Positions 1 through 64,000 of a stretch of DNA of 64,000 nt are shown here, one piece after another. The stretch is from assembly GCA_009842325.1 (NCBI GenBank), contig VYFQ01000003.1:113459-177458 (forward strand), read 5' to 3'. The stretch's first letter is position 1. The number at the start of each line of letters is the position of its first letter. The position numbers were made by a program, and so were the translations under genes. The stretch comes from Acidimicrobiaceae bacterium (lineage in GTDB: Bacteria > Actinomycetota > Acidimicrobiia > Acidimicrobiales > Aldehydirespiratoraceae). The notes below the pieces were generated by a model. It did not search any database, was not told the DNA's origin, and was given only the letters and a program-made list of their open reading frames with translations.

Positions 1-753
1 GGTGCCCGGCGGCTGGGGGGCCAGGTAGCGGCCCTCGGTGAACACTTCCAGCCCGTCGGTGGCGAACGGGTACGGATCGACCTCGTACACCGCGCCGGGA
101 CGCTCGCTCACCGAGATGGTCACGTCGTCGCCCACCGTCCGGGGCACGTTGTGGAACTCGGCGGCGCCCCGCTCGCCCTCAGGCACCAGGTGGAAGTACA
201 GCGACAGCGTGTCGAAGAACTGGAGCTGCTTGTAGGCGTGGAAGATGAAGTCCTCGTCGGCGAGGCCGGCGTCGTCGCCGGCCAGATCCTGCTTGAGCCG
301 GTGCTGGCGGCTCTCCTCGGCCTCCAGCATCGAGTCCACCTGGGGGCGCATGTCGTCGGGGATGAGGTCCAGGAAGATCTTGTCGCTGAGCCCGTAGCGG
401 CCGCAGTACAGCCCGTAGGTGTGCATCGACGAAATGATGCCGCTGAAGGGGTGGTGGGCCTCGTTGAACTGCGGCGACCCAGCCGAGGTTGCCACGATCT
501 GGGCCAGCGGGGTGGCCGTCAGGTTGTAGGGGAGTCCGGTGTCGGGGTTCTGGGGGGCGCGGGCGTCGAGATCGGCCCAGCCCGCGTCGTGGTGGTCGAC
601 GATGTACTGCATGGGCTCGGCCGGTTCCAGGCCGGCGAAGGCGTCGTTGCCGAAGTCGGCCGCCAGCGACCCCGCGAAGGCGGTGTGCTGGTGCATGGCG
701 ATCACGAAGTGGCGGGCGTCGGCGGCCCCGCCGGCAGGCGGCTGCACGATCAT
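1..753 (-). CDS. hypothetical protein, N-terminal part only (gene runs off left edge)
   Basis: Absent from the ORF track because there is no stop in the window. My reverse translation from ATG 753-751 reads MIVQPPAGGAADARHFVIAMHQHTAFAGSLAADFGNDAFAGLEPAEPMQYIVDHHDAGW. I hand-translated only nt 753-541 and saw no stop there; continuity of the frame down to nt 1 was read more loosely. ATGA overlap with the stop of ORF 750..1268. Confidence 0.5.
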   Translation of the reverse strand, partial: MIVQPPAGGAADARHFVIAMHQHTAFAGSLAADFGNDAFAGLEPAEPMQYIVDHHDAGWADLDARAPQNPDTGLPYNLTATPLAQIVATSAGSPQFNEAHHPFSGIISSMHTYGLYCGRYGLSDKIFLDLIPDDMRPQVDSMLEAEESRQHRLKQDLAGDDAGLADEDFIFHAYKQLQFFDTLSLYFHLVPEGERGAAEFHNVPRTVGDDVTISVSERPGAVYEVDPYPFATDGLEVFTEGRYLAPQPPGT

Positions 754-1268
754 GGCCGCTGCACCCGGGCGAAATCCTGGATCTGGAACAGGTTGGTCTT
801 GCCGTCGCGCACCTTGTGGGTGATGATCCGGCGGGTGTCGGGGTCCAGGAAGTAGTGGTTGTTGTAGACGATGTTGGCGCTGACCCGGCTGTCGATGGTG
901 AACACGTAGTTGTAGGGGGTCAGCTCGGTGCCCTCGAGGGTGAGCTGGTCGCTCTCGGCGAAACAGCGCTTGCCGTCCACCCCGATGGGGGTGTCGAACA
1001 CCGTCTCGCCGACGCCGTAGAGGTTCTCGAAGTGCTCGTGGAGATGCCACGTCCGGTCGTCGAGCCAGTACACGTCCATGTGCACCGCGCTGGACTCCAG
1101 GAAGTCGCCGCCGGGGGTGAAGCTCTTGCACAGCCCCTCCCAGTGCCCCATGAAGCACTGGTATGGCCGGGGCGAGGGCTCGCCGTAGTTCTTCGGGTGG
1201 CTCATGACCCGAATGGTAGAACGTAGGATCCAGTTGTGAAACTGCGTTCCTCTCAGCGGAACCATCAT
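750..1268 (-). CDS. hypothetical protein, no family recognised
   Basis: 172-aa ORF with non-repetitive, balanced composition (HWEGLCKSFTPGGDFLESSAVHMDVYWLDDRTWHLHEHFENLYG). Translationally coupled to the downstream gene. An alternative start MSHPKNY at 1205 would leave the 1240-1262 palindrome upstream of the gene. Confidence 0.6.
   Translation of the reverse strand: MMVPLRGTQFHNWILRSTIRVMSHPKNYGEPSPRPYQCFMGHWEGLCKSFTPGGDFLESSAVHMDVYWLDDRTWHLHEHFENLYGVGETVFDTPIGVDGKRCFAESDQLTLEGTELTPYNYVFTIDSRVSANIVYNNHYFLDPDTRRIITHKVRDGKTNLFQIQDFARVQRP
1240..1262. promoter_or_regulatory. candidate operator AACTGCGTTCC-N7-GGAAC
   Basis: GTTCC (1246-1250), 7-nt spacer, GGAAC (1258-1262) in the divergent region between ORF 750..1268 and 1295..2287. 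The 11-mer AACTGCGTTCC plus N7 plus GGAAC recurs at 15538-15560. Confidence 0.35.
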
Positions 1269-1294
1269 GGCCCAGAGGCCGAGCGGAGCGGCCG

Positions 1295-2287
1295 ATGATT
1301 GTTCGAGGCCGGCACTTCTCGTTTGATGCCGGCGGCGATGCCGCGCTGGCCACGCTCTACTACCCGGCGGACGGCGGCCGGCTGGAGGAGGCCCGCCTGA
1401 CCGGGCAGGTTCCCGCCGCGGCGGGGGAGCCGTGGCCGCTGGTGATCATGATGCCCGGCATCAACGTGGCCCCCGACAGCTACCGCTGGCTGGCCCACCG
1501 GCTCGTGCCGACCGGTGTGTGCGTGGTGACCTACGCGGCTATCGGGTCGCTGGGGCCCGCGGGCCAGGGCATCACGCCTGGCCTGGACCTCGACGCGCTG
1601 ACCCCTGCCAACATCGGCACCCGCCGGGCGGCCACCGCGCTCAATCCGCTTCTCGACCGCCTGGCCGGCCTCTCCGAGGCCGACGGCGCGCCACCGGCGG
1701 GCATGTTGGACCTCGACCGGGTGGTGGTGGGTGGCCACTCCGCCGGGGGGACCGTTGCGCTGCATAGCAGCGACCCCGGCTGGGTGCCGGGCCTGCGGGC
1801 CGTGTTCGCCTACGGGGGCCACACGATGACGGCCACGTCGTTGGGACACGGCGAGGCCGCGGTGGTGGCCATCCCGGCCAAGGTGCCGGTGCTGCTGCTC
1901 GCGGGCACTGACGACGGGGTCATCTCGGCCAGCCGCGACCGGTACCACCGTGATCATGCAACGCACGACGGTCATGGGGACCACGGCGGTGATGGGGACC
2001 ACGATCCGGTACGGCGCACGTTCGAGGAGGCTGTTGGGCGTCGGCAGGGCGACTGTTGGCTGGTCGAGCTGTTCGGCGCCGGCCACTTCGCTGTCTGCCA
2101 TCCGGTGGACACCACCAGCGGCCGCGCCTTTCTGGAGCCCGACCCGGCCGGCGCCGACCCGGCCGCCCGCGAGCTGATCGGGGACTTGGTCGCCGCCTTC
2201 GTAGCTGCCAGCCTCGGCGACCCGGCCGGCGCCGGCCTGGAACAGTTGGTCGAGCACGATCTGGTCGCGCACTGGGATCGGCGCTGA
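1295..2287 (+). CDS. alpha/beta hydrolase (dienelactone hydrolase / chlorophyllase-like)
   Basis: Nucleophile elbow GGHSAGG in VVVGGHSAGGTVAL. LVIMMPG oxyanion-type segment. His-rich insert HRDHATHDGHGDHGGDGDHD. C-terminal GAGHF. Confidence 0.7.
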   Translation: MIVRGRHFSFDAGGDAALATLYYPADGGRLEEARLTGQVPAAAGEPWPLVIMMPGINVAPDSYRWLAHRLVPTGVCVVTYAAIGSLGPAGQGITPGLDLDALTPANIGTRRAATALNPLLDRLAGLSEADGAPPAGMLDLDRVVVGGHSAGGTVALHSSDPGWVPGLRAVFAYGGHTMTATSLGHGEAAVVAIPAKVPVLLLAGTDDGVISASRDRYHRDHATHDGHGDHGGDGDHDPVRRTFEEAVGRRQGDCWLVELFGAGHFAVCHPVDTTSGRAFLEPDPAGADPAARELIGDLVAAFVAASLGDPAGAGLEQLVEHDLVAHWDRR

Positions 2288-2378
2288 GAGGCCGAGCGGA
2301 AAGGGAGCCGGCTGAACTTCTGTCAAGAAACCACCGCTGAGGTGGAAAATGCGCAGAAGTTCGTCAGAGGGAGCTGAT

Positions 2379-3185
2379 ATGGGAAAGCGGATCGTCATCA
2401 CGGGTAGCACCCGGGGGATCGGCAACGGGTTGGCCCGGGAGTTCCTCAAGCGGCGGTGCCGGGTGGCGATCAGCGGGCGGTCGGCCGATCAGGTCGAGGC
2501 GGTGGTTGCTGAGCTGGGCCAGTACTACGGAGAGTCGAGGGTGTGCGGCGCGGCCTGCGACATCACCGATCCCGGCCAGCTCCAGGCGCTGTGGGACGCT
2601 ACGGCCGAAGCCTTCGGCGGGGTCGACGTGTGGGTCAACAACGCGGGCGTCAGCATCGAGCGCCTACCGCTGTGGGAGCAGCGCGACCGCGACCTGGCCA
2701 CCCTGGTCGACACCAACCTGACCGGGGCGCTGCTGGCCAGCAAGACAGCCATCGCCAACATGCTTCAGCAGGGCCACGGGCAGATCTGGAACACCGAGGG
2801 CTTCGGGTCCGACGGGGCCACCCAGCCCGGGATGGCCGCCTACGGCTCCACCAAGCGGGCGGTGCGCTACCTCCAGAGGGCCCTGCGCAAGGACACCGCC
2901 GGCACGCGGGTGCAGGTGTGCACGGTGTCGCCCGGCATCGTGGTGACCGAGCTGCTCACCGGCGACTACGACATCACGTCGGAACAGTTCGAGAAGGCCA
3001 AGCGGATCTTCAACATCCTGGCCGACGACGTCCACACCGTCACCCCGTGGCTGGCCGACCACATGCTGGCCGCCGACAAGTCGGGGGCCAGGGTGGTTTG
3101 GCTGACCCGCCGCAAGGCGTTCGCCCGGTTCATGTCCGCCCCGTTCCGCACCCGCGACCTCTTCACCCACCTCGACACGGAGTGA
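2379..3185 (+). CDS. short-chain dehydrogenase/reductase (SDR)
   Basis: MGKRIVITGSTRGIGNGLA (TGxxxGIG), NNAG, YGSTK catalytic Tyr-Lys. GAGGGA RBS-like sequence before ATG 2379. The ORF track start at 2349 is also possible. Confidence 0.85.
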   Translation: MGKRIVITGSTRGIGNGLAREFLKRRCRVAISGRSADQVEAVVAELGQYYGESRVCGAACDITDPGQLQALWDATAEAFGGVDVWVNNAGVSIERLPLWEQRDRDLATLVDTNLTGALLASKTAIANMLQQGHGQIWNTEGFGSDGATQPGMAAYGSTKRAVRYLQRALRKDTAGTRVQVCTVSPGIVVTELLTGDYDITSEQFEKAKRIFNILADDVHTVTPWLADHMLAADKSGARVVWLTRRKAFARFMSAPFRTRDLFTHLDTE

Positions 3186-3192
3186 CCGGGAT

Positions 3193-5931
3193 CTAGCCGC
3201 CGGCGGTGACGGGGCCTCCACCCAGATAGCTGCGGACCACTGCGGGGTCGGTCTGGACCGCGGCAGGGGCGCCCTCGGCGATGACCTGGCCCACTTCCAG
3301 GGCGATCATGCGGTCGCAGACGGAGGCCAGCAGCGGCATGTCGTGCTCGATCACCACCAGGGTGATCCCGTAGGCCTCGCGGATCTGCACGATCACCTCG
3401 CCTAGGGCCTCGGTCTCAGCTTGGGCGATACCGGCCGACGGCTCGTCCATCAGCAGCAGCCGGGGCCGCAGCGCCACGTTGGCCGCCAGCTCGACGAGGC
3501 GCCGCGTGCCGGTGGACAGCAGGCCGACCGGCTGGTCGCCCACCGCGCCCAGCCCGAAGGCGGCCAAAGTGTCGTCGGCGCGGTCCTCGATGGCCCGCTC
3601 GGCCCGCGACCCGCCCAGCACGAAGCCACCGCCGGTCGCCGACCGGCAGGCCAGGAACACGATCTCGCGCGGGGTCATGGTGGGGAACAGCGAGGCGTTC
3701 TGGAACGAGCGCACCATTCCCCGCCGGCTGCGGGCCTCGGGCGACAACCGGGTGATGTCCTCTCCGTCGAAGACGACCGACCCGACCTGCGGGCGCAGAT
3801 AGCCGCTCACCAGCTCGAACACAGTGGTCTTGCCGGCGCCGTTGGGTCCGATCAGCCCGAGCGTCTCGCTCGCCTCAACGCTGAACGACACGTCGTCGAC
3901 CGCCTTCAGGTCGCCGAAGCGCCGTGACAGGCCCCGCACCTCGAGCACGGTGCCGCCTGCGCCGGCAGAGCTGCCGGCCACGGCCACCGGTGCTGCAACG
4001 GGAGAGGCCGCAGTATCGGGCCGGGGGGCCTCGGCGGTGTCCGGGTCGATGCCGTGTAACCGGGCTATCTGATCGATCAGGTTGCGCCGGGTGCTGTCCA
4101 GCAGGCCGTGGATGCCCCGGGGCTGCTCCAGGATCAGGATCAGCCACGCCGCGTTCAACCCGGCCAGCGCCGACAGCTCCAGATCGAAGAACTCGCGGAT
4201 GCCGATCAGGTAGGCGGCGCCCAGCAGCGGGCCGGTCAGCTCCGACAGCCCGCCGATGACCGCGATGGCCACCACGTTGATGCTGTCGCTGGGGGAGAAG
4301 ATGCTGCGGGTGACGAAGGTGTTGTTCATGGCCAGCACCACGCCGCCGGCGCCCGCCACGAACCCGGCGAAGGCGTAGGCGGTCACCAGCAGCCGCCACG
4401 GGGCAACCTGGAGCACCCGGGACGCAGCCTCGTTGTCGCGCACCGCAACCAGCGTGCGTCCGAACGACGACCGGCGCAGCGTGGCCGCCACCGCCAGCAC
4501 CACCACGAACACGGCCAGAGCCACGTAGTAGAAGCCCCGCGAGTTGGTCACCTCGACGCCGAGCACGCTCACCGGGCGCGACGAGAGGCCCGATCCGAAG
4601 GCCCAGTCCTGGCGGAGAAGCCAGCTGAACGTGGCCAGCGCGAAGGCCAGCGTGGCCACCGCCAGCAGCAGGCCCTGCATCCGCAGCGCCGGCAGCCCCA
4701 CCGCAGCCGACGCGGCCGCGCCGGTTACGCCGCCGCACAGCAGGCCCAGCGCCAGGCTGCCGGTGTCGACGGCCACCCGCACGCCCACCACCGCGCCGAT
4801 GGCCGCGAAGGCCACCTGCCCCAGCGACAGTTGCCCGGCGAGACCGGTCAGGAAGCTGACCGAGATCCCGATGGTGGCGAAGGCGATCACGGTGGACAGC
4901 AGGAAGGCGGACCGATTGGTGATCCACAGAGAGGCCAGGGCGGCCGCCACCGCCCCCGCGCCCCCCAGCACCCAGCCCAGGTGCTGGATGAGCCACACGC
5001 CCCGGTAGGCGTCGGGCAGGCGCCGACTCGGCGTCAGGCTGGCCCAGCGCTCGGCCTGGTCACGGCCCGCGCCCACCCGAAGGGCCACCCCAGCGAGGAT
5101 GATCAGGAACAGGGCCACCTCGAACCAGCCGGTGGAGTCGGGGTTGGAGGCCAGCACCTGCTCGACGATGCCGATGCCCAGGCCGGCGGCGAAAGCCACC
5201 GGGAAGTTGGCGAACCGGGCCAGGGCAGCCACCGCCAGGCCGCGCACGATGAAGTCGGGGCCGAGGGCGTCGGGCGTAACCGTCGACTGGTTGGGGAGTA
5301 TGAGCATGGCCGCGAAGGCCGACAGGGCGCCGGCCAGGGCCCACGACAGAGCGGCCATGTGCCGGGGATCGACCCCGGCCAGGGTGGCCGCGTCGGGGTT
5401 GGCGGCCGCGCCCCGCACCGCCAGCCCGTACTTGCTGCGCTGGAGGAACAGATACAGCCCGCCGACTACCACCGGCGACAGCCACAGCAGGGCGGTGGCC
5501 GACTGCGACACGAAGACGGTCAGCTCGAACTGGGGGAACCCCGGCGGCTGGGGGAAGCTCCCTCCGCCGAGGCCGCCCTTGGCGAACGACAGCGCCAGCA
5601 GCAGCAGCGCCTGGCCGGCACCGAGGGTGGCCACCATCGACAGCACCTTGGGGGCGCCGGCCAGCTTGCTGGCCAGCATGGCCTCGATGCCGGCCGCCAG
5701 CAGGGCGGCCGCGGCCAGCGCGCCGGCGAAGCCCAGCCAGTAGGGCACGCCGTAGTCGTTGACCACCACCGACATGGCCGACGCGGCCAGCAGGCCGGTG
5801 GCGCCGTGGGCGAAGTTGATGAAGCCGCTGGACCGGTAGGCCAGCACCAGGCCGATGCCCAGCAGCGCGTAGCCGATCCCGAAGATCGAGCCCAGCAGCA
5901 GCAGGGGGCCGGATACGTCGAAGCCGCCCAT
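3193..5931 (-). CDS. fused branched-chain-amino-acid-type ABC transporter: two permease domains (LivH-like + LivM-like) + ATPase (LivG-like)
   Basis: 912 aa. The N-terminal ~600 aa are hydrophobic with Liv permease-like segments (GFINFAHGA). The C-terminus has Walker [13 protein letters not shown], signature [12 protein letters not shown] and Walker [11 protein letters not shown]. Confidence 0.8.
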
Positions 5932-5941
5932 GCGCGCCGCC

Positions 5942-7939
5942 CTATGCCTCTCGCCGGTCGATGTGGAGGGCGTGGGCCAGGCCCTCGAGGTAGGCGGCCC
6001 GCAGCAGGTCGGGCCGGCCTCGCAACTCCTCAGCGGGGCCGGAGTAGCCGATCTCGCCCTTCTCCATGACGTAGGCGTGGTCGGCCACCGACAGGGCCAC
6101 GTTCACCGACTGCTCCACTAGCAGCACGGCCGCGCCCTGATCGGCGATGCGGCGGATCACCGGCAGCACCTCCGCGATGACGGTCGGTGCCAGACCCAGT
6201 GAGAACTCGTCGATCAGCAGCAGGCGGGGAGGAGTCACGACGGCCTTGGCCAGACCCAGCATCTGCTTCTCGCCGCCCGACAGGGTGGCCGCCCGCTGGC
6301 GCGACCGGTCGGCCAGGCGGGGGAACAGCTCGTAGGCCTCGGCGATGTTCCGGGCCCGCTGGGAGCGGTCGACGCCGTGACCGAACAGGGTCAGGTTCTC
6401 GGCCACGGTGAGCGGGCCGACCACCGCGTCGGTCTCGACGACCTGATGCAGCCCCATGCCCACCCTCCAGGTGGGCCGGGTCTTGGTGATGTCGAGACCC
6501 GCGTAGACGATGCGCCCCCCGATGGTGGGCTCGAGCCCTGAGATGGCCCGCAGCAGCGTGGTCTTGCCGGCCCCGTTGGTTCCCATCAGCGCCACCACCG
6601 CGCCCTCGTGCACCACCAGGTCCACCCCGAACAGCACTTGCACCGATCCGTACGACACCGACAGCTGCTCGACCGACAGCAGCGGCGGGCCCGACGCGAC
6701 CGGGTACACCCGTCGGGGAACGGTGGTCGCCTTGGACACGGCCACCACCGTCTCGGCGTCGCGGGCCGGGGCCGCGAACCGGCGAACCGCCCATCCGACT
6801 ACTACCAGCGGCAGGGCCAGCACGGCGAGCTTCCACTGGTCGGGCCAGCCCCCGGCGATCCAGGCGTTGAACGAGGCGGCCGCCAAGGCGCCGGCACCGG
6901 CCCACCGCACCTGGCGGGCGGCCACCGCCCGCCGCAGCTCGGGAGCGATACCCGGGAACACGGCCGCGTCCAGCCCGGCCAGGGCCAGGGCGATGGCGCC
7001 GCCGGCCACGAACCAGCAGGCCACCAGCCCGATGTAGGTGAAAGACACCGACCCCAGCAGCATCAGCACGCCGGCCACCAGCAGTTGGGTTCCGACCGCG
7101 TCGGCCCGGCGGCCGCCGGTGAGCCGGTGGAGCCGGTGGTACCAGGGACCGAAGGCGCTGATCAGGGCGGCCGCGGCGGCTCCGGCGGCCAGCACCGCTG
7201 CGTTCTGGACCGGGCTGCGCTGCCATTCGCCCAGCAGCAGCGACTGGGCCGGGTCGGCGCCGCCGATGGCGGCCGCGCCCACCGCCAGAGCGGCGCCGTA
7301 GGACCGGCGGGCCCACGGCAAGTCGGTCCGGGCGACGGTGGGCTGCACCTCGAGGTCGTTGTCGTGGGCTAGGGCGTGGCGACCGAGGAGCACCGCGCTC
7401 ACCAGCGCCAGCGCGGCAGCGGCCCACAGCACGGTGCTGTAGGTGATGGGGGCGAGCACGCGGGCCGCCAGCGGCCAGCAGGCGCCGACGGCCACCGCGG
7501 CCCAGTACCACGACAGCGTGCGGAACCGGTCGGCCTGGCGGGCGTCGGTGGCCAGCAGGATGCGGTGGAGCACCAGCCCGGGCGCCGCCCCCGCGGCCAG
7601 CATGATCCCGCCGGCAGTGAACATGGCGATGCCCGTCGTGCGAGCCATCACGGCGAGCCCGGCCGCGGCCAGCAGCCCGGCCAGGGCCAGCATGATCCCG
7701 GCCGGCAGCACGCTGCGCAGCCGGGGCACGACCAGCGCGGCCACCACCGCGGCCGCGCCGATGAGGGCGGCCTCGCCCACTACCGCGCCGATCACGCCGA
7801 GACGCTCGGCGATCTCCTCCCGGCGGAACAGCAGCACCGGCAGCGCGGTGGCCAGTGCCGCCCCCTGGCCGGCGACGGCGACCAGCAGCCGGGGATTGCC
7901 CGGCCGGCCCCGCTGCTCGACCGTCTCCGCCCCGCTCAT
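5942..7939 (-). CDS. membrane domain fused to LivF-like ABC ATPase
   Basis: 665 aa. About 400 aa of Ala/Leu/Gly-rich multi-TM sequence, then Walker A LMGTNGAGKTTLL, signature LSGGEKQML and Walker B LLLIDEFSLGL. Confidence 0.75.
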   Translation of the reverse strand: MSGAETVEQRGRPGNPRLLVAVAGQGAALATALPVLLFRREEIAERLGVIGAVVGEAALIGAAAVVAALVVPRLRSVLPAGIMLALAGLLAAAGLAVMARTTGIAMFTAGGIMLAAGAAPGLVLHRILLATDARQADRFRTLSWYWAAVAVGACWPLAARVLAPITYSTVLWAAAALALVSAVLLGRHALAHDNDLEVQPTVARTDLPWARRSYGAALAVGAAAIGGADPAQSLLLGEWQRSPVQNAAVLAAGAAAAALISAFGPWYHRLHRLTGGRRADAVGTQLLVAGVLMLLGSVSFTYIGLVACWFVAGGAIALALAGLDAAVFPGIAPELRRAVAARQVRWAGAGALAAASFNAWIAGGWPDQWKLAVLALPLVVVGWAVRRFAAPARDAETVVAVSKATTVPRRVYPVASGPPLLSVEQLSVSYGSVQVLFGVDLVVHEGAVVALMGTNGAGKTTLLRAISGLEPTIGGRIVYAGLDITKTRPTWRVGMGLHQVVETDAVVGPLTVAENLTLFGHGVDRSQRARNIAEAYELFPRLADRSRQRAATLSGGEKQMLGLAKAVVTPPRLLLIDEFSLGLAPTVIAEVLPVIRRIADQGAAVLLVEQSVNVALSVADHAYVMEKGEIGYSGPAEELRGRPDLLRAAYLEGLAHALHIDRREA

Positions 7940-7964
7940 CGTGGTGTGGGTCGGTCCCTGGCGT

Positions 7965-9458
7965 TCACTCGTCGAAGTCGGCGGGGTCGCCGGTCAGCAC
8001 CATGCACTCGCAGCCGGCGTCGAACTCGAAGCGCCGGTACAGGTCGCCGCCGGCGTAGCTGCCCTCGGTGAACTCCACTCCGTACACCGAGGCCGCCTCG
8101 AAGCTGTCGCCCAGCTGCCAGACCGCCTCGGTGACCCCCTGTGCGCTCACCTCGGTGAGGTGGGGGGAGGCGTGCTGCAGCAGGCGGAACACGTCGCAGA
8201 ACAGCAGACCGGTGCGGATGTTGGTCCGCACGCTGAACTCCAGCCCGGCGGCGGTGAAGATGTCGGCGCACTCCTGCTCGGCCGCCGACGCCGGGAAGGC
8301 CAACTGGTCGTCCTCGATGTCGTAGCCGGGGAGCACGCTGATGCCGCTGGCCCCGGGCATCATCTCGGGGTAGTTGAACGCGTTGAAGTCGGGGGCGTCG
8401 TAGCTGGTCAGCGCGTACGCCGGCGCGAAGTTCTGGGTGATGCTGGTGTCGATGAACCACGACACCAGCCGGGACCCGCCGATGGCCACCACCTTGTCCA
8501 CCCCGGCCTCCCGGAAGTTGATGATGGCCTGGAGCTGGTCGTTGTTGAACGACGTGCTGTCGGTCGGGTCGATGGTGTTGTAGGACACCACCTCCACGCC
8601 GGCCGCCTCCAGCCGGGGCGCGAACTGCTGAGCGTAGACCCGCTCGCTCAGCTCGGAGTCGATGGCGATCACGCCCAACGTGGCGCCCTCGAACCAGCCC
8701 TCCTCGATGAGCGCGGTGGCCATCCCGCCCACCAGGTCGTCGTAGGTGGGCAGCAGCGGCGACCAGTAGTAGGGCGCCAGCTCCTCAAAGCCGGCCACGT
8801 CCACCGGGTACAGGGTGGCGTCGAACATCAGCGTGTTGGCGTTGCGGTAGCAGGGCCGGGCGTTCTCCTGGAACTGCCCGGTCAGCACGGCGGCGAAGGC
8901 CTTGTCGTCCTGGGTGATCTTGTTGCAGAGGGCCTCCTCGGCAACCGGGCCGTCGGTGATGGCGTTGAACACGGTCACCTTGGCGTCGATCTGGCGACCA
9001 GCGAAACCGCCCGCCGCGTTGAAGTGGTCGACCAGCGCCTCGACCTGGGCCTCGCGGTCGCCCTCGTCGGGCACCTCCCACCCGAAGGCCTGGGCCACCA
9101 TCGACGTGTCGGTGATGATGATCGAGATCGTCACCGTGTCGTCGGTCACCCCCGGGGTGTCGGGCCCGGCCGGGACCGGTCCTGCCGGAACCTCGACCGG
9201 CTGGGCCTCCTCGGTGTCGGCGGGCTGATCCGCGGTCTCGGCCTCGTCTGAGGGTTCGGCGGTGGCCTGGTCGGTGGCCTCGGTCTCGCCGGCGTCTTCG
9301 TCTGCCGGAGCCTCCGCGGGCTGGGCCTCCTCGGCGGGCTGGGTCTGGCTGGTGTCGGTGGCGGCTTCGTCGATGGGCTCGGAGCACGCCGCGGCCAGGG
9401 TGATCGCCGCCAGCAGCAACCCGAGGGTTCGCGAGCGGCGGCGGGACGGATTGATCAT
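7965..9458 (-). CDS. ABC transporter substrate-binding lipoprotein (type 1 periplasmic binding fold, Liv-like)
   Basis: In-frame start MINPSRRRSRTLGLLLAAITLAAACSEP (signal peptide + lipobox) at 9458. Acidic Pro/Glu/Thr linker. Operon context with Liv-type permease/ATPases. The ORF-track N-terminal 91 codons are Arg/Gly-rich and judged non-coding. Confidence 0.65.
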   Translation of the reverse strand: MINPSRRRSRTLGLLLAAITLAAACSEPIDEAATDTSQTQPAEEAQPAEAPADEDAGETEATDQATAEPSDEAETADQPADTEEAQPVEVPAGPVPAGPDTPGVTDDTVTISIIITDTSMVAQAFGWEVPDEGDREAQVEALVDHFNAAGGFAGRQIDAKVTVFNAITDGPVAEEALCNKITQDDKAFAAVLTGQFQENARPCYRNANTLMFDATLYPVDVAGFEELAPYYWSPLLPTYDDLVGGMATALIEEGWFEGATLGVIAIDSELSERVYAQQFAPRLEAAGVEVVSYNTIDPTDSTSFNNDQLQAIINFREAGVDKVVAIGGSRLVSWFIDTSITQNFAPAYALTSYDAPDFNAFNYPEMMPGASGISVLPGYDIEDDQLAFPASAAEQECADIFTAAGLEFSVRTNIRTGLLFCDVFRLLQHASPHLTEVSAQGVTEAVWQLGDSFEAASVYGVEFTEGSYAGGDLYRRFEFDAGCECMVLTGDPADFDE

Positions 9459-9754
9459 GAGGCACCTCGCGGGTCGTGGCGGTCGGCGGAAACGGGATCG
9501 GCGGCCGTCTGTAGGCGGGTGGCGTCGGCCGCACCCACCGCCGAGCGGAAGGCCGCTCGCCGGCGGTTGAGCGCGCCCTGGGTGAAGTAGGCCGCCAAAG
9601 CGAGAGCGGCCAGCACCGCCGCGGTCTGGCCCCACCGGCCCAGCTCGAGCCACCAGGTGCCCAACCAGTGGAGCATCTCGTCGTTCATGCCGGTCAGGTA
9701 GCCGAACGCGCCGACGCCGGCAAAGAACCACGGCCGCGACGCGAGCCGGTTCAC
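9455..9754 (-). CDS. small membrane protein, hypothetical
   Basis: 99 aa with two hydrophobic segments (PWFFAGVGAFGYL; TAAVLAALALAAYF). ATGA overlaps at both ends (9751-9754 and 9455-9458) link it to the acyl-CoA dehydrogenase and the binding protein. Confidence 0.5.
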   Translation of the reverse strand: MNRLASRPWFFAGVGAFGYLTGMNDEMLHWLGTWWLELGRWGQTAAVLAALALAAYFTQGALNRRRAAFRSAVGAADATRLQTAADPVSADRHDPRGAS

Positions 9755-11055
9755 TGCTTGCCCCCTGCCGTGCCGAACTGGTCTCCCTCGGCGCCGAACA
9801 CCAGGTAGGAGGCGGCCTCCAGCCGGCCCCGCTCGGGCGGGAAGCCCTGCACCAGTGCCATCGACAGGTCGCGCAGGCCCCGGGAGACGGCCCCGGACAT
9901 TCCGGTGTTGCCCGTGCCGCAGGCCTTGAGCGCGTGCACGGCCACCTGGAAGCAGTTCTCGGCGATCTCGCCCTTGGCGATCCGCCAGTTGGCCACCACG
10001 TCGTCCTTGGGGATCAGCTCGGGATCGGCGGTCTCGAGCAGGATCTGGCGGCGCGTCCAGATGTAGGCGGCGTCCAGATGGGCCCGCATCTTCCCGATGA
10101 GCTGCTGGTGCAGGTCGCCGCCGCCGATGGGCTCGTCGGTGCCGTGGTAGGTGGTGGAGGTCAGATAGTCGAGGGCGAAGTCGTACACCGCCTGGGCGGC
10201 ACCGACGTACACCGACGACAGCGCCACCTGGTTGCCGACGAAGCTGCCCCGGCTCACCTGCGTCATCTTCACGAACGTTCCCGGCACGGTGAGCGCATTC
10301 TCATCGGGAACGAAGGCGTTCTCAAGCACGATGCCGTGGGTGGCGGTGGCCCGCATCCCGATGGCGTCCCACTTGGCTCGCTCGCTCACACCGGGCGTGT
10401 CGCGGGGGATCAGGAACATGGCCAGCGACTCGGCCGTCTCCCCGCCCGCGAGCTTGGCCGTGACCAGGTAGTCGTCGGCCACGCCGGTGGAGCAGCCGAA
10501 CGACTTGACCCCGTTGATCAGCCATCCGCCGTCGGTGGGGGAGGCCTCGGTGGTGATGGTTATGGCGGCGTGCTTAGACCGCACCGACTCGCTGGCGAAG
10601 TTGGCCACCCAGCGGCCGTGCTCGCCCATCCGCCGCAGCACCCGCTCGCCGAAGGCTCGGGCCAGCGGCACCTCGTCGGGGGCGAACAGCCCGGCCTCGA
10701 TGGCGGCCAGCGGGAGCAGGCCCCGGGACGAGCCGCTGCACTGGAAGTAGTAGGCCAGTGCGGTGGACGGGCAGGCGGTGGCCAGGGCGAAGGTGGCCGC
10801 CGACAGGTCTCGCAGCCCGCCGCCGAGGCCACCGTAGGCGACCGGCACGGTGATGCCCAGCAGGCCGGCGTCGGAGATGGTGCGGACGTGCTCGATGGGG
10901 AACTCGCCGGCGCGGTCGGCCTCCTCGGCCCGGGCGGCCAACGCTGGCAGCACCCGGTCGACCCGCAGAGCTATGGCGCGCTCGGCCTCGGTCATGTCCT
11001 CTACCAGGAGCTCGCCCGTTGCCCGTGCGGTGGGTTCAGACCCTTGCGACTCCAT
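9751..11055 (-). CDS. acyl-CoA dehydrogenase family protein
   Basis: Start MESQGSEPTARATGELLVEDMTEAERA at 11055. ACAD-like N-terminal helical, middle beta and C-terminal helical layout (EFPIEHVRTISDAGLLGITVPVAYGG; WLINGVKSFGCSTG). The ORF-track upstream extension is Arg-rich junk. Confidence 0.75.
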   Translation of the reverse strand: MESQGSEPTARATGELLVEDMTEAERAIALRVDRVLPALAARAEEADRAGEFPIEHVRTISDAGLLGITVPVAYGGLGGGLRDLSAATFALATACPSTALAYYFQCSGSSRGLLPLAAIEAGLFAPDEVPLARAFGERVLRRMGEHGRWVANFASESVRSKHAAITITTEASPTDGGWLINGVKSFGCSTGVADDYLVTAKLAGGETAESLAMFLIPRDTPGVSERAKWDAIGMRATATHGIVLENAFVPDENALTVPGTFVKMTQVSRGSFVGNQVALSSVYVGAAQAVYDFALDYLTSTTYHGTDEPIGGGDLHQQLIGKMRAHLDAAYIWTRRQILLETADPELIPKDDVVANWRIAKGEIAENCFQVAVHALKACGTGNTGMSGAVSRGLRDLSMALVQGFPPERGRLEAASYLVFGAEGDQFGTAGGKQ

Positions 11056-11066
11056 CGGCTCTCCCG

Positions 11067-12542
11067 TCAGCTCCCGAGCTCCAGCCGACCGAACAGCAGG
11101 TCGGCTCCCCCCGCGCCGGCATCCTGGTACGAGCCGTAGGTGTAGCCGCTCCACACCACCGAGCCGTCGGCGGACACGTCCACGCCGGTGGCGTCGTCGA
11201 CTGCGCCGGTGCCGAACTGCTCCATCGCGAGCAGGTTGCCCGCGAGGTCGAGCCACACCAGCACAGCGTCGCGCTCGCCGAGCGCGGCGTCCGCTCCGGC
11301 GAGGCTGCCGGCGGTCGTGCCGGTGACCACGATGAACTCTCCGGTCTGGCGCACCTCGAATGCAGTGTCCATCCCCTCGGTGCCCGCCTGCCAACGCCAG
11401 CGCTCTTTGCCGCCGGCGTCGAGCGACACCACGAGCATGTCCCGCTCGCCCGCATGGTCGGCCGCCAAGGCTCCCTCGGTCGATCCCGCGATCAGCATCC
11501 CGCCGTCGGGGCCGGCGCCCACTCCCTGGGTCCAGTCCAGGGCCGCGGTCCCGAGCTGGGTTGCCCAGGCCAGGCTGCCGTCGACGTTGATCCGCACCGC
11601 GAAGAGATCCTTATCGCCCGCATGGGAGCCGACGAGCGCGCCCTCGGTGTAGCCGGTCATGTACAGCCCGCCGTCGGGAGCCAGTGCCGAGCCCTGACCC
11701 CAGTCGGTGGCGTCGCTACCAATGTGGCGGATCCACTGCTGGTTGCCGTCGGCGTCGTAGCGGGCGGCGAAGCCGTCGAAGCCGCCGAGGTCGGTGGCGG
11801 GGTCGAGCGTGCTGGCGGTGTAGCCGGTGATGTAGGCGCCGCCGTCGAAGGCGGTCACGTCGAAGCCCCGGTCCCAGGCCGGACCGCCGAACTGCCGGCG
11901 CCACAGCTCGTTGCCGTCGGCATCGAAGCGGGCCAGCCAGACGTCGGCCGATCCCTGGTTGGCCGAGGCGAAGTCGCCGTCGGTGAAGCCGCCGACGTAG
12001 ATCGAGCCGTCGGGCGCCACCGACACGCCCAGCGGTGAGTCGTTCATCGGCCCGCCGGTCTGGATCGACCACCGCAGTTCCCCGCTCGGCGAGTAACGGG
12101 CCAGGTACACGTCGCGCTGACCCTGGTTGTCGCCTGCCAGGCTGCCCTGGGTGGCTGCCGCCACCACGAGGTCGCCGCCGGGCGCGGCCGACACGCCGTA
12201 GGTGGTGTCGGCATCCTCGGTGCCGATCTGGATGCTCCAACCGGAACGCTCGGGAAGCTCTTGCATGGCCGGCTCGGGGGCCTCCGGAGCTGGTTCGGGC
12301 TCAGCCGGCTCGGGCTCAGCCGGCTCGGTGGTGGTGGTGGCATCCGGAGCAGCGGTCGTCGTGGTGTCCGGTGTGGCGGTAGTGGTAGCCGTCTCGGTGG
12401 CCGGTTCGGGCTCGACCTGCTCGTCGGTAGTGGTGGTCGTGTCCGGTGCAGCCGTCGTGACGGCCGGATCTTCGGCGGTCGGCTGCGAGCAGGCGCCGGC
12501 CACCAGGACCGCCCCGGCGACGGCCACCCGGAGTCCGATCAC
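11067..12542 (-). CDS. secreted lipoprotein with SBBP-type beta-propeller repeats
   Basis: Lipobox LVAGACSQP, Thr/Pro/Glu linker, then about 7 repeats of the pattern D-(V/L)-(F/W/Y)-LAR(Y/F)-(D/S)-x-(D/S)G-x-x-(L/Q)W. Confidence 0.7.
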   Translation of the reverse strand: MIGLRVAVAGAVLVAGACSQPTAEDPAVTTAAPDTTTTTDEQVEPEPATETATTTATPDTTTTAAPDATTTTEPAEPEPAEPEPAPEAPEPAMQELPERSGWSIQIGTEDADTTYGVSAAPGGDLVVAAATQGSLAGDNQGQRDVYLARYSPSGELRWSIQTGGPMNDSPLGVSVAPDGSIYVGGFTDGDFASANQGSADVWLARFDADGNELWRRQFGGPAWDRGFDVTAFDGGAYITGYTASTLDPATDLGGFDGFAARYDADGNQQWIRHIGSDATDWGQGSALAPDGGLYMTGYTEGALVGSHAGDKDLFAVRINVDGSLAWATQLGTAALDWTQGVGAGPDGGMLIAGSTEGALAADHAGERDMLVVSLDAGGKERWRWQAGTEGMDTAFEVRQTGEFIVVTGTTAGSLAGADAALGERDAVLVWLDLAGNLLAMEQFGTGAVDDATGVDVSADGSVVWSGYTYGSYQDAGAGGADLLFGRLELGS

Positions 12543-12543
12543 A

Positions 12544-13407
12544 TTATGAGGCTGATCTGCGGCGCATGAGCACCCCGACGACCGCGGCCAGCACCACGAC
12601 CACGATGATCACCGGCACCAGCCAGGTCGCCACCGAGCCGTCGGCGTCGGCCGGGGTGGCTGCTGCGGCTGCGGCCTCCTCTGCCGCGGCTGCTGCAGCT
12701 TTGGCTTCGGCTGCCTCCGCCGCAGCTTCGGCTGCCTCCATCGCGGCTGCGGCTTCGGCGGCTCCGGCTGCCTCCGCCTCAGCCGCGGCTGCTGCGGCGG
12801 CCAGCGCGGCCTCAAGTTCGGCGACGACCTCGGGGTCCACTGTCCCCTCGGCCGCAGTCATGGCTTCCTCCAGGGCCGCTTCGGCCGCGGCTGCTGCGGC
12901 TGCGGCCTCCTCGACCCGTTCGGCTGAGACATCCGCGGGTTCCTCGACGGGCTCAGGTTCGGGCTCCGGCTCCGCCGCTCCCGCGAAGGTGACCTCCTGG
13001 CCGGCGTAGTTGGCGTCGCCACCGATGCCGTCGCCGGCCACGATGAAGCAGGTATTGGCCTCGTCGCAGCGTCCCGGAACGACGGATACCGGGTAGTCGA
13101 TCGTCGCCGTGCCGTCGTCGCCGATGGCCACGGTGTGCTGTCCGTAGTTGCTCAGCTCGCAGTCGGTCGGCCCGACCACCGGGAAGATGAAGCACGTGAC
13201 GACGGTGGCGGTGTGGCCCGGCAGCCAGCTGGTCAGGGTGACGGTCACGACGTCGCCGTCGACCAGGTCCTCGCTCTTGGACAGCTCCAGGGTCTCGCCG
13301 TTGTGTCCCTCGCCGTGGTCGGCGACCGCGGCCGGGGCCAGGGCGGCTGCGGCCAGCATGACCGCGGCGCTGGCCACCAGCAGCCGGCCGATGGTGCGAT
13401 ATGACAT
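12544..13407 (-). CDS. secreted neocarzinostatin-family-like domain protein with Ala/Glu-rich stalk and C-terminal TM anchor
   Basis: Signal peptide. About 110-aa domain with a 4-Cys pattern and LVDGDVVTVTL...VVTC...C...C..CFIVAGD resembling neocarzinostatin-type apoproteins. About 90 aa of A/E low complexity. WLVPVIIVVVVLAAVVGVLMRRRS anchor. Only 1 nt separates it from the downstream propeller gene. Confidence 0.6.
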   Translation of the reverse strand: MSYRTIGRLLVASAAVMLAAAALAPAAVADHGEGHNGETLELSKSEDLVDGDVVTVTLTSWLPGHTATVVTCFIFPVVGPTDCELSNYGQHTVAIGDDGTATIDYPVSVVPGRCDEANTCFIVAGDGIGGDANYAGQEVTFAGAAEPEPEPEPVEEPADVSAERVEEAAAAAAAAEAALEEAMTAAEGTVDPEVVAELEAALAAAAAAAEAEAAGAAEAAAAMEAAEAAAEAAEAKAAAAAAEEAAAAAATPADADGSVATWLVPVIIVVVVLAAVVGVLMRRRSAS

Positions 13408-13519
13408 CGATCCTCCCCCCGTGCTTGCAGGCTCTCAACCCGCAGGGATCTCTTCGATTCTCGGGCGCCCGAGGCCGCCGGCCCGCAGGCCGCCGCTCGT
13501 GGGCGTATTTCCGGACAGA

Positions 13520-14758
13520 CTAGGGGGAAACAGTGTTCCGGTCAACGGAACGAACGGGCTGACCGACCTCATCCAACTCGTCGCGCATGGCCGATACGGC
13601 GTTGATCATCGAGGCTTGGAGCATGTAGGCCCGGGCCTCGGCCGGGTCGGCGGCCCGGGCGGCCATCCGGTCGAGCGCTCGCTGGCGGGCGGCGCCGTCG
13701 GGGGCGGCCAGGCTCTCCGCGTTCTCGTGGGTGTGCCGCCGGACGTAGTCGATGGCCAGCTTGCGGCGGATCTCGGCGTGGTGAGCGAGGCGCTCAGCGC
13801 CGATGTCGCCCCGAAGGACTGCGGCCAGGGACGCACCGAGCAGCACCGCGTCGTGGATGCCCCCGTTCATGCCCATACCGCCCAACGGGTTGTTGATGTG
13901 GGCGGCGTCGCCCATCAACACCACCCGGCCGACCAGGAACCGCTCGGCCACCCGCTGATGGACCCGGTAGATCGTGCGGTGGGCGACCTCGAAGGGCTCG
14001 CTGGTGGCCACGATCCCGCCGAGACGACGCTGGGCGCTTCGATCGCTCAGCGCGTCGATGTCCGTCTCGCCCTCGCTCACCGGGAACAGAGCCCGCCAGA
14101 AGCCCGCGGTTCGCAGCAGGACCAGCCATTCGTCGGGGTCGGAGATGTAGTTGACCGCGGCCAGTCGATCCAGGTGGGCAGCCATGTCGAAGGGGGTGGA
14201 CAGAACCAGGTAGCGGTCCTCATAGGTCATCCCGTCGAAGGCCAGGTCGAGCGACTTGCGGACCGCGCTGGCTGCGCCGTCGGCGGCGATTACCGCGTCG
14301 GCCTTGAGTGTTTCCCCGGAGGCGAGCACCACCGAGGCGGCGTCGCCGTGGTCGACCGCGCCGACGACCTCTGCATCGAACCGGACGGTCACCCTCGGCT
14401 GGCGCTCGAAGGCGTCGAGCAGGATCTCGCACAGCCTGAACTGCTCGCACTGGAGCCGGTACGGGTGGTCGGTTACGTCGGCCAGCGCGCCGAGATCGAA
14501 CTCGGCCACCACGCCCTTGCGGCGGTCCCGGTAGGCGAACACGGGGGCCATCAGCCCTAGGCGGAGCATCGGTTCGACCACCCCGAAGCGGTCGAGCAGG
14601 TCGAGCGTGGCCGGATGGAAGGTCGACGCCCGCAACTCCAGCGGCAGCTCGGGGGCCGCCTCCAGCAGGGTCACGTCGACGCCGCCCTCGGCCAGCACGG
14701 CGCTGGCCACGCAGCCCACCGGTCCGGCGCCCGCCACGATCACCCGGGGGCTGGCCAC
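13520..14758 (-). CDS. FAD-dependent aromatic-ring monooxygenase (UbiH/PHBH class)
   Basis: VIVAGAGPVGCVASAVLAEGG (GxGxxG) and GRVVLMGDAAHINNPLGGMGMNGGIHDA (GD/FAD-ribityl motif). Confidence 0.85.
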   Translation of the reverse strand: MASPRVIVAGAGPVGCVASAVLAEGGVDVTLLEAAPELPLELRASTFHPATLDLLDRFGVVEPMLRLGLMAPVFAYRDRRKGVVAEFDLGALADVTDHPYRLQCEQFRLCEILLDAFERQPRVTVRFDAEVVGAVDHGDAASVVLASGETLKADAVIAADGAASAVRKSLDLAFDGMTYEDRYLVLSTPFDMAAHLDRLAAVNYISDPDEWLVLLRTAGFWRALFPVSEGETDIDALSDRSAQRRLGGIVATSEPFEVAHRTIYRVHQRVAERFLVGRVVLMGDAAHINNPLGGMGMNGGIHDAVLLGASLAAVLRGDIGAERLAHHAEIRRKLAIDYVRRHTHENAESLAAPDGAARQRALDRMAARAADPAEARAYMLQASMINAVSAMRDELDEVGQPVRSVDRNTVSP

Positions 14759-14761
14759 GGG

Positions 14762-15508
14762 TCAGTGCTCGCGCAGCATCATCCCGTGGCCCACGAACTG
14801 GTCGTTGATCCCCAGCGTGCGCAGCGCGTGCCACAGGCAGATGGCGTTGATGGCCAGGACCGGCTTGCCCAGCCAGCGCTCGGCCTGGTCGGCCACCTCG
14901 ACCATCGACAGGTTGGTGCCGCACTGCACGATGGCGTCGATGTCGTCGCCGTCGAGCTCCTTGAGCACCTCGACCAGGGTCTCGGGGGTCACGTCGGCGA
15001 TGGACGTGGCCGAATCGCAACGCAGGCCCCGCACCCGCTTGACCTCGTAGCCGCATTCGCTGAAGTACCCGTAGACCTGCTCGTCGGCGGCCGGCTGGTA
15101 GGGGGTGAGGCAGGCGATGCTTCTGACGCCGAGCAGCTCCAGGGCGGCGTTGCAGGCGGCCGCTCCCGAGGTGATGCCGATGTCGCCGGCGATCTCGCGC
15201 ACCCGGGCCGAGAAGGCGGCATTGCCCTCCTTGCCGCCCCAGAAGGTCTCGGCCGACATCCCCATGAGGATGTGGTCGGGCTTGCAGGTCATGATGTCGC
15301 GCACCGCGTACGGGATGGTCTGGCGGATCAGGTCCAGGAAGTACAGGAACGCCTCGTCGCTGCTCAGGTCGGGCGCCTCGACCAGGAAGCGGCCGCTGTG
15401 GAACGTGACTCCGGGGGGACGCACCCGGGCGAAGTCGTGCTCGACGACGGTGTTGGTCGACGGCACGATCACCCCGATCTTGGCCCGGTAGCCGACGACG
15501 TCAGGCAT
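14762..15508 (-). CDS. Asp/Glu-racemase superfamily enzyme (maleate cis-trans isomerase / arylmalonate decarboxylase-like)
   Basis: Start MPDVVGYRAKIGVIVPSTNTVVEHDF at 15508. Two candidate catalytic Cys contexts (SIACLTPY and VQCGTNLS). Confidence 0.7.
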   Translation of the reverse strand: MPDVVGYRAKIGVIVPSTNTVVEHDFARVRPPGVTFHSGRFLVEAPDLSSDEAFLYFLDLIRQTIPYAVRDIMTCKPDHILMGMSAETFWGGKEGNAAFSARVREIAGDIGITSGAAACNAALELLGVRSIACLTPYQPAADEQVYGYFSECGYEVKRVRGLRCDSATSIADVTPETLVEVLKELDGDDIDAIVQCGTNLSMVEVADQAERWLGKPVLAINAICLWHALRTLGINDQFVGHGMMLREH

Positions 15509-15521
15509 GAGCGACCCTCCC

Positions 15522-15560
15522 GTTCCCATCGCAACGGAACTGCGTTCCGCTGGTGGGAAC
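15522..15560. promoter_or_regulatory. cluster of four GTTCC/GGAAC half-sites in a divergent promoter region
   Basis: GTTCC 15522-26, GGAAC 15536-40, GTTCC 15544-48, GGAAC 15556-60. The second pair has a 7-nt spacer and the same AACTGCGTTCC 11-mer as 1240-1250. Confidence 0.4.
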
Positions 15561-15579
15561 ACTAGCCTCGGCGCCGGTG

Positions 15580-17877
15580 ATGGGAAACGCTGTGCTGCGG
15601 CGCGAGGACCCCGACCTGCTGACCGGGGCAGCCCGGTTCGTGGCCGATATGGCCCCCGCCGGAACGCTGCACGTGGCCTTCGTGCGGTCGACCATGGCCC
15701 ATGCCCGGATCGGCTCGGTCGACTCCCGCGAAGCCCTGGGTGTCGCAGGAGTGGTGGGCGTCTTCACCGCCGGCGACCTGGACATCGCGGCCCAGCCGCT
15801 GTTCATCATGCTGCCACCGGAACTCAGCCGGCTGCCGCTGACCGACAAGGCCCGCTATGTGGGCGATCCGGTCGCGGTGGTGGTGGCCGAGTCCCCGGCC
15901 GCGGCCGCTGACGGGGCCGAGCTGGTGGTGGTGGACTACGAGCCGCTGCCCGCGGTGACCGACCCGTTCGCGGCGCTGGCGCCTGACTCGCCGATCGTGT
16001 TCGAGTCGCACGGGTCGAACCAGGCCTCGGAGTTGAAGCTGAACGCGGAGGCTGGCTCGCTGTCCGGCCACGACCTGGTGGTCTCGGGCCGCGTCGTCAA
16101 CCATCGCATGTCCGCCGCGCCCATCGAGCCGTCCGCGGTGCTGGCCGTTCCCGGAGTCGGCGACGGAGGCGACGGGGTGACGCTGTGGTGCACCACCCAG
16201 CGGCCCCACGACACCCGCGATGTCGTGGCCGCCGCGCTGGAGGAACCGCCGGACCGGGTGCGCGTGATCGCGCCGGCGGTCGGCGGGGGATTCGGGGCCA
16301 AGGGGTCGGCGTACCCGGAGTTCGTGGTGGCCGCCTGGCTGGCCCGCCGTCTCGGCCGTCCGGTGAGATGGGTCGAGACCCGCACCGAGAACCTGACCAA
16401 CATGACCCAGGGCCGGGACCACGTCCACGACCTCGACCTGGGATTGACGCGGGACGGCCGCTTCTGCTGGCTGCGGATGCGGGTGACCGCCGACGTGGGC
16501 GCCTACCCCGGCATCGGTGCGCTTCTGCCGTTCTTTACCATGACGATGGCGTCGGGTCCCTACCGGATCCCGGCCGTCGACTTTGAGTCGGTGTCGGTGA
16601 TCACCAACAAGGCGCCCATCTTCCCGTTCCGCGGGGCGGGACGGCCCGAGGCCACCGTCTCGCTCGAATGCATCGTCGATTTGGCCGCGGCCGAACTGGG
16701 CATGGACCCGGCCGAGCTGCGGCGCCGGAACCTGCTCGCGCCTGACGAGTTCCCCCTGACCACGCCCACCGGCGCCAACATGGACAGCGGCGAATACGCC
16801 CGCTGCCTCGACCTGGCGCTGGAGGCAGCCGGCTACGAGGACTTGCGGGCTGAGCAGGCTCTCTGCCGCGCCCGCGGCGACCGCCGGCTGCTGGGCATCG
16901 GCGTGTCGGCCTATGTGGAGGTCACCGCGGGCGGCCTGTTCCAGGAGTTCGGCTCGGTGACCGTGGAGCAGGACGGCACTATCACGGCCCGGGTGGGCAC
17001 CGCTCCGCAGGGCCAGGGTCACGTCACCGCGTTCGGCCAGATCCTCGGCGAGGTCCTTGGGGTGGCGGCCGAGCGGGTGCGGATCATCTGCGGCGACACG
17101 GCCGAGGTGCCCACCGGCCAGGGAACGGTGGCGTCGAGGTCGCTCCAGGTCGGCGGCAGCGCGGTGTGGACCGCGGCCAACGAGGTGCTGGACCAGGCCC
17201 GGCAGCTGGCGGCAAGCCTGCTGGAGGCCGACGCGGCCGACATCGTGGTCGCTCCCGGCGGTCTGGCCGTGGCCGGTGTGCCGGCCCGGGCCGTTTCCTG
17301 GGCCGAGCTCGCCGCGGCCGCTGCGACGGGAGATGCGGAGTCCGGCGGCGAGGGATCGAGCGGCCTGGCGGCGGAGGTCGACTTCGACCAGGGGGAGGCC
17401 ACCTATCCCTTCGGCGCGCACGTGGCTGTGGTGGAGATCGACGCCGACACCGGCGACACCCGGCTGTTGCGCCATGTCGCGGTGGACGACTGCGGCCGGA
17501 TACTCAACCCGATGCTGGTGGAGGGACAGGTGCACGGAGGGGTGGCCACCGGCGTGTCGCAGGCGCTGTTCGAGCAGTCGCTCTACGACGGGGACGGCAA
17601 CCCCCGCAACACCAACTTCGCCGACTACGCCATACCGGCTGCCTCGGAGCTGCCCCGCTTCGAGACCCACCACACCGAGACGCCCACCCCGCTCAATCCC
17701 CTCGGCGCGAAGGGCATCGGCGAGTCGGGCACGATCGGGTCCACGCCCGCGGTGCAGTCAGCGGTGCTCGACGCCCTGGCGCCTCTGGGAATCTCACACC
17801 TGGACATGCCCTACACGCCCCAGCGGGTGTGGCGGGCCATCGCCGCGGCCGAGTCGGCGGCCCGAGCTTCACGATGA
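15580..17877 (+). CDS. molybdopterin-dependent hydroxylase large subunit (xanthine dehydrogenase / CoxL family)
   Basis: MGNAVLRREDPDLLTGAARFVADM N-terminus, GGGFGAKG, C-terminal AKGIGESGTIGSTPAV. The start could be 15553. No FAD or 2Fe-2S subunit genes are adjacent. Confidence 0.85.
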   Translation: MGNAVLRREDPDLLTGAARFVADMAPAGTLHVAFVRSTMAHARIGSVDSREALGVAGVVGVFTAGDLDIAAQPLFIMLPPELSRLPLTDKARYVGDPVAVVVAESPAAAADGAELVVVDYEPLPAVTDPFAALAPDSPIVFESHGSNQASELKLNAEAGSLSGHDLVVSGRVVNHRMSAAPIEPSAVLAVPGVGDGGDGVTLWCTTQRPHDTRDVVAAALEEPPDRVRVIAPAVGGGFGAKGSAYPEFVVAAWLARRLGRPVRWVETRTENLTNMTQGRDHVHDLDLGLTRDGRFCWLRMRVTADVGAYPGIGALLPFFTMTMASGPYRIPAVDFESVSVITNKAPIFPFRGAGRPEATVSLECIVDLAAAELGMDPAELRRRNLLAPDEFPLTTPTGANMDSGEYARCLDLALEAAGYEDLRAEQALCRARGDRRLLGIGVSAYVEVTAGGLFQEFGSVTVEQDGTITARVGTAPQGQGHVTAFGQILGEVLGVAAERVRIICGDTAEVPTGQGTVASRSLQVGGSAVWTAANEVLDQARQLAASLLEADAADIVVAPGGLAVAGVPARAVSWAELAAAAATGDAESGGEGSSGLAAEVDFDQGEATYPFGAHVAVVEIDADTGDTRLLRHVAVDDCGRILNPMLVEGQVHGGVATGVSQALFEQSLYDGDGNPRNTNFADYAIPAASELPRFETHHTETPTPLNPLGAKGIGESGTIGSTPAVQSAVLDALAPLGISHLDMPYTPQRVWRAIAAAESAARASR

Positions 17878-19229
17878 CGGTCCGAAGTCTCGGTGCCGTG
17901 CTCCGATCGGCGAAGGGTCTTGGTGTCTGCGGGCTGCTGGTGGCCGCGGCGTGCTCGTCGTCGCCCGAAGTGGAGCTTCCTGAGCCGGCGTGGCGGGCCG
18001 ACGATGCACGCTTCGCGGTCCATGTGGTCGACACGGCCGCCGACGGTCCCGCCGGGGTCGAGGCCGCCGACATGGATGGCGACGGCGACCTGGACTTGGT
18101 GGTGAACTTCTTCGGCGACCGGCCCGACGACGCCGGGCCCATCGAGTTCCCGCCCGGCGGTATCACCGTGTACCGCAACGACGGCGACCTCGCGTCCTGG
18201 ACCAAGATGCCGGTGCTCACCCGGGCCGACGGCAACTACTTCCTGAACGAGGCCGTGCCCGAGGACCTCGACGACGACGGCGACTTCGACCTGCTGGTCT
18301 CCGCAGGGTTCTTCGTGTGCGAGTTCAACCCCGAGATCGGCCCGTGCGGCGCCCTGTTCTGGCTGGAGCAGACCGGCGAAGGGTGGGTGCGCCACGACAT
18401 CGTGGAGCCGGGCACCGTCGAGTTCTTCCACCGGGTCCTGCTGGCCGACATCGACGGCGACGGCCTCCACGACCTGGTCACGGTGGGGGAGACCGTCGAC
18501 GACGCCTACGCGCAGTGGTATCCGGGGAGCGCCGGCGGCACCGGGTTCGAGGCGACGCCCCATCTGATCGGCCAGGGCGGCGGCAGCCTGCCCGTCATCG
18601 GTGACATCGACGGCGACGGCGACCTGGATCTGGCCAGCGGCGAGTTCTTCCTGGCGGGGAACTCCTTCGTGTGGTTCGAGCAGGTCGAGGCGCCCAGCGC
18701 GGCCCGGCCGGCGGGGGAGTGGCAGCGCCACGTGATCGACGCCACTCTCGGCCGCACGATCCAGCTGGCCGCCATCCCGGACCTGCTGGGCGAGGGCACG
18801 GTCGGCTGGATCGGCTCGAACCATGTCAACAACGTCAGCCGCGACCCCGAGCCGCTGTCGGGCATCTACCTGCTGACCCCGCCCGGCGACCCGCGCCGGC
18901 CCTGGGAGTCGAAGCTGATCAGCGACGGCATCGTCTCGCGGCCGATTGAGGGCATCAACTTCCAGGCCGCGCCCGGGGTGTTCTGGTGGGGCGACGTGGA
19001 CGACGACGGCGACATCGACCTCACTGTGTCGGGCGACGGCGACCCCCGGGTGTTCTGGTTCGAGCAGACCGAGGTCGGCGAGTTCAGCCAGCACGCCCTG
19101 CGGACCGAGTTCGGTCAGGCGGCTGGCGGCCTGGTGGCCGACCTCGACGGCAACGGCGACTCCGAGGTCGTCTTCACCAGCTACGACACCGGCGAGGTCC
19201 TGATCTTCGACTACCGCCCAGAGGGGTAG
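17874..19229 (+). CDS. FG-GAP/VCBS-repeat lipoprotein
   Basis: ATGA overlap with the Mo-enzyme stop. Lipobox LLVAAACSSSP. Repeated DxDGDGDLDL Ca-binding-like loops (DMDGDGDLDLV, DIDGDGLHDLV, DIDGDGDLDLA, DVDDDGDIDLT, DLDGNGDSEVV). Confidence 0.8.
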   Translation: MTVRSLGAVLRSAKGLGVCGLLVAAACSSSPEVELPEPAWRADDARFAVHVVDTAADGPAGVEAADMDGDGDLDLVVNFFGDRPDDAGPIEFPPGGITVYRNDGDLASWTKMPVLTRADGNYFLNEAVPEDLDDDGDFDLLVSAGFFVCEFNPEIGPCGALFWLEQTGEGWVRHDIVEPGTVEFFHRVLLADIDGDGLHDLVTVGETVDDAYAQWYPGSAGGTGFEATPHLIGQGGGSLPVIGDIDGDGDLDLASGEFFLAGNSFVWFEQVEAPSAARPAGEWQRHVIDATLGRTIQLAAIPDLLGEGTVGWIGSNHVNNVSRDPEPLSGIYLLTPPGDPRRPWESKLISDGIVSRPIEGINFQAAPGVFWWGDVDDDGDIDLTVSGDGDPRVFWFEQTEVGEFSQHALRTEFGQAAGGLVADLDGNGDSEVVFTSYDTGEVLIFDYRPEG

Positions 19230-19256
19230 GTCAGCCCCTCATCCCGGCTGGATTGC

Positions 19257-19814
19257 CTACTCGACGGTCCAGCCGTCGGGGACGCTGAAATCGCCGACCA
19301 CCTGGTGGGTGTCGTCGTCGGTCTCGGCGTCGGGGAGGTGCTGCCAGAGCATGAACTGGTTTCCCCATGGATCGATGAACGAGGCGTTGGCGCCGCCGAA
19401 CTCGGTCCAGAAGTGGTTCCTCCACAACTCGGTGCCGCCGAGCCGGACGGCAGTGTCGAGGATCCGCTCGAACGAGTCGTCCTCGCTCACCATGATCCAC
19501 GCCCGAGTGGCGCGCCCGCCCGGGTTCATGTGGGTGGGCTCCGTCGGGTTGGGATCGGGGTGGGGGCGCGCGTTCGCCGCGTGCGAGACACCCATGTGCA
19601 GGTTGCCGATCTCGCTCTGCGTGCCGTCGCCTTTCAGGAAGTTCTGACCGGGGACGATCCGGGCGAACGTGTCCTTGATGCGGTCCTCGACTTCCCAGTT
19701 GAAGACCTCTGCGTAGTAGGCGCGGGCGGCATTGACGTCAGTGGTCGGGAAGTCCACGAATACGAGAATGTTCGGATAGGTCATGGTTGGCTCAAGCACC
19801 TCCTGCTCTGACAC
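19257..19814 (-). CDS. VOC/glyoxalase-fold family protein
   Basis: ARAYYAEVFNWEV and FIDPWGNQFMLWQ are typical of the first and last strands of VOC modules. The start may be MTYPNI at 19784. Confidence 0.55.
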   Translation of the reverse strand: MSEQEVLEPTMTYPNILVFVDFPTTDVNAARAYYAEVFNWEVEDRIKDTFARIVPGQNFLKGDGTQSEIGNLHMGVSHAANARPHPDPNPTEPTHMNPGGRATRAWIMVSEDDSFERILDTAVRLGGTELWRNHFWTEFGGANASFIDPWGNQFMLWQHLPDAETDDDTHQVVGDFSVPDGWTVE

Positions 19815-19861
19815 TACGTCGGCGTATCTGGTGAGGCGTTACCCGGTACCCAGGCAGGTTG

Positions 19862-21046
19862 CTAGGCCAGGAGGGGGGCGAAGCGGTCGCGGTAGGGGCC
19901 GAAGTGCTGGACCAGGGCCTGGTTGGTGATGCCGAACTGGTCGGCGTCGTAGGTGTGGGTGCCGTGCTTGTCCTTGGGGTTGTCGGTCCTCCAGGCAAGC
20001 ATGCGCTCGACCGTGGCCGGCGCTAGGTCGTCGCCCAGCCACTGGTAGAGCCGGCGGATCTGGCTTATCGGATCGGCTTGGAACTCGGTGAAGCCGATGT
20101 CGAAGAACCTTGCGTCGTTGGCCGGGTCCCTGCGGAAGGCGAGCATCCGGTCCATCGCCAGCGACCAGTGGTCCATGTTGAGCTCGCCGATGTAGAGCGG
20201 GTCGATGCCCGGGTTCGCGCCCTCGAGCAGCGTGTAGTACAGGTCGCAGACCGACGGCAGCACCTTCGAGACGTCGCGGTGGGTCTGCACGAACCGGGCC
20301 GACGGGAAGACCTTCAGGTAGGCGTCCAGGAACATCGTGTGGGTCGGGCACTTGAGCCGCCACACCTTGGCGTCGGTCTTCCACTGGAGCAGCTTGAGAA
20401 CGCGCTCGGCGTACCGGTAGGTCGGCTCCATGTCGCAGTGGGCGAACCAGTGGCCGTAGCTGGGCATGCGGCCCATGACCAGGAAGAACTGGGCCTTGAA
20501 CTCCATGGCCATGAGGTTGTGGTCCTCCATCGGGCCGGTGGCCGACTGCGGCAGCATCGAGCGCAGCCGGGCCGCCATGTGGTCATGGGCCATCTCCAGC
20601 ACCATCCTGGTGGCGTCGATGCGGGCCTGGTCGGCGGCGGGGTCCAGGCCTGGCGGCGGGCACGGGTCGCCCTCCTCCCAGGTGCGCAGACTGCGGAAGG
20701 CCGGGTCCTCGCCCAGCAGGTGCGACAGCGCGGTCGAGCCCGTGCGGGGCAGGCCGACCCCCACGAACTCGATCTCGACGGGCTGGTCGTCGATCTCGGG
20801 GTGGCGCCGGTACCAGTCCTCCACCTTCAGGCGGTTGGTGAGGGCTCGAACCACCGCCCGGCGGAACCCGTGCTCTCCCATGTCGCTTAGCGTTGCCTCG
20901 GTCATCGCCGAGCGGACCAACACCTCGAGGCCTTCTCGCCAGGTGTCGCCGCCGAAGTCTTCGAGCCCCGTCTGGGCTCTGGCCTCGCCTATGAGCTCGT
21001 CGATCCTCGAAGCGACCTTCGGCGGTGCGGCACCGGTTCGGCTCAT
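19862..21046 (-). CDS. sulfotransferase family protein
   Basis: In-frame start MSRTGAAPPKV at 21046. PAPS-binding 5'-PSB-like GLPRTGSTALSHLL. ATGA overlap with the upstream gene. The 315-codon ORF-track extension is Arg/Pro/Gly junk. Confidence 0.75.
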   Translation of the reverse strand: MSRTGAAPPKVASRIDELIGEARAQTGLEDFGGDTWREGLEVLVRSAMTEATLSDMGEHGFRRAVVRALTNRLKVEDWYRRHPEIDDQPVEIEFVGVGLPRTGSTALSHLLGEDPAFRSLRTWEEGDPCPPPGLDPAADQARIDATRMVLEMAHDHMAARLRSMLPQSATGPMEDHNLMAMEFKAQFFLVMGRMPSYGHWFAHCDMEPTYRYAERVLKLLQWKTDAKVWRLKCPTHTMFLDAYLKVFPSARFVQTHRDVSKVLPSVCDLYYTLLEGANPGIDPLYIGELNMDHWSLAMDRMLAFRRDPANDARFFDIGFTEFQADPISQIRRLYQWLGDDLAPATVERMLAWRTDNPKDKHGTHTYDADQFGITNQALVQHFGPYRDRFAPLLA

Positions 21047-22086
21047 GGCTCGATGAGGTTCCCGGGCACCGACCGCTCCATCATCCCGTTGGCCTCCTCG
21101 CCGTCCCAGCGGAAGCGGGTCACGGCCTGCTGGAGCACCGGGTATCCCTCGGTGCCCGGTCCGACGCCTCCCATCACCATGAACGTCGACATGACGGTCT
21201 CGGCCTCGATCGTGGTGGTGCCTTGCTCGGACTCGATCACCACCGTGGCGTCGTCGCCGTGATGCTGGAGTCGGTTGAGCCAGGGGGCGTCGACCACCCA
21301 AGCCGGGATGAGCTCGCCGCCGCCGTCGAAGATGAAGCCCTCGTTGTAGGTGGGCAGGCCGTCGTCGCGCGGCGGGAACACGAGGTAGCCGAACGCCCGA
21401 CCGCTGCCGAACAGAGCCGACTGCCAGGCGTGGCCCCGGAACGTCCCGAGCCGGCGGACGCCCCGGCGGCGGATGCGCAGGGCGCCGCCGTCGATGCGGT
21501 GCTCGGCATCGCCGATCGCGACCGTGCCCCGGGCGCGGGCGAGCTGCTCGAACCGGGGGCCGCCGATGAGCGCCCCCTCGTCCTGCTCCTCGAGTACCCG
21601 CTTGACCTCGGGCAGGAGACCGCCGTTGACCCACGGCGGTACCGCCGAGTGCAGGTCTATGTCGATCTGCACCTGCACCGTCGGTTCCGACGGCGGCTGG
21701 CCGCCGGCAATCTGCTCGTCGCAGGTCCACTCGTGCACCAGGCCGTCGAATCGCATCCGCCAGTGCCGGAACGGCTCGACACACTCGAACGAGAGCGGGC
21801 CCGCGCCCAGCGTGGCGGGCCGGCCCTGAGCGTTGAGCGGGTCGTGGGCGTCGCCTGTGCCGTACCGGTTGAACACCCGGCCGTCGCCGCTGGCGATGTT
21901 CACCTGCACGTCGTGGGCGTGCCACCGCTCGCCCACTGCCTCGATCCCGATCCGGGGGATGCCGATCCGGTCGCCCTTGTCCCACAGCCACACGTTGACC
22001 GACTCCCGCATCTCCGGGTCGTCGGGCTGCGTCGCGAAGACGTAGTCCAGCTCCTCGCTCAACCCGCCGGCCAGGTCAGTTGCCAT
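21043..22086 (-). CDS. hypothetical protein
   Basis: 347-aa ORF of balanced composition, translationally coupled to the sulfotransferase. No motif recognised. Confidence 0.6.
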   Translation of the reverse strand: MATDLAGGLSEELDYVFATQPDDPEMRESVNVWLWDKGDRIGIPRIGIEAVGERWHAHDVQVNIASGDGRVFNRYGTGDAHDPLNAQGRPATLGAGPLSFECVEPFRHWRMRFDGLVHEWTCDEQIAGGQPPSEPTVQVQIDIDLHSAVPPWVNGGLLPEVKRVLEEQDEGALIGGPRFEQLARARGTVAIGDAEHRIDGGALRIRRRGVRRLGTFRGHAWQSALFGSGRAFGYLVFPPRDDGLPTYNEGFIFDGGGELIPAWVVDAPWLNRLQHHGDDATVVIESEQGTTTIEAETVMSTFMVMGGVGPGTEGYPVLQQAVTRFRWDGEEANGMMERSVPGNLIEP

Positions 22087-22101
22087 GCTGGAGGCGGCCG
22101 G

Positions 22102-22800
22102 TCACCGCTGATTGTCTGCCCGAGGAGGGCTTGGGCACATCTCCGACGACAGGTGGGCCGCGGCCTCCAGTTCCTCGACCAGGCCGAGCGCCTCGGTCCG
22201 CACCCGGTCGCAGCGGGCGCCGTCGACGAGCAGGGCCCTGAGCGAGAAGGACGCGACCTGGTCGGCGAACTCTGTGGGATCTATGTCCTCGCGCCGGCTG
22301 GCATCGATGTAGGCGCCCTCAATCAGCCAGGCCACGGCGCGGTTGGCGAAGTCGGCATCGAGGTCGAGCAGCTCGCCGTCAGCAATGCCGTCGGTGATCA
22401 GCGTGCCCTGGGCGGCGAGGAGGCGGTCCCAGACGAGGCGCTGATCGGCCAGGGCAGGCTCGTTGAGCACCTCGGCCGTGGTGGTGGCGCCCAAGTCGTA
22501 CGGCAACAGGAGCAGCCGGCGAAAGTCCAGGAAGAGAGCACAGAACAGGCGGGCCGAGGCCGAGCCGGGCAGGCTCCGGGCGGCGTCCAGGATCCGCACC
22601 GCGGGCTCGAACTCGACCTGCTGCAAATCGGCCATGATCTCGGCCTTCGACGAGAAGTGGTGGAACAGCGATGGTTGCCGTATCCCGACGCCCTCGGCGA
22701 TGTCGCGGGTGGAGGTGGCCCGGTATCCCCGTTCGGTGAACAGGCGCGACGACACTCTGAGGATCTGCTCCCGCGTGTCGATGCTGGTGCGCTCGGCCAC
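22102..22800 (-). CDS. TetR/AcrR family transcriptional regulator
   Basis: N-terminal HTH: TREQILRVSSRLFTERGYRATSTRDIAEGVGIRQPSLFHHFSSK. Confidence 0.9.
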   Translation of the reverse strand: MAERTSIDTREQILRVSSRLFTERGYRATSTRDIAEGVGIRQPSLFHHFSSKAEIMADLQQVEFEPAVRILDAARSLPGSASARLFCALFLDFRRLLLLPYDLGATTTAEVLNEPALADQRLVWDRLLAAQGTLITDGIADGELLDLDADFANRAVAWLIEGAYIDASRREDIDPTEFADQVASFSLRALLVDGARCDRVRTEALGLVEELEAAAHLSSEMCPSPPRADNQR

Positions 22801-22835
22801 CTCGAGATCTGCCTTCCATCGGTTGTGTTGCCTGC

Positions 22836-22853
22836 TTCCCGCTCGGGCGGGAA
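22836..22853. promoter_or_regulatory. inverted repeat TTCCCGC-N4-GCGGGAA upstream of the TetR gene
   Basis: 7-bp perfect arms, 36 nt upstream of the TetR start and 72 nt downstream of the COG0523 stop. It could be an operator or a terminator stem. Confidence 0.25.
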
Positions 22854-22924
22854 CGGCCGAACGTCACCATAGGGGGCGGCGAGGGCTCGGCCGCATGCTG
22901 GCTTATCGAAGAGCCCCGTGAGTG

Positions 22925-23869
22925 TCAGTTGAGCAGCGAGGAGGCCAGGTAGCGGCGATGGAGGGTGCCGGGCAAGCCGATCACCACGAGCTTTCCGGTG
23001 TGGCTTGGGTCGAAGCCGTTGGGGGCCGGCGCGATGTTCCAGCGCCGCCCGACTCTCTGGACGATGTGGAGCCCGCCGGCGGCGCCGTTGAACCGGAGGA
23101 TCCCCTTGACCCGCAGGACGGAGTCGGGCCAATCCTGCAGCGCGGCCTCTACCCGGTCCCGGTCGAGGGTGTTGTCGACCTCGATGACGGCTGAGTCGAA
23201 GGCTGGCTCGTCCGGGCCGTTGTCGGCGTGAGGCTGTTGTCGGGAGGGCCTGTAGATGGATTGGGCGGTCTCCAGGAGCAGCTCGGGTTCCAGTTGACCG
23301 GCACGGCGGGTGAGGACCGGTGCGCCGGGGGCCGTCGCGGCGAGCCAGTCCATGACGGCTGCCAGTCCGGCCTCGGTGACGAGGTCGCACTTGGTTGCCA
23401 TGACGATGTCGGCTCGGCGGAGCTGGCGGACTACTAGCTCGCCCACGAACTGGTCGCGCGACTTGGCCTGGACCGTCTCGGTGTCGGCCAGCACGACTAC
23501 CGCATCGAGGCGGCAGCCGGGCCAGCCCTGGCCGTAGGCGGCCACGTTGGCCGGGTCGGCGACGCCGCTGGCCTCGATCACGATCTGGTCGGGGGCCGGC
23601 TCCAGGGCGAGCACCCGGTCGAGGGCGTCGCCGAGCTCGTCGGCGATCGAGCAGCAGACGCATCCGTTCTTGAGGCTGATCGTCTGACCGTTGTGGTCGG
23701 CGATGAGGGTCGCGTCGATGTTGACCGCGCCGAAGTCGTTGACCAGCACGGCAAGGCGCCGGCCGTGGTCGTGGGCCAGCAACTCGTTGATCAGGGTGGT
23801 TTTGCCCGCGCCCAGGTAACCGGCGATCACAGTCACCGGCACGAGGTCCTGCGGGGTGTCGGTGCCCAT
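22925..23869 (-). CDS. COG0523 / CobW-family G3E GTPase (putative metallochaperone)
   Basis: P-loop VIAGYLGAGKTTLINELL, metal-binding GCVCCS, C-terminal CobW_C-like region. Confidence 0.85.
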   Translation of the reverse strand: MGTDTPQDLVPVTVIAGYLGAGKTTLINELLAHDHGRRLAVLVNDFGAVNIDATLIADHNGQTISLKNGCVCCSIADELGDALDRVLALEPAPDQIVIEASGVADPANVAAYGQGWPGCRLDAVVVLADTETVQAKSRDQFVGELVVRQLRRADIVMATKCDLVTEAGLAAVMDWLAATAPGAPVLTRRAGQLEPELLLETAQSIYRPSRQQPHADNGPDEPAFDSAVIEVDNTLDRDRVEAALQDWPDSVLRVKGILRFNGAAGGLHIVQRVGRRWNIAPAPNGFDPSHTGKLVVIGLPGTLHRRYLASSLLN

Positions 23870-23893
23870 GAGCCTTCACTCACCCGGCGACTG

Positions 23894-24016
23894 GAAATCT
23901 CGGTGGGGAAATGGGTGGTATATCCCAAGAATCGCACCGAGATTTTCGCGCGACCCGCGGTCAAGAAATCTCGGTGGGGAAATGGGTGGTATATCCCAAG
24001 AATCGCACCGAGATTT
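23894..24016. repeat. tandem duplication: two identical 52-bp units (23894-23945, 23965-24016; period 71 bp), each an 11-13 bp inverted repeat around a ~29-nt loop
   Basis: Both units read gaaatctcggtggggaaatgggtggtatatcccaagaatcgcaccgagattt. The arms AAATCTCGGTG / CACCGAGATTT are complementary. Located between the amidohydrolase stop (24052) and the COG0523 start (23869). Confidence 0.9.
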
Positions 24017-24051
24017 CTGGGCGACCCTGACGAACGCTTGTGAACGGCCCA

Positions 24052-25701
24052 CTAGGTGCTCGCGATCGGGAACTTCTGGCCCTCGAAGACGGTTCCCCAT
24101 ATCGGGATGTCTCGTAGAGCTTCGGCAGCGACCTCGTAGGGATCGGCCTCCAGGACGGTGAAGTCGGCTCGCTTGCCCCAGCGCAGCGACCCGATCTCGT
24201 CCTCCAGCCCAAGTACGTAGGCGGCGTTGGTGGTGATGGCCTTGATGGCCGCGTCCAGCGATGCCCGCTCGGTGGTGCCCATCACCGCGCCGGATTCGGT
24301 GAGCCGGTTGGCGGCCACCCAGGCATTGTTGAGGGGCTTGGCCGGCGCCATCGGGAAGTCCGAATGGACCGCGAAGCGCACCCCGGCCCGCTCCAGCGAC
24401 CCGAGCCTCGAGATCTGCGACGCCCGCTCGTACCCGACCACCCGGGCCGCGAACGCTTCGGAGAGCTCGTAGACGTAGTAGGCGTTGACCGAGGCCACCG
24501 CCCCCACCGCAGCCATGCGGTCGACCTGCTGGGTGCTGGAGATGCCGAAGTGCTCGAATGTGAACCGGTGATCGAAGCGGGGGCGCTCCCACTGCAGCTT
24601 CTCGAGGGTGGACAGGGCCAGCTCGACACCAAGGTCGCCGCTGCAGTGCACGTGGATCTTCAGCCCGGCGTTCCACAGCGCCCGGGCGACGGCTTCGAAC
24701 CTCTCCGGAGGTGTCATCCACTCGCCGTGGCGGCCGTCGAGATGGCCGGGCGGCTTCAGCATCAGCAGCTCGGCGAAGAAGCCGCCGTCGGCGAACATCT
24801 TGACGTGGTCGCTGAACCGCAGACGGTGGGTGTTGCGCGACGGGTAGGACAGGACCCGCTCGACGAACTCGTCGTCGGTCCGCTCGTCACCCTCGGGCCC
24901 CATGGCGAAGGGCATGAGTTGGATCCGGAACGGCGTGTCGGGCTGTTCCATCACTGCCTGGAGGTGGTCCCACTCCTGCTCGAACCCGTAGAAGCCGAGG
25001 GCGGCGTCGCCGATGGTGGTGTGGCCGCCGTGGTGGATGACCTGGCGCATCCGGTCGAGCCCGGCCCGGAACCGCTCGGTCTCCAGGAGGTAGCCCCGCA
25101 GGTGGCGCAGCGCGACGCTCAGGCCGGTCTCGAAGAACTTGCCCGCGTCGAGGTCGACCTGGGGGTGGCGGCCGGCGGCCGCGGTGTCGAGGTCCATCCA
25201 CCGCAGGCAGGCGTCGTTCACCGTGATCGAGTGGTAGCCGCGGTGCCACGCCACGATCGGCCGGGTCGTCGATATCTGATTGAGGGCGCTCCGGTCGATG
25301 GGGCCGTGCCAGATGGGGTGGTGGCCGAAGGTGAACAGCGGCTCGCCGGGCGCGAGGCCGGTGTCGAGGCTGACCATGCGGGCGCGGAACTGCTCGCTGT
25401 CGTGCACCGGTCCGATGTCCTCCCACGGGAGATCCCATCCGACGGCGGTGGTGAAGTGCATCGGCAGCAGGATGGCGGCCATGGAGGGGTGCAGATGGGG
25501 GTCGATGAACCCCGGCATGATGCAGTGGTCCTTGAAGGTGTCGTCGATCTCGTGGCTGTGCGACTCCAGCCACGGCCGCATGGTGTCGAGCGTGCCGACC
25601 TCCACGATCCGGCCGTCTCGGACCGCCACCGCCTCCGCCACCGGCAGCGACGGCTCCATGGTTCGCACCGTGCGGGCCACGAACACCGTCATGTCAGCCA
25701 T
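24052..25701 (-). CDS. amidohydrolase family (YtcJ-like metal-dependent hydrolase)
   Basis: VAVRDGRIVEVG and MPGFIDPHLHP metal-binding HxH. C-terminal HSDFP and a terminal beta-sandwich return segment. Confidence 0.8.
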   Translation of the reverse strand: MADMTVFVARTVRTMEPSLPVAEAVAVRDGRIVEVGTLDTMRPWLESHSHEIDDTFKDHCIMPGFIDPHLHPSMAAILLPMHFTTAVGWDLPWEDIGPVHDSEQFRARMVSLDTGLAPGEPLFTFGHHPIWHGPIDRSALNQISTTRPIVAWHRGYHSITVNDACLRWMDLDTAAAGRHPQVDLDAGKFFETGLSVALRHLRGYLLETERFRAGLDRMRQVIHHGGHTTIGDAALGFYGFEQEWDHLQAVMEQPDTPFRIQLMPFAMGPEGDERTDDEFVERVLSYPSRNTHRLRFSDHVKMFADGGFFAELLMLKPPGHLDGRHGEWMTPPERFEAVARALWNAGLKIHVHCSGDLGVELALSTLEKLQWERPRFDHRFTFEHFGISSTQQVDRMAAVGAVASVNAYYVYELSEAFAARVVGYERASQISRLGSLERAGVRFAVHSDFPMAPAKPLNNAWVAANRLTESGAVMGTTERASLDAAIKAITTNAAYVLGLEDEIGSLRWGKRADFTVLEADPYEVAAEALRDIPIWGTVFEGQKFPIAST

Positions 25702-25737
25702 CGAGGCCCCCGCAGCCGAGCACCGATGGCGATCCCG

Positions 25738-27036
25738 CTAGCCGTCGTCGCGGAGGCGCCGGCCGAGCGCGGCCGCGGTGTCGGTGCCGCTCTCGATGGC
25801 GCCGTCCATGAACCCGGCCCAGCCCCGGGCCAGGTCCGAACCGGCGAAGTAGAGCCGGCCGTGGGGGACCGCGAAGTCGGAGTAGTAGCGCGACAGCTGG
25901 CCCGGGCGGTAGGTCGTCCAGGTTCCCTGGGCGTACGGGTCGACGGTCCAGTTGTGGCCGTGGCAGATCCGCACGGTGGCCTCGGGGGCGAACTGGCGGA
26001 TGGCCTGCTGCACCTCGGCGGGATCGGTGGCGTCGATGGCCGAGTCGTCCTCGCCGATGCCCACCAGCAGCCGCCCGCCGTCGAAGTTGGCCTGCTCGGA
26101 GGTCCAGCACAGCGGTCCGCCCCAGCCCGAGGCCATGAGGAACTCAGGGACGTTGTCGACCAGGGCGTGGAGCTTGAGGGCGTGGCCGGCCAGCCCCTCG
26201 CGGGCGAACTGCGCCTTGAGCGAGTCCGCGGCGATGGGCAGGTCGATGTCCTGCCAGGTGTTGACCGGGGCGGCCAGCACCGCGAACCGGGCGGTGTGGG
26301 TGTCGCCGCCGACGGTTGAGACCTCGATGTGGTTGCCGGCGTCGGCGATCGAGGCGACCGGCGCGGAGAGTTCGATGTCGGCGCCGCCGTCGTCGGCGAG
26401 GGCCTCGACCAGGCTGGCGGTTCCCTTGGCGAACTTGGTGGCCGGGGCGTCGTCGAGCGTCCAGACGGCGTTGTCGTAGCCCGCCACCCAGGTCAGGACC
26501 TGCAGCGCCGAGTTCTCCGAGGGGTGGCAACCGAACGCGAAGGCCGACCACATCGTGAGGTACTCGGCCACGAACGGCTGCCCGGTGTACGCAGCGATGA
26601 ACTCCGCGAAGGAGATGTCCAGGTCGTGCAGATCGGGGTTGTCGAGGTCGGCACCGAACGTGACCCGGCGGGACTGCTCGATGATGTGGTCGAGGGCCTT
26701 GTCGAGGTCGGGCCGGAACTCCCGGGGCACGGGCTGGTCGGGGCGGGGGAGGCTGCGGCCGCACAGCGACACCCGGAACTCCTGGCCAGCGGGGCTGAGG
26801 ACCGTGGGCAGGGAATAGCGCTGGATTTCGCGGGCGATGTTGAGCTGGGTGGGTTCGTCGAACCACGTGCCGCCCATCTCGGTGCGGCGGCCGGTGTCAC
26901 CGAACTGCTTGTACCAGGTGCGCCCGCCGAGCCGGTCGCGTGCCTCCAGCACGAGCACGGAGTGGCCGGTCTGGGCCAGGTCGCGGGCGGCGGTCAGCCC
27001 GGCGATCCCCCCGCCAACGACGACAACGTCATGCAT
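25738..27036 (-). CDS. flavin-containing amine oxidase
   Basis: MHDVVVVGGGIAGLTAARDLAQTGHSVLVLEARDRLGGRTW (dinucleotide fold + GGR). C-terminal LYFAGSD...GFMDGAIESG. Confidence 0.85.
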   Translation of the reverse strand: MHDVVVVGGGIAGLTAARDLAQTGHSVLVLEARDRLGGRTWYKQFGDTGRRTEMGGTWFDEPTQLNIAREIQRYSLPTVLSPAGQEFRVSLCGRSLPRPDQPVPREFRPDLDKALDHIIEQSRRVTFGADLDNPDLHDLDISFAEFIAAYTGQPFVAEYLTMWSAFAFGCHPSENSALQVLTWVAGYDNAVWTLDDAPATKFAKGTASLVEALADDGGADIELSAPVASIADAGNHIEVSTVGGDTHTARFAVLAAPVNTWQDIDLPIAADSLKAQFAREGLAGHALKLHALVDNVPEFLMASGWGGPLCWTSEQANFDGGRLLVGIGEDDSAIDATDPAEVQQAIRQFAPEATVRICHGHNWTVDPYAQGTWTTYRPGQLSRYYSDFAVPHGRLYFAGSDLARGWAGFMDGAIESGTDTAAALGRRLRDDG

Positions 27037-27055
27037 GGATCCCGCCCCCGTCGGG

Positions 27056-27637
27056 TCAGTCCATCGAGAACGGCGGGTATTCGTCGGTGAGCAGCAGCCC
27101 GTAGGTGAAGTAGCGGAGGCTGACGAGGTGCGAGCCGACCACGAACCGGCGCAGGCCGTCGGGCCAGCGGCCGGTGAACAGCACCGCGAAGAAGCCGAGG
27201 ATGATGCAGATCGTGGCGATGACGACGATGATCAGGTTGAAGATGTAGGCGGGGATGACGGTGATGGGCCGTAGCAGCACCGTGAGCCGGTTGCGGCCTT
27301 CGAGCGCGGGGGAGAAGCTCACCGACGTCTGCGAGCGTCCGGCGTCGGCCGGCGAGGTGTCGAAGTCGAAGGGCGGGTACTGGTCGATAAGGAAGTAGGC
27401 GTAGGCCCAGACGACGGTGCTGTAGCGCAGGTACATGGCTTGAAAGCCGGCGAGGCCGGCGGGCAGCTTGCCGGTGAACAGGATCACGATCCACGAGATG
27501 ACCCCCACGACCGAGCTCACCACGGCCAGCACCGACAGCACCACGTGGTGAGGGATCAGCAGCAGCCATTGAACCAGCGGCCGCCAGTTGGCGATCCGGT
27601 CAGGCGTGTTGATCTGAAGCGATGCGGGATAACTCAT
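27056..27637 (-). CDS. DUF4389-like membrane protein
   Basis: Two copies of the pattern LLLIPHHVVL...W(I/F)xILFTG(K/R)xPxGL...YL(I/L)xDxYPPF. Confidence 0.7.
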   Translation of the reverse strand: MSYPASLQINTPDRIANWRPLVQWLLLIPHHVVLSVLAVVSSVVGVISWIVILFTGKLPAGLAGFQAMYLRYSTVVWAYAYFLIDQYPPFDFDTSPADAGRSQTSVSFSPALEGRNRLTVLLRPITVIPAYIFNLIIVVIATICIILGFFAVLFTGRWPDGLRRFVVGSHLVSLRYFTYGLLLTDEYPPFSMD

Positions 27638-27800
27638 ACGCGCACCCTAGATCACCCGATCCGCCAGCCCAAGACCTTCCGCCTGGGGGTTCAATGAGGG
27701 TGGGCGAGCACGGACCCTACGCGGCTTGTCGATCAGTCCGTCCTAACTTGGGGGTCGGAGGCGACACTCAAAGACGGATCCGGTACAAGGAGGCCCGAGA

Positions 27801-28340
27801 ATGCTCATGAGACGAATGATCCTCACCTGTGCCGTGGGGCTACTGGTCCTGGTGGGACTGGCGGCGTGCGCAGAGGATGACGTGGCCGGCGTGGGGGAGA
27901 CCGCGGTGGCGACTATGTGGGGCGTGGACGGCGCGGCGATGGGCACCGTCACCATGGAGCAGGGGCCCCACGGAGTGCTGATCTCAGCCGATGTCAGCGG
28001 CCTGACCGAAGGCGGCCACGGGTTCCACATCCACACTGTTGGTTCCTGCTCGCCGGACTTCTCCGCAGCCGGTGGACACTTTGCGCCCGAGGGTCGCGGC
28101 CACGGCTTCCTGTACGCCGACGGAGCCCACGCCGGCGACATTCCGAACATCTATGCCGCCGGCGACGGCACCGCCCGGGCCGACTTCTTCACCGATTGGG
28201 TGACTCTGGCCGCTCATGGCACGACATCGGTATTCGATGCCGACGGCTCGACGATCATCATTCACGCCAAGCCGGACACTTACGGCTCCGAGGCCGGCGC
28301 CGGCGACCGCGTAGCCTGCGGAGTGATCACCCGCAACTGA
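27801..28340 (+). CDS. sodC: Cu/Zn superoxide dismutase, lipoprotein
   Basis: AAGGAGG RBS. Lipobox GLAACAED. GFHIHTVGSC, GGHF, HAGDIPN, IIIHAKPD, GDRVACGVI. Confidence 0.9.
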   Translation: MLMRRMILTCAVGLLVLVGLAACAEDDVAGVGETAVATMWGVDGAAMGTVTMEQGPHGVLISADVSGLTEGGHGFHIHTVGSCSPDFSAAGGHFAPEGRGHGFLYADGAHAGDIPNIYAAGDGTARADFFTDWVTLAAHGTTSVFDADGSTIIIHAKPDTYGSEAGAGDRVACGVITRN

Positions 28341-28356
28341 GCCGAACGCTTGGCGG

Positions 28357-28656
28357 TCAGGCTGAGCCCGCGGTGGGGGCCTCGGCTCGTAGGTCCTCGA
28401 AGGTCTGGCCGGTCACATCGAGGTAGAGGCTGAGCGGGCACACGTCGATCTCGGAGCCGTCTCCCCAGGCCACCGCGCCGGAGTCCGCGACGATGTGGGC
28501 CGAGCGCCAGAAGTCTTGGTTGGACCACTGGCTGAAGATCCCGCCCAAGGCGGCGCTGTCGGACAAGTCGATTACGCCCTCGGCGCCGTTATCGAATCTG
28601 ACCCAGATCCGGTAGGGCTCGCGTACTTCGAGTTCGACCACCTGAGGTGACGCCAC
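28357..28656 (-). CDS. DUF2442-like protein
   Basis: VVELEVREPYRIWVRFDNGAEGVIDLS resembles the DUF2442 N-terminal signature. 99 aa. Confidence 0.55.
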   Translation of the reverse strand: MASPQVVELEVREPYRIWVRFDNGAEGVIDLSDSAALGGIFSQWSNQDFWRSAHIVADSGAVAWGDGSEIDVCPLSLYLDVTGQTFEDLRAEAPTAGSA

Positions 28657-28718
28657 GACTCCGATGCTTACTGCGATGCGTCAGGAGCGAGGCGGGATCC
28701 GCACCGGCACGGGCGCAG

Positions 28719-28913
28719 TCATTCGCTGACCCGTCGCCAACAAGGGCCCTGTGGCTCCTGGTTCTCGGGCCGACTGTAGAACTCGTGCTCCTCCTCGGGG
28801 GTCATCTCAGGTTCGCTAATCGTTAGCGCTTCGTTGAATTCGGTTCGCTCGGCGCTGGTCATCGCATTGAGCCGCCGGGTGCGCAGTTCTTCGACGGTGG
28901 TGCGACCCATCAT
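28719..28913 (-). CDS. small hypothetical protein
   Basis: 64-aa acidic ORF directly upstream of and co-directional with the DUF2442 gene. An AT-rich promoter-like region lies upstream. No family recognised. Confidence 0.35.
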   Translation of the reverse strand: MMGRTTVEELRTRRLNAMTSAERTEFNEALTISEPEMTPEEEHEFYSRPENQEPQGPCWRRVSE

Positions 28914-29002
28914 TCTCTTTCCTTCGCGGCGGTCAGCCGTTCAAATGTACTGTCATTAGCTAGTGATGCATGGAAAATTCTTCATTTGTACTGCTTACAT
29001 GA

Positions 29003-29536
29003 ATGTGTAGTCGCCTCGCATGTTGCTACGGTGCCGTCGTGGGTGCTTGGGAACAGGGCCGATCAACGGTTGAGTATCTGGTGTTCCACGGCCGACTTGA
29101 GCAAATTGCGGCTGAGGGCACCCGTGATGCTGCTGGCGGGCTGCTTGACCGGGCCGAGCGACGCCTGACAACGGCGTCGGCCGGTCTTGGCGAAGGCGAT
29201 GTAGAGGGTGCCTTCGTCGCCGCGTATGACGCTTATCGGATGGCCGCAGAGTCGTTGCTGTTGTGTCAGGGCCTTCGCTCCACCGGAGGAGAGGGATCGC
29301 ACGTCACTGTCGAGGATGCCGTCTCAGCCCAGTTTGCGAGCGTGATCAAGGCGTTCGCGAAACCGACGTTCGAGAATATCCGCCGGATGCGCCACAGTGC
29401 CCAGTACTTCGACCCGGACGGTCCCACGATCACCCATGACGATGCGGCGTGGGCGATCTCGACCGCACGGTCGGCAGCGGAAGGCGCTAGGCGTGTCAGC
29501 GAGAACGGGGGCCTGTCTCGGTTTGAGCTTTCCTGA
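29003..29536 (+). CDS. HEPN-like domain protein (actinobacterial SAV_6107-like type)
   Basis: All-helical. AFVAAYDAYRMAAESLLLCQG followed by ENIRRMRHSAQY (R...H..Y region). GTG 29039 is an alternative start. The 3' end overlaps the convergent NTase gene by 41 bp. Confidence 0.5.
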   Translation: MCSRLACCYGAVVGAWEQGRSTVEYLVFHGRLEQIAAEGTRDAAGGLLDRAERRLTTASAGLGEGDVEGAFVAAYDAYRMAAESLLLCQGLRSTGGEGSHVTVEDAVSAQFASVIKAFAKPTFENIRRMRHSAQYFDPDGPTITHDDAAWAISTARSAAEGARRVSENGGLSRFELS

Positions 29537-30113
29537 GGTCGATCTCCACTAGTGGGCGTTGGGTGACGGTGGCGTGGAAATTGCCGGTGCCGGTGCTAAT
29601 CCAGTCGGCGGGCCGGACGGTGGCTTGCACGGGCCGTCCCAAGCGCTGCTCGGCTGTGGCCGCCGCCGCGTACAGCTCGTCGCGGTCGGGCGATCCAAGT
29701 ACCAGTACGTCGATGTCGCCGACAGGACGGTCGGCTTCGTTGCCGAGGAGGTGCGCCGCCCACGATCCGTAGATGTGCGCGGCGTCGATGTTGTCGATGG
29801 GGGCGAGCACTGCGGCCAGGACTCGGGGCGGGCCGAACGCCTTGACCAGCACGTCTGCCAGTCCGCGGTAGTAGGGGCTGCCGGTGTTGGCCCGCACGAG
29901 TCTGGTGTTCCCGATCTTGCGGCTAGTCACGAGGCCTGCTGACTCGGCCCGGTCGATCTCGCGATGCACGGAACTGACCGGAACCGACACAAGAGCGGCG
30001 AGACCGGTCAGACTGGCTTCAAGTTCAGGGTCGCCGAGCAGGAGTGCCAGCAGCTCGCCCTGCTGCCGTGACCGCAGGATCGGCAGCAGACTCGGCGCCG
30101 GTCCTCTTTCCAT
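29496..30113 (-). CDS. winged-HTH + minimal nucleotidyltransferase (MNT-like) fusion
   Basis: N-terminal wHTH (LTGLAALVSVPVSSVHREIDRAESAGLVTSRKIGNTRLV), then the pol-beta NTase motif YGSWAAHLLG...VGDIDVLVLG. Confidence 0.65.
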   Translation of the reverse strand: MERGPAPSLLPILRSRQQGELLALLLGDPELEASLTGLAALVSVPVSSVHREIDRAESAGLVTSRKIGNTRLVRANTGSPYYRGLADVLVKAFGPPRVLAAVLAPIDNIDAAHIYGSWAAHLLGNEADRPVGDIDVLVLGSPDRDELYAAAATAEQRLGRPVQATVRPADWISTGTGNFHATVTQRPLVEIDLRKAQTETGPRSR

Positions 30114-30208
30114 AATCAGGGAAGTATATTGCCAGAAGCGGGATTATTGGCTGTGCTCGTGGTGGCGGGCTCGGCTCGTCGGGTAGAACAACGCAGTACT
30201 GTGCGGGC

Positions 30209-31576
30209 GTGGGCGCTCAGCGAGTTGTCATTGTGGGTGGGGGGTTTGCCGGGCTCAGTGCTGCCTACATGCTGAAGAAGCGGGGCATCACGCCGCTGGT
30301 GCTTGAGGCGTTGGATCGTGCGGGTGGGCGGGGCAAGGGTGAGGAGGTGGACGGGTTCTCGCTGGACATGGGGGCGTTCGTGTTCACCTCGACCTACGAC
30401 ACCGCGTTCGGTTTGTGCGAGGAGTTGGGGCTGCCGCTGGTGCGGTCGCAGATGAAGTTCGGCCACTTCCGCAATGGGCGGTGGGTGACGACGACGCCGG
30501 AGCAGTCGATGTGGAACTTCGTGCGGCACCTGCGCACGGCCATCACCATGGGGTTCGCGTCGCCGGCGGGCATGCGGGCCGGCTCCAAGGTGATGCGGCA
30601 GATGCATCGGGAGGAGGATTATCTGAGTTTCGCCAGCCACAGCCCTCTGGCCGAGATCGATGACGACGAGTCCTACGGCGACTACCTGAAGCGGCTCGGT
30701 GTGCCGAGGAGCCTGCGGTTGACGCTCGACGGACCCCTCAAGATGGTTCTAGGCGATCCTGAGCCCGCGGGCCAGGCACTGATGCGGGCCTACATCGGGG
30801 AGACGATGCTGAGCAGCGGCACGGTGTACATGCCCGAGCGCGGCATCGGATCCTTCAACGCGGCGCTCGCCGCGGCCTGCTCCGATGCGATCCGGGTCTC
30901 GACTCCCGTCCGCAGGGTCGTCGTCGCGGACGGGGCGGCGACCGGCGTGGTCACCGACGGCGAGACCATTGAGGCCGACGCGGTCATCTGCGCCGTGCCC
31001 GGCACCAAGGTCCCGGATCTCGTTCCGGAGCTGCCCGCAGAGTCCCGCCGCGCCCTCAGGACCGTCAGCTACTCGACGGGTTGCCGGGTGGTGATCGGGC
31101 TCGACCGCCCGCCGCTTCCTGCGGGCTGGCATGGCGCGCTCTTCCCGGAGGACGACGACGCCCCGCTGTTGCTGGACAGGTCGGCCTTCCTGCCGGACTG
31201 CGCGCCAGCCGGTCACGGCCTTCTCGACCTGCTCATCGGCCGCGATCGCGCCAGGGAACTGATCCCGCTCGACGACGAGGAGATCAAGCGCCAGCTGCTG
31301 GGCGCCGCCCGCCGCCATGCTCCCCCGGGCTCGGCCCTTCCCGGCGACGACGAGGGCCTGTTCTTCCGCGTCTACCGCTGGGAGGAGGCGCTGTGCATGG
31401 GATCACCCGGGATGCTCGCCGCGATGACGGAGATCCCGGGGCAACTCGCAGGCAACATCGACAACCTGTTCCTGGCGGGCGACTACATGGGGATCCCCTC
31501 GGTCAACGGCGCGCTCTCCAGCGGCCACAAAGCCGCAACCCAAGCCGCAGACCTCCTGTCATCCCGCCCCACCTAG
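30209..31576 (+). CDS. FAD-dependent oxidoreductase (protoporphyrinogen/phytoene desaturase-like amine-oxidase fold)
   Basis: VVIVGGGFAGLSAAYMLKKRGITPLVLEALDRAGGR. C-terminal LFLAGDYMGIPSVNGALSSG. Confidence 0.75.
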   Translation: MGAQRVVIVGGGFAGLSAAYMLKKRGITPLVLEALDRAGGRGKGEEVDGFSLDMGAFVFTSTYDTAFGLCEELGLPLVRSQMKFGHFRNGRWVTTTPEQSMWNFVRHLRTAITMGFASPAGMRAGSKVMRQMHREEDYLSFASHSPLAEIDDDESYGDYLKRLGVPRSLRLTLDGPLKMVLGDPEPAGQALMRAYIGETMLSSGTVYMPERGIGSFNAALAAACSDAIRVSTPVRRVVVADGAATGVVTDGETIEADAVICAVPGTKVPDLVPELPAESRRALRTVSYSTGCRVVIGLDRPPLPAGWHGALFPEDDDAPLLLDRSAFLPDCAPAGHGLLDLLIGRDRARELIPLDDEEIKRQLLGAARRHAPPGSALPGDDEGLFFRVYRWEEALCMGSPGMLAAMTEIPGQLAGNIDNLFLAGDYMGIPSVNGALSSGHKAATQAADLLSSRPT

Positions 31577-31590
31577 CCGCCGCCAGCCAC

Positions 31591-31641
31591 CGTTCTGTGA
31601 GCAACGAAGCCGCCTCAGTCGGCATATCTGCTCACAGAACG
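31591..31641. repeat. 13-bp perfect inverted repeat with 25-nt spacer
   Basis: cgttctgtgagca (31591-31603) and tgctcacagaacg (31629-31641) are exact reverse complements. The site is intergenic, between the oxidoreductase stop and the lipoprotein start. No T-tract follows. Confidence 0.8.
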
Positions 31642-31657
31642 AACCTATAGTGGTCGC

Positions 31658-32692
31658 GTGGGTCGGATGAGGTTCGGACTTCTGGCGCTTGCTGTCGTGG
31701 CGCTGCTGGCGGCGGGGTGTGGCGAGGCCGACGACGACGCCGGCGTGATCACTACCAGCGCGGTGAGCGCGGCGCTGGCCGACACGGTGGAGGTACCCGT
31801 CTATCAGGCGACCACCTCTGCCACCACGCTGCTCACGATGCCTGCCATGGGCGCTGATGCAGACCCCCAGCCGACGGGCGTGTCACCCACGGTGGTCGCC
31901 ACCGTCGCTCATGACCGCCAGCACTTCTTCATCAGCATTGCGCTACCGCCGGGCGCCCAGATCGCCGGTGGTGACGCGATCGAGTTCGAGATGTGGAGCG
32001 ACAGCGAGCGCCTGGTGATGGACACTCGCGACTATCAGCGGCTGCTGGATGCCGCTCCCGGCACCGAGTTGGGGCCACTAGAGCCAGGACTCTTCTCTGT
32101 CGACCTGGCCGCCATAGGGTCAAGCCACCCAGGGCTACTAGGTGCACTGGTAGGCGTCTCGCTCCCTTCTCTGAGGGATCTGGCCGAGAACCTTCCCGCA
32201 GCCCTGGACACCATCGAACAGATCTCGGAGGATCCCCCGATCTTCGTCGGCTCGACTACTGCTGCGAGCCTGATCCGCGCTCGGGGCGCCGATCTCGAAG
32301 TCGCGATGCGCTCCACTGTTGCAGGGATGGCGCTGACTTCGCCAGCGGACGTCGATGAACTGACCGAGCTGTTCACTGAGGTCTTCAGCACCGCGGCGGC
32401 AGAGGTCGTGATCGAGCTCGACGATCAGGGCTTGGTGAGCGTCCTGTCGACCCGAGAGGACATGTCGGGTCTCTTCACCGCTGTCTTGGAGGCGGAGAGT
32501 CTGGCCGCCGGTGCGACGGATCAGGAGATGCGAGAGGCGCAGCAAGCTCTCGAGGGTGCTGAGCTCATCCTTGAGACCCGCTCGGTGTACGAGACCGACG
32601 TCGAACTGGAGGTCCCGCTGCCCCCGGCAGCCACCGAGGACCGCACCGACGAATGGCGCGAGTTCCTGATCGACGCTGGCTTCGATAGCTGA
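31658..32692 (+). CDS. lipoprotein, hypothetical
   Basis: MRFGLLALAVVALLAAGCGEAD signal peptide + lipobox. No further family recognised. Confidence 0.6.
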   Translation: MGRMRFGLLALAVVALLAAGCGEADDDAGVITTSAVSAALADTVEVPVYQATTSATTLLTMPAMGADADPQPTGVSPTVVATVAHDRQHFFISIALPPGAQIAGGDAIEFEMWSDSERLVMDTRDYQRLLDAAPGTELGPLEPGLFSVDLAAIGSSHPGLLGALVGVSLPSLRDLAENLPAALDTIEQISEDPPIFVGSTTAASLIRARGADLEVAMRSTVAGMALTSPADVDELTELFTEVFSTAAAEVVIELDDQGLVSVLSTREDMSGLFTAVLEAESLAAGATDQEMREAQQALEGAELILETRSVYETDVELEVPLPPAATEDRTDEWREFLIDAGFDS

Positions 32693-32701
32693 GGGCTGGG
32701 G

Positions 32702-33250
32702 CTAGTCGGGGCGCCAGGTCTCGAGCTCTATGCCTAGGCCGTCGGCTATTCGGTTGGCGTAGGCGTAGTAGCCGACTACCTCGACGATGTCGAGGATGTC
32801 GCGGTCGGAGAACCCGGCCGATCGCAGCGCGTCGACATCGGCGTCCTCCATGGCGCCGGGCGTCTTGGTGAGCTTGACCACGAAGGCCAGCATCGCCGCC
32901 CGCTTGGGCGACAGCGGGGCCGTGGTCCAGTCCTGCTCGACTGCGGCGACCAGCTCGTCGTCGTTGATCAGCCGGCGCAGACCGCGCCGGTGGTGGACCA
33001 CTCAATAGTGGCAGTCGTTGGCGAGGCTCACGACCAGTGCGATCAGCTCGCGCTCGACCTTGCGCAGCGTGGCCGTGCCGGCCATGGCCGACTCGTACAG
33101 GGCCAGGTGGGCCGCCATGCCGCGGGGGTTCAGCGAGTGCACGGCCAGCACGTTGTCGACCCGGCCGTGCTTCGGGTCGACGACCCGCGGATGGATCTCG
33201 CCGAGCTCGCCGTCCCATGAGTCGTCGGGAATGATCTCGATGCGCGCCAT
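32702..33250 (-). CDS. AhpD/carboxymuconolactone-decarboxylase-family peroxidase-related protein with in-frame TGA (candidate selenocysteine; alternatively a pseudogene)
   Basis: ORFs 33002..33250 and 32702..33001 are contiguous and in one frame. The junction reads ...RELIALVVSLANDCHY-TGA-VVHH. The TGA therefore sits exactly where the second Cys of the family motif CxxCxxxH is expected. The combined length of 182 aa fits the family. Confidence 0.6.
32972..32990 (-). promoter_or_regulatory. candidate bacterial SECIS hairpin
   Basis: On the mRNA: UGA GUGGUCCACCA CCGGCGC GGUCU GCGCCGG. This is a 7-bp GC stem starting 11 nt after the UGA, with apical loop GGUCU at +22..+26 counted from the U of UGA. 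Confidence 0.5.
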
Positions 33251-33329
33251 AGACGTAGCGTCTCACACGAGGTCAATCAGCGGCTCAATATGGGCACCAG
33301 GCGTACCTACAGCCAGGCCTGAAAGGAAA

Positions 33330-33354
33330 GGGACCCCGTGAGTTCCGGGGTCCC
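33330..33354 (-). terminator. terminator-like hairpin in the 5' leader of the AhpD-like gene
   Basis: 9-bp stem GGGACCCCG/CGGGGTCCC with a 7-nt loop. On the minus strand it is followed by TTTCCTTTC. It lies about 80 nt upstream of start 33250, and no upstream minus-strand gene exists for it to terminate. Confidence 0.3.
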
Positions 33355-33474
33355 GAACACCTGGGGCATACGGTTGCATTCGGCCGAGGCTTACTAACCG
33401 GAGCCGTCAGGTGGCTTCGAGGGTAAGTGTTGTGGACGCTTCGCGCTGTTGTTGTTCAGAAATGGAACGATTGT

Positions 33475-33486
33475 TTCATTAATGAA
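33475..33486. promoter_or_regulatory. 12-bp perfect palindrome TTCATTAATGAA next to a -10-like GATAAT
   Basis: In a locally AT-rich stretch, 23 nt upstream of the GTG start of the wHTH-NTase gene. Plausible autoregulatory operator. Confidence 0.35.
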
Positions 33487-33508
33487 TGATAATGGCTAGA
33501 GTCAGAGC

Positions 33509-34138
33509 GTGGACTTCAAGCAGCCAGTCGAAGCGGTGATTCCGGGCGCGCAGGGCAAGATCCTGGCCGTGCTGGTCGAGACGACAATGGAAATGAATCT
33601 GCGAACCGTCGCTCGGTTGTCGGGAGTGAGCGTCGCTCAGGCGTCACGGATCTTGCCGTCACTGGTCGCTCTCGGCCTTGTCACGCGACGCGAGGTGCCA
33701 CCGTCGGCCTTGTTCGGGTTCGTGCCCGACCATGTGGCGGCTCCGGCGATCAGTCTGCTGGCCCGTGCCCGCGAATCGGTGATCGACGAACTGCGACGGA
33801 CGGCCGCGGCGCTCGATCCGGCACCGGTGAGCGTCATTGTGTTTGGTTCGTTCGCACGCGGCGCTGCCGATGCCGACAGCGACATCGACGTGGTAGTGGT
33901 GCGGCCCGAGACTGTCGAGGAGGACGACGACGGGTGGCGCTGGGCGCTAGAGGAATGGCACAGCACGGCTGAGCGCCTCACCGGCAACCCGGTCGAGATG
34001 CTCGAGATTGCCGAGCACGAGATCGGAGAACGGCTTCGAGGCCGCGCCGTTGTATGGCGAGACGTCGTTCGCGACGGTGTCACCGTGTACGGGGCCACCA
34101 TCGAGCAGCTTCGCGGAACACCTGCGCGGTCGTCATAG
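33509..34138 (+). CDS. winged-HTH + minimal nucleotidyltransferase (MNT-like) fusion, second copy
   Basis: wHTH (NLRTVARLSGVSVAQASRILPSLVALGLVTRRE), then FGSFARGAADADSDIDVVVV (GS...DxD). Confidence 0.7.
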   Translation: MDFKQPVEAVIPGAQGKILAVLVETTMEMNLRTVARLSGVSVAQASRILPSLVALGLVTRREVPPSALFGFVPDHVAAPAISLLARARESVIDELRRTAAALDPAPVSVIVFGSFARGAADADSDIDVVVVRPETVEEDDDGWRWALEEWHSTAERLTGNPVEMLEIAEHEIGERLRGRAVVWRDVVRDGVTVYGATIEQLRGTPARSS

Positions 34139-34167
34139 TGTCGCCAGCGACGCTTCCTCGTGCGGGT

Positions 34168-34207
34168 TGCTTCATCGACCTTACGCAGCGGCGCGCCGGG
34201 CTGGCCC
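34168..34207 (+). repeat. 40-bp fragment homologous to an internal segment of the phosphatase gene (35925-35964)
   Basis: tgcttcatcgaccttacgcagcggcgcgccgggctggccc vs tgcttcatcgacttgacgcagcggcgcgacgggctggccc, 37/40 identical. The flanks are unrelated. Confidence 0.8.
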
Positions 34208-34221
34208 AGGCCTGTGTGGGC

Positions 34222-34620
34222 TTATGCAGGTGGTGGAGCCGGGGTGACGATCTGGATCAGGTTCCCGCAGGTGTCATCGAAGACGGCCATCACCACAGTG
34301 CCGACGTCGGTGGGCGGCAGGGTGAATTCGACGCCGGCGGCGCTCAGCCGCTCGTGCTCGGCGTGGACGTCGTCGACGGTGAACTGTGCTGATGGGATAC
34401 CGTCGGCGGTGAGGGCGTCGCGGGATGTCTTGGCAGCCGGGTGCGCGGCGGGTTCAAGGAGCAGCTCCGGCCCGTCGGGCTGCTCCGGGGAGACCACGGT
34501 GAGCCACGAGTAGTCCCCGACGGGCATGTCGTGGTGCTTCTGGAAGCCGAGGACCTCGGTGTAGAAGGCGAGGGCCTGGGCCTGGTCGTCAACGATGACG
34601 TTGGTCAATGTGATCCGCAT
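34222..34620 (-). CDS. VOC/glyoxalase family protein
   Basis: In-frame start MRITLTNVIVDDQAQALAFYTEVLGFQK at 34620. C-terminal FDDTCGNLIQIV. Confidence 0.7.
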   Translation of the reverse strand: MRITLTNVIVDDQAQALAFYTEVLGFQKHHDMPVGDYSWLTVVSPEQPDGPELLLEPAAHPAAKTSRDALTADGIPSAQFTVDDVHAEHERLSAAGVEFTLPPTDVGTVVMAVFDDTCGNLIQIVTPAPPPA

Positions 34621-34685
34621 GTGCGCCGACTCTAGTGAGCCGGCCGGCATGATCGAACGTCCGAGATGCTGGACGCAGGGCCAGC

Positions 34686-34725
34686 GGTCTAGGAGGCTTA
34701 GCCCATGAGCGCAGCCGCCCGGCCT
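34686..34725 (+). repeat. left copy of a 40-bp imperfect direct repeat (copy of RBS + first 7 codons of the phosphatase gene)
   Basis: ggtctaggaggcttagcccatgagcgcagccgcccggcct vs 35759-35798 ggtctaggaggcttggtccatgagcgcagcggcccgtcct, 36/40 identical. Both copies encode MSAAARP. Confidence 0.85.
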
Positions 34726-34868
34726 CCGTGCGGCGGTGGGCCGAGTCCCGGCCGGGAAGAGAAAGACCCGGCACCTCCGAGGAGGCACCGGGTGGGTGAA
34801 GGCATGTTACCTGGCACGGCACGGCGAAGCGAACATGCGCATGGGGGTTGCGCCCTCGTGCCTGGCGA

Positions 34869-35561
34869 CTACCAGCGATCGGGCCTTCGATGGGTGTCGA
34901 CTGACTCCGGCAGTTGGCATGAGAAGAAGTCGTCGGCGGTGAGGGAGTACCACCAGTGGCCTCCGGCGCCGTCGCCAGACTTGCCACGGAGTGCCGCGGC
35001 CGTCGGGGTGCCTCTGGGATTGACCGTCCCAAGCGGCACATGGAGCCGGGCGTGGCGAGCAGGCAGGCGCAGGTCGCTGTCGTTGGTGATGAGCACAGCG
35101 GCGTCGATCATCCCAGAATGGAGGTCGATCAGCAGGTGAGACGCCACGTTTACGTCTGAGCCCTTCTCCTCGCGCACCATGATCGTCCGGCGCACGCCGC
35201 CCGCGATGTCCCCGCCCGTGACTCGCCTAGTCACGAATGTGCCCTCCTCGATGCCTACTCGCCCGGTGGCGAGCAGCGCCTTGAGGTAGGTCTGCTGCCG
35301 TTCGCGTGTGTCAGCAGCCGGCCCGCCGGTGATCAGCGCTGTGCAGTACATGATGCGGCGCGCGGTCGCCTGCTTGGCGCTCCAGTCCGGGTTGCGGCCG
35401 ATCAGACGGTCGGCGAGCGCCGCCACGTCGAGCCAGCGCCACCCGTGCGTGCCTCGTCCGCACAGATGCCGGCCACCGTAGTAGAGGTTGAGTCCGTCGA
35501 TGTACACCCCGACGCGCACCGCGGCAGCGTATAGTGGTGTCCCTGACAAGACGCGTATCAC
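34869..35561 (-). CDS. NYN-domain (PIN-like) ribonuclease family protein
   Basis: VGVYIDGLNLYYGG, EKGSDVNVASHLLID, AVLITNDSDL. The true start may be the GTG at 35519 (VRVGVYIDG). Confidence 0.7.
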   Translation of the reverse strand: MIRVLSGTPLYAAAVRVGVYIDGLNLYYGGRHLCGRGTHGWRWLDVAALADRLIGRNPDWSAKQATARRIMYCTALITGGPAADTRERQQTYLKALLATGRVGIEEGTFVTRRVTGGDIAGGVRRTIMVREEKGSDVNVASHLLIDLHSGMIDAAVLITNDSDLRLPARHARLHVPLGTVNPRGTPTAAALRGKSGDGAGGHWWYSLTADDFFSCQLPESVDTHRRPDRW

Positions 35562-35577
35562 ATTGAAAAGGACTTAT

Positions 35578-35745
35578 ATGCCAGAGAAGTGCCTAGTGGT
35601 GAAGAAGCGTGAGGACCTGTGGGAGGTGAGGTCGCCCGGCGCTCACAACCCCGAGTCGACGCATTCGACCATGGCCGAAGCCGAGAGCGCTGCCGAGGAT
35701 TTCCTGAAGAGGCGCGGGGGCGGCTACCTCGACATCGTCCTCTAG
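35578..35745 (+). CDS. DUF2188-like small protein
   Basis: 55 aa, MPEKCLVVKKREDLWEVRSPGAHNPESTHSTMAEAESAAEDFLKRRGG. AAAAGGA RBS-like sequence upstream. Divergent from the NYN gene. Confidence 0.5.
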   Translation: MPEKCLVVKKREDLWEVRSPGAHNPESTHSTMAEAESAAEDFLKRRGGGYLDIVL

Positions 35746-35758
35746 GAGAGGGGTCGGA

Positions 35759-35798
35759 GGTCTAGGAGGCTTGGTCCATGAGCGCAGCGGCCCGTCCT
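35759..35798 (+). repeat. right copy of the 40-bp direct repeat (functional RBS + start of the phosphatase gene)
   Basis: See 34686-34725. Confidence 0.85.
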
Positions 35799-36329
35799 GA
35801 TCGTCCTATTCCGAATAGCTATTGGGTTCGGGAGGGGCGGTTCGCGGCGGGGGAGTATCCGGGGGCGCTGGACCCGCGGGACGCGGCGGCCAAGGTGCGG
35901 GCGCTGATCGAGGCCGGCGTCGACTGCTTCATCGACTTGACGCAGCGGCGCGACGGGCTGGCCCCGTACGAGCAGGTCGCGCACGAGCAGGCGCGGGCTC
36001 TGGGCCGGTCGGTGCGGCGGGAGAGCCATCCGATCACCGACATGTCGGTGCCGCGCCGGGCTGCGGAGATGGCGGCCATCCTCGACGCCATCGACGACGC
36101 CCTCGATGAGGGTCGCACGGTGTATGTGCACTGCTGGGGCGGGATCGGCCGCACCGGAACGGTGGTCGGCTGCTGGCTGGTCCGCCACGGGCTCACCGGC
36201 CAGGGGGCCCTCGATCAGATCGCGGTGTGGTGGCAGCACGTCGAGAAGAGCTGGCTGCACACCGAGTCGCCCCAGACTCGCCACCAGCGGGCCTTCGTGC
36301 GGCACTGGGCCGAGCCCGGCCGCCGCTAG
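35778..36329 (+). CDS. Cys-based (dual-specificity / PTP-like) phosphatase
   Basis: Active-site loop [11 protein letters not shown] = C-x5-R-(S/T). 183 aa. Confidence 0.8.
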
Positions 36330-36357
36330 CCGGCGTCGCAGGACCGGGGCGGCGCCG

Positions 36358-37290
36358 GTGGGCGGGGTGAGCGCCAGGGACCGTTTCCGGGGCTGTCTGG
36401 TGGGGCTGGCGGCGGGGGACGCGCTGGGCACGACGCTGGAGTTCAGCCCGCCGGGCTCGTTCGACCCGATCGACGACATGGTCGGCGGTGGGCCGTTCGG
36501 GTTGCGGGCGGGCCAGTGGACCGACGACACGTCGATGGCGCTGTGTCTGGCCACCAGCCTGCTGGAGTCGGGCGAGTTCGACCCTGTGGACCAGATGGGG
36601 CGCTACCTGCGGTGGTTCAAGGAGGGGTACCTGTCGTCGACGGGGCGCTGCTTCGACATCGGCGGCACCACCCGCGAGGCCCTGGTGCGCTTCGAGCGGA
36701 CCGGCGAGCCGTACTCGGGGCCGACCGACCCGACGTCGGCGGGCAACGGCTCGCTGATGAGGCTGGCGCCGGTGCCGATGTTTTTCGCCGGCGAGGCCCG
36801 GGAGGCGATCGACCGCAGCGCGGACAGCTCCCGCACGACCCACGGCGCTGTCGAGGCGGTCGACGCCTGCCGCTACTTCGCGGGCCTGCTGGTGGGTGCG
36901 CTGCGAGGCGTCGACAAGGAGACGCTGCTGTCCGAGCGCTACAGCCCGGTCGACGGCCTGTGGGACGAGGCCCCGCTCGCCCCGAAGATCGCCGCCATCG
37001 CCGCCGGTTCGTTCAAGCACAAGCAGCCCCCCGAGATCCGCGGAACCGGCTACGTGGTGGACACCCTGGAGGCGGTCCTGTGGGCCTTCTTCCACACGGA
37101 AGACTTCAGACAGGGCGCCCTCAAGGTGGTCAACCTCGGGGACGATGCCGACACCACCGGCGCCATCTTCGGCCAGCTCGCCGGCGCACACTGCAGCGTC
37201 GAGTCCATCCCCGCCGAGTGGCGGCAGAGGCTAACGATGAGCACTGAGATCGTGTCAATGGCCGACAGCCTGCACGAGCGAGTCGCGTAG
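36358..37290 (+). CDS. ADP-ribosylglycohydrolase family protein
   Basis: [52 protein letters not shown]...IPAEW. The start is GTG 36358 or 36367. Same strand as the phosphatase, 28 nt downstream of it. Confidence 0.85.
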
Positions 37291-37521
37291 AACTTGGTCC
37301 CGTGCGCCACTAGACCGATGGCTGCATGACAGGCCTGATGCACATGACACAGGTGGTACTTGACGATGACTTGGTATCCGACGCGGCCACGAGTGGCATG
37401 CGGTTGTATTCCCACGAGACCTAGGGCAAGAAAACCACTTGAATCACACCATCTCTGACTTCTAGAGTGCGAGTTAGGCCGTCCCTAAGGGTGGATCACG
37501 ATCTCAAGGAATCAAGATGCT

Positions 37522-38622
37522 ATGCAGTTTCGAGTTCCGTACACCGTATACGACTGCTGGTCGGGACTGCCGCCGAACGGGTCTCCACCACAGCGTGGCC
37601 ACTTGGCCTTTACTGACAGAGAGTTTGCAAGAGCCTTGCTCCTTACAGGCCGCCACCACGCGCTAGATGCTGTCCGTAGCGACCCGTTGGGCGAGTGGGA
37701 GTATAGGCACAAGGTCGGATTCACACGTGCATACTTCGAATCAGCAGCGTCATCGCACAGTACTCCGCTGGCATTGGGACTGACAACACAAACAGACTTA
37801 CTTGATCCCACTGAGAAGGGCTACTTGTCTTATTCGATTGGACAAGCATTGACTGGCATATTTTGCCAGGACATATTGTCGATATCGCGGATGTTGCACT
37901 TCGATCTATACAAGGACGACTATCATCTTCAAGTGAAGCCCTCAGGACGGCGTCCCGATCTGTTTAGTAGGGCTGAGGATCGCCTTGTGATCGCAGAAGC
38001 GAAGGGCCGCACTACCGATAGTCCTGCAGCTGTAGAGCGAGTTGGCAGAGATACGATCCATCAATTGAGTTCGGTTCAGGTGGTTCACAAGAGCCCGCCG
38101 TTAACCGGTCGAGAGTTGCGATGCATGCCTAAGACAGTCCGAAGCCGACTTATTGGGTGTGTGGCTATGGTGTCGCCTTCGAAGAATACCGTATCGCTTC
38201 ATGTATTCGATCACGGTACTGTGAATTTGAAGGCGCCAAAGCTTTCTAGCCAGAGGTTCGAGGGAGTCCGGACACGGCTCGACTACCGATATGTGACCGT
38301 GGACCGCTTTGTGTTGGACTTCTATAGTTCGATCGTTGGACTAATCGAGTATGTGGATCAGAACCCTGATATCGAAGACGGGATTGTCAAGATCAATCTC
38401 ATAGGTCTAGGCATCACGGTCGGTCTTCTAGAGGGGATATACCGTACGATCACGACGATCCGAGAGTTGATAAGTGGTGCCGCCGACGAGTTTGTGTACC
38501 ACGAGCCGGGTGGGTTGACAGAGGAGGTTGCGATGATTCTGCGTGGCACTGAGTTGGAACGGGCAGGAGTGTTTCCGGACGGAACGTTCTTTGAGACTGA
38601 GTGGTCCGACGACGTCGACTAG
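37522..38622 (+). CDS. hypothetical protein with PD-(D/E)xK-like nuclease motif
   Basis: 366 aa, visibly lower G+C. The segment GRRPDLFSRAEDRLVIAEAKGRT fits D-x12-E-x-K of the restriction-endonuclease fold. No family recognised. Confidence 0.6.
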   Translation: MQFRVPYTVYDCWSGLPPNGSPPQRGHLAFTDREFARALLLTGRHHALDAVRSDPLGEWEYRHKVGFTRAYFESAASSHSTPLALGLTTQTDLLDPTEKGYLSYSIGQALTGIFCQDILSISRMLHFDLYKDDYHLQVKPSGRRPDLFSRAEDRLVIAEAKGRTTDSPAAVERVGRDTIHQLSSVQVVHKSPPLTGRELRCMPKTVRSRLIGCVAMVSPSKNTVSLHVFDHGTVNLKAPKLSSQRFEGVRTRLDYRYVTVDRFVLDFYSSIVGLIEYVDQNPDIEDGIVKINLIGLGITVGLLEGIYRTITTIRELISGAADEFVYHEPGGLTEEVAMILRGTELERAGVFPDGTFFETEWSDDVD

Positions 38623-39272
38623 CGGTAGGCCTATGTCGGTAGCAGTGGGCCTCTAGTGTCACGCAGCTTCTCTTCTAGCGCCTTCCGGGACGAGTGGAGC
38701 GCCTGTGGAGGATGTCAGAGATAGATGTCGGGCAGTTCGACCAGCACGCCATAGTCTCGGAGAGCCTGAACGCCGCTGGGGTCGGTTGTCGAGGCTCGGA
38801 GCACCGCACACGGGGGCCAGAACGATCAGAGCCTCGGGCCTGCGCGGGGCACGAACCTCCAGACGAGGCGCTCCGCTGTCGGCCCACGATCAGGCTCGCA
38901 GCGCGAGACAGGCCACTGCAGGTCTGCTATAACACGGCTTCGCCGTGTGAGGAAAGCCTCATGCCGTTGAGATGGCCCCGGCGATCTCACCTAGTTCCCC
39001 CCACCTCGTGACCAGCTCGTCGGATGCTCGACCTTGAAACACATGACCGGCTGAAGGTCGCACTTGGGGGCGGCCCATGCCCCGTGACTAAGCGATTGAT
39101 TCAAGCCGCTACGCATTCGCCGCGTAGCGACCGTCATCCGACTAAGGCCTGCATATCCGGCGGTCCCCGAGCGATGCGCCGCTGGATTGAGCCATTGCGT
39201 TGCGCGCTAGGCCCGTCGGGTGCCAAGCCCACGGGAGGACGGCTGTCGCGACCCCCACGTAACGTGGTGCTC

Positions 39273-39812
39273 ATGTCGTCCCGGCCACCGCGACGTAGCA
39301 GCCTGCGAGTTCGTCTCGAGCTCGGCCTCGCCGCGTTTGCTCCTGCGTTGATCTTGTTGGCGGTCGGCGCTCGCGATAGCGGCTGGGCTTGGCTGTTCAT
39401 CGTGCCTGCCGCAGCCGGAATCCTTGTCCTCGTGGCGGGGATGCTCATAGTGCGACGAGGGAGTCCCGATCCCTTTGATTTTGGGGGCATCAAAGACCTC
39501 AGCGGCGAGGTTCTCGGCCACATCGGTGCCTACCTGTTGCCAGTTCTCATCGATACATCGCAGTCGACCGAAGAGATCGTGATCAGCGCGATTGTGGTAG
39601 CCCTGATCATCCACATCCACGTGTCGACCGGACGCGTCTTCGTCAACCCGCTTCTGTACCTGCTCGGATATCGGATCTATAGCGCTGAATCCGGAGGCAC
39701 GACGTTCTACCTCATCGCTAGGAGCGACGTCAGCGCCTGGACATCGGAGCGTCGCTGCGTCCGGATTGGTTCGAGCGTGCTCGTCGAACGCCACCAGCAG
39801 GAGATCGCGTGA
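39273..39812 (+). CDS. kwaA: four-TM membrane protein, KwaA-like (Kiwa)
   Basis: In-frame ATG at 39273 (MSSRPPRR). Four hydrophobic helices. GTGA overlap with the next gene. Assigned through its partner and its architecture only. Confidence 0.45.
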   Translation: MSSRPPRRSSLRVRLELGLAAFAPALILLAVGARDSGWAWLFIVPAAAGILVLVAGMLIVRRGSPDPFDFGGIKDLSGEVLGHIGAYLLPVLIDTSQSTEEIVISAIVVALIIHIHVSTGRVFVNPLLYLLGYRIYSAESGGTTFYLIARSDVSAWTSERRCVRIGSSVLVERHQQEIA

Positions 39813-40729
39813 CATCCCCACACGAGATACTAGAAGAGATCGACAGCCGCCTACCTGAGGCGCTGACCCTTACGGTGGGCCGGTTGGTAGGCGACGCCAT
39901 CGAAGCGCGACACCTAGCACTCGACGTTGACGCGGCAGACAGCTTCCGCGAGCAGTGCTACATCGCTTGCGAGCACATTCGGGCGGGGAGTGCTGCGTCA
40001 TACACGGCGTCAGCCGAACTAGATGCAGGCGAGTACTACGTAATCGACGACGACGAGACACTGGACGAGCTCGGCGAGTTCCGGCGCTTGGCCGACAATC
40101 TGGGAGCGATTCCTCAGATCTCTGCCAACGAGCTCGATTTGACGATCAGGCTCTACTCCGTCGCCGTGGGAAACGAATTCAGCCGGATCCTCTTCGTCAG
40201 GAGCACCAATCCTCAGCTGGCCCACAAGGCCGGAAAATTCTGGGCCATGGGCCAAGAACGGCTCACTCGTATCGATGGGCCTGTCTTCGCATTCTCCGCT
40301 GGCTTCGACTTCGTTCTCGGGCCAAGCTGGGCAGTTGTGCTACACCAGAGATCGTTTGAGATGCTATTCCGGCAGATCGGTCTCGTGGAGCAACACGTCT
40401 CGACTTGGATCAAGGGAATCACCGACCACCTCTCCATGAGTGAGTCGAGCATCAGCGGCCTTCGCGACGTTGCACTGCGGGATTCCCGAACGTGGCGGCG
40501 GCTGCGTGACATCGAGCGTCGGCGCCACCTTGCAGACGTCACGCTAGATCAAGTGGCTGCGTATGCGGGGGAGATCGGCCTCGACCCGGGGAAGGTCGTG
40601 GTCGATGGGGAACTCGTGTTCGATCCCGCCGAGCGGTTCGGCTTCCTCCATCTGCTCAACGAAGATCTGTACAAGGGTCCGCTCACCGGCGAGGCGTTCG
40701 AGTCGCAGCGCAAGTCGGCGATGAGTTGA
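39809..40729 (+). CDS. kwaB: DUF4868/KwaB-like protein (Kiwa)
   Basis: 306-aa soluble protein coupled to the 4-TM protein. Its size, its context in a defence island and segments such as FDFVLGPSWAVVLHQRSFEMLF are consistent with my memory of the DUF4868 family. Not verified by search. Confidence 0.5.
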   Translation: MTSPHEILEEIDSRLPEALTLTVGRLVGDAIEARHLALDVDAADSFREQCYIACEHIRAGSAASYTASAELDAGEYYVIDDDETLDELGEFRRLADNLGAIPQISANELDLTIRLYSVAVGNEFSRILFVRSTNPQLAHKAGKFWAMGQERLTRIDGPVFAFSAGFDFVLGPSWAVVLHQRSFEMLFRQIGLVEQHVSTWIKGITDHLSMSESSISGLRDVALRDSRTWRRLRDIERRRHLADVTLDQVAAYAGEIGLDPGKVVVDGELVFDPAERFGFLHLLNEDLYKGPLTGEAFESQRKSAMS

Positions 40730-40787
40730 CCAGATGTGGGCGAGGACATCGAGCCGGCGATCGTCTAGGTGATGAGAGGAAGAGAAC

Positions 40788-42488
40788 GTGGGACAGCAGG
40801 ACCTTAGGGTGCACGAACTCGTCAGCAAGATCGAGCGGGGCGAGATCAGGTTGCCTGAAATGCAGCGCAAATTTGTATGGACGTCCCCGCGCGTTCGTGA
40901 TCTTCTTGACTCGCTGTATCGCGGATATCCGTCAGGCACCATCCTGACGTGGGACACCGATGAGCAGGTCGCGACCCGCGATTTTGCGATCGAACAAGCA
41001 AGTCCGACGCAAGATCGATTTCAACTCCTCCTCGACGGCCAGCAACGGTTGACCGCCTTGTCGGCGGTTCTCCGCGGAGAACGCATTGAGGTGCGCTGGC
41101 GTAAGCGACCAATCGACGTACTGTTCAATCTAGAGCATCCTGAAGACCTCCAAATCATTACTGAAGTTCACGAACATGGTGGTGCTCATGATTCTGATGC
41201 TGAGGAAATCGCTGAGGCTTCGGAAGATGAACTTCAGCAGCGATTCGAGCAGATGGCCTTTGTTGTGTCTTCACGCAAGCTTGCAAGCCTGCCTCACTGG
41301 GTATCAGTTACCGAAGTGTTTAAGGAAGCCAGCGATGCTCCCTTCCTGAAGAGAGCTGGTGTGACATCTATGGATGATCCTCGATACGACAAGTACACTT
41401 CCCGATTGAGACGGCTGCGCGACATCCGAAACTATGAGTATCGAGTGACCGTCCTTGATCGGGATAAGTCGTACGAAGAGGTGACGGAGATATTTGTACG
41501 TGTCAATTCGCTTGGTGCTAAGCTTCGAAGTGCTGATCTTGCCTTGGCGCAGATTACTGCCAAGTGGAGGAACTCTCTCGAAGTCTTTCAGGAGTTTGAA
41601 AGTGAGTGCGCTGATTCTGGGTTCCACGTTGAATTGCCGATTCATCTCAAGAATCTGGTGGCGTTTGCTACGGGACAATCTCGTTTCCGGATAGTCAGTA
41701 GCTTGGATGCCCCTGCACTTCAGGAAGCATGGAAGGATGCTAAGGACGGTATGCGATTCGCACTCAACTTCCTTCGATCCAACGCGGCCATTGATAGCCC
41801 GGCGCTGTGGTCTTCACCGTTCCTGCTCATAGCTGTTGCCTTCTTCGGCCACCGTTCCAACTACAAGCTGTCTGCAGACGAAGCTCACCAACTCCGGTAT
41901 TGGGTCTTGAACGCTAACGCAAAAGCTCGCTACTCGCGTGGATCCTCTGAGACGTTCTTGGATCAAGACTTGGCATCCATTCGAAGACACGGCGATGTAG
42001 CACCACTTGTACAACTCCTCCGGACCCAGGTGGGACGTTTAGAAGTGTTGCCGAGTGACCTAGAGAGCCGGACCAGTCGTAGTGCATACTTCAAGACAAT
42101 GTTTATCGCGTTCAGACGCGATGAAGCGACGGACTGGCAAGATCAACTGATCATATCACTTAAGCATAAGGGTTCACAGCACTCCTTGCAGTTCCACCAC
42201 ATCTTCCCTCAGTCAGTACTAAAGGAGCGGGGTATGTCTCCCAGTAAGATCAACGATGTGTGCAATCTATCCTTCATTAGTGGTAGCACGAATCGGAGCA
42301 TTAGTCGACGTGAGCCAGCTGAGTATCTTCCAAAGATAGTTTCCAAGATCGGTGAAGAGGCGCTGATAAGGCAGTGTATTCCACTGAACCCCGACTTGTG
42401 GACGCTCGATACTTACGAAGATTTCCTTGATGAGCGACGGCAGCTTGTCGCTAGACGGCTCAATGAGTTCCTCGGTCACGGTCAGTGA
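40788..42488 (+). CDS. GmrSD/BrxU-like type IV restriction enzyme (DUF262 + DUF1524-type His-Me finger)
   Basis: LPEMQRKFVW and LLLDGQQRLTAL (DUF262/ParB-like NTPase). C-terminal LQFHHIFPQS ... NLSFISGSTNRSI (HNH-like). Low G+C. Confidence 0.8.
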   Translation: MGQQDLRVHELVSKIERGEIRLPEMQRKFVWTSPRVRDLLDSLYRGYPSGTILTWDTDEQVATRDFAIEQASPTQDRFQLLLDGQQRLTALSAVLRGERIEVRWRKRPIDVLFNLEHPEDLQIITEVHEHGGAHDSDAEEIAEASEDELQQRFEQMAFVVSSRKLASLPHWVSVTEVFKEASDAPFLKRAGVTSMDDPRYDKYTSRLRRLRDIRNYEYRVTVLDRDKSYEEVTEIFVRVNSLGAKLRSADLALAQITAKWRNSLEVFQEFESECADSGFHVELPIHLKNLVAFATGQSRFRIVSSLDAPALQEAWKDAKDGMRFALNFLRSNAAIDSPALWSSPFLLIAVAFFGHRSNYKLSADEAHQLRYWVLNANAKARYSRGSSETFLDQDLASIRRHGDVAPLVQLLRTQVGRLEVLPSDLESRTSRSAYFKTMFIAFRRDEATDWQDQLIISLKHKGSQHSLQFHHIFPQSVLKERGMSPSKINDVCNLSFISGSTNRSISRREPAEYLPKIVSKIGEEALIRQCIPLNPDLWTLDTYEDFLDERRQLVARRLNEFLGHGQ

Positions 42489-42607
42489 ACGGCAGTCGAT
42501 TCTGCTGGCGGGATCGATGCGGCGCAATGATGCGGATTGCGTCGCGGCCGGACTGTGCTGCTGGATCGGATGGAACCCATGGCCGACGCAGCCGCTGAAG
42601 GCGACAG

Positions 42608-45600
42608 ATGACAACGCTTGAGCAAGAGCGGGCTGTTGTCGTGCCGGAGCAGGGGAACCTAGTGAGGGCGCGCGACCGGTACTGGGTGGTGGAGTCGGTG
42701 CGCCAATCGGCGCGCCCGGTGGACCCGATGAGCTCCGACGGCTGGGCCCGGCATCACCTCGTAACTCTGGTCCCGATTGACGACAAGGGCAGTTCGTCGC
42801 CGTTGAGCGTGTTCTGGGAGACCGAGCCGGGCACGGAGATTCGGCCGCAGTCCGAGCTTCCGAACCCGGCTGATGGTCTCGACACCCCGGAGGTGTTCGC
42901 TGGGTTCTTGGATGCGGTGCGATGGGGCGCGATCGCCTCGGCTGACCCGCAGGCGTTCCAGTCACCGTTCCGAGCCGGCATCGACATCGAGGACTACCAA
43001 CTGCTGCCGTTGGTCAAGGCGCTGCGCATGCCTCGGGTCACGTTGTTGGTCGCTGACGATGTCGGGTTGGGCAAGACCGTGGAGGCGGGCCTGATCGCGC
43101 AGGAGTTGGTGCTGCGCAACCAGGCCAACAGGATCCTGGTGGTGTGCCCGCCGAGCCTGTGCGGCAAGTGGCAGCGCGAGATGAGAGAGCAGTTCGGTCT
43201 CAGTTTCGAGGTCGTCGACACCGACCATGTACGACAGCTACGCCGCCAACGAGGGGTCGCGGTGAACCCGTTCCGGTCCCATCCCCGGCTGATCGTTTCG
43301 ATGGAGTGGGTCAAGTTTGAGTCCCAGATGCGCTGGTTCGACGAGTTCCTGCCCCCTGACCCCAACGTGTTCCCCCGGGCGTTCGATCTGCTGATCGTGG
43401 ACGAGGCCCACCGCATCGCGCCGTCAGCGGTGGGGCGTTACGCCCGGGACTCATTGCGGACCCAGGCGATGAAACGCCTGGCGCCGCATTTCGAGCATCG
43501 GCTGTTCTTGACGGCTACGCCCCACAACGGCTATCCCGAGTCGTTCCAGGCGCTGTTGGAGATGCTGGACCCCAACCGGTTCACCAAGGGCGTGGAACCC
43601 AGGCGGCGAGACCGCGAAGCGGTGATCGTGCGCCGTCTGAAGTCGCATCTCCGGACGATGCTGCCCGACGGCGACAAGCGGTTCCCGAAGCGCAGGATCG
43701 AAGCCATCGAAGTGGAGTTCCCGCCCGAGGAGCAGGAGCTGTTCACCCTTCTGGACGGCTACTTGGATCTGCGGATGGGTTCAGCGGCCACCCCGGCGGA
43801 GAGGACGGCGTCACGGTTCATCGCGCTGCTGCTCAAGAAACGGCTGCTGTCGTCGCCGGCCGCGTTCAAGCACACCTTGGACCAGCACATCCGCACCCTA
43901 AACGCCGCGTCGCGCTGCGGGGTCGCCGAGACGGTGATACGGGACGCCGCGGCCGCGGTGGAGGACAGCGCGGACGACAGCGAGGTGGTGTCCGAACAAG
44001 AGCAGGAGGCTCTGGCGCTCGCCGCGGACGCGCTCGACAGCATCGATCCCGAACGCGAGCAGGAACTGCTGGCGAGAATGCGCGCCCGGACCGTGCACAT
44101 CGATGCTGCCGCCCCGATCCTGGATCAGATGTGGACTATGGCCGACCAGAGGTGGCGCAGAGCCGACGCGAAGACGCGGCGGCTCGCGGACTGGATCGCG
44201 GATACCTGCTTCACCGAGGGTGAATGGAACAACGAGCGGGTCATCGTGTTCACCGAGTACCGGGCCACCCTCAACTATCTCGACGAGATCCTCGCCGCGC
44301 CGCGTGACGGCTGGCCCGACACCACCGGACGTGTCGAGGTGTTCCACGGAGGGCTCGACAGCGAAGAGCGCGAGCGGATCATCAGAGAGTTCAACTACAA
44401 CCCGGCCAAGACCAGAGTGCGGGTGCTGCTCGCCACCGACGCCGCGTCTGAGGGCATCGACTTGCATCGGGCCTGTCACCGGCTCGTGCATATGGAGGTC
44501 CCGTTCAACCCGAACCGGATGGAGCAGCGAAACGGCCGGGTGGACCGCCACGGCCAGAAGTCCGGCACAGTCGACATCTTCCATTTCGCGTCACCCGGCG
44601 GCGAAGACGACAGTGCCAGCCACGATCACTCTTTCCTGCTGCGCGTCGCGGAGAAGGTCGACGACATCAGAGACGATCTCGGGTCGATGGCTTCGGTGCT
44701 TGCTGAGCGGGTCGAGGCTCGCATGCTGCGACAGGGCGACGACAGCCTCGACCTCGAGGATGTGGTCGAGGAGCGCCGGAACCAGGCCCGCGTCAGCCTG
44801 GTGCAACTCAAGCAACGGTTCGCGCAGGACATCATCGATGTGCGCGACAAGTACAGCACCAGCGTCAAGGAGCTCGACCTCACCCCGGCCAGCGTGCAAC
44901 GCGCGGTGGAGGTCGCGTTCCGTATCGAGGGTCAGCCGCCGCTTCGGGAAGCAGCCCTCGCACGCGGCGACACCACGGTGAGGGTGTTCGAGGTCGACGA
45001 CCTGGCCGGCACCTGGGGCGAGACCCTCGTCGGTTTGCGCAACGAAGTCGAGGACGTGCGCCTGCCGGTGACCTTCGACCCTGCGGTGGCCCAAGGCCAA
45101 CAGGATGTCGCCTATCTGCATGTGGGGCATCCGCTGGTGGCGCGCTGTCTGCGCACCCTGCGGGCCCAGGTGTGGGGCGCGGCCGTGGACCGCAAGATCA
45201 ACCGGGTGGCGGTCCGTTACGCCGAGGTGGCCGAGCCGGTCGCGGTCGCGCACGCCCGGGTGGTGGTCAACGGCTCCGACGGGTCCACCCTCGACGAGGT
45301 CATAGAACCCGCCGCGGTGCGTGTCGGCGGTGGCCAGGGACGCCTCAACGTCGGCGAGACCCGCTCGGCGGTGGCGTCGGCAAGCTCCCAAGAGGTGCCC
45401 GCAGCACAACAGGGCCTATATGTGGACCAGTGGCCGCGGCTCAAGAAGCCGCTTCAGAAGGCGCTGGCCGCCCGCGCTTCCGAAGTTCTCGACCAGCGCA
45501 GCCGCGCCATGGACGCCAAACGCGACACCGAAGAGAAGCGCCTGCGTGGAACACTCCAGGACCTCAGAGCAAGCATCCTGCGCCGCCTCGACGAACTACA

Positions 45601-45811
45601 AGAATCAGAAACCGTCGAACAGTTGCGCCTGTTCGACGACGACGAGCACCGCCAGATCCAAGCCGACATCCAGGCGCTGCGCGACCGGGCCGAACGCATC
45701 GGCGACGACATCGAAAAGGAAGCGGAGATCCTGCAGCGCCGCTACGAGGTCCGAGACGTCAACTGGTTCCCCGTCGCCGTCGAGTTCCTAATCCCCAGAG
45801 GGCAGGTCTGA
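42608..45811 (+). CDS. drmD: DISARM class 1 SNF2-family helicase
   Basis: ADDVGLGKTVEAG (motif I), LLIVDEAHRIAP (DEAH), LTATPHNG (III), LLATDAASEGIDLH (V), QRNGRVDRHGQ (VI). Confidence 0.85.
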   Translation: MTTLEQERAVVVPEQGNLVRARDRYWVVESVRQSARPVDPMSSDGWARHHLVTLVPIDDKGSSSPLSVFWETEPGTEIRPQSELPNPADGLDTPEVFAGFLDAVRWGAIASADPQAFQSPFRAGIDIEDYQLLPLVKALRMPRVTLLVADDVGLGKTVEAGLIAQELVLRNQANRILVVCPPSLCGKWQREMREQFGLSFEVVDTDHVRQLRRQRGVAVNPFRSHPRLIVSMEWVKFESQMRWFDEFLPPDPNVFPRAFDLLIVDEAHRIAPSAVGRYARDSLRTQAMKRLAPHFEHRLFLTATPHNGYPESFQALLEMLDPNRFTKGVEPRRRDREAVIVRRLKSHLRTMLPDGDKRFPKRRIEAIEVEFPPEEQELFTLLDGYLDLRMGSAATPAERTASRFIALLLKKRLLSSPAAFKHTLDQHIRTLNAASRCGVAETVIRDAAAAVEDSADDSEVVSEQEQEALALAADALDSIDPEREQELLARMRARTVHIDAAAPILDQMWTMADQRWRRADAKTRRLADWIADTCFTEGEWNNERVIVFTEYRATLNYLDEILAAPRDGWPDTTGRVEVFHGGLDSEERERIIREFNYNPAKTRVRVLLATDAASEGIDLHRACHRLVHMEVPFNPNRMEQRNGRVDRHGQKSGTVDIFHFASPGGEDDSASHDHSFLLRVAEKVDDIRDDLGSMASVLAERVEARMLRQGDDSLDLEDVVEERRNQARVSLVQLKQRFAQDIIDVRDKYSTSVKELDLTPASVQRAVEVAFRIEGQPPLREAALARGDTTVRVFEVDDLAGTWGETLVGLRNEVEDVRLPVTFDPAVAQGQQDVAYLHVGHPLVARCLRTLRAQVWGAAVDRKINRVAVRYAEVAEPVAVAHARVVVNGSDGSTLDEVIEPAAVRVGGGQGRLNVGETRSAVASASSQEVPAAQQGLYVDQWPRLKKPLQKALAARASEVLDQRSRAMDAKRDTEEKRLRGTLQDLRASILRRLDELQESETVEQLRLFDDDEHRQIQADIQALRDRAERIGDDIEKEAEILQRRYEVRDVNWFPVAVEFLIPRGQV

Positions 45812-48800
45812 TGGCGGCAAGCCGCCGCGTCGCCGCGCAGCACGAGGACTGGCTAAACCTCACCGACGCCGAGCCGCCTTGGTTCTCGCTGCCAGCGATG
45901 CGGCGAGCGATGCCCGACGGGCTAGATCCGACACCGCCGCATGTGCGGGCCGAGCACAAGGCCCGCTGGCACAGCCACAACGGCACCGACCCGACACGTC
46001 TCGCGTCTGATCGCCGCGGCTACATCGACTGGCTGCTGTGCGACGTGCTGGGCTGGGCCGGCCATTACCTAAGCGGCGATCAGCTGCCGGCAGCCTTCTC
46101 CGCGGCCGTCACACGCCACGACGTCACCATCGAACCCACCGGCGTGTACCAGCCGGATCCCCCAGTGCCGGTAGGGCTGCTCGACCAGCCCGAACCCGAA
46201 CCCGCGGCAGGGTCTGGCGAACCGCGGGTGCTGGTGTTCGTGCTGGCCGCCGGCACCGACCCCCGCCAGCGACCCACCGGCGACACCTGGCCAGCGACAT
46301 GGGTGCAACGCGCCGCGCTGTCATGCCGCCATCACCAGGTCCCGCTCGCGCTGGTCACCGACGGAGACCACTTCACCCTCGTGCACGCACCAGAGCGCGG
46401 CGCGACCGGATGGGGCACCTGGCGCGCTTCGGAATTCGCGTCCGAGCCGGTGCTGCTGGACTCCTTCGTGTCGATCCTGCGCTCGCGGCGCTTCATCGGC
46501 GCATCGCTACAGAACACACCAGAGGCACTGCTTGTCGAGTCGGCCAGCACCCAAGCCGAGGTCACCGACCGGCTCGGCACCCAGGTCCGTCAAGCCGTCG
46601 AACTCCTCGTGAACGCAATCTCGCGGGCCGATCGCTCCCGCAGCGGAGTGCTGCTGGCCGGTGTCGGCCCGCACGAGGTCTACGAAGCGGCCGTCACCGT
46701 GATGATGCGAACCGTGTTCCTGCTCGTGGCCGAAGAGAACGACCTGTTGCCCATCGACAATCCCCACTACCGGGACCTGTACTCGATACGCATCCTGCGC
46801 GAGACCCTCGAACAGGACCAGTTCGAGCACCCCGAGGCTCTCGAGACCCGCACCACGGCCTGGCATCGGCTGCTGGCCACCAGCCGGGCCGTTCACAGCG
46901 GCATCCACCACGAAGAACTGTCGGTGCCCGCCTACGGCGGCAGCCTCTTTGATCCCGACCGGTTCCCGTTCCTGGAAGGCCGTAACACCGACAGCACCTG
47001 GACCGCCAACCCCGGCGCACCCATCGCGGTGACCGACCTCGACGTGCTCGCCATCTTGGACTCGCTGCTCGTGTTGCACTTCCGCGACCACAGCGGCGCC
47101 GCCGACACCCGACGCCTGTCGTACCGCAACGTCGACGTCGAACAGATCGGCCACATCTACGAACGGCTCCTGGACCACGACGCCGTCACCGCCGACAGCG
47201 TCGTTCTCGGACTTGTCGGCAAACCCGGCGAAGAACCCGAGATACCCCTGCCGGAGCTCGAACTCAGGATGCTGTCGGGCAGCTCGCGGCTCGTTGCGTG
47301 GCTCAGCGACCAGGACGCCGCCAAAGCCGGCCGAAAGGCGGGCACCCGCCGACAGGTAGAGAAACTCCTCGCAGAACCCGCCGACGGTCGCCTGCGGGCC
47401 GGGCTGCTGCAAGCTTGCCAAGGCGACCAGGCGCTGTTCGAGCGCATCGAACCGTTCGCGGGGCTGCTGCACCTGGACCTGCGCGGACGGCCGCTGGTGT
47501 TCCTCCCCGGCGACGTGTACGTCACCGAGACCGGATCCCGCCGCGACAGCGGCACCGCCTACACCACCCGAGAACTTGCCGACGAAGTCGTCGAGCACGC
47601 CCTAGCCCCGTTGTGCTACTCGCCCGGACCGCAAGACACAGCCGACACCACCAAATGGCGTATCCGCGAACCAGACGAGATCCTCAATCTCAACGTGTGC
47701 GACCCCGCTGTCGGTTCTGGGGCGATCCTCGTGGCCGCCTGCCGCTATCTCGCTGAGCGGCTCATCGAAGCATGGAGCGCACAAGGCGACCCGCGCGCCG
47801 CCGACACGGCTACCGCAGCCGACGACCCGAACCGGCTAGATATCGTCGTCGAGGCCCGCCGCATGGTCGCAGAACGCTGCTGCTACGGCGTTGACCGCAA
47901 CCCCATGGCCACAGAGATGGCCAAACTGTCGATGTGGCTGACCACAGTGGCCAAGGACCGGCCCTTCACGTTCCTAGACCACGCCATCAAGTCAGGCGAC
48001 AGCCTGCTGGGTATCCACAATCTGAGCCAGTTGCGCCACCTGCATTTCGACCCGGCATCCGGCAAGGCACGGCCCACACCGATCTCGGGATTCCAGAGCG
48101 GCGGCGAAGCCGCCGAGGAGGTTCAGCGTCTCATCAATCAGGCAGTCGAGCTAAGACGCGCCATGCACAGCATCGAGACCATCGGCCTCGCCAACGTCGA
48201 AGAGAAGCAGGACCTCCACCACCAGAGCGAACAACACCTGACGGCGCTCAACGCGATCGCTGACGTGCTCGCAGGCGCAGCACTGTCCACCGCCGGCGAA
48301 ACAGACCCCGACACGGCGCTCACCAGCCGGCTCGAGGCCGACGCGGCGGCCATAGTCGGACTCGTCGAAGCGCTAGACACACCCGAGCAGGCACCGGCGC
48401 TCGACAGTGCCCGCAGCCGGGCCCGTCGCCGCCTCGACGCCAGCCGCCCCGACAGCGCCCCGCCGCGGCACCCGCTGCACTGGCCCATCGCCTTCCCCGA
48501 AGTAATCAACAGGTCCAGTCCGGGCTTCGACGCGATTGTCGGCAACCCCCCGTTCCTCGGCGGGCAGCGCATTACCGGTGCTGCAGGCACCGACTACCGT
48601 AACCATCTCATCGCTTGGACCGCCAACGGTGCCAGAGGCTCAGCAGACCTCGTCGCCTACTTCTTCCTGAACGCCGCCAAGATCGCCCGATCACTCGGCT
48701 TCCTGGCCACCAACACCATCGCACAAGGCGACACCAGCGAAGTCGGCCTGACCCAGATCATCGACAACGGATGGACCATCCACCGCGCCGTGTCATCAAC

Positions 48801-49986
48801 CACCTGGCCTGGTGACACCAGCCTCGAGATAGCCAAAGTCTGGGCCACCAGCCACCCATGGAACGGCAAACGAATGCTCGACGGAAGACACGTCGCAGAG
48901 ATAGACGAGATGCTCTACCCGGTGCCAGAATCGGGGCACCGCAAGAAACGCCTCGCCGCCAACGCCGACAAGTCCTTCCAAGGCTCCATCGTGCTCGGAG
49001 CGGGTTTCATAATGAGTCACAAAGAAGCGCAGAGGCTCATAGCCAAGAATCCCCGCAACGGAGACGTGTTGATGCCCTATCTCGGCGGAGAGGACCTCAA
49101 CAAGTCGCCCACCCAGGAGGCGTCCAGGTCGATCATCAACTTCCACGACTGGCCTAAGGAGAAGGCCGAAGATTATCCCGACTGCTTCGCCATCGTGGAA
49201 CAGAAGGTCAAGCCCATTCGCCAGGAGCGTAAGCCGAACGGCGACTTCAAGAAGCGCAAGCCGCTGCCGCAGCTCTACTGGATCTACGCCGAGAAACGTC
49301 CAAAGCTGTATCGCACGATCAAGCCGTTGGAGAGGGTGCTGGCGATCTCAAGAGTGAGCAAGACCGTCCAGCCCGTATTCGTTCCGCCTGGGCAGGTACT
49401 GGCAGACTCGACAGTCGTATTCGCGTACGACGACGACTTCCATTTCGGGGTACTGACATCGGGGTTCCACTACCGCTGGGCCGTACGCCATGGCTCCACA
49501 CTGGAGACCCGAGTGCGGTACACGCCGTCGGACGTGTTCGAGACGTTCCCACAGCCGCCGGTCGCCGACGAGGTGGCATCCACCGGGCAGGTTCTCGATC
49601 TGCACAGGTCGAAGCTGATGCTCAGCCGCGATCTGGGGTTGACCAGCGTCTACAACCTCGTCCACGACCCCGAGGTGGACGAGGACGGGGACATCGAGCG
49701 GCTCCGATCCCTGCACATCGAGTTGGATCTGGCGTTGCGGGACGCCTATGGATGGTCCGAGGTGGAGTTGGAGCACGACTTTTACCCCGTGCGCGGCCAA
49801 GGAGTGCGGTTCACGTTCTCCCCTCGGGCCGCTGGCGAGGTGCTGGACCGGCTGCTGGAGCTGAACAAGGAACGATATGAGGCTGAGACCGCGGCGGGGC
49901 TGCACGAGTCGGCGACGGCGAGGAGGCTGAAGGCCACCGAGAAGGTTGCTGCTGGTCAGGGGTCGCTGTTGGGGGATGACCGGTGA
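45811..49986 (+). CDS. drmMI: DISARM class 1 N6-adenine DNA methyltransferase (type IIG/Eco57I-like)
   Basis: ATG at 45811 overlaps the drmD TGA by 1 nt. VCDPAVGSGAIL (SAM motif I) and AIVGNPPFLGG (NPPF motif IV). 1391 aa. The ORF-track extension from 45172 overlaps drmD and is rejected. Confidence 0.85.
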   Translation: MAASRRVAAQHEDWLNLTDAEPPWFSLPAMRRAMPDGLDPTPPHVRAEHKARWHSHNGTDPTRLASDRRGYIDWLLCDVLGWAGHYLSGDQLPAAFSAAVTRHDVTIEPTGVYQPDPPVPVGLLDQPEPEPAAGSGEPRVLVFVLAAGTDPRQRPTGDTWPATWVQRAALSCRHHQVPLALVTDGDHFTLVHAPERGATGWGTWRASEFASEPVLLDSFVSILRSRRFIGASLQNTPEALLVESASTQAEVTDRLGTQVRQAVELLVNAISRADRSRSGVLLAGVGPHEVYEAAVTVMMRTVFLLVAEENDLLPIDNPHYRDLYSIRILRETLEQDQFEHPEALETRTTAWHRLLATSRAVHSGIHHEELSVPAYGGSLFDPDRFPFLEGRNTDSTWTANPGAPIAVTDLDVLAILDSLLVLHFRDHSGAADTRRLSYRNVDVEQIGHIYERLLDHDAVTADSVVLGLVGKPGEEPEIPLPELELRMLSGSSRLVAWLSDQDAAKAGRKAGTRRQVEKLLAEPADGRLRAGLLQACQGDQALFERIEPFAGLLHLDLRGRPLVFLPGDVYVTETGSRRDSGTAYTTRELADEVVEHALAPLCYSPGPQDTADTTKWRIREPDEILNLNVCDPAVGSGAILVAACRYLAERLIEAWSAQGDPRAADTATAADDPNRLDIVVEARRMVAERCCYGVDRNPMATEMAKLSMWLTTVAKDRPFTFLDHAIKSGDSLLGIHNLSQLRHLHFDPASGKARPTPISGFQSGGEAAEEVQRLINQAVELRRAMHSIETIGLANVEEKQDLHHQSEQHLTALNAIADVLAGAALSTAGETDPDTALTSRLEADAAAIVGLVEALDTPEQAPALDSARSRARRRLDASRPDSAPPRHPLHWPIAFPEVINRSSPGFDAIVGNPPFLGGQRITGAAGTDYRNHLIAWTANGARGSADLVAYFFLNAAKIARSLGFLATNTIAQGDTSEVGLTQIIDNGWTIHRAVSSTTWPGDTSLEIAKVWATSHPWNGKRMLDGRHVAEIDEMLYPVPESGHRKKRLAANADKSFQGSIVLGAGFIMSHKEAQRLIAKNPRNGDVLMPYLGGEDLNKSPTQEASRSIINFHDWPKEKAEDYPDCFAIVEQKVKPIRQERKPNGDFKKRKPLPQLYWIYAEKRPKLYRTIKPLERVLAISRVSKTVQPVFVPPGQVLADSTVVFAYDDDFHFGVLTSGFHYRWAVRHGSTLETRVRYTPSDVFETFPQPPVADEVASTGQVLDLHRSKLMLSRDLGLTSVYNLVHDPEVDEDGDIERLRSLHIELDLALRDAYGWSEVELEHDFYPVRGQGVRFTFSPRAAGEVLDRLLELNKERYEAETAAGLHESATARRLKATEKVAAGQGSLLGDDR

Positions 49987-52900
49987 CCGAGTCGTATGGG
50001 TCACTGTCTGATCGCAGCGCGTGGGGTCTGAGAGCAGAGCTCGTGGCTCGCGTCACTGCAGATTTGATGGGTCCGCTGGAGGGCGACACCGAGGTGATCG
50101 AGGGATATCAGAAGGTTGACGGCAACTGGTCGCCTCCGGGGCGGGTGCGGGACCGGTATCTGGTGGGGATGCTGGCCCCCAAGGGCACCGTCGCGGTTGA
50201 TCCTGAACGCGACGACGACGTCGGCCCCGAGGAGGGCGACGACGCCGCCGACGGCGGTGTGCAGGACGGGCGCAGCCCCAGGATGGTGCTGGCGCAGTCG
50301 TCGATGGGCCTGTCGGTGGTGGTCGACGCGTCTGTTGAGAGTCTGGTCGCTCGCTGTCGTTGGGGTCAGTACGACAAGGAGTCCCGACAGCGCGATGACG
50401 GTTCCCGAGCGTCGGTTTGGGTTCGTCGCCCGGTACAGGTCGACGTGCCAGTCGCGTTGGCGGAGGGCGAGTTCGGGCGTATGGATGTCGACGGCGAGGG
50501 GATCGCGCTGAGGGGCCGGGCCACCCGCTCGGGTGGCGGGTTGTGGCTGGTGACGGTGTTCTTGTCCAATGAACGTGAGCAAGCCGAGCGAAACAGGGAC
50601 AGCCGATGGATGTTCCAGGCCGGGCTTGAGCTGTTCGCAGTCGACGGCGCGGCGGTGTTCTTGGGCCGTGATGGGATTCTGGTGGAGGCTGCGGCTGCTT
50701 CGCAGTGGGAGCGCGACGAGGTGGCGCAACTTGATTTGCAGTACCGCGACACTGTGGAGTTCGCGGTCGGTCACGGCGTCGGCACGGACGTGGAGGTGTC
50801 TGCTTCGGATCCGCGGCGGGCCGTACGGGCCGCTACTGCAGTCATCCCCAGCTATGAGGTTTGGCGCACCGACGCGCCGCGTGCCGAGACGACTCCGCAG
50901 CTGGCCGGGCTGGTGACCGACATGAAGAAGCTGTCGGAACTGGATCCCGATGGTCTGCGGGCGGCGCTGTTGCCGCTGTCGGAGGGATACCGGCAGTGGT
51001 TGGACACCGAAGCGGCCCGCATTGATGACCCTGCGGCGCGTCTTGAGGGCCATGAGCAGGCCGCCCGAGCCGCGATCGGTCAGGCCCGGCAGATGGCTGA
51101 CGCCATTGAGGTGGGAATCGAGATGGTTTGTTCGGACGTCGACGCGTTGGAGGCGTTCCGGTTCGCGAATGAGGCGATGCGTCTGCAGCGTGTCCACACA
51201 GTCGCCATTGAGGCCAGGCGCCGAGATCCCGAGCTGGGGCTGCGGGACGCTGTCGAGGCTGCCGATGTGCCCGAGAACCGGTCTTGGCGGCCGTTCCAGC
51301 TCGCGTTCATCTTGTTGTGCGTGCCGTCGCTGAGCGACGCTGCGCACGCCGAGCGATCCCACGACGACGCGTTGGCTGACTTGTTGTTCTTCCCGACCGG
51401 CGGCGGCAAGACCGAGGCGTATCTGGGGTTGGTGGCTTTCACGCTGGCCACCAGGCGGCTCCAGGGCGTTGTCGGTGAGGGCGAGGCGGCGGTTGACGGA
51501 CGCGACGGGGTGGCGGTGCTGATGCGGTACACGCTGCGACTGCTGACTGCTCAGCAGTTCCAGCGTGCCGCGACGTTGATGTGCGCGGCAGAACTGCTGC
51601 GCCAGGCTCGCGCCGACAGAGACGACCGCTATGGGGGTGTGCCGTTCCGGCTCGGGATGTGGGTCGGGGCTTCGGTGACTCCCAACAAGGCCCGCGACGC
51701 GGAGCGCTTCGCGCAAGACGCTCGTGTGGGGGGTTACAGCGGTGGCCAGTCGACCCCGATTCAGCTCAGCGACTGTCCGTGGTGCGGTACCAGCATCGAC
51801 GCCGGAACCGACTGCCGCTACGACGAGGCACTCGAACGGTTCTTGGTGTTCTGCGGCAACGCCCAGGAGTGCGCGTTCACCGAGGCGCACACGTCTGGTG
51901 AGGGGCTCCCCGTCGTCACAGTCGATGAGGAGATCTACCGGCTGGTGCCGTCGTTCGTCATTGGCACCGTCGACAAGTTCGCGCAGCTTCCCTGGAACGG
52001 CGCCACCTCCACGCTGTTCGGCCAGGTCGAGTCTCGCTGTGAACGCCACGGCTACCGCAACGCCGACCTTGATCGTTCCCACCGGTCGCATTGGCAAGAA
52101 CGGGACTCTCACATGCCCCTTGACGGCCATCCCGCGGCCCGCACCGTGCCGTCTGGACGGCTACGTCCGCCTGACCTGATCATCCAGGACGAGATGCATC
52201 TGGTGACCGGACCGCTGGGAACGATGGCCGGGCTGTATGAGACCGCAATCGACCGGCTCGCCACCTGGAACTATGAGGGGAAGCCGGTACGGCCGAAGGT
52301 GGTCGCGTCGACCGCCACGACCCGCAGAGCCCGCCAGCAGGCATGGTCGGTGTTCTGGCGCAAGCTGCGGGTGTTCCCGCCTCCGGTCGTGGACGTGCAC
52401 CGGTCGTTCTTCGCTGAGCAAACCCAGCCCAGCCCCCAAAGCCCAGGACGTCTGTACCTGGGGGTCTGCGCGCACGGCGAACGCCTCAAGCAGGTCGAGC
52501 TGCGGGTGTTCTCCTCGGTGATGGCCGCCGCCAAGGCCATCGCCGACGAACTCGGCGACGACGCCGCGGCGGCCGATCCGTGGATGACCACCGTCGGGTA
52601 CTTCAACGCGGTGCGCGAGCTCGCCGGGATGCGCCGCATGGCCGAGGACGAACTCCGCACCAAACTCCGCCGGAGCAGGTTCACGCCCGGCCTGGCGAAC
52701 CGTCCCAGCGTGGAGCTCAAAGAACTCACCTCACGGGTGTCCTCTGACGACATTAAAGCGATCCTGCGCCAGCTGTTCATCACCCATGATCCCGACCGGT
52801 CCACCGACAGCGAACGGCCCATCGATTTGCTGTTGGCGACCAACATGATCTCGGTGGGTGTGGACGTGCCCCGCCTCGCTTCGATGGTCGTCGTCGGCCA

Positions 52901-53624
52901 GCCCAAGGCCACCGCCGAGTACATCCAAGCCACCTCCAGAGTCGGCCGAGACCCCAAAGGCCCGGGTCTGGTCATCACGCTCTACAACTGGGCTCGGCCC
53001 CGGGACCTGTCCCACTACGAGACGTTCAGCCACTACCACGCCACCTTCTACCGTCACGTCGAGCCGCTGTCCGTCACCCCGTTTTCAGAACGTGCGCTCG
53101 ACAAAGGACTCACCGGGGTACTCGTGTCGGCGGTCCGCCACGCCGATCACGACTGGAACCCCAACCCGTCGGCCCGCAACCTCAACCGCCCCGATCCGCG
53201 CATCGCCGCGCATGTCGACGCCATCGCGCAGCGGGCCGGGTCCGTGACCGGTGACCAGAAGGCCTCTGCGCTGGCGGCCAACATGGCCAACGACCGCCTG
53301 GACGCCTGGCATCGCCAGACCGCGCTGCGGCCCCAGCTGTCATACGCGGAGCGCACCTCTGACGATGTGGCGCTGCTGTGCAGGCCGGAGGCCGGCGACT
53401 GGGAAATGTGGACGTGCCCCAACTCGCTTCGCGACACCGAAGTGCAAGCCAACCTCCAGATAGTCACAGAAGATCCCGGCTACGAGTCCGGCGCCCACCC
53501 CGAGATCGTCCTGGGCCAGACAGCACACACCGAACGCACAGCCACCGTCGACGACGAAGAAGTGGAAGACGCGATCGAAGCCGACGAGGCCGAGGCCCAA
53601 GCCGCCCGAGGGGCCCGCTCATGA
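49983..53624 (+). CDS. drmA: DISARM helicase-domain protein
   Basis: GTGA overlap with drmMI. FFPTGGGKTEAYLGL, IIQDEMHLV (DExH), VASTATTRRA, LLATNMISVGVDVPRL, QATSRVGRD. Confidence 0.85.
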   Translation: MTESYGSLSDRSAWGLRAELVARVTADLMGPLEGDTEVIEGYQKVDGNWSPPGRVRDRYLVGMLAPKGTVAVDPERDDDVGPEEGDDAADGGVQDGRSPRMVLAQSSMGLSVVVDASVESLVARCRWGQYDKESRQRDDGSRASVWVRRPVQVDVPVALAEGEFGRMDVDGEGIALRGRATRSGGGLWLVTVFLSNEREQAERNRDSRWMFQAGLELFAVDGAAVFLGRDGILVEAAAASQWERDEVAQLDLQYRDTVEFAVGHGVGTDVEVSASDPRRAVRAATAVIPSYEVWRTDAPRAETTPQLAGLVTDMKKLSELDPDGLRAALLPLSEGYRQWLDTEAARIDDPAARLEGHEQAARAAIGQARQMADAIEVGIEMVCSDVDALEAFRFANEAMRLQRVHTVAIEARRRDPELGLRDAVEAADVPENRSWRPFQLAFILLCVPSLSDAAHAERSHDDALADLLFFPTGGGKTEAYLGLVAFTLATRRLQGVVGEGEAAVDGRDGVAVLMRYTLRLLTAQQFQRAATLMCAAELLRQARADRDDRYGGVPFRLGMWVGASVTPNKARDAERFAQDARVGGYSGGQSTPIQLSDCPWCGTSIDAGTDCRYDEALERFLVFCGNAQECAFTEAHTSGEGLPVVTVDEEIYRLVPSFVIGTVDKFAQLPWNGATSTLFGQVESRCERHGYRNADLDRSHRSHWQERDSHMPLDGHPAARTVPSGRLRPPDLIIQDEMHLVTGPLGTMAGLYETAIDRLATWNYEGKPVRPKVVASTATTRRARQQAWSVFWRKLRVFPPPVVDVHRSFFAEQTQPSPQSPGRLYLGVCAHGERLKQVELRVFSSVMAAAKAIADELGDDAAAADPWMTTVGYFNAVRELAGMRRMAEDELRTKLRRSRFTPGLANRPSVELKELTSRVSSDDIKAILRQLFITHDPDRSTDSERPIDLLLATNMISVGVDVPRLASMVVVGQPKATAEYIQATSRVGRDPKGPGLVITLYNWARPRDLSHYETFSHYHATFYRHVEPLSVTPFSERALDKGLTGVLVSAVRHADHDWNPNPSARNLNRPDPRIAAHVDAIAQRAGSVTGDQKASALAANMANDRLDAWHRQTALRPQLSYAERTSDDVALLCRPEAGDWEMWTCPNSLRDTEVQANLQIVTEDPGYESGAHPEIVLGQTAHTERTATVDDEEVEDAIEADEAEAQAARGARS

Positions 53625-55483
53625 GCCCGGCACGCAGAGGCCAGTACCAGTCGCGGCGCGTCGGCGGTGTGCGCCCGTCGCAGATGATCCACACCTACGG
53701 CCCCGGAGCGGTCATGGACCTGCCCCAGCTTTCGGTGGTGCTCACCGGCACAGACCAGTGGAAGCTCGAGCACACCGAACGGATCCTCGAGCCGCGGCTG
53801 ATCGGCGCGGTGCGCTCAGTGCCCGGCTGCCACCGCGTCGCGGAGTTTCGCACCCCGCCCTGGCAAGAGGAAACGTCCAACCCGTTCGACGAATGGGCCC
53901 GCATCGGTGTGCCGGTGCATCCGTTCCCGAGATGGCTGCGCTGCACCCAGTGCGACCTGCTGGCACCGGTTGACCGGCACAGGTTCCGGCTTGATGTGCC
54001 CGTCTTCAGGCCCGACAAGGCCCGCTACTTCCACGATCGCTGCCACAGCCGCCGCCCCAGCGCGGTGCCGGCCCGGTTCTTGATCGCCTGCGCCGCTGGG
54101 CATCTCGACGACTTCCCCTGGGAGCAGTACACCCACCGCGGCGCTCCCTGCGCCGACGCGCCGGTGCTGGAGCTCAAAGAGGTGGGAAGAGCCAGCCGAG
54201 CCACCGACGTGCGCGTCGTGTGCAAGGCCTGCGGCGCCAACCGCGTTGTGCACGACGCGTTCGGTCCCGAAGCCGACGCCCATCTGCCGCGCTGCCGGGG
54301 CAGGCACCCCCACCTGCAACGCTTCGACCCGACCTGCGATCAGCCCACACGTGCGCTGCTGCTGGGCGCGTCCAACGCCTGGTTCGCGGTCTACCGGTCA
54401 GCTTTGACGATCCCGACCGTGAGCGGCGCCATCGCACAGAAAGTCGTAGAGCACTGGGACCTTCTCGAAGACATCGAAGACCGCGCAGAGTTCGACTTCA
54501 TCATCAAACGCCTGACCAAGGGCGCAGGCGAGAAGCCGCTGCGGTGGCTGCTGCGCTATGACCCCGACGACGTGTGGACAGCCATCAGCGATCGCCGCGA
54601 CGGCGAAGACACCGGAACCGGCCTAGCCGCTGGCGATCTGCGCGGACCCGAATGGGAGGCGTTCACCGCGGCCGTGCCCCCGCAGTCCGACGACTTCAAA
54701 GTCACAGCACTGTCTGTCCCCAGCGGGTTCAACATGACCCTCGGACATCCCGTCGCGGTCGACCGGCTGCGCGAAGTGCAAGCGCTGTGCGGGTTCACCC
54801 GCATCGACGGTCCCGACGAAGCCGATCCGGCCCGGATCGCGCCGATCTGGAAGGACCCCCAGCCGTGGCTTCCCGCTGCTGAGGTCCGCGGCGAGGGGAT
54901 CCTCATCACACTTCCCGAGAACCGGGTCGAGCAATGGGAACGCGACTACCGAGAAAGCAGCCGCTACCAGCACCTGCAGCAAGCCACCCGCAACTGGCGC
55001 ACCCGACGCCGACTGGAACCCGACGACAGTGCGACACCCCCGCCGCGGTTCGTGCTGCTGCACACATTGTCGCATCTGCTCATCAACCAGGTAGCGCTCG
55101 ACTGTGGCTACTCCACCGCGTCGATCCGCGAGCGCCTCTACTGCCGCGAGTCAGGCCACCCCGACGGAGCGCCGATGGCGGGAGTTCTGCTGTACACCGC
55201 GGCCCCCGACTCCGAAGGCACCCTGGGCGGCCTGGTTGCCCTCGCCGAACCAGCCCGGCTGGCTGCGGCGCTCAGGGACTCTCTCAACCGGGCCAAGCTC
55301 TGCTCCACCGACCCCATGTGCTCCGACCACCACGCCGGAGACCTCGGCGACACGCTCCACAACGCCGCCTGCCATGCGTGCCTATTCGCGCCAGAAACAT
55401 CCTGCGAATCGGGCAACCGCTATCTCGACCGGGCCGCCGCGGTACCGATCCTCGGTCACCCACAGGACGCCTACTTCACATGA
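53621..55483 (+). CDS. drmB: DISARM DUF1998 protein
   Basis: ATGA overlap with drmA. Cys clusters (LRCTQCD, VVCKACG) and the C-terminal signature AACHACLFAPETSCESGNRYLDR typical of DUF1998. Confidence 0.8.
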   Translation: MSPARRGQYQSRRVGGVRPSQMIHTYGPGAVMDLPQLSVVLTGTDQWKLEHTERILEPRLIGAVRSVPGCHRVAEFRTPPWQEETSNPFDEWARIGVPVHPFPRWLRCTQCDLLAPVDRHRFRLDVPVFRPDKARYFHDRCHSRRPSAVPARFLIACAAGHLDDFPWEQYTHRGAPCADAPVLELKEVGRASRATDVRVVCKACGANRVVHDAFGPEADAHLPRCRGRHPHLQRFDPTCDQPTRALLLGASNAWFAVYRSALTIPTVSGAIAQKVVEHWDLLEDIEDRAEFDFIIKRLTKGAGEKPLRWLLRYDPDDVWTAISDRRDGEDTGTGLAAGDLRGPEWEAFTAAVPPQSDDFKVTALSVPSGFNMTLGHPVAVDRLREVQALCGFTRIDGPDEADPARIAPIWKDPQPWLPAAEVRGEGILITLPENRVEQWERDYRESSRYQHLQQATRNWRTRRRLEPDDSATPPPRFVLLHTLSHLLINQVALDCGYSTASIRERLYCRESGHPDGAPMAGVLLYTAAPDSEGTLGGLVALAEPARLAAALRDSLNRAKLCSTDPMCSDHHAGDLGDTLHNAACHACLFAPETSCESGNRYLDRAAAVPILGHPQDAYFT

Positions 55484-56262
55484 ACGACTCCCTCACCGAC
55501 GCGATCGCCGACGCCGCTCTCCACATCCCCGGACAACACCTCGTAACGGCTGCCGCAGCGATCCAAGACTTCCCTCGATGCTCACCGGAATCTCAAGCAG
55601 CGCTGATCAACGTCATCCCCGCCTCCAACTACCGCAGGCACGCGACAACCATCGCCCAAGCCTGGAATGACCGCTCCGGCTTGGCCGGGGCGGCGGTGGC
55701 GGCAGCCCTACGTTCGGCAGCCGCGACCGCTGCGGCCGCCCGGGCCGAGCACGCTGCCAGCCTGGTGTGGACGGGACCCACCACAGAGGTCACCGGCCTG
55801 CGTGCCACCCGCTCAGTGCTCGACGAGCTCGTGGCCAACGCCACCCGCAGCCTCGTGCTGGTGTCGTTCGTCAGCTACGACGTCGCCGAACTCACCGAGA
55901 GCCTCGCTAACGCCATCGCGCGAGGGGTAGATGTGACACTCATCCTCGAAACCCCTGACGACCCTGGCGGTCCGCTCACAGTCGACACCGACCACCCATT
56001 CAAGCCGATCAAGGCAACCGCAAGCTTCTACCGATGGCCCTCAGAAGCCCGTGAGGTATTCTTCGCGTCGACGGCCCGTCTCCATGCAAAATGCGTAATC
56101 GCCGACCGCTCGGCTGCGTTGATCACTAGCGCGAACCTCACCAGCGCCGGCATCAACGACAACATCGAGCTGGGCGTCTTGATCGAAGCAGGTCCGCTAC
56201 CGATCAGGCTCAGCCGTCATCTAGACCTCCTAATCGAGCAGGGGATACTGGAACCAGCCTGA
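55480..56262 (+). CDS. drmC: DISARM phospholipase-D-family nuclease
   Basis: ATGA overlap with drmB. HxK motif LHAKCVIADRSAALITSANLTSAG. Confidence 0.85.
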   Translation: MNDSLTDAIADAALHIPGQHLVTAAAAIQDFPRCSPESQAALINVIPASNYRRHATTIAQAWNDRSGLAGAAVAAALRSAAATAAAARAEHAASLVWTGPTTEVTGLRATRSVLDELVANATRSLVLVSFVSYDVAELTESLANAIARGVDVTLILETPDDPGGPLTVDTDHPFKPIKATASFYRWPSEAREVFFASTARLHAKCVIADRSAALITSANLTSAGINDNIELGVLIEAGPLPIRLSRHLDLLIEQGILEPA

Positions 56263-56312
56263 GCAGATTCGCCTTGTCGCACTCGGAGTCTCTGTCGCCC
56301 GTTCCTGGCGCA

Positions 56313-58514
56313 TCAGTCTTGCAGTTGGCCCTCCGACGCTTCCGGTAGCTCAAAACAGTCGAGTGCGCCATAAAGTACATCGCTGGGTTCATCGCTATAG
56401 AGGACGTAAAGGCGGTCTCGGGCTCGCGTCATCGCGACGTACAGTTGGCTAAGTTGAAGGGCCTGCCGTTCCTTGTGTTCTGTCTCTGACTGTCCAGCAA
56501 GTTGTCTCAACGGGAAGGACGATGCGGATAGGTCCAGCAGGAACACAACCTTGAACTCAAGCCCCTTGGATCGATGAAATGTTCCGAGCTTTATGAGCTG
56601 ATTGGGGCGGCCGTCAAACTCAGTGAGCTCTTGGCAACTGAGCCCTGAATTCGTAAGGATCGCCAAAGCATCCTTGACTCGGGAATTCGTAGAAGCGAAC
56701 ACGCCGATATCGCCGGGGGCTATTGACCCTGACTGCGCAAGCGTCCGAATCTGCTGGGCGACAAATTCTATCTGACCCCCATAGTTGCCAGCCTGTACGA
56801 GTAGCGGCTTCGCGCCGTCTCGACTGGTTTCGAACTCTGCATCTCCACGCGCGTACTCCTCGCCCAGATCGTCTACGACTTCAGAACCAGCGCAGGCCAT
56901 AGCCGTTTCGATGATGCTACGTGGGTTACGGTAATTCAAGCGGAGAACCGCGCTGTTTCCCTGTATATCTATGCCAGCCTGTCCCAGGGTATATCCCCCC
57001 GGGTAGACCTTCTGAGCGCCGTCCCCCACGATGAACAGTCCATCGGGCTGATTCTGCTCTTGGGAGCCTCGAATCAGAGCCAAGACCAGTTGCAGGCCAA
57101 CGAGTGTAAGATCCTGAGACTCGTCGACAATCGCTGCCCGATACCTTGGCATCGGGTCTTCGCGAGCTAAGTCTCGGGCCATTCGAACGACATCGGGAAA
57201 GTCAACGATGCCCGCATCAACTAGACGCTGGTCCCAGTCTTCTCGAAGCATCCATGCCTGCTGACGCATAGCAGTTGAGAAGGGAACCCGTCGTCCGGTT
57301 CTCCGTATTTCAAGATACTCCTCTAGCGAGCCAATACCGCGTCCCTTGATTACAGCTGTCACCTCATCACGCAAGTATCTTCTAGTAAGTGATGCCCTAT
57401 CGAGCGGTGATCCTCTTTGAACAACCTTCCTATATGCCTTTGCGAAGGCTGAATCAACCCTTCTTTGGTCGACGTAGGGCGTCTGGCCGGCTTCAACGCA
57501 TACACGTCGTGCGAGTCTGTCGATGTTGATGAACTCGACAGCGCCAGGCACGGAGGTAGGGAGTCTCGCGTAGAGGTTCTCGAGAACTGGGGGAAGGTTC
57601 CTGACGAAGGTTGTGAAGAGAATCGGTGCCCCAATCTCCGGTGGGGCTTCGGCTCGGCGCTTCGCCAAGGCAGCGGCCCGGTGAAGTGCGACCACGGTCT
57701 TGCCCGTACCAGCTGACCCTCGGACGCGAGCTGGACCGTTGAACCGCCGATCAACGAGCGCACGCTGATCGGGATGGAGGAAGATCATCCAGTCCTCGAT
57801 GGGCGCCTCCGCGAGACGACGAATCTCGTCGGGCGTCAGGACCGACGAGAGACCGGCCAATGCTCCCCGCTCAACGATCGCCCGCCGGAACCGCTCGTCA
57901 GCGTCGCTGTCTTCCTCCACTAGCTGACGCTGTCGCCATTCGCGTGGAGATACTTCACTGAGTTCGAGAACTTGGTTGAAGTGTTCCTCGGTGATGTCGG
58001 GCCATGCGTCGAGGAGGGTGTCAACTGTTGCAGTCCGGAGAATCTTCACTGCATCCGCATCGAATCCGGCTTCAGCAAGTTCCGTAGAACTCCAATGCTC
58101 AACTATTGAAGGCTCACTGTCATCTAGGACGCGCTGCGCTCTGACAGGCTGGTTCGCCAGAGGCTGCTCCTCTGATTCGGTTGCCACTTGCCTGACCTCA
58201 ATCAAGCCTGGGCTGCCCGCGAGGGGGGCGACAAACGCCGTGCGGTCGGCCAACTCGTAGATGTCGTCGTGGTAGCCAGCCCGAAGTAGAACGGATGTAG
58301 AGCCTTGGCGAGCGAGCAGGACCCGAATCTTCTGGGAGACTCGAATTGACCACAGTCGCTTACGGCCCGTGCCACCTTGCAGACGCTCAAGGTTCAATGA
58401 AGGAGTGGATGGATCTCTTGCGAACTGTTCTACTGCTCGCCAAACGCGTTGCGCGTCGCCTGGCTCGAGCTTCAGCGTTGATTGGAGAAACTGGGTATCA
58501 AGTGCGACGTCCAC
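56313..58514 (-). CDS. SF1 (UvrD/Rep-like) helicase with RelE/ParE-like N-terminal domain
   Basis: GTG start preceded by GGGAGG. N-terminal ~95 aa: KRLWSIRVSQKIRVLLARQGSTSVLLRAGYHDDIY (RelE/ParE-like beta-strand pattern). Walker A GSAGTGKT, Walker B AAIVDESQD, motif VI-like VAMTRARDRLYVLY. Confidence 0.8.
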   Translation of the reverse strand: MDVALDTQFLQSTLKLEPGDAQRVWRAVEQFARDPSTPSLNLERLQGGTGRKRLWSIRVSQKIRVLLARQGSTSVLLRAGYHDDIYELADRTAFVAPLAGSPGLIEVRQVATESEEQPLANQPVRAQRVLDDSEPSIVEHWSSTELAEAGFDADAVKILRTATVDTLLDAWPDITEEHFNQVLELSEVSPREWRQRQLVEEDSDADERFRRAIVERGALAGLSSVLTPDEIRRLAEAPIEDWMIFLHPDQRALVDRRFNGPARVRGSAGTGKTVVALHRAAALAKRRAEAPPEIGAPILFTTFVRNLPPVLENLYARLPTSVPGAVEFINIDRLARRVCVEAGQTPYVDQRRVDSAFAKAYRKVVQRGSPLDRASLTRRYLRDEVTAVIKGRGIGSLEEYLEIRRTGRRVPFSTAMRQQAWMLREDWDQRLVDAGIVDFPDVVRMARDLAREDPMPRYRAAIVDESQDLTLVGLQLVLALIRGSQEQNQPDGLFIVGDGAQKVYPGGYTLGQAGIDIQGNSAVLRLNYRNPRSIIETAMACAGSEVVDDLGEEYARGDAEFETSRDGAKPLLVQAGNYGGQIEFVAQQIRTLAQSGSIAPGDIGVFASTNSRVKDALAILTNSGLSCQELTEFDGRPNQLIKLGTFHRSKGLEFKVVFLLDLSASSFPLRQLAGQSETEHKERQALQLSQLYVAMTRARDRLYVLYSDEPSDVLYGALDCFELPEASEGQLQD

Positions 58515-58541
58515 AACTGCCTCCCGCCAACCGCCGAGCCA

Positions 58542-59378
58542 CTAGCGGCCCAAGTAACGATCAAGAGTGGCAAGCACCAGCTGCGCGACGCTGCACGCTT
58601 CGCGGACAACGAGATGTGCGACCTCCGTACTGACTCCAGTAGGCAGCGTACGACCGTGTCCTGTCCCTTCATCGTTCCTCAGGACGTTGCTCATTCGGGC
58701 GATGGACCATGAGGACTGCAAGATCTCGCGCACCTGTTTGCCACCGGGCGCGGCCACATCTACATCCTCCGGGAGCAGACCCAGGCGATCACGCGTGTGG
58801 AACCACAACTGGTCAAAGTCCATGGCCGAGTAGGGGACTGAGAACGCTTCGAGAACGTACTTGGCGGTGGACTCAAGCATTTCCTTCGCAGTACCGAGCA
58901 TGAGAGCAGGGTCCTCGCTCGCGCGCCGCAGGCGAGCGAGTTGATCTTCGATCGCGGGCCGGCCCTCCACGGCGACGACTGCGCCGACCCCTGCCGGTCG
59001 GAGTTCACCGGACTCGGCCAACTCCCAGTCGATGCGCGCGAACGCCGTCCGGGCAGGAGAGACCTTGAGCTTTCGCGCGTGTTCGGCGCTCGGGTCGTCT
59101 TCGGCTCTGAAGAATCCAAAGGCTCTGTACTCAGCGAGTAAGCCCTCGATGAGGTCACGGGCTCTGGCAGGCTCCCTAACGGCGGCGCTGATAGCGCTCC
59201 TGACACGATCTTCCTTGTTCATCTGCTGCACCGCGCTCTGGCTGTTGTACGGCGCAGCGCTTGCGTACCCAGTTCGTGCGAACACCCGGGTGAGGACCGA
59301 GTGGCGCGGTCCATCGCCACCTGTCACGAAGGCCCCCAGGGTTGCCGCTACTTCATCGCTGACGGGGTGTCGCGCCAT
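58542..59378 (-). CDS. Abi_C / AbiJ-type HEPN-domain protein
   Basis: In-frame ATG at 59378 with a GGAGG RBS (atcGGAGGcatcATG). C-terminal LGTAKEMLESTAKYVLE ... VLRNDEGTGHG (R-x6-H HEPN-type motif as in the Abi_C family). Its stop lies 27 nt before the helicase start. Confidence 0.7.
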   Translation of the reverse strand: MARHPVSDEVAATLGAFVTGGDGPRHSVLTRVFARTGYASAAPYNSQSAVQQMNKEDRVRSAISAAVREPARARDLIEGLLAEYRAFGFFRAEDDPSAEHARKLKVSPARTAFARIDWELAESGELRPAGVGAVVAVEGRPAIEDQLARLRRASEDPALMLGTAKEMLESTAKYVLEAFSVPYSAMDFDQLWFHTRDRLGLLPEDVDVAAPGGKQVREILQSSWSIARMSNVLRNDEGTGHGRTLPTGVSTEVAHLVVREACSVAQLVLATLDRYLGR

Positions 59379-59481
59379 GATGCCTCCGATAGGCTCATTA
59401 CAATCATGTAATTCTATCGAGTGATACTCGGAGCAGGCCACTGGGCGTGTGCACGTACCTAGGAGCAGGAGGTGACGAAGC

Positions 59482-59610
59482 ATGAGCAAATCCAAGCATT
59501 CGCCGAAGGTGTCGAAGGCGGGTAAGACCTTGGGCAGCCCCAAGAGCACTCCAGCGCAGAAGTCGAAGGCGGGCAAGACCTTGCAGGGCCACAAGGAGAA
59601 GCAGCACTGA
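59482..59610 (+). CDS. candidate 42-aa lysine-rich small protein
   Basis: Below the ORF-track length cutoff. AGGAGCAGGAGG precedes the ATG. MSKSKHSPKVSKAGKTLGSPKSTPAQKSKAGKTLQGHKEKQH contains an internal SKAGKTL repeat (a 22-bp DNA repeat with 1 mismatch). Confidence 0.4.
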   Translation: MSKSKHSPKVSKAGKTLGSPKSTPAQKSKAGKTLQGHKEKQH

Positions 59611-60276
59611 CGGGGCTTACCAGCCGTCCCACGGTTCGCATCACAGTCAAGGACCCCTCGTAGTTCCACGACGGCTCATCTTCCCCACCGAAGCGAGCTG
59701 GGTGCTGAGCCGTATCAACACCGCGTAACCGACCTGAGGGTAGCCATGGCGGCATTCTCGGCCCGCTCGAGGTCGGTCTGGTTGCGCGACCCCAACGGCC
59801 AGGGGTCGCGAGGCTGATATGGCTGACAGCCACGGTAGGGGCTCCCGGTGGCTGCCAGCAAGGCCCGCCGCCGAGCTAGGATCCTGAGTGAGGGGTCACG
59901 CTCGGCGTCTTTTTTGATGGGAGAGAACTTCTCCAGCCGATGGCATCGGCGCGAACAGGGCGTGGCCCCTTGGGCTGCCGCCTAGCCACTGCGATGGATA
60001 CACACGTAAGCAATCACCCAACAAGGGCGGCGGGCAATCCCTAGTTGCTCGGCGTCCAACGGATGTCCGCAATTGGTGGATACCCGCAGACACGGCTTCT
60101 TGTGCCGATATTGCGAGACCTCGCGTCAGATGTGCCCCAAGGTGTTCGGCGACACTGGATACCGCGACCTCGGTGCACTTGGGGCGGAAGATCGGGGCCT
60201 GGCCGGCATGGGCCGGTAGCACCTCGTAGGTCTAATGTCCGCGAGAGAGTCGCCATAGGGCTGACTAGGGGGAAGA

Positions 60277-60965
60277 ATGGGTGTGCAGAAATACGTGGTC
60301 TTGCTTGATGCTGATCACGCCGTCACGGCGGGCGAGCGCGACGATGCGGTGGGGCGGCTGGTTGAGTGTGCCGAGGGAGCAGCTGGGCTGGTCGGCTTGA
60401 CGGTTAGCAGTCTGAACGAGTCTCTCACGGGTCCTGCTGAGACCATTGCTGTGGTGCAGGCGTGGATCGATGATTCCGCCGATGCGGGGGCGGTTCTTGC
60501 TCGCCTGACCGGCTCGACGGACGCGACGGTGTCGAGCTGGCTAGTTGAGGAGATCGTGTTTCTGGCGCCGGTTGATCGCAGGGTGTCGGGGGAGCACTCG
60601 CGGCTCAACCTGTTCGGGACGGCTGCCAAGCGGGAGGACTTCACCACCGAGGGGTTCTTCGACTACTGGAAGACGGTGCACGCCCCCATCTCCTCGTCGA
60701 TCCCGGGCAGCTCCGGCTATGTCGTGTCCCGGGTCCGCGACACGGTGAGCATGCCGGTGGAACGCACCGTCGATGCGTTCATCGAGCTGTGGTACCCGAC
60801 CCGCGACCACCATGCCAGCGCCAACGAGCACCCGCTCGCCGCCAAGGCCTGGGAGGACGTCCCCAACTACGCCCGCACCGACGGCCAGTTCTGGCTGACC
60901 CACGAGCACGTGGTCATCGAACCGCCCGGCACCGGCCCGGGCATGTTCGACTCCGACGGCGGCTG

Positions 60966-60966
<1 letters not shown>
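60277..60966 (+). CDS. EthD-domain-like protein (tandem)
   Basis: GGGGGAAGA RBS-like sequence. The second half, REDFTTEGFFDYWKTVHAPI...VDAFIELWY, resembles the EthD family. Confidence 0.5.
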
Positions 60967-62135
<1,169 letters not shown>

Positions 62136-62161
62136 GCCCCGGCGTGGAAGGGAACGCAGGC

Positions 62162-62956
62162 GTGAGACGACTCGAAGGCCTGTCCGCGCTGATCAGCGGG
62201 GGAGCCAGCGGCGTCGGGCGGGCCACCGCCCACCGCTTCGCCGAGGAGGGCGCCGCCCGGATCACGCTGTTCGACAAGGACGCCTCGCGCATCGCCGACG
62301 TCGCCGCCGAGGTGGCCGGCATCGGCGCCGAGCCCCGGACCGTGGTCGGCGACGTGGCCAACCCGCCCGACTGCCAGCGGGCCGTGGACGAGGCGGTGCG
62401 GGGCGACGGCCGCCTCGACGTGCTGGTCAGCAACGCCGGCGCCGACTCGATCCACGACTTCCTGGACCTCGAGCTCGACGAGTGGTACCGGATCATGGAC
62501 ATCAACCTCACCGCGTCGTTCGTGCTGGGCCAGGCCGCGGCCCGGGCCATGGTGGCTGCCGGCAACGGCGGCACGATCCTCTACACCGCGTCGATCTCGG
62601 GGGTGGCCGCCTCCACCGGCGACGCCCACTACGGCGTGTCCAAGGCCGGCATCATCAGCCTCGTCAAGACCATGGCCATCGAGCTGGTCGGGCACAACAT
62701 CACCGTGAACTGCGTCAGCCCCGGCCCGCTCGACACCCCCATGTCGCTGGCGCTGCTGGGCAGCGAGGAGGCCATGCAGGCCGCCCGGGAGAGCTGGCCC
62801 ATCGTCCCCATGAACCGCCTCGGCTCACCCACCGAGATCGCCGGCACCTACGCCTACCTGGCCTCCGCCGACGGCGCCTACACCACCGGCCAAAACATCA
62901 TCGTCGACGGAGGCATGACCTCCAACGTCTTCCCAGTAGCCGACGAACTCCAGTAG
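62162..62956 (+). CDS. SDR family oxidoreductase (FabG-like)
   Basis: GTG start. ALISGGASGVGRATA, NAGA, YGVSKAG, NCVSPGPLDTPM. Confidence 0.85.
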   Translation: MRRLEGLSALISGGASGVGRATAHRFAEEGAARITLFDKDASRIADVAAEVAGIGAEPRTVVGDVANPPDCQRAVDEAVRGDGRLDVLVSNAGADSIHDFLDLELDEWYRIMDINLTASFVLGQAAARAMVAAGNGGTILYTASISGVAASTGDAHYGVSKAGIISLVKTMAIELVGHNITVNCVSPGPLDTPMSLALLGSEEAMQAARESWPIVPMNRLGSPTEIAGTYAYLASADGAYTTGQNIIVDGGMTSNVFPVADELQ

Positions 62957-62969
62957 GGATCTCCAACCG

Positions 62970-64000
62970 TCAGCTGAGGAGCAGGCGGCCATCCTTCACG
63001 TCTGCGGTCGTGCCGACCGTCTCGGTGGTCGTGACCGTGTCGATGGTGGGCCGGTCGAGTGCGGTGGCCCAGGCACGGCTTCCGTCGTTGAAGCGGACTA
63101 GCGCGACCGCTGTTGGGGGCTCCTGGATGTAGTCGACGGTCACGCCGTCGATGATGACCGGGCCGTCGCGGTCGGGGGTGGCCAAGTCGCGGGGATGCAG
63201 TTCCGGGGTCTGGCGGGATGTGACGAACGGCTCTGTCGGCGGGGACGCGGACAGCAGGCCTAGAGCGTGCTTGGCTGCCATGCCGCCGCTTCCGTGTACC
63301 AGGCCGGTGGCGCCGGGGGCGTCCTCGCGCAGACGGTCGACCATGGCGATCAGGCCCTCGCCTGCGCCGAAGTTGGTGGGCGCGCCCGTGAAGGCCAGGC
63401 CTCCCGACACGGTGAGCGGGCGGTCGTCGTCGATCCCGAGCGCCTCCAGGGCGAGTGCGACCATCGACGGGAAGCAGGCATAGAGGTCGAAGTGGCCGAT
63501 GCCGGCTGAATCCCCGGTGAACGACAGCATGTCGTCGGCCGCCGCCTGCAGGCCGGGATGGACGGCCAACTCGTGCCGGCTGGCCAAGAAATCGGTGTCG
63601 TCTGCCATGGAGACCCGGTGCGGGAAGATCATCCGGTCAGGCGACACGCCTTGGTCGCGGGCCACCTCCAGCGAGCAGACCAGCAGGGCACCGGCGCGGT
63701 CGACGGTGTTGTTGGCCGACATGGCCTTTGTGTAGGGCCAGCTCACCATCCGGTTCTCGGGCGAGATCTCGGCGATCTCTTCGGCCGACATCGCATGCCG
63801 GGTGGGGGAGTGATCGACTCCGGCGGCCACGGCGGCGAACCCGGTACAGAGCTCCGCGGTCCGGCGCCGGTTCTCGGCCATCGTCTCGCCCCGCCGGGCC
63901 CTGATGGCGCTCTCGATCAGCGCGAACGCGTTCCTCGGCATGTGGCCAGCGGCCGCCTCCGCCCCCGGGTCCCCGATCACCAGCGGCGATCCCCACGCCT
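62970..64000 (-). CDS. thiolase-fold protein (SCP-x / lipid-transfer type), C-terminal part; open to the right edge
   Basis: The frame stays open upstream of 63980 to nt 64000. DLYACFP, GGLAFTGAPTNFGAGEG and HGSGGMAAKHA resemble the thiolase C-terminal domain. An extra ~90-aa C-terminal domain follows. Confidence 0.55.
   Translation of the reverse strand, partial: AWGSPLVIGDPGAEAAAGHMPRNAFALIESAIRARRGETMAENRRRTAELCTGFAAVAAGVDHSPTRHAMSAEEIAEISPENRMVSWPYTKAMSANNTVDRAGALLVCSLEVARDQGVSPDRMIFPHRVSMADDTDFLASRHELAVHPGLQAAADDMLSFTGDSAGIGHFDLYACFPSMVALALEALGIDDDRPLTVSGGLAFTGAPTNFGAGEGLIAMVDRLREDAPGATGLVHGSGGMAAKHALGLLSASPPTEPFVTSRQTPELHPRDLATPDRDGPVIIDGVTVDYIQEPPTAVALVRFNDGSRAWATALDRPTIDTVTTTETVGTTADVKDGRLLLS

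Follow-up and report, generated by a model that had tools for sequence, protein, structure and literature searches.

An AhpD-like CxxU selenoprotein gene with a GGUCU-capped SECIS hairpin in sponge-associated Acidimicrobiia

The minus strand of the window (the whole 64-kb stretch of DNA analysed) carries a gene that is very probably an AhpD-like CxxU thiol/selenol oxidoreductase of the TIGR01926 clade, within the CMD superfamily, whose in-frame UGA is recoded to selenocysteine (Sec) by way of a hairpin. We regard it as a real and ordinary selenoprotein gene: the AhpD-like family is already known for Sec use, and this member is itself new and mis-annotated in public records. It raises no new question and overturns nothing, and adds one more well-supported case to the known picture of AhpD-like CxxU selenoproteins widespread in marine bacteria. 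The features are collected in Table 1.

Table 1. Coordinates of the gene, its active site and its hairpin within the window
Feature	Position	Strand	Basis
AhpD-like (TIGR01926 / CMD) selenoprotein gene, complete	32702..33250	minus	frame, Pfam, TIGR01926, PDB matches, codon-position diversity
UGA codon 83, Sec at second Cys of CxxC (C80-H-Y-U83)	33002..33004	minus	homologue alignment, TGA conservation
Active-site segment, AhpD-type proton relay E68-x11-C80-x-Y82-U83-x3-H87	32990..33049	minus	alignment, relay spacing
Bacterial SECIS hairpin	32972..32990	minus	fold, synonymous constraint, bSECIS criteria
Hairpin 5' arm CCGGCGC	32990-32984	minus	fold
Apical loop GGUCU, +22..+26 from U of UGA	32983-32979	minus	fold
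Hairpin 3' arm GCGCCGG	32978-32972	minus	fold

Reading frame, family and active site

The two open reading frames that the sequence-only reading had joined are indeed a single frame, running from an ATG at 33250 to a TAG at 32704-32702 (182 codons including Sec83) and interrupted exactly where that reading had placed the break, by one in-frame TGA only (33004-33002, codon 83, in the context VVSLANDCHY-TGA-VVHHRRGL). The product, of ~20 kDa, scores 144.3 bits against the peroxidase-related model TIGR01926 (cut-off 81.8), with residues 23-174 lying on model positions 21-173 of 178, and matches the Pfam CMD family PF02627 at 1.6e-13 (50.9 bits, cut-off 23); its solved homologues include PDB 2pfx (1.8e-31) and 3c1l (1e-30). 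With the AhpD core motif model TIGR00778 it reaches 42 bits against a cut-off of 27.8, but with TIGR00777, the model of the true AhpD that partners AhpC, it reaches only 19.2 bits against 191.95 and is not a member. Judged by these scores, the gene appears to have the core motif in common with true AhpD and nothing more, and no AhpC gene adjoins it within the 64-kb window.

The UGA falls on a catalytic position. Column 83 of a 10-sequence alignment is Cys in all nine Cys-containing homologues, and E68, C80, Y82, H86 and H87 are invariant; in the solved structures the CHY-U segment aligns with CFYC (2pfx) and CYYC (3c1l), in agreement with the earlier proposal that the TGA replaces the second Cys of the CxxC motif. 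The spacing of the proton relay is that of Mycobacterium tuberculosis AhpD (Glu118/Cys130/His132/Cys133/His137) and of Pseudomonas aeruginosa PA0269 (Glu36/Cys48/Tyr50/Cys51/His55), with which the protein has in common the all-helical CMD fold family and the relay Glu-x11-Cys-x-(His/Tyr)-Cys-x3-His. Its middle relay residue is Tyr, as in PA0269; it differs from both proteins in carrying Sec instead of the second Cys.

Conservation of the codon was followed in 83 orthologous copies at 80 loci from sponge-associated Acidimicrobiia genomes that differ at the species level and whose records are titled Ca. Poriferisodalis, Ca. Aldehydirespirator, Ca. Spongiisocius and relatives; the genomes of these sponge-associated Acidimicrobiia frequently hold two or more AhpD-like copies. 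TGA stands at codon 83 in 82 of the 83 copies, over amino-acid identities of 77-96%, which speaks against a sequencing error, and it recurs in more distant metagenomic homologues (58% and 46% identity).

The hairpin downstream of the UGA

Beginning 11 nt past the UGA, the RNA can form a 7-bp stem closed by a 5-nt loop. This hairpin stands in the window as it had first been described; its outermost pair (C15-G33), however, is not conserved, being unpaired in 23 of 58 distinct orthologue sequences, and the conserved stem is the inner 6 bp. Compared with the bSECISearch consensus model as given in PMC13188914, the hairpin agrees with all four published criteria for bacterial SECIS elements. Its loop of 5 nt and upper stem of 7 bp (6 conserved) lie within the ranges of 3-9 nt and 4-16 bp; the G expected at loop position 1 or 2, usually followed by G or U, is present in G22 G23 U24 C25 U26, a loop that is invariant in 58/58 distinct sequences; the distance from UGA to apical loop is 18 nt (positions +4..+21; range 16-37 nt); and the free energy, which should be -7.5 kcal/mol or lower, is -16 kcal/mol for the centroid (hairpin plus two flanking pairs) and -17.8 kcal/mol for the 45-nt segment.

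Stability is not what sets this element apart: the 61-nt fold has a z-score of -0.54, and a perfect 7-bp hairpin lies 9-26 nt past 1.6% of random positions in this window of 67% GC, as it does past 25 of its 1488 TGA triplets, so that the hairpin by itself is just mildly unusual. Adding the loop makes it singular, since neither strand of the 64-kb window holds another hairpin capped by GGTCT on a stem of 5 bp or more. Likewise, among the TGAs of the window, the one at 33004-33002 alone is flanked on either side by coding-type GC3 without being a mere gene-gene boundary. Rfam gave no gathering-level match anywhere in the window, and a scan of 32600-33400 at E<=10 returned seven weak matches, none of them to a SECIS family; this null result carries no information, bacterial SECIS elements being poorly covered by Rfam. 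Upstream of the gene, a terminator-like hairpin (33354-33330, minus strand) has no counterpart in any of the related loci examined.

Selection acts on the hairpin at the RNA level. Across 82 sequences and 70 degenerate columns, only codons 88, 90 and 91 of the run 88-91 (CGG CGC GGT CTG) show no synonymous change at all, and codon 89 hardly varies at synonymous sites (permutation p ~2e-4 for the synonymous freeze of the hairpin codons). Gly90 is GGT in 82/82 sequences; the rest of the gene uses GGC and GGT 588 and 102 times, respectively. Together with the published criteria, this freeze bears out the proposed fdhF-like SECIS hairpin. In two homologues the hairpin is kept and the Sec codon is replaced, by TGG in L086 and by TTA in L087; the latter also shows one compensatory change, G18U/C30A, which converts a G-C pair to U-A through two synonymous substitutions. 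In a further homologue (L089), the equivalent place is occupied by a hairpin whose stem differs and whose loop is GUC. Covariation is uninformative here because the stem is too conserved: in 58 distinct sequences with a nearly invariant stem, 92.9% of cells are paired, with 1 compensatory and 7 G-U changes; the count of pairs changed on both sides was matched by 284/500 shuffles, and the pair and type counts did not exceed those of the shuffles.

The comparison with the Escherichia coli fdhF SECIS (UGACACGGCCCAUCGGUUGCAGGUCUGCACC in NC_000913.3) was sound, the sequence first given for it being base-exact. Both elements are hairpins just 3' of the UGA and inside the coding region, with GGUC at +22..+25 and the heptamer GGUCUGC in common. 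The window hairpin differs in lacking the bulged U17, in having C and not A as the pre-loop base, which leaves a 5-nt loop closed by C-G, and in its different, G+C-rich stem with no extended lower helix.

Selenium machinery and the decoding of the UGA

Sec insertion by this lineage is supported by selD. In at least seven related genomes, selD (TIGR00476, 327 bits) shares a chromosome or contig, matched by length, with the orthologous AhpD-like gene; among these is OY759762.1, whose AhpD-like copy is 94.5% identical to that of the window. In both selD loci that were read (L083 and L084), an in-frame TGA aligns to E. coli Cys17 (MARRLTEYSHGAG-TGA-ACK), a position with a known Sec/Cys polymorphism, and selD is itself Sec-encoding in these two loci. 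No actinobacterium sequenced by 2006 used selenouridine, so SelD in this phylum points to Sec. The expectation of a Sec machinery thus holds for its selD part. SelA, SelB and SelD COGs have been reported from a sponge Acidimicrobiia MAG, SelA and SelB COGs from Actinomarina, and SelA and SelB are reported to be enriched in sponge symbionts.

The window itself has no selD. When the window and 80 related 20-kb loci were searched by tblastn with the E. coli proteins SelA, SelB and SelD, only one SelD fragment came up (in L080); a 'SelB' match in L029 proved, on reading its sequence, to be a 626-aa TypA/BipA-type GTPase. ARAGORN detected no tRNA-Sec in the window and 81 related loci (L001-L080 and L083). 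In all, selA, selB and tRNA-Sec were absent from the window and ~1.6 Mb of related loci, which are partial stretches of genomes only, and the selD neighbourhoods of two genomes contain no adjoining selA, selB or selC.

This absence of selA, selB and tRNA-Sec from the window and related loci would suit a decoding of the UGA outside the Sec system, through near-cognate read-through with Trp or Cys or a suppressor tRNA, with the hairpin as a mere read-through stimulator, and the Trp codon of L086, next to an intact hairpin, would suit it as well. We consider such decoding very improbable. L086 consists of one metagenomic contig of 1.9 kb, and codon 83 corresponds to the catalytic CxxC Cys; a Trp there would leave no redox chemistry. 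The GGUC at the offset of E. coli fdhF, the UGA at the polymorphic Cys17 position in both selD loci read, and the standing of AhpD-like proteins as a catalogued CxxU selenoprotein family all favour Sec.

Slightly less probable still is genuine termination at the TGA, the gene being either a pseudogene or split in two, with an N-terminal polypeptide of 82 aa and a C-terminal one of 99 aa that is initiated on its own. NCBI and the gene callers annotate only C-terminal 'peroxidase-related enzyme' pieces of ~100 aa, and in the window a GTG (codon 84) directly follows the TGA; this GTG, however, is found in just 34/82 orthologues, so there is no conserved restart codon past the TGA. Such a split would also separate the CxxC/His active site into two pieces. 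Upstream of the TGA, the nucleotide diversity of codon positions 1/2/3 amounts to 0.11/0.07/0.30, against 0.137/0.104/0.325 on the downstream side, and this dominance of the third position on either side indicates that both halves are translated in the AhpD-like frame under purifying selection, with the TGA kept in many species. A genuinely decayed copy looks different: the AhpD-like copy in L073, near 19336, seems to have lost ~7 nt and is frameshifted.

Finally, a sequencing or assembly error, or a genome-wide reassignment of TGA to Trp or Gly (code 4 or 25), is already refuted and of negligible probability: independent long-read and short-read assemblies agree on the TGA; TGA ends 19 of the 35 predicted genes of the window and is the commonest stop there, which indicates the standard code; and, of the database entries that show W at codon 83 (P0003-P0006 and P0015), P0004 (L088) and P0015 (L089) have TGA in their DNA, so that their W stems from the code table of the caller. 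The W of P0001 (L086) comes from the real TGG.

Proposed mechanism, known relatives and the lineage

We propose recoding to Sec by analogy with the E. coli system. When the ribosome arrives at UGA codon 83, the hairpin 11 nt downstream, with its G+C stem of 6-7 bp capped by GGUCU, would lead to the insertion of Sec in place of termination. By analogy with M. tuberculosis AhpD, C80-x-x-U83 would then form the redox centre inside a Glu/Cys/Tyr/Sec/His proton relay, and the product probably alternates between a selenol/thiol and a selenenylsulfide form, and would reduce a peroxiredoxin partner or else hydroperoxides directly.

AhpD-like selenoproteins with a CxxU motif (COG2128 / TIGR01926) were catalogued from metagenomes of the Sargasso Sea (2005) and GOS (2008), and a 2026 review of the prokaryotic selenoproteome lists them, in line with the earlier remark that bacterial and metagenomic surveys had reported them. 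The window gene shows no essential difference from this family, with which it has in common TIGR01926, a CxxU with Sec second, marine origin and a bacterial SECIS immediately downstream; what characterizes the present copies is that they come from sponge-associated Acidimicrobiia, are often multi-copy and are recorded as fragments of ~100 aa. NF041238 (AhpD_rel_CFYUT (seleno)protein, the 'hypothetical protein 1' of the Sargasso Sea study) is also an AhpD-related CxxU selenoprotein, but the window protein matches only the C-terminal part of this 357-position model, at 44 bits against a cut-off of 175, and is not a member. The weight first placed on Sec use in a high-GC, actinobacterium-like genome was overstated, Actinobacteria having already been counted in 2006 among three selenoprotein-rich phyla. 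The practical consequence lies in annotation: in dozens of public Acidimicrobiia genomes the gene is either overlooked or entered as a 'peroxidase-related enzyme' fragment of ~100 aa, and inventories of sponge symbionts consequently undercount redox enzymes and selenium dependence.

The GGUCU loop recurs in a second gene. Within 3.1 Mb of related loci, counted on both strands, there are 89 GGUCU-capped hairpins; 69 come after the AhpD-like TGA, at +22, and five come after the TGA of a Prx-like gene with a WAxxUGC motif, at +24, on the stem CCUGCC/GGCAGG. This Prx-like gene is unrelated to the AhpD-like one and has the same loop on another stem within the same lineage. GGUCU hairpins with a TGA at +29 (stem TCACG; L056 and L067) were dismissed, their frames being Arg-rich and non-coding-looking, and three with the stem CGCCG have no conserved TGA.

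It is possible, and we advance it only tentatively, that sponge-associated Acidimicrobiia (Poriferisodalaceae, Aldehydirespiratoraceae and relatives) have an expanded selenoproteome that we did not find described in annotated records or the literature, made up of multi-copy AhpD-like CxxU genes, WAxxUGC and UxxC Prx-like genes and a Sec-containing SelD. At least two of these families would use one lineage-typical SECIS, a short G+C stem with GGUCU ~20 nt past the UGA, and the AhpD-like and Prx-like proteins might form a Sec-Sec peroxide-reducing pair as part of an adaptation to life in the sponge. With GGUCU at the fdhF offset and its recurrence on another stem in a second gene, the hairpin offers a tidy example for better models of bacterial SECIS elements.

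Reading frame and active site

The AhpD-like gene is one reading frame in which codon 83, at 33004-33002, is TGA; the translation around it reads ...ERELIALVVSLANDCHY-TGA-VVHHRRGLRRL.... The sequence-only reading had described this minus-strand frame, had placed the TGA on the second Cys of a CxxC motif and had pointed to a 7-bp GC stem with a GGUCU loop eleven nt past the UGA; the ORF reading, the homologue alignments and the fold bear it out on all of these, and the E. coli fdhF SECIS that it gave is exact when read from NC_000913.3. With positions counted from the U of UGA, GGUC stands at +22..+25 in fdhF and likewise in the AhpD-like gene.

Translated with Cys for the TGA, the protein matches Pfam CMD (PF02627, 1.6e-13), the AhpD core-domain model TIGR00778 and NCBIfam TIGR01926 'peroxidase-related enzyme' (144.3 bits vs a cut-off of 81.8); it reaches neither the true AhpD model TIGR00777 (19 bits vs 192) nor NF041238, the model of the CFYUT selenoproteins (44 bits vs 175). 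Solved structures of the clade (2pfx, 3c1l, 2oyo, 6k40 and 2prr) are matched at 1e-31 to 1e-22, and in the two alignments displayed, those of 2pfx and 3c1l, the CxxC lies opposite CHY-U. Column 83 is Cys in 9/9 Cys-containing homologues (40-57% identity), and E68, C80, Y82, H86 and H87 are invariant across the alignment with them. The spacing E68-x11-C80-x-Y82-U83-x3-H87, in which U83 is the residue at the TGA, equals that of the AhpD proton relay, formed by Glu118/Cys130/His132/Cys133/His137 in M. tuberculosis AhpD and by Glu36/Cys48/Tyr50/Cys51/His55 in PA0269 (PMC3141380). Based on this alignment and spacing, the TGA therefore occupies the position of a catalytic redox cysteine.

Positions of the AhpD-like gene, its neighbours and other TGA-containing genes (window coordinates unless a related locus, L, is named)
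Feature	Position	Strand	Remark
AhpD-like ORF	ATG 33250 to TAG 32704-32702	-	Single TGA interruption
SECIS-type hairpin CCGGCGC-GGUCU-GCGCCGG	32990-32972	-	7-bp stem, 5-nt loop, 11 nt 3' of UGA
Terminator-like hairpin GGGACCCCGGAACTCACGGGGTCCC, then TTTCCTTTCA	33330-33354	-	~80 nt before the AhpD-like ATG
Downstream neighbour	31658-32692	+	Converges on the AhpD-like gene; no Pfam match
Upstream neighbour	33509-34138	+	Diverges; HTH and nucleotidyltransferase domains
Cu/Zn superoxide dismutase gene	27801-28340	+	In 21/80 loci a homologue is <=10 kb from the AhpD-like gene
selD	L083:9926-10960, TGA at 9965 (L084: TGA at 9962)	+ (L083)	TGA aligned to Cys17 of E. coli SelD
AhpC/TSA-redoxin gene (WAxxUGC Prx-like), ~390 aa	L024:17074, L027:15808, L044:18670, L046:7164, L049:14474	-	TGA in KVVLFTWSSW-TGA-GCRISLPVWQ
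SLH-domain and redoxin/thioredoxin-fold gene	L014:13833, L023:12516, L031:9093, L050:14675	+	TGA in FWFWAEW-TGA-PTC(K/R)GHAPEV

Conservation of the TGA and of the hairpin

With one genome scanned for each GTDB species, 80 orthologous loci were obtained, all from Acidimicrobiia MAGs and many on closed chromosomes. Their records are titled Ca. Poriferisodalis, Ca. Aldehydirespirator, Ca. Spongiisocius or as allied groups; families of these Acidimicrobiia have been described as sponge symbionts (PMC11706023). Protein identity across the loci is 77-96%, and several genomes carry two or three copies (e.g. L053 at 6245 and 10247, L061 at 2707 and 10247, and L057/L060). The TGA is under selection and stands at the aligned codon in 82 of the 83 copies; the sole exception, at about 19336 (+) of L073, is a decayed paralogue, frameshifted by an apparent ~7-nt deletion around the codon. 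The database entry P0012 (112 aa, on NZ_OZ242342.1) is also a decayed paralogue, in which an internal deletion joins the N- and C-terminal parts. More distant metagenomic homologues (58% and 46% identity) have the TGA too, the 'W' in their database translations being introduced by the code table used in gene calling. Two full-length homologues keep the hairpin and have at the Sec codon a triplet a single base away from TGA, namely TGG (Trp) in L086:449-1006 (68% identity) and TTA (Leu) in L087:3001-3549 (63%); recent loss of Sec and sequence errors are among the possible causes.

Taken alone, the hairpin is unremarkable for DNA of 67% G+C: a perfect 7-bp hairpin starts 9-26 nt downstream of 1.6% of all window positions and of 25 of the window's 1488 TGA triplets, and the 61-nt fold around the hairpin has z = -0.54. 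What sets the site apart is that the window, both strands included, has no second GGTCT-capped hairpin with 5 or more stem pairs, and that the TGA here is, ordinary gene boundaries apart, the window's only one with coding-type composition on both sides. The bSECIS model (PMC13188914) asks for a stem of 4-16 bp that carries a loop of 3-9 nt, for G at the first two positions of this loop, for a UGA spacing of 16-37 nt and an MFE <= -7.5 kcal/mol; the AhpD-like hairpin passes on all four counts, with a UGA-loop spacing of 18 nt and an MFE of about -16 kcal/mol.

Synonymous variation shows the hairpin to be under selection as RNA. Well-conserved codon columns with four- or six-fold degeneracy number 70, and their synonymous entropy has a median of 1.03 bits. 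It is zero in just three of them, codons 88 (CGG), 90 (GGT) and 91 (CTG), with codon 89 at 0.10, and a four-column run this low arose in 2e-4 of permutations. Codons 88-91 make up the hairpin's 5' arm and loop. Gly90 is GGT in 82/82 sequences, although in the rest of the gene GGC is the commoner of the two, with 588 against 102. Because the outermost pair (C15-G33) is often broken, the conserved stem is 6 bp; C30 in the 3' arm is U, giving a G-U pair, in seven distinct sequences. Covariation is weak in this nearly invariant stem, with pair counts within those of shuffles and one compensatory change (G18-C30 to U-A in L087, by two synonymous substitutions). In L089, a 46%-identical homologue, this offset is occupied by a hairpin with a GUC loop and another stem sequence, and the unrelated WAxxUGC Prx-like gene of the lineage carries the AhpD-like loop on a different stem (CCUGCC-GGUCU-GGCAGG at +24); both lend support to the predicted AhpD-like element. 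Across 3.1 Mb of related loci, both strands included, 74 of the 89 GGUCU-capped hairpins follow the in-frame TGA of the AhpD-like or the WAxxUGC Prx-like gene.

Selenocysteine machinery and further TGA-containing genes

In the window there is no tRNA gene and no Rfam gathering-level match, and tblastn with SelA, SelB and SelD of E. coli gave nothing; tRNA-Sec, selA and selB were not found in the 80 related loci. An apparent SelB match in L029 reads as a TypA/BipA-type GTPase from its sequence. L080, however short, contains a selD fragment, which matches E. coli SelD at 42% identity (1e-45) and is separated from the AhpD-like gene by about 9.5 kb. With this fragment as query, SelD proteins were found on contigs matched by length to seven AhpD-like-bearing chromosomes or contigs (3941130, 4097848, 4634121, 3742418, 1628071, 359537 and 3913199 bp). 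OY759762.1 carries an AhpD-like copy with 94.5% identity to that of the window and, about 60 kb from this copy, selD; such a spacing would place selD just outside a 64-kb window. The protein passes selD equivalog models (TIGR00476, 327 bits vs 125).

In L083 and L084, selD loci of related genomes, the true start of the gene is MARRLTEYSHGAG-TGA-ACKIAPGDL...; both annotated SelD proteins (305-320 aa) are N-terminally truncated, their calls beginning past the TGA. This TGA is followed by its own 8-bp hairpin, AGAUCGCC...GGCGAUCU, from +11. The selD of these Acidimicrobiia is thus itself a predicted selenoprotein gene, and a Sec-containing SelD only makes sense where UGA is decoded as Sec. Actinobacteria were counted among three selenoprotein-rich phyla, with no selenouridine use in those sequenced by 2006 (PMC1794560). 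MAGs of sponge symbionts show enrichment of the SelA and SelB COGs, with two SelA, one SelB and one SelD in Acidimicrobiia bin76 (PMC5649159, Table S4), and all genomes of Actinomarina (class Acidimicrobiia) have selA, selB, selC and selD, about half with Sec-SelD (bioRxiv 10.64898/2026.04.03.716425).

Two Prx-like TGA genes, the WAxxUGC gene among them, lie 4-9 kb from the AhpD-like gene in nine loci. The TGA of the WAxxUGC gene falls on a redox Cys, and its protein scores 264 bits against NF041054, just below the cut-off of 300. The SLH-redoxin gene, which has a UxxC motif and a short GGGG...CCCC hairpin downstream of its TGA, likely encodes a further selenoprotein. L083 also carries, 5-7 kb from selD (OY759762.1), a rhodanese gene (2476-3291, -) and a second CMD-family gene (4545-5123, +, 192 aa), the latter flanked on both sides by genes for luciferase-like monooxygenases.

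Alternatives, proposed mechanism and gene neighbourhood

Read-through of the UGA without Sec is very improbable, given that the codon falls on a catalytic residue, and given the Sec-SelD of the lineage and the SECIS features. The chance is slimmer still that the TGA is a true stop, in a pseudogene or a split gene: it is conserved, and purifying selection acts on both halves. Over 82 distinct sequences, diversity at codon positions 1/2/3 amounts to 0.11/0.07/0.30 in the half that precedes the TGA and to 0.14/0.10/0.33 in the half that follows, and therefore both halves evolve as coding sequence in one frame; nor is there a conserved restart codon, since GTG directly follows the TGA in only 34/82. 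Least credible are an alternative genetic code and the sequencing error that the sequence-only reading would have sought by resequencing, both refuted by the TGA in 82/83 copies and by TGA being the window's commonest stop (19/35 genes), as under the standard code.

We strongly favor selenocysteine insertion at UGA83. By analogy with the E. coli system, SelB with Sec-tRNA(Sec) would bind the GGUCU-capped hairpin as the ribosome meets UGA83, and selenocysteine would be inserted there. If the chemistry resembles that of M. tuberculosis AhpD, C80/U83 would alternate between reduced and selenenylsulfide forms, with E68, Y82 and H87 acting as a proton relay, and a peroxiredoxin partner or hydroperoxides would be the putative targets of reduction.

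AhpD-like selenoproteins do appear in bacterial and metagenomic surveys, as the sequence-only reading stated: 'AhpD-like protein' (COG2128, CxxU, with Sec in place of the second Cys) was a new family from the Sargasso Sea in 2005 (27 sequences; PMC1088965) and ranked fourth in abundance among the prokaryotic selenoprotein families of GOS (299 sequences; PMC2398784), and a 2026 review explicitly includes 'AhpD-like protein, TIGR01926, CxxU' (PMC13188914). Catalogues also include the WAxxUGC Prx-like family and Sec-SelD (PMC2398784 among the sources). Novelty is limited to these genes in sponge-associated Acidimicrobiia, the family being already known. For their AhpD-like genes, public databases hold only ~100-aa fragments or nothing; selenium goes unmentioned in a comparative-genomics paper on sponge Actinobacteriota (PMC11706023), as does the lineage's shared GGUCU SECIS loop in the literature examined here.

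The AhpD-like gene is a stand-alone unit outside any operon, and synteny is seen only among the closest relatives. The terminator-like hairpin has no same-strand gene adjoining upstream and was not found in any related locus. The product of the downstream neighbour presumably bears a lipoprotein signal. Two flavin amine oxidases, a glyoxalase-family protein and the Cu/Zn superoxide dismutase, with what we take to be a lipoprotein-type signal peptide, are encoded nearby. Flavin amine oxidases and Cu/Zn superoxide dismutase make hydrogen peroxide, and such peroxide-producing neighbours loosely fit an antioxidant role. A homologue of the window's ADP-ribosylglycohydrolase (36106-37290) is likewise no more than 10 kb away from the AhpD-like gene in related loci.

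Follow-up and report, generated by a model that had tools for sequence, protein, structure and literature searches.

We identify positions 42608–56262 of a 64,000-nucleotide stretch of DNA (the window) as, very probably, a complete and sequence-intact class 1 DISARM anti-phage/anti-plasmid operon, located within a defence island that an uncultured member of the Acidimicrobiaceae has gained by horizontal transfer. Five co-oriented genes on the + strand, drmD-drmMI-drmA-drmB-drmC, form one cluster in which drmD and drmMI precede the core triplet, and these five class 1 genes account for the whole 13.6 kb. With all five genes standing in the order expected and E-values ranging from 0 to 1e-64, the match lies far beyond chance. 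The genes and their junctions, the latter read from the sequence, are as follows:

42608..45811, + strand: drmD, SNF2-like helicase, 1067 aa
45811..49986, + strand: drmMI, MmeI/PglX-like N6-adenine DNA methyltransferase with target recognition domain (TRD), 1391 aa
49983..53624, + strand: drmA, short-form DISARM SF2 (YprA-family) helicase, 1213 aa
53621..55483, + strand: drmB, DUF1998/MZB protein, 620 aa
55480..56262, + strand: drmC, candidate single-HKD phospholipase-D-family nuclease, 260 aa
45809..45813, + strand: drmD/drmMI junction TGATG, stop/start overlap of 1 nt
49983..49986, + strand: drmMI/drmA junction GTGA, 4-nt overlap
53621..53624, + strand: drmA/drmB junction ATGA, 4-nt overlap
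55480..55483, + strand: drmB/drmC junction ATGA, 4-nt overlap

Gene boundaries and reading frames

All five open reading frames have a length that is a multiple of three and a single stop codon, located at the end. An earlier note on this DNA had given the same four junctions and had seen no frameshifts. Reading the sequence bore out each junction, and the statement on frameshifts holds because every protein spans its family profile end to end, with no internal stop in 13.6 kb. For three of the mechanically called reading frames, starts farther upstream are possible (45172, 53378 and 54934); the start codons chosen in that note are supported, since alignments to the family profiles and to the Serratia proteins begin at residues 3–17 of the predicted products. 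The ATG at 42608 is the first possible start of drmD because of an in-frame stop at 42596, and the GTG at 49983 is the first possible start of drmA because of an in-frame stop at 49977. Purine-rich, Shine-Dalgarno-like sequences (AGAGGG, GGGGGA, GAGGGG and AGGA) precede the four internal starts by 6–15 nt. The five genes are plausibly translationally coupled, judging from the stop/start overlaps. Neither a sigma-70-like promoter upstream of drmD nor a terminator was detectable above chance level; the scan for promoters was not built for Actinomycetota.

Assignment of the five genes to DISARM families

The earlier note had proposed a class 1 DISARM gene set and regarded it as a known rather than a novel system. 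Each gene was confirmed by PADLOC, Pfam, NCBIfam and homology to the solved DrmAB structure, and the locus is indeed an ordinary copy of class 1 DISARM, with slight significance beyond annotation. The PADLOC search suggested in that note returned DrmD (1130 bits), DrmMI (1549), DrmA (934), DrmB (237) and DrmC (215) as best matches. The SNF2, DUF1998 and PLD domains it had named all scored above the Pfam curated cut-offs, while its NPPF methyltransferase and DExH helicase motifs were found at residues 912–915 of DrmMI, which matches the PADLOC family over its full length, and at residues 736–739 of DrmA (DEMH). The motifs and sites referred to below are:

43064..43078, + strand: DrmD Walker A, GLGKT, residues 153–157, read in the protein
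43400..43411, + strand: DrmD motif II, DEAH, residues 265–268, read in the protein
47695..47721, + strand: DrmMI AdoMet-binding motif I, VCDPAVGSG, residues 629–637, read in the protein
48544..48555, + strand: DrmMI catalytic motif IV, NPPF, read in the protein
50193..50294, + strand: DrmA predicted disordered acidic loop, residues 71–104, at the position corresponding to the trigger loop of Serratia
51399..51413, + strand: DrmA Walker A, GGGKT, residues 473–477, invariant in 30 homologues
52188..52199, + strand: DrmA motif II, DEMH (DExH), read in the protein
55301..55381, + strand: DrmB predicted four-cysteine zinc site (C561, C567, C584, C587), from alignment to Serratia
56083..56106, + strand: DrmC HKD motif HAKCVIAD (HxKx4D; H202, K204, D209), read in the protein

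DrmD is a DISARM_DrmD equivalog (NCBIfam NF038317, 1094.7 bits, cut-off 610; residues 13–1064 on profile positions 2–1019 of 1021), with Pfam matches to SNF2-rel_dom (PF00176, 49.5 bits, cut-off 24.9) and Helicase_C (67.2 bits). DrmA, by its match to the DISARM_DrmAS equivalog (NF038325, 1272 bits, cut-off 950; residues 17–1159 on 2–1164 of 1165), is the recognised short form and not the long, Serratia-type form; it also carries Helicase_C (PF00271, 27.3 bits, cut-off 23.5). DrmB matches DrmB_fam (NF038324, 657.1 bits, cut-off 240) and PF09369 (DUF1998/MZB, 39.3 bits, cut-off 24.2), and aligns to PDB 7s9v_B with an E-value of 2e-155 (residues 13–619 on 8–616 of 619). DrmC is a DISARM_DrmC_I equivalog (NF038319, 215.9 bits, cut-off 133), covers the PADLOC profile almost entirely (215.4 bits; residues 3–259 on 2–252 of 253) and contains PLDc_2 (PF13091, 51.9 bits, cut-off 27). 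For DrmMI, no NCBIfam equivalog model exists; it matches PADLOC PDLC02643 with 1548.8 bits (residues 5–1378 on 4–1335 of 1347).

Comparison with experimentally studied DISARM systems

The class 1 system of Serratia sp. SCBI (7S9V/7S9W; PMC9142583; 10.1101/2021.12.28.474362) has the five gene families in common with our locus, where drmD and drmMI precede the core triplet, in line with what defines class 1. In both, DrmMI is an adenine methyltransferase with an NPPF motif, and DrmA and DrmB are clear homologues, with the DrmB Cys4 site and the DrmA Walker A and DExH motifs conserved. DrmA matched 7s9v_A (Serratia DrmA) with an E-value of 1.7e-257; over the N-terminal half the two are about 33% identical. 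A search with the AF2 model of its residues 1–480 returned 7s9v_A/7s9w_A as the sole structure matches (E 9e-32). The four DrmB cysteines align with Serratia C559, C565, C581 and C584, which are named as zinc-site residues in PMC9142583.

In both proteins the VRDRYLVG-LAP motif of DrmA is followed by an acidic disordered loop. The conserved VRDRYLVGMLAP motif aligns to Serratia DrmA residues ~157–168, just before the trigger loop (residues 176–232; PMC9142583), and in the AF2 model residues 71–104, between this motif and a beta-sandwich domain, have a pLDDT below 50; residues 67–104 comprise 11 D/E and 4 K/R. DrmA is, however, 1213 aa long here and 1325 aa in Serratia, the latter fitting the long form by size (1329-position DrmAL profile). 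The loop spans ~34 residues here compared with ~55 in Serratia, and is preceded by ~70 residues as opposed to ~175. The N-terminal domain of class 1 DrmA was described as EVE-like (10.1101/2025.09.15.676423); as only ~70 residues precede the loop, this domain is largely absent from the protein studied here. Serratia also differs in carrying the cytosine methylase gene drmMII, which our locus lacks, and the host here is, unlike Serratia, a high-GC actinomycete.

Class 2 DISARM, as in Bacillus paralicheniformis (Ofir et al. 2018), shares the core drmA-drmB-drmC but lacks drmD and drmMI and has the C5-cytosine methylase gene drmMII (PF00145), with or without drmE. We rejected this class, as no class 2 marker was found and PF00145 matched none of the island reading frames scanned with Pfam. 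Judged by its gene content, the locus is a clean, minimal short-DrmA class 1 DISARM: five genes, without drmMII and without inserted genes.

We know of no experimental test of a short-form (DrmAS) class 1 DISARM system. The locus could therefore serve as a comparison with Serratia, which could address the roles of the DrmA N-terminal domain and of the trigger loop.

The operon lies in a mosaic defence island

The flanks of the operon encode a Kiwa-like pair, a GmrSD-like enzyme, a RelE-like/UvrD helicase fusion and an Abi_C protein. The GC content at third codon positions (GC3) is 0.75–0.85 for the DISARM genes and 0.88–0.95 for host genes. As the flanking defence genes each deviate from the host in GC3 too, the earlier description of the region as a defence island is upheld. 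Among the island genes scanned (37.5–59.7 kb), there were no PglZ or BrxC partners. Just downstream of the operon lies:

56313-58514, − strand: RelE-like/UvrD (GajB-like) helicase, ArmD-like; PADLOC GajB, 91 bits

Residues 2–86 of this protein match the PHROG profile 'RelE-like toxin' (E 3.7e-4, positions 4–87 of 88) and, weakly, Pfam ParE_like (E 0.06). Such an architecture is reminiscent of ARMADA type II, a system of four genes (ArmA–D) for which no DrmB or DrmC counterpart is named (10.1101/2025.09.15.676423, PMC13463889). ARMADA type II has BrxHII-like, PglX-like and YprA-like genes in common with class 1 DISARM, and its ArmD, a RelE-GajB fusion, follows the YprA-like helicase, one of the ARMADA/Druantia clade, in strict co-oriented order (10.1101/2025.09.15.676423). 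In our locus, too, a BrxHII/SNF2-like helicase gene is followed by one for a PglX-like methyltransferase and then by one for a YprA-family helicase, as in ARMADA type II, and an ArmD-like fusion adjoins the operon. Unlike in ARMADA type II, the YprA-family helicase is a DISARM_DrmAS equivalog, drmB and drmC are separate genes, and the ArmD-like gene runs convergently to the operon, is of foreign composition and lacks conservation among close relatives. Given the DrmAS equivalog, the separate DrmB and DrmC and the position of the ArmD-like gene on the opposite strand, we did not assign the locus to ARMADA type II.

DISARM and the convergent Abi_C/RelE-UvrD pair might still constitute one composite, ARMADA-type-II-like system, with the toxin-helicase as an additional, possibly abortive effector. 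The ArmD architecture of the helicase and the mere 50 nt between its stop codon and that of drmC would fit this idea, and UvrD-type helicases recur in or beside related DISARM operons: between drmMI and drmA in L014, L015 and L023, overlapping the drmA start in L037, and within 10 kb of DISARM in L011, L050 and L064. However, the pair sits on the strand opposite DISARM, has a GC3 of 0.59 as compared with ~0.8 for DISARM, and is missing from what has been sequenced of the flanks in L001 and L004, the closest relatives. Moreover, the UvrD helicase inside the L015 operon has no close relationship to the one found here (no match at 1e-5), and clustering of defence genes has causes other than joint function. 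We consider the composite system unlikely. It appears similarly doubtful that short-form class 1 DISARM, which lacks most of the EVE-like N-terminal domain reported for class 1 DrmA, makes use of a neighbouring or inserted UvrD-family helicase as a sixth working part; if it did, the locus would be a hybrid of DISARM and ARMADA whose toxin-based back-up arm consists of the RelE-like/UvrD fusion and Abi_C.

DrmMI is related to MmeI-family enzymes

DrmMI has Pfam matches to MmeI_Mtase (PF20473, 62.1 bits), Eco57I (PF07669, 54.2 bits) and MmeI_TRD (44.6 bits). PF13659, the accession quoted for drmMI in a passage of 10.1101/2021.12.28.474362 that cites Ofir et al. 2018, was absent from its Pfam matches, also when the methyltransferase half was searched at E≤1. 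The C-terminal half of the methyltransferase and the TRD are homologous to those of MmeI-family type IIL enzymes and of BREX PglX/BrxX: the DrmMI family profile matched MmeI (5hr4) over these parts with an E-value of 1.9e-26 and BrxX weakly. This homology leads us to predict single-strand m6A methylation at an asymmetric motif. Across 25 homologues, D631, G635, S636 and G637 of motif I and N912, P913 and F915 of motif IV are invariant.

In contrast to the MmeI family, the N-terminal ~600 residues of DrmMI carry no supported nuclease domain. This bears on the idea that the 1391-aa protein works by itself as a type IIG/IIL (MmeI-like) restriction-modification enzyme and is the real nuclease effector, with the other genes as helicase accessories. 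In its favour, PADLOC REase_MTase_IIG (PDLC03618) matches the protein over its full length with 816 bits, the MmeI homology covers both methyltransferase and TRD, MmeI_N shows a sub-threshold match to residues 157–267 (16.9 bits, cut-off 27), and the GenBank entry MXZ95815.1 is named 'restriction endonuclease'. The DrmMI model, though, scores far better than REase_MTase_IIG (1549 versus 816 bits), the N-terminal 600 residues lie outside the MmeI homology, and the MmeI_N match, besides being below threshold, is confined to the C-terminal half of the domain. By our reading of the invariant and near-invariant columns of residues 1–250 in the 25 homologues, these contain no D...(D/E)xK triad. Since the gene also sits inside the conserved five-gene DISARM order, a stand-alone restriction enzyme is very improbable.

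Proposed mode of action

The following mechanism is extrapolated from the Serratia class 1 system (PMC9142583; 10.1101/2021.12.28.474362), which also carries drmMII. DrmMI would place m6A on an asymmetric motif in host DNA to mark it as self. DrmA, an SF2 ATPase, would pair with the zinc-binding DUF1998 protein DrmB in a heterodimer that the acidic loop of DrmA would keep in check. This heterodimer could load on invading DNA with exposed single-stranded 5' overhangs, more strongly if that DNA lacks methylation at the DrmMI motif. ATP-driven translocation by DrmA-DrmB might then block replication of the invader, with the SNF2 protein DrmD and the PLD nuclease DrmC as putative accessory components. 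The stop/start overlaps could keep the stoichiometry of the subunits by coupling their translation. In Serratia, protection survives individual gene deletions and DrmC is dispensable.

That the operon is an inactive relic which has lost its function or its expression is extremely unlikely, since the missing promoter signal stems from a scan not built for Actinomycetota and, even though the source is a metagenome-assembled genome, the frames are undisrupted, all catalytic motifs are intact, profile coverage is full-length and the junctions are tight in relatives too.

Related loci and annotation

The same gene order was found in most of 67 related loci, mostly from metagenome-assembled genomes of Acidimicrobiia and also from other phyla. 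The DISARM proteins of L001 and L004 are 91–94% identical to those described here and their genes also have tight junctions, as judged from tblastn HSP coordinates and not from sequence reading. Cassettes that are nearly identical occur in Actinomycetota, Chloroflexota and other phyla and exemplify apparent transfer of the operon in its entirety. At NCBI, homologues carry the names 'DISARM system helicase DrmA' or 'DrmD'. The exact proteins studied here are already in GenBank (MXZ95812–MXZ95816) under generic names (helicase, restriction endonuclease, DUF1998 protein, hypothetical protein), and the locus can thus be re-annotated as class 1 DISARM.

A class 1 DISARM operon identified by three profile libraries

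The operon at 42608-56262 represents a canonical class 1 DISARM system of the known short-DrmA form, intact as judged from its sequence. The earlier note had described it as a complete class 1 DISARM that looks intact, and as a known system, and both its observation and its interpretation proved correct. Three independent profile libraries (PADLOC, NCBIfam and Pfam, the latter limited to domains above the gathering score) concurred on the identity of the genes, and DrmA and DrmB from the class 1 DISARM of Serratia sp. SCBI (structures 7S9V/7S9W) matched the window proteins with E-values of 1.7e-257 and 2e-155, respectively, which bears out the class 1 gene assignments. The catalytic or structural motifs of all five proteins are intact.

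Genes of the operon (ORF list and direct reading of the sequence), with profile scores and motifs
42608-45811, +, drmD, 1067 aa; PADLOC DrmD 1130 bits; NCBIfam NF038317 1094.7 (cut-off 610); Pfam SNF2-rel_dom, Helicase_C; GLGKT, DEAH
45811-49986, +, drmMI, 1391 aa; PADLOC DrmMI 1549 bits; no NCBIfam equivalog model; Pfam MmeI_Mtase, Eco57I, MmeI_TRD; DPAVGSG (motif I), NPPF (motif IV)
49983-53624, +, drmA, 1213 aa; PADLOC DrmA 934 bits; NCBIfam NF038325 DISARM_DrmAS 1272 (cut-off 950); Pfam Helicase_C; GGGKT, DEMH
53621-55483, +, drmB, 620 aa; PADLOC DrmB 237 bits; NCBIfam NF038324 657 (cut-off 240); Pfam MZB (formerly DUF1998); C561, C567, C584 and C587, matching Serratia C559, C565, C581 and C584 (PMC9142583)
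55480-56262, +, drmC, 260 aa; PADLOC DrmC 215 bits; NCBIfam NF038319 215.9 (cut-off 133); Pfam PLDc_2; HAKCVIAD

Identical proteins are deposited in GenBank (MXZ95816.1 to MXZ95812.1) from the 'Acidimicrobiaceae bacterium' MAG GCA_009837475.1 (VXTL01000019.1, 344 kb) under generic names only: helicase, restriction endonuclease, helicase, DUF1998 domain-containing protein and hypothetical protein. Homologues annotated later bear names such as 'DISARM system ... DrmA/DrmD', and running PADLOC, DefenseFinder or the current PGAP would be enough to detect the operon.

Related loci and transfer of the operon

A genome scan yielded 67 related loci, the best of which belong to Acidimicrobiales MAGs, with protein identities of 91-94% for DrmD, DrmA and DrmB and of 84-89% for DrmMI and DrmC. 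Many of the relatives have bin names of the 'Poriferisocius' or sponge type; we found nothing specific in the literature on DISARM in sponge symbionts. Most related loci keep the order drmD-drmMI-drmA-drmB(-drmC), while none of ten proteins flanking the operon in the window is conserved beside DISARM in the two closest loci (L001 and L004), which indicates that the operon moves as one unit. Whole cassettes were also present in MAGs of other phyla (L005, L024, L011 and L012), with 70-83% protein identity depending on the gene (75-79% for DrmA). Some lie on megabase contigs (Dehalococcoidia, 1.1 Mb; Tepidiformaceae, 3.3 Mb) and others on short contigs in Terriglobia and Gammaproteobacteria bins, where a binning error is possible. 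These cassettes suggest transfer of the operon across phyla within one habitat, with the short-contig cases open to binning error.

A mosaic defence island around the operon

The operon had been proposed to anchor a defence island, a claim borne out by the defence-type genes that neighbour it.

Genes flanking the operon
33509-34138, HTH-nucleotidyltransferase fusion
34869-35561, -, NYN-domain protein
36106-37290, ADP-ribosylglycohydrolase; GC3 0.89, host-like
37522-38622, unknown ORF of 366 aa (orf366), left island edge, upstream of the operon; GC3 0.58
38694-39011, unknown ORF of 105 aa, left island edge, upstream of the operon
39024-39812, KwaA-like; PADLOC 56.8 bits; NCBIfam 45.4 bits (cut-off 100)
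39809-40729, KwaB/DUF4868-like; PADLOC 23.8 bits; Pfam 16.6 bits (cut-off 26.3)
40788-42488, GmrSD-like DUF262 protein, type IV restriction-like; Pfam GmrSD_N 103.7, PADLOC HEC-05 165 bits
56313-58514, -, UvrD/GajB-like helicase, 733 aa, convergent with the operon
58542-59669, -, Abi_C-domain protein; C-terminal Abi_C, Pfam 49.6 bits

Just left of the island, the three genes at 33509-37290 could be neighbours with a toxin-antitoxin or defence role, or plain host genes. The 366-aa and 105-aa ORFs, candidate defence or mobile-element genes, had no match in Pfam, PADLOC or PHROGs, nor, for the former, in NCBIfam. The next two genes overlap by 4 nt and could represent a divergent or only Kiwa-like system; this assignment is tentative because their NCBIfam and Pfam scores fall below the cut-offs. 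The GmrSD-like gene, whose DUF1524 match is weak, ends 119 nt upstream of drmD.

GC content is about 0.70 in the window and falls to 0.55-0.62 near 37-43 kb and 56-59 kb. GC3 values are 0.88-0.95 for host genes, 0.75-0.85 for the DISARM genes, 0.70-0.73 for the Kiwa-like pair, 0.59 for the UvrD fusion and 0.55, the island minimum, for the GmrSD-like gene, showing that the island is a mosaic of separately acquired modules. The window contains no tRNA or tmRNA genes and no Rfam families, the ORFs scanned include no integrase or transposase, and no convincing direct or inverted repeats bound the island.

Downstream, the stop codons of drmC and the convergent helicase gene are 50 nt apart. At its N-terminus (residues 2-86) the helicase matches a RelE-like toxin family in PHROGs (E 3.7e-4) and, weakly, ParE_like in Pfam (E 0.06), and such a fusion of a RelE-like domain with a UvrD/GajB-like helicase is the architecture of ArmD in the ARMADA type II system (10.1101/2025.09.15.676423). 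The longest ORF, starting at GTG 58514, retains the RelE-like domain, part or all of which is removed in the GenBank calls (646 and 694 aa). Directly upstream of this gene lies that of the Abi_C protein, whose N-terminal part had no match; the two probably form a two-gene unit. The Abi_C start differs among gene callers (278, 313 or 375 aa), and the disputed 5' part holds an imperfect 41-nt direct repeat (59504-59544 and 59555-59595; 78% identity, spaced 51 nt apart).

UvrD-type helicases recur within or beside related DISARM operons, which would fit a single composite system made up of DISARM and the ArmD-like helicase. Indeed, a UvrD-family gene lies between drmMI and drmA in L014 (3294-5198), L015 (7195-9099) and L023 (4186-6090), three loci in which no drmC was detected, and in the Leptolyngbya locus L037 a UvrD-like gene (7431-9539), 28% identical to the window helicase, overlaps the drmA start. 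The drmMI/drmA junction, a 4-nt overlap in the window, holds 1-7 kb of other DNA in L007, L013, L016, L018, L022, L025, L027, L029 and L059. The window helicase, however, lies on the strand opposite to the operon, has a foreign composition and is missing from the sequenced flanks of the closest relatives, so that a composite system is possible but weakly supported.

DrmMI as an MmeI/PglX-like enzyme

When 25 DrmMI homologues were combined into a profile, it matched MmeI (5HR4) with an E-value of 1.9e-26, over the C-terminal half of the methyltransferase and the target recognition domain, and weakly matched BrxX of BREX. These matches make DrmMI a single-chain, MmeI/PglX-like enzyme, here encoded within a five-gene operon; that it acts as a stand-alone restriction enzyme of type IIL is unlikely. 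The class 1 definition gives the accession PF13659 for drmMI (10.1101/2021.12.28.474362). A Pfam search did not find it in DrmMI; the N6-adenine methyltransferase that this accession denotes can nevertheless be clearly recognised in the sequence.

Residues 1-600 (45811-47610) are conserved in the 25 homologues and contain no domain above threshold. A nuclease domain at this N-terminus is unsupported, the sole match being a sub-threshold MmeI_N (16.9 bits; cut-off 27); GenBank labels the protein 'restriction endonuclease' all the same.

Gene starts and integrity of the operon

The five co-oriented genes meet at TGATG (45809-45813, drmD/drmMI), GTGA (49983-49986, drmMI/drmA), ATGA (53621-53624, drmA/drmB) and ATGA (55480-55483, drmB/drmC), and both the ORF list and direct reading agree with the overlaps reported earlier. 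Mechanically called ORFs of drmMI, drmB and drmC reach further 5', to 45172, 53378 and 54934, starts that we ruled out. The overlapping starts are correct because family profiles and Serratia proteins align from residues 3-17 of the window proteins, a stop lies in frame 6 nt 5' of the drmA GTG, and a Shine-Dalgarno-like purine-rich stretch precedes every internal start. The junctions are consistent with the translational coupling proposed by the earlier note, and do not prove it. Its reading of an operon free of frameshifts held; an inactive remnant is unlikely, because the 13.6 kb carry no lesion.

Long antisense ORFs within the operon (for example 50001-52130, minus strand, 709 aa) failed the GC3/GC2 coding signature and are high-GC artefacts. 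Scanning 42-57 kb for promoters and terminators gave counts equal to the shuffled expectation and was uninformative. Membership of ARMADA, BREX or class 2 DISARM was rejected, as the island genes scanned (37.5-59.7 kb) do not conform to the defining features of these systems.

Proposed mechanism and the short form of DrmA

Following published work on DISARM (PMC9142583; 10.1101/2021.12.28.474362), in which the Serratia enzyme methylates ACACAG and DrmC was dispensable in the systems studied, DrmMI would put m6A on an asymmetric host motif. DrmA-DrmB would form an autoinhibited ATPase complex that, once its acidic loop is displaced, loads on single-stranded or 5'-overhang DNA. Protection would be broad and only in part methylation-dependent.

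The window DrmA has 1213 aa versus 1325 aa in Serratia, and the long-form NCBIfam model, DrmAL, gives just 644 bits where its cut-off is 999. A conserved motif, VRDRYLVG-LAP (residues 55-66), aligns with Serratia residues ~157-168, just ahead of the acidic autoinhibitory trigger loop at residues 176-232 (PMC9142583). We modelled residues 1-480 with AlphaFold2 (30 input sequences; mean pLDDT 69).

Regions of the DrmA model
13-70, small N-terminal element
71-104, acidic disordered loop, pLDDT <50
107-219, beta-sandwich, confident
after the beta-sandwich, helical domain

Foldseek against the PDB (E<=0.001) returned only DrmA structures (7s9v_A, E 9e-32) and no PUA/EVE match. Alignment, model and Foldseek together indicate that the trigger-loop position is still occupied in the short form, by a shorter predicted loop. 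The N-terminal domain of class 1 DrmA has been characterised as EVE-like (10.1101/2025.09.15.676423); the window DrmA lacks most of it, and a complete EVE-like domain was rejected, with one helix and short strands modelled before the loop. There are 7760 DrmA homologues at E<=1e-10; among the matches listed, full-length ones measure about 1170-1240 aa down to ~50% identity, and the shorter ones align with just a portion of the query. The short form is thus not unusual, and NCBI keeps a dedicated model for it.
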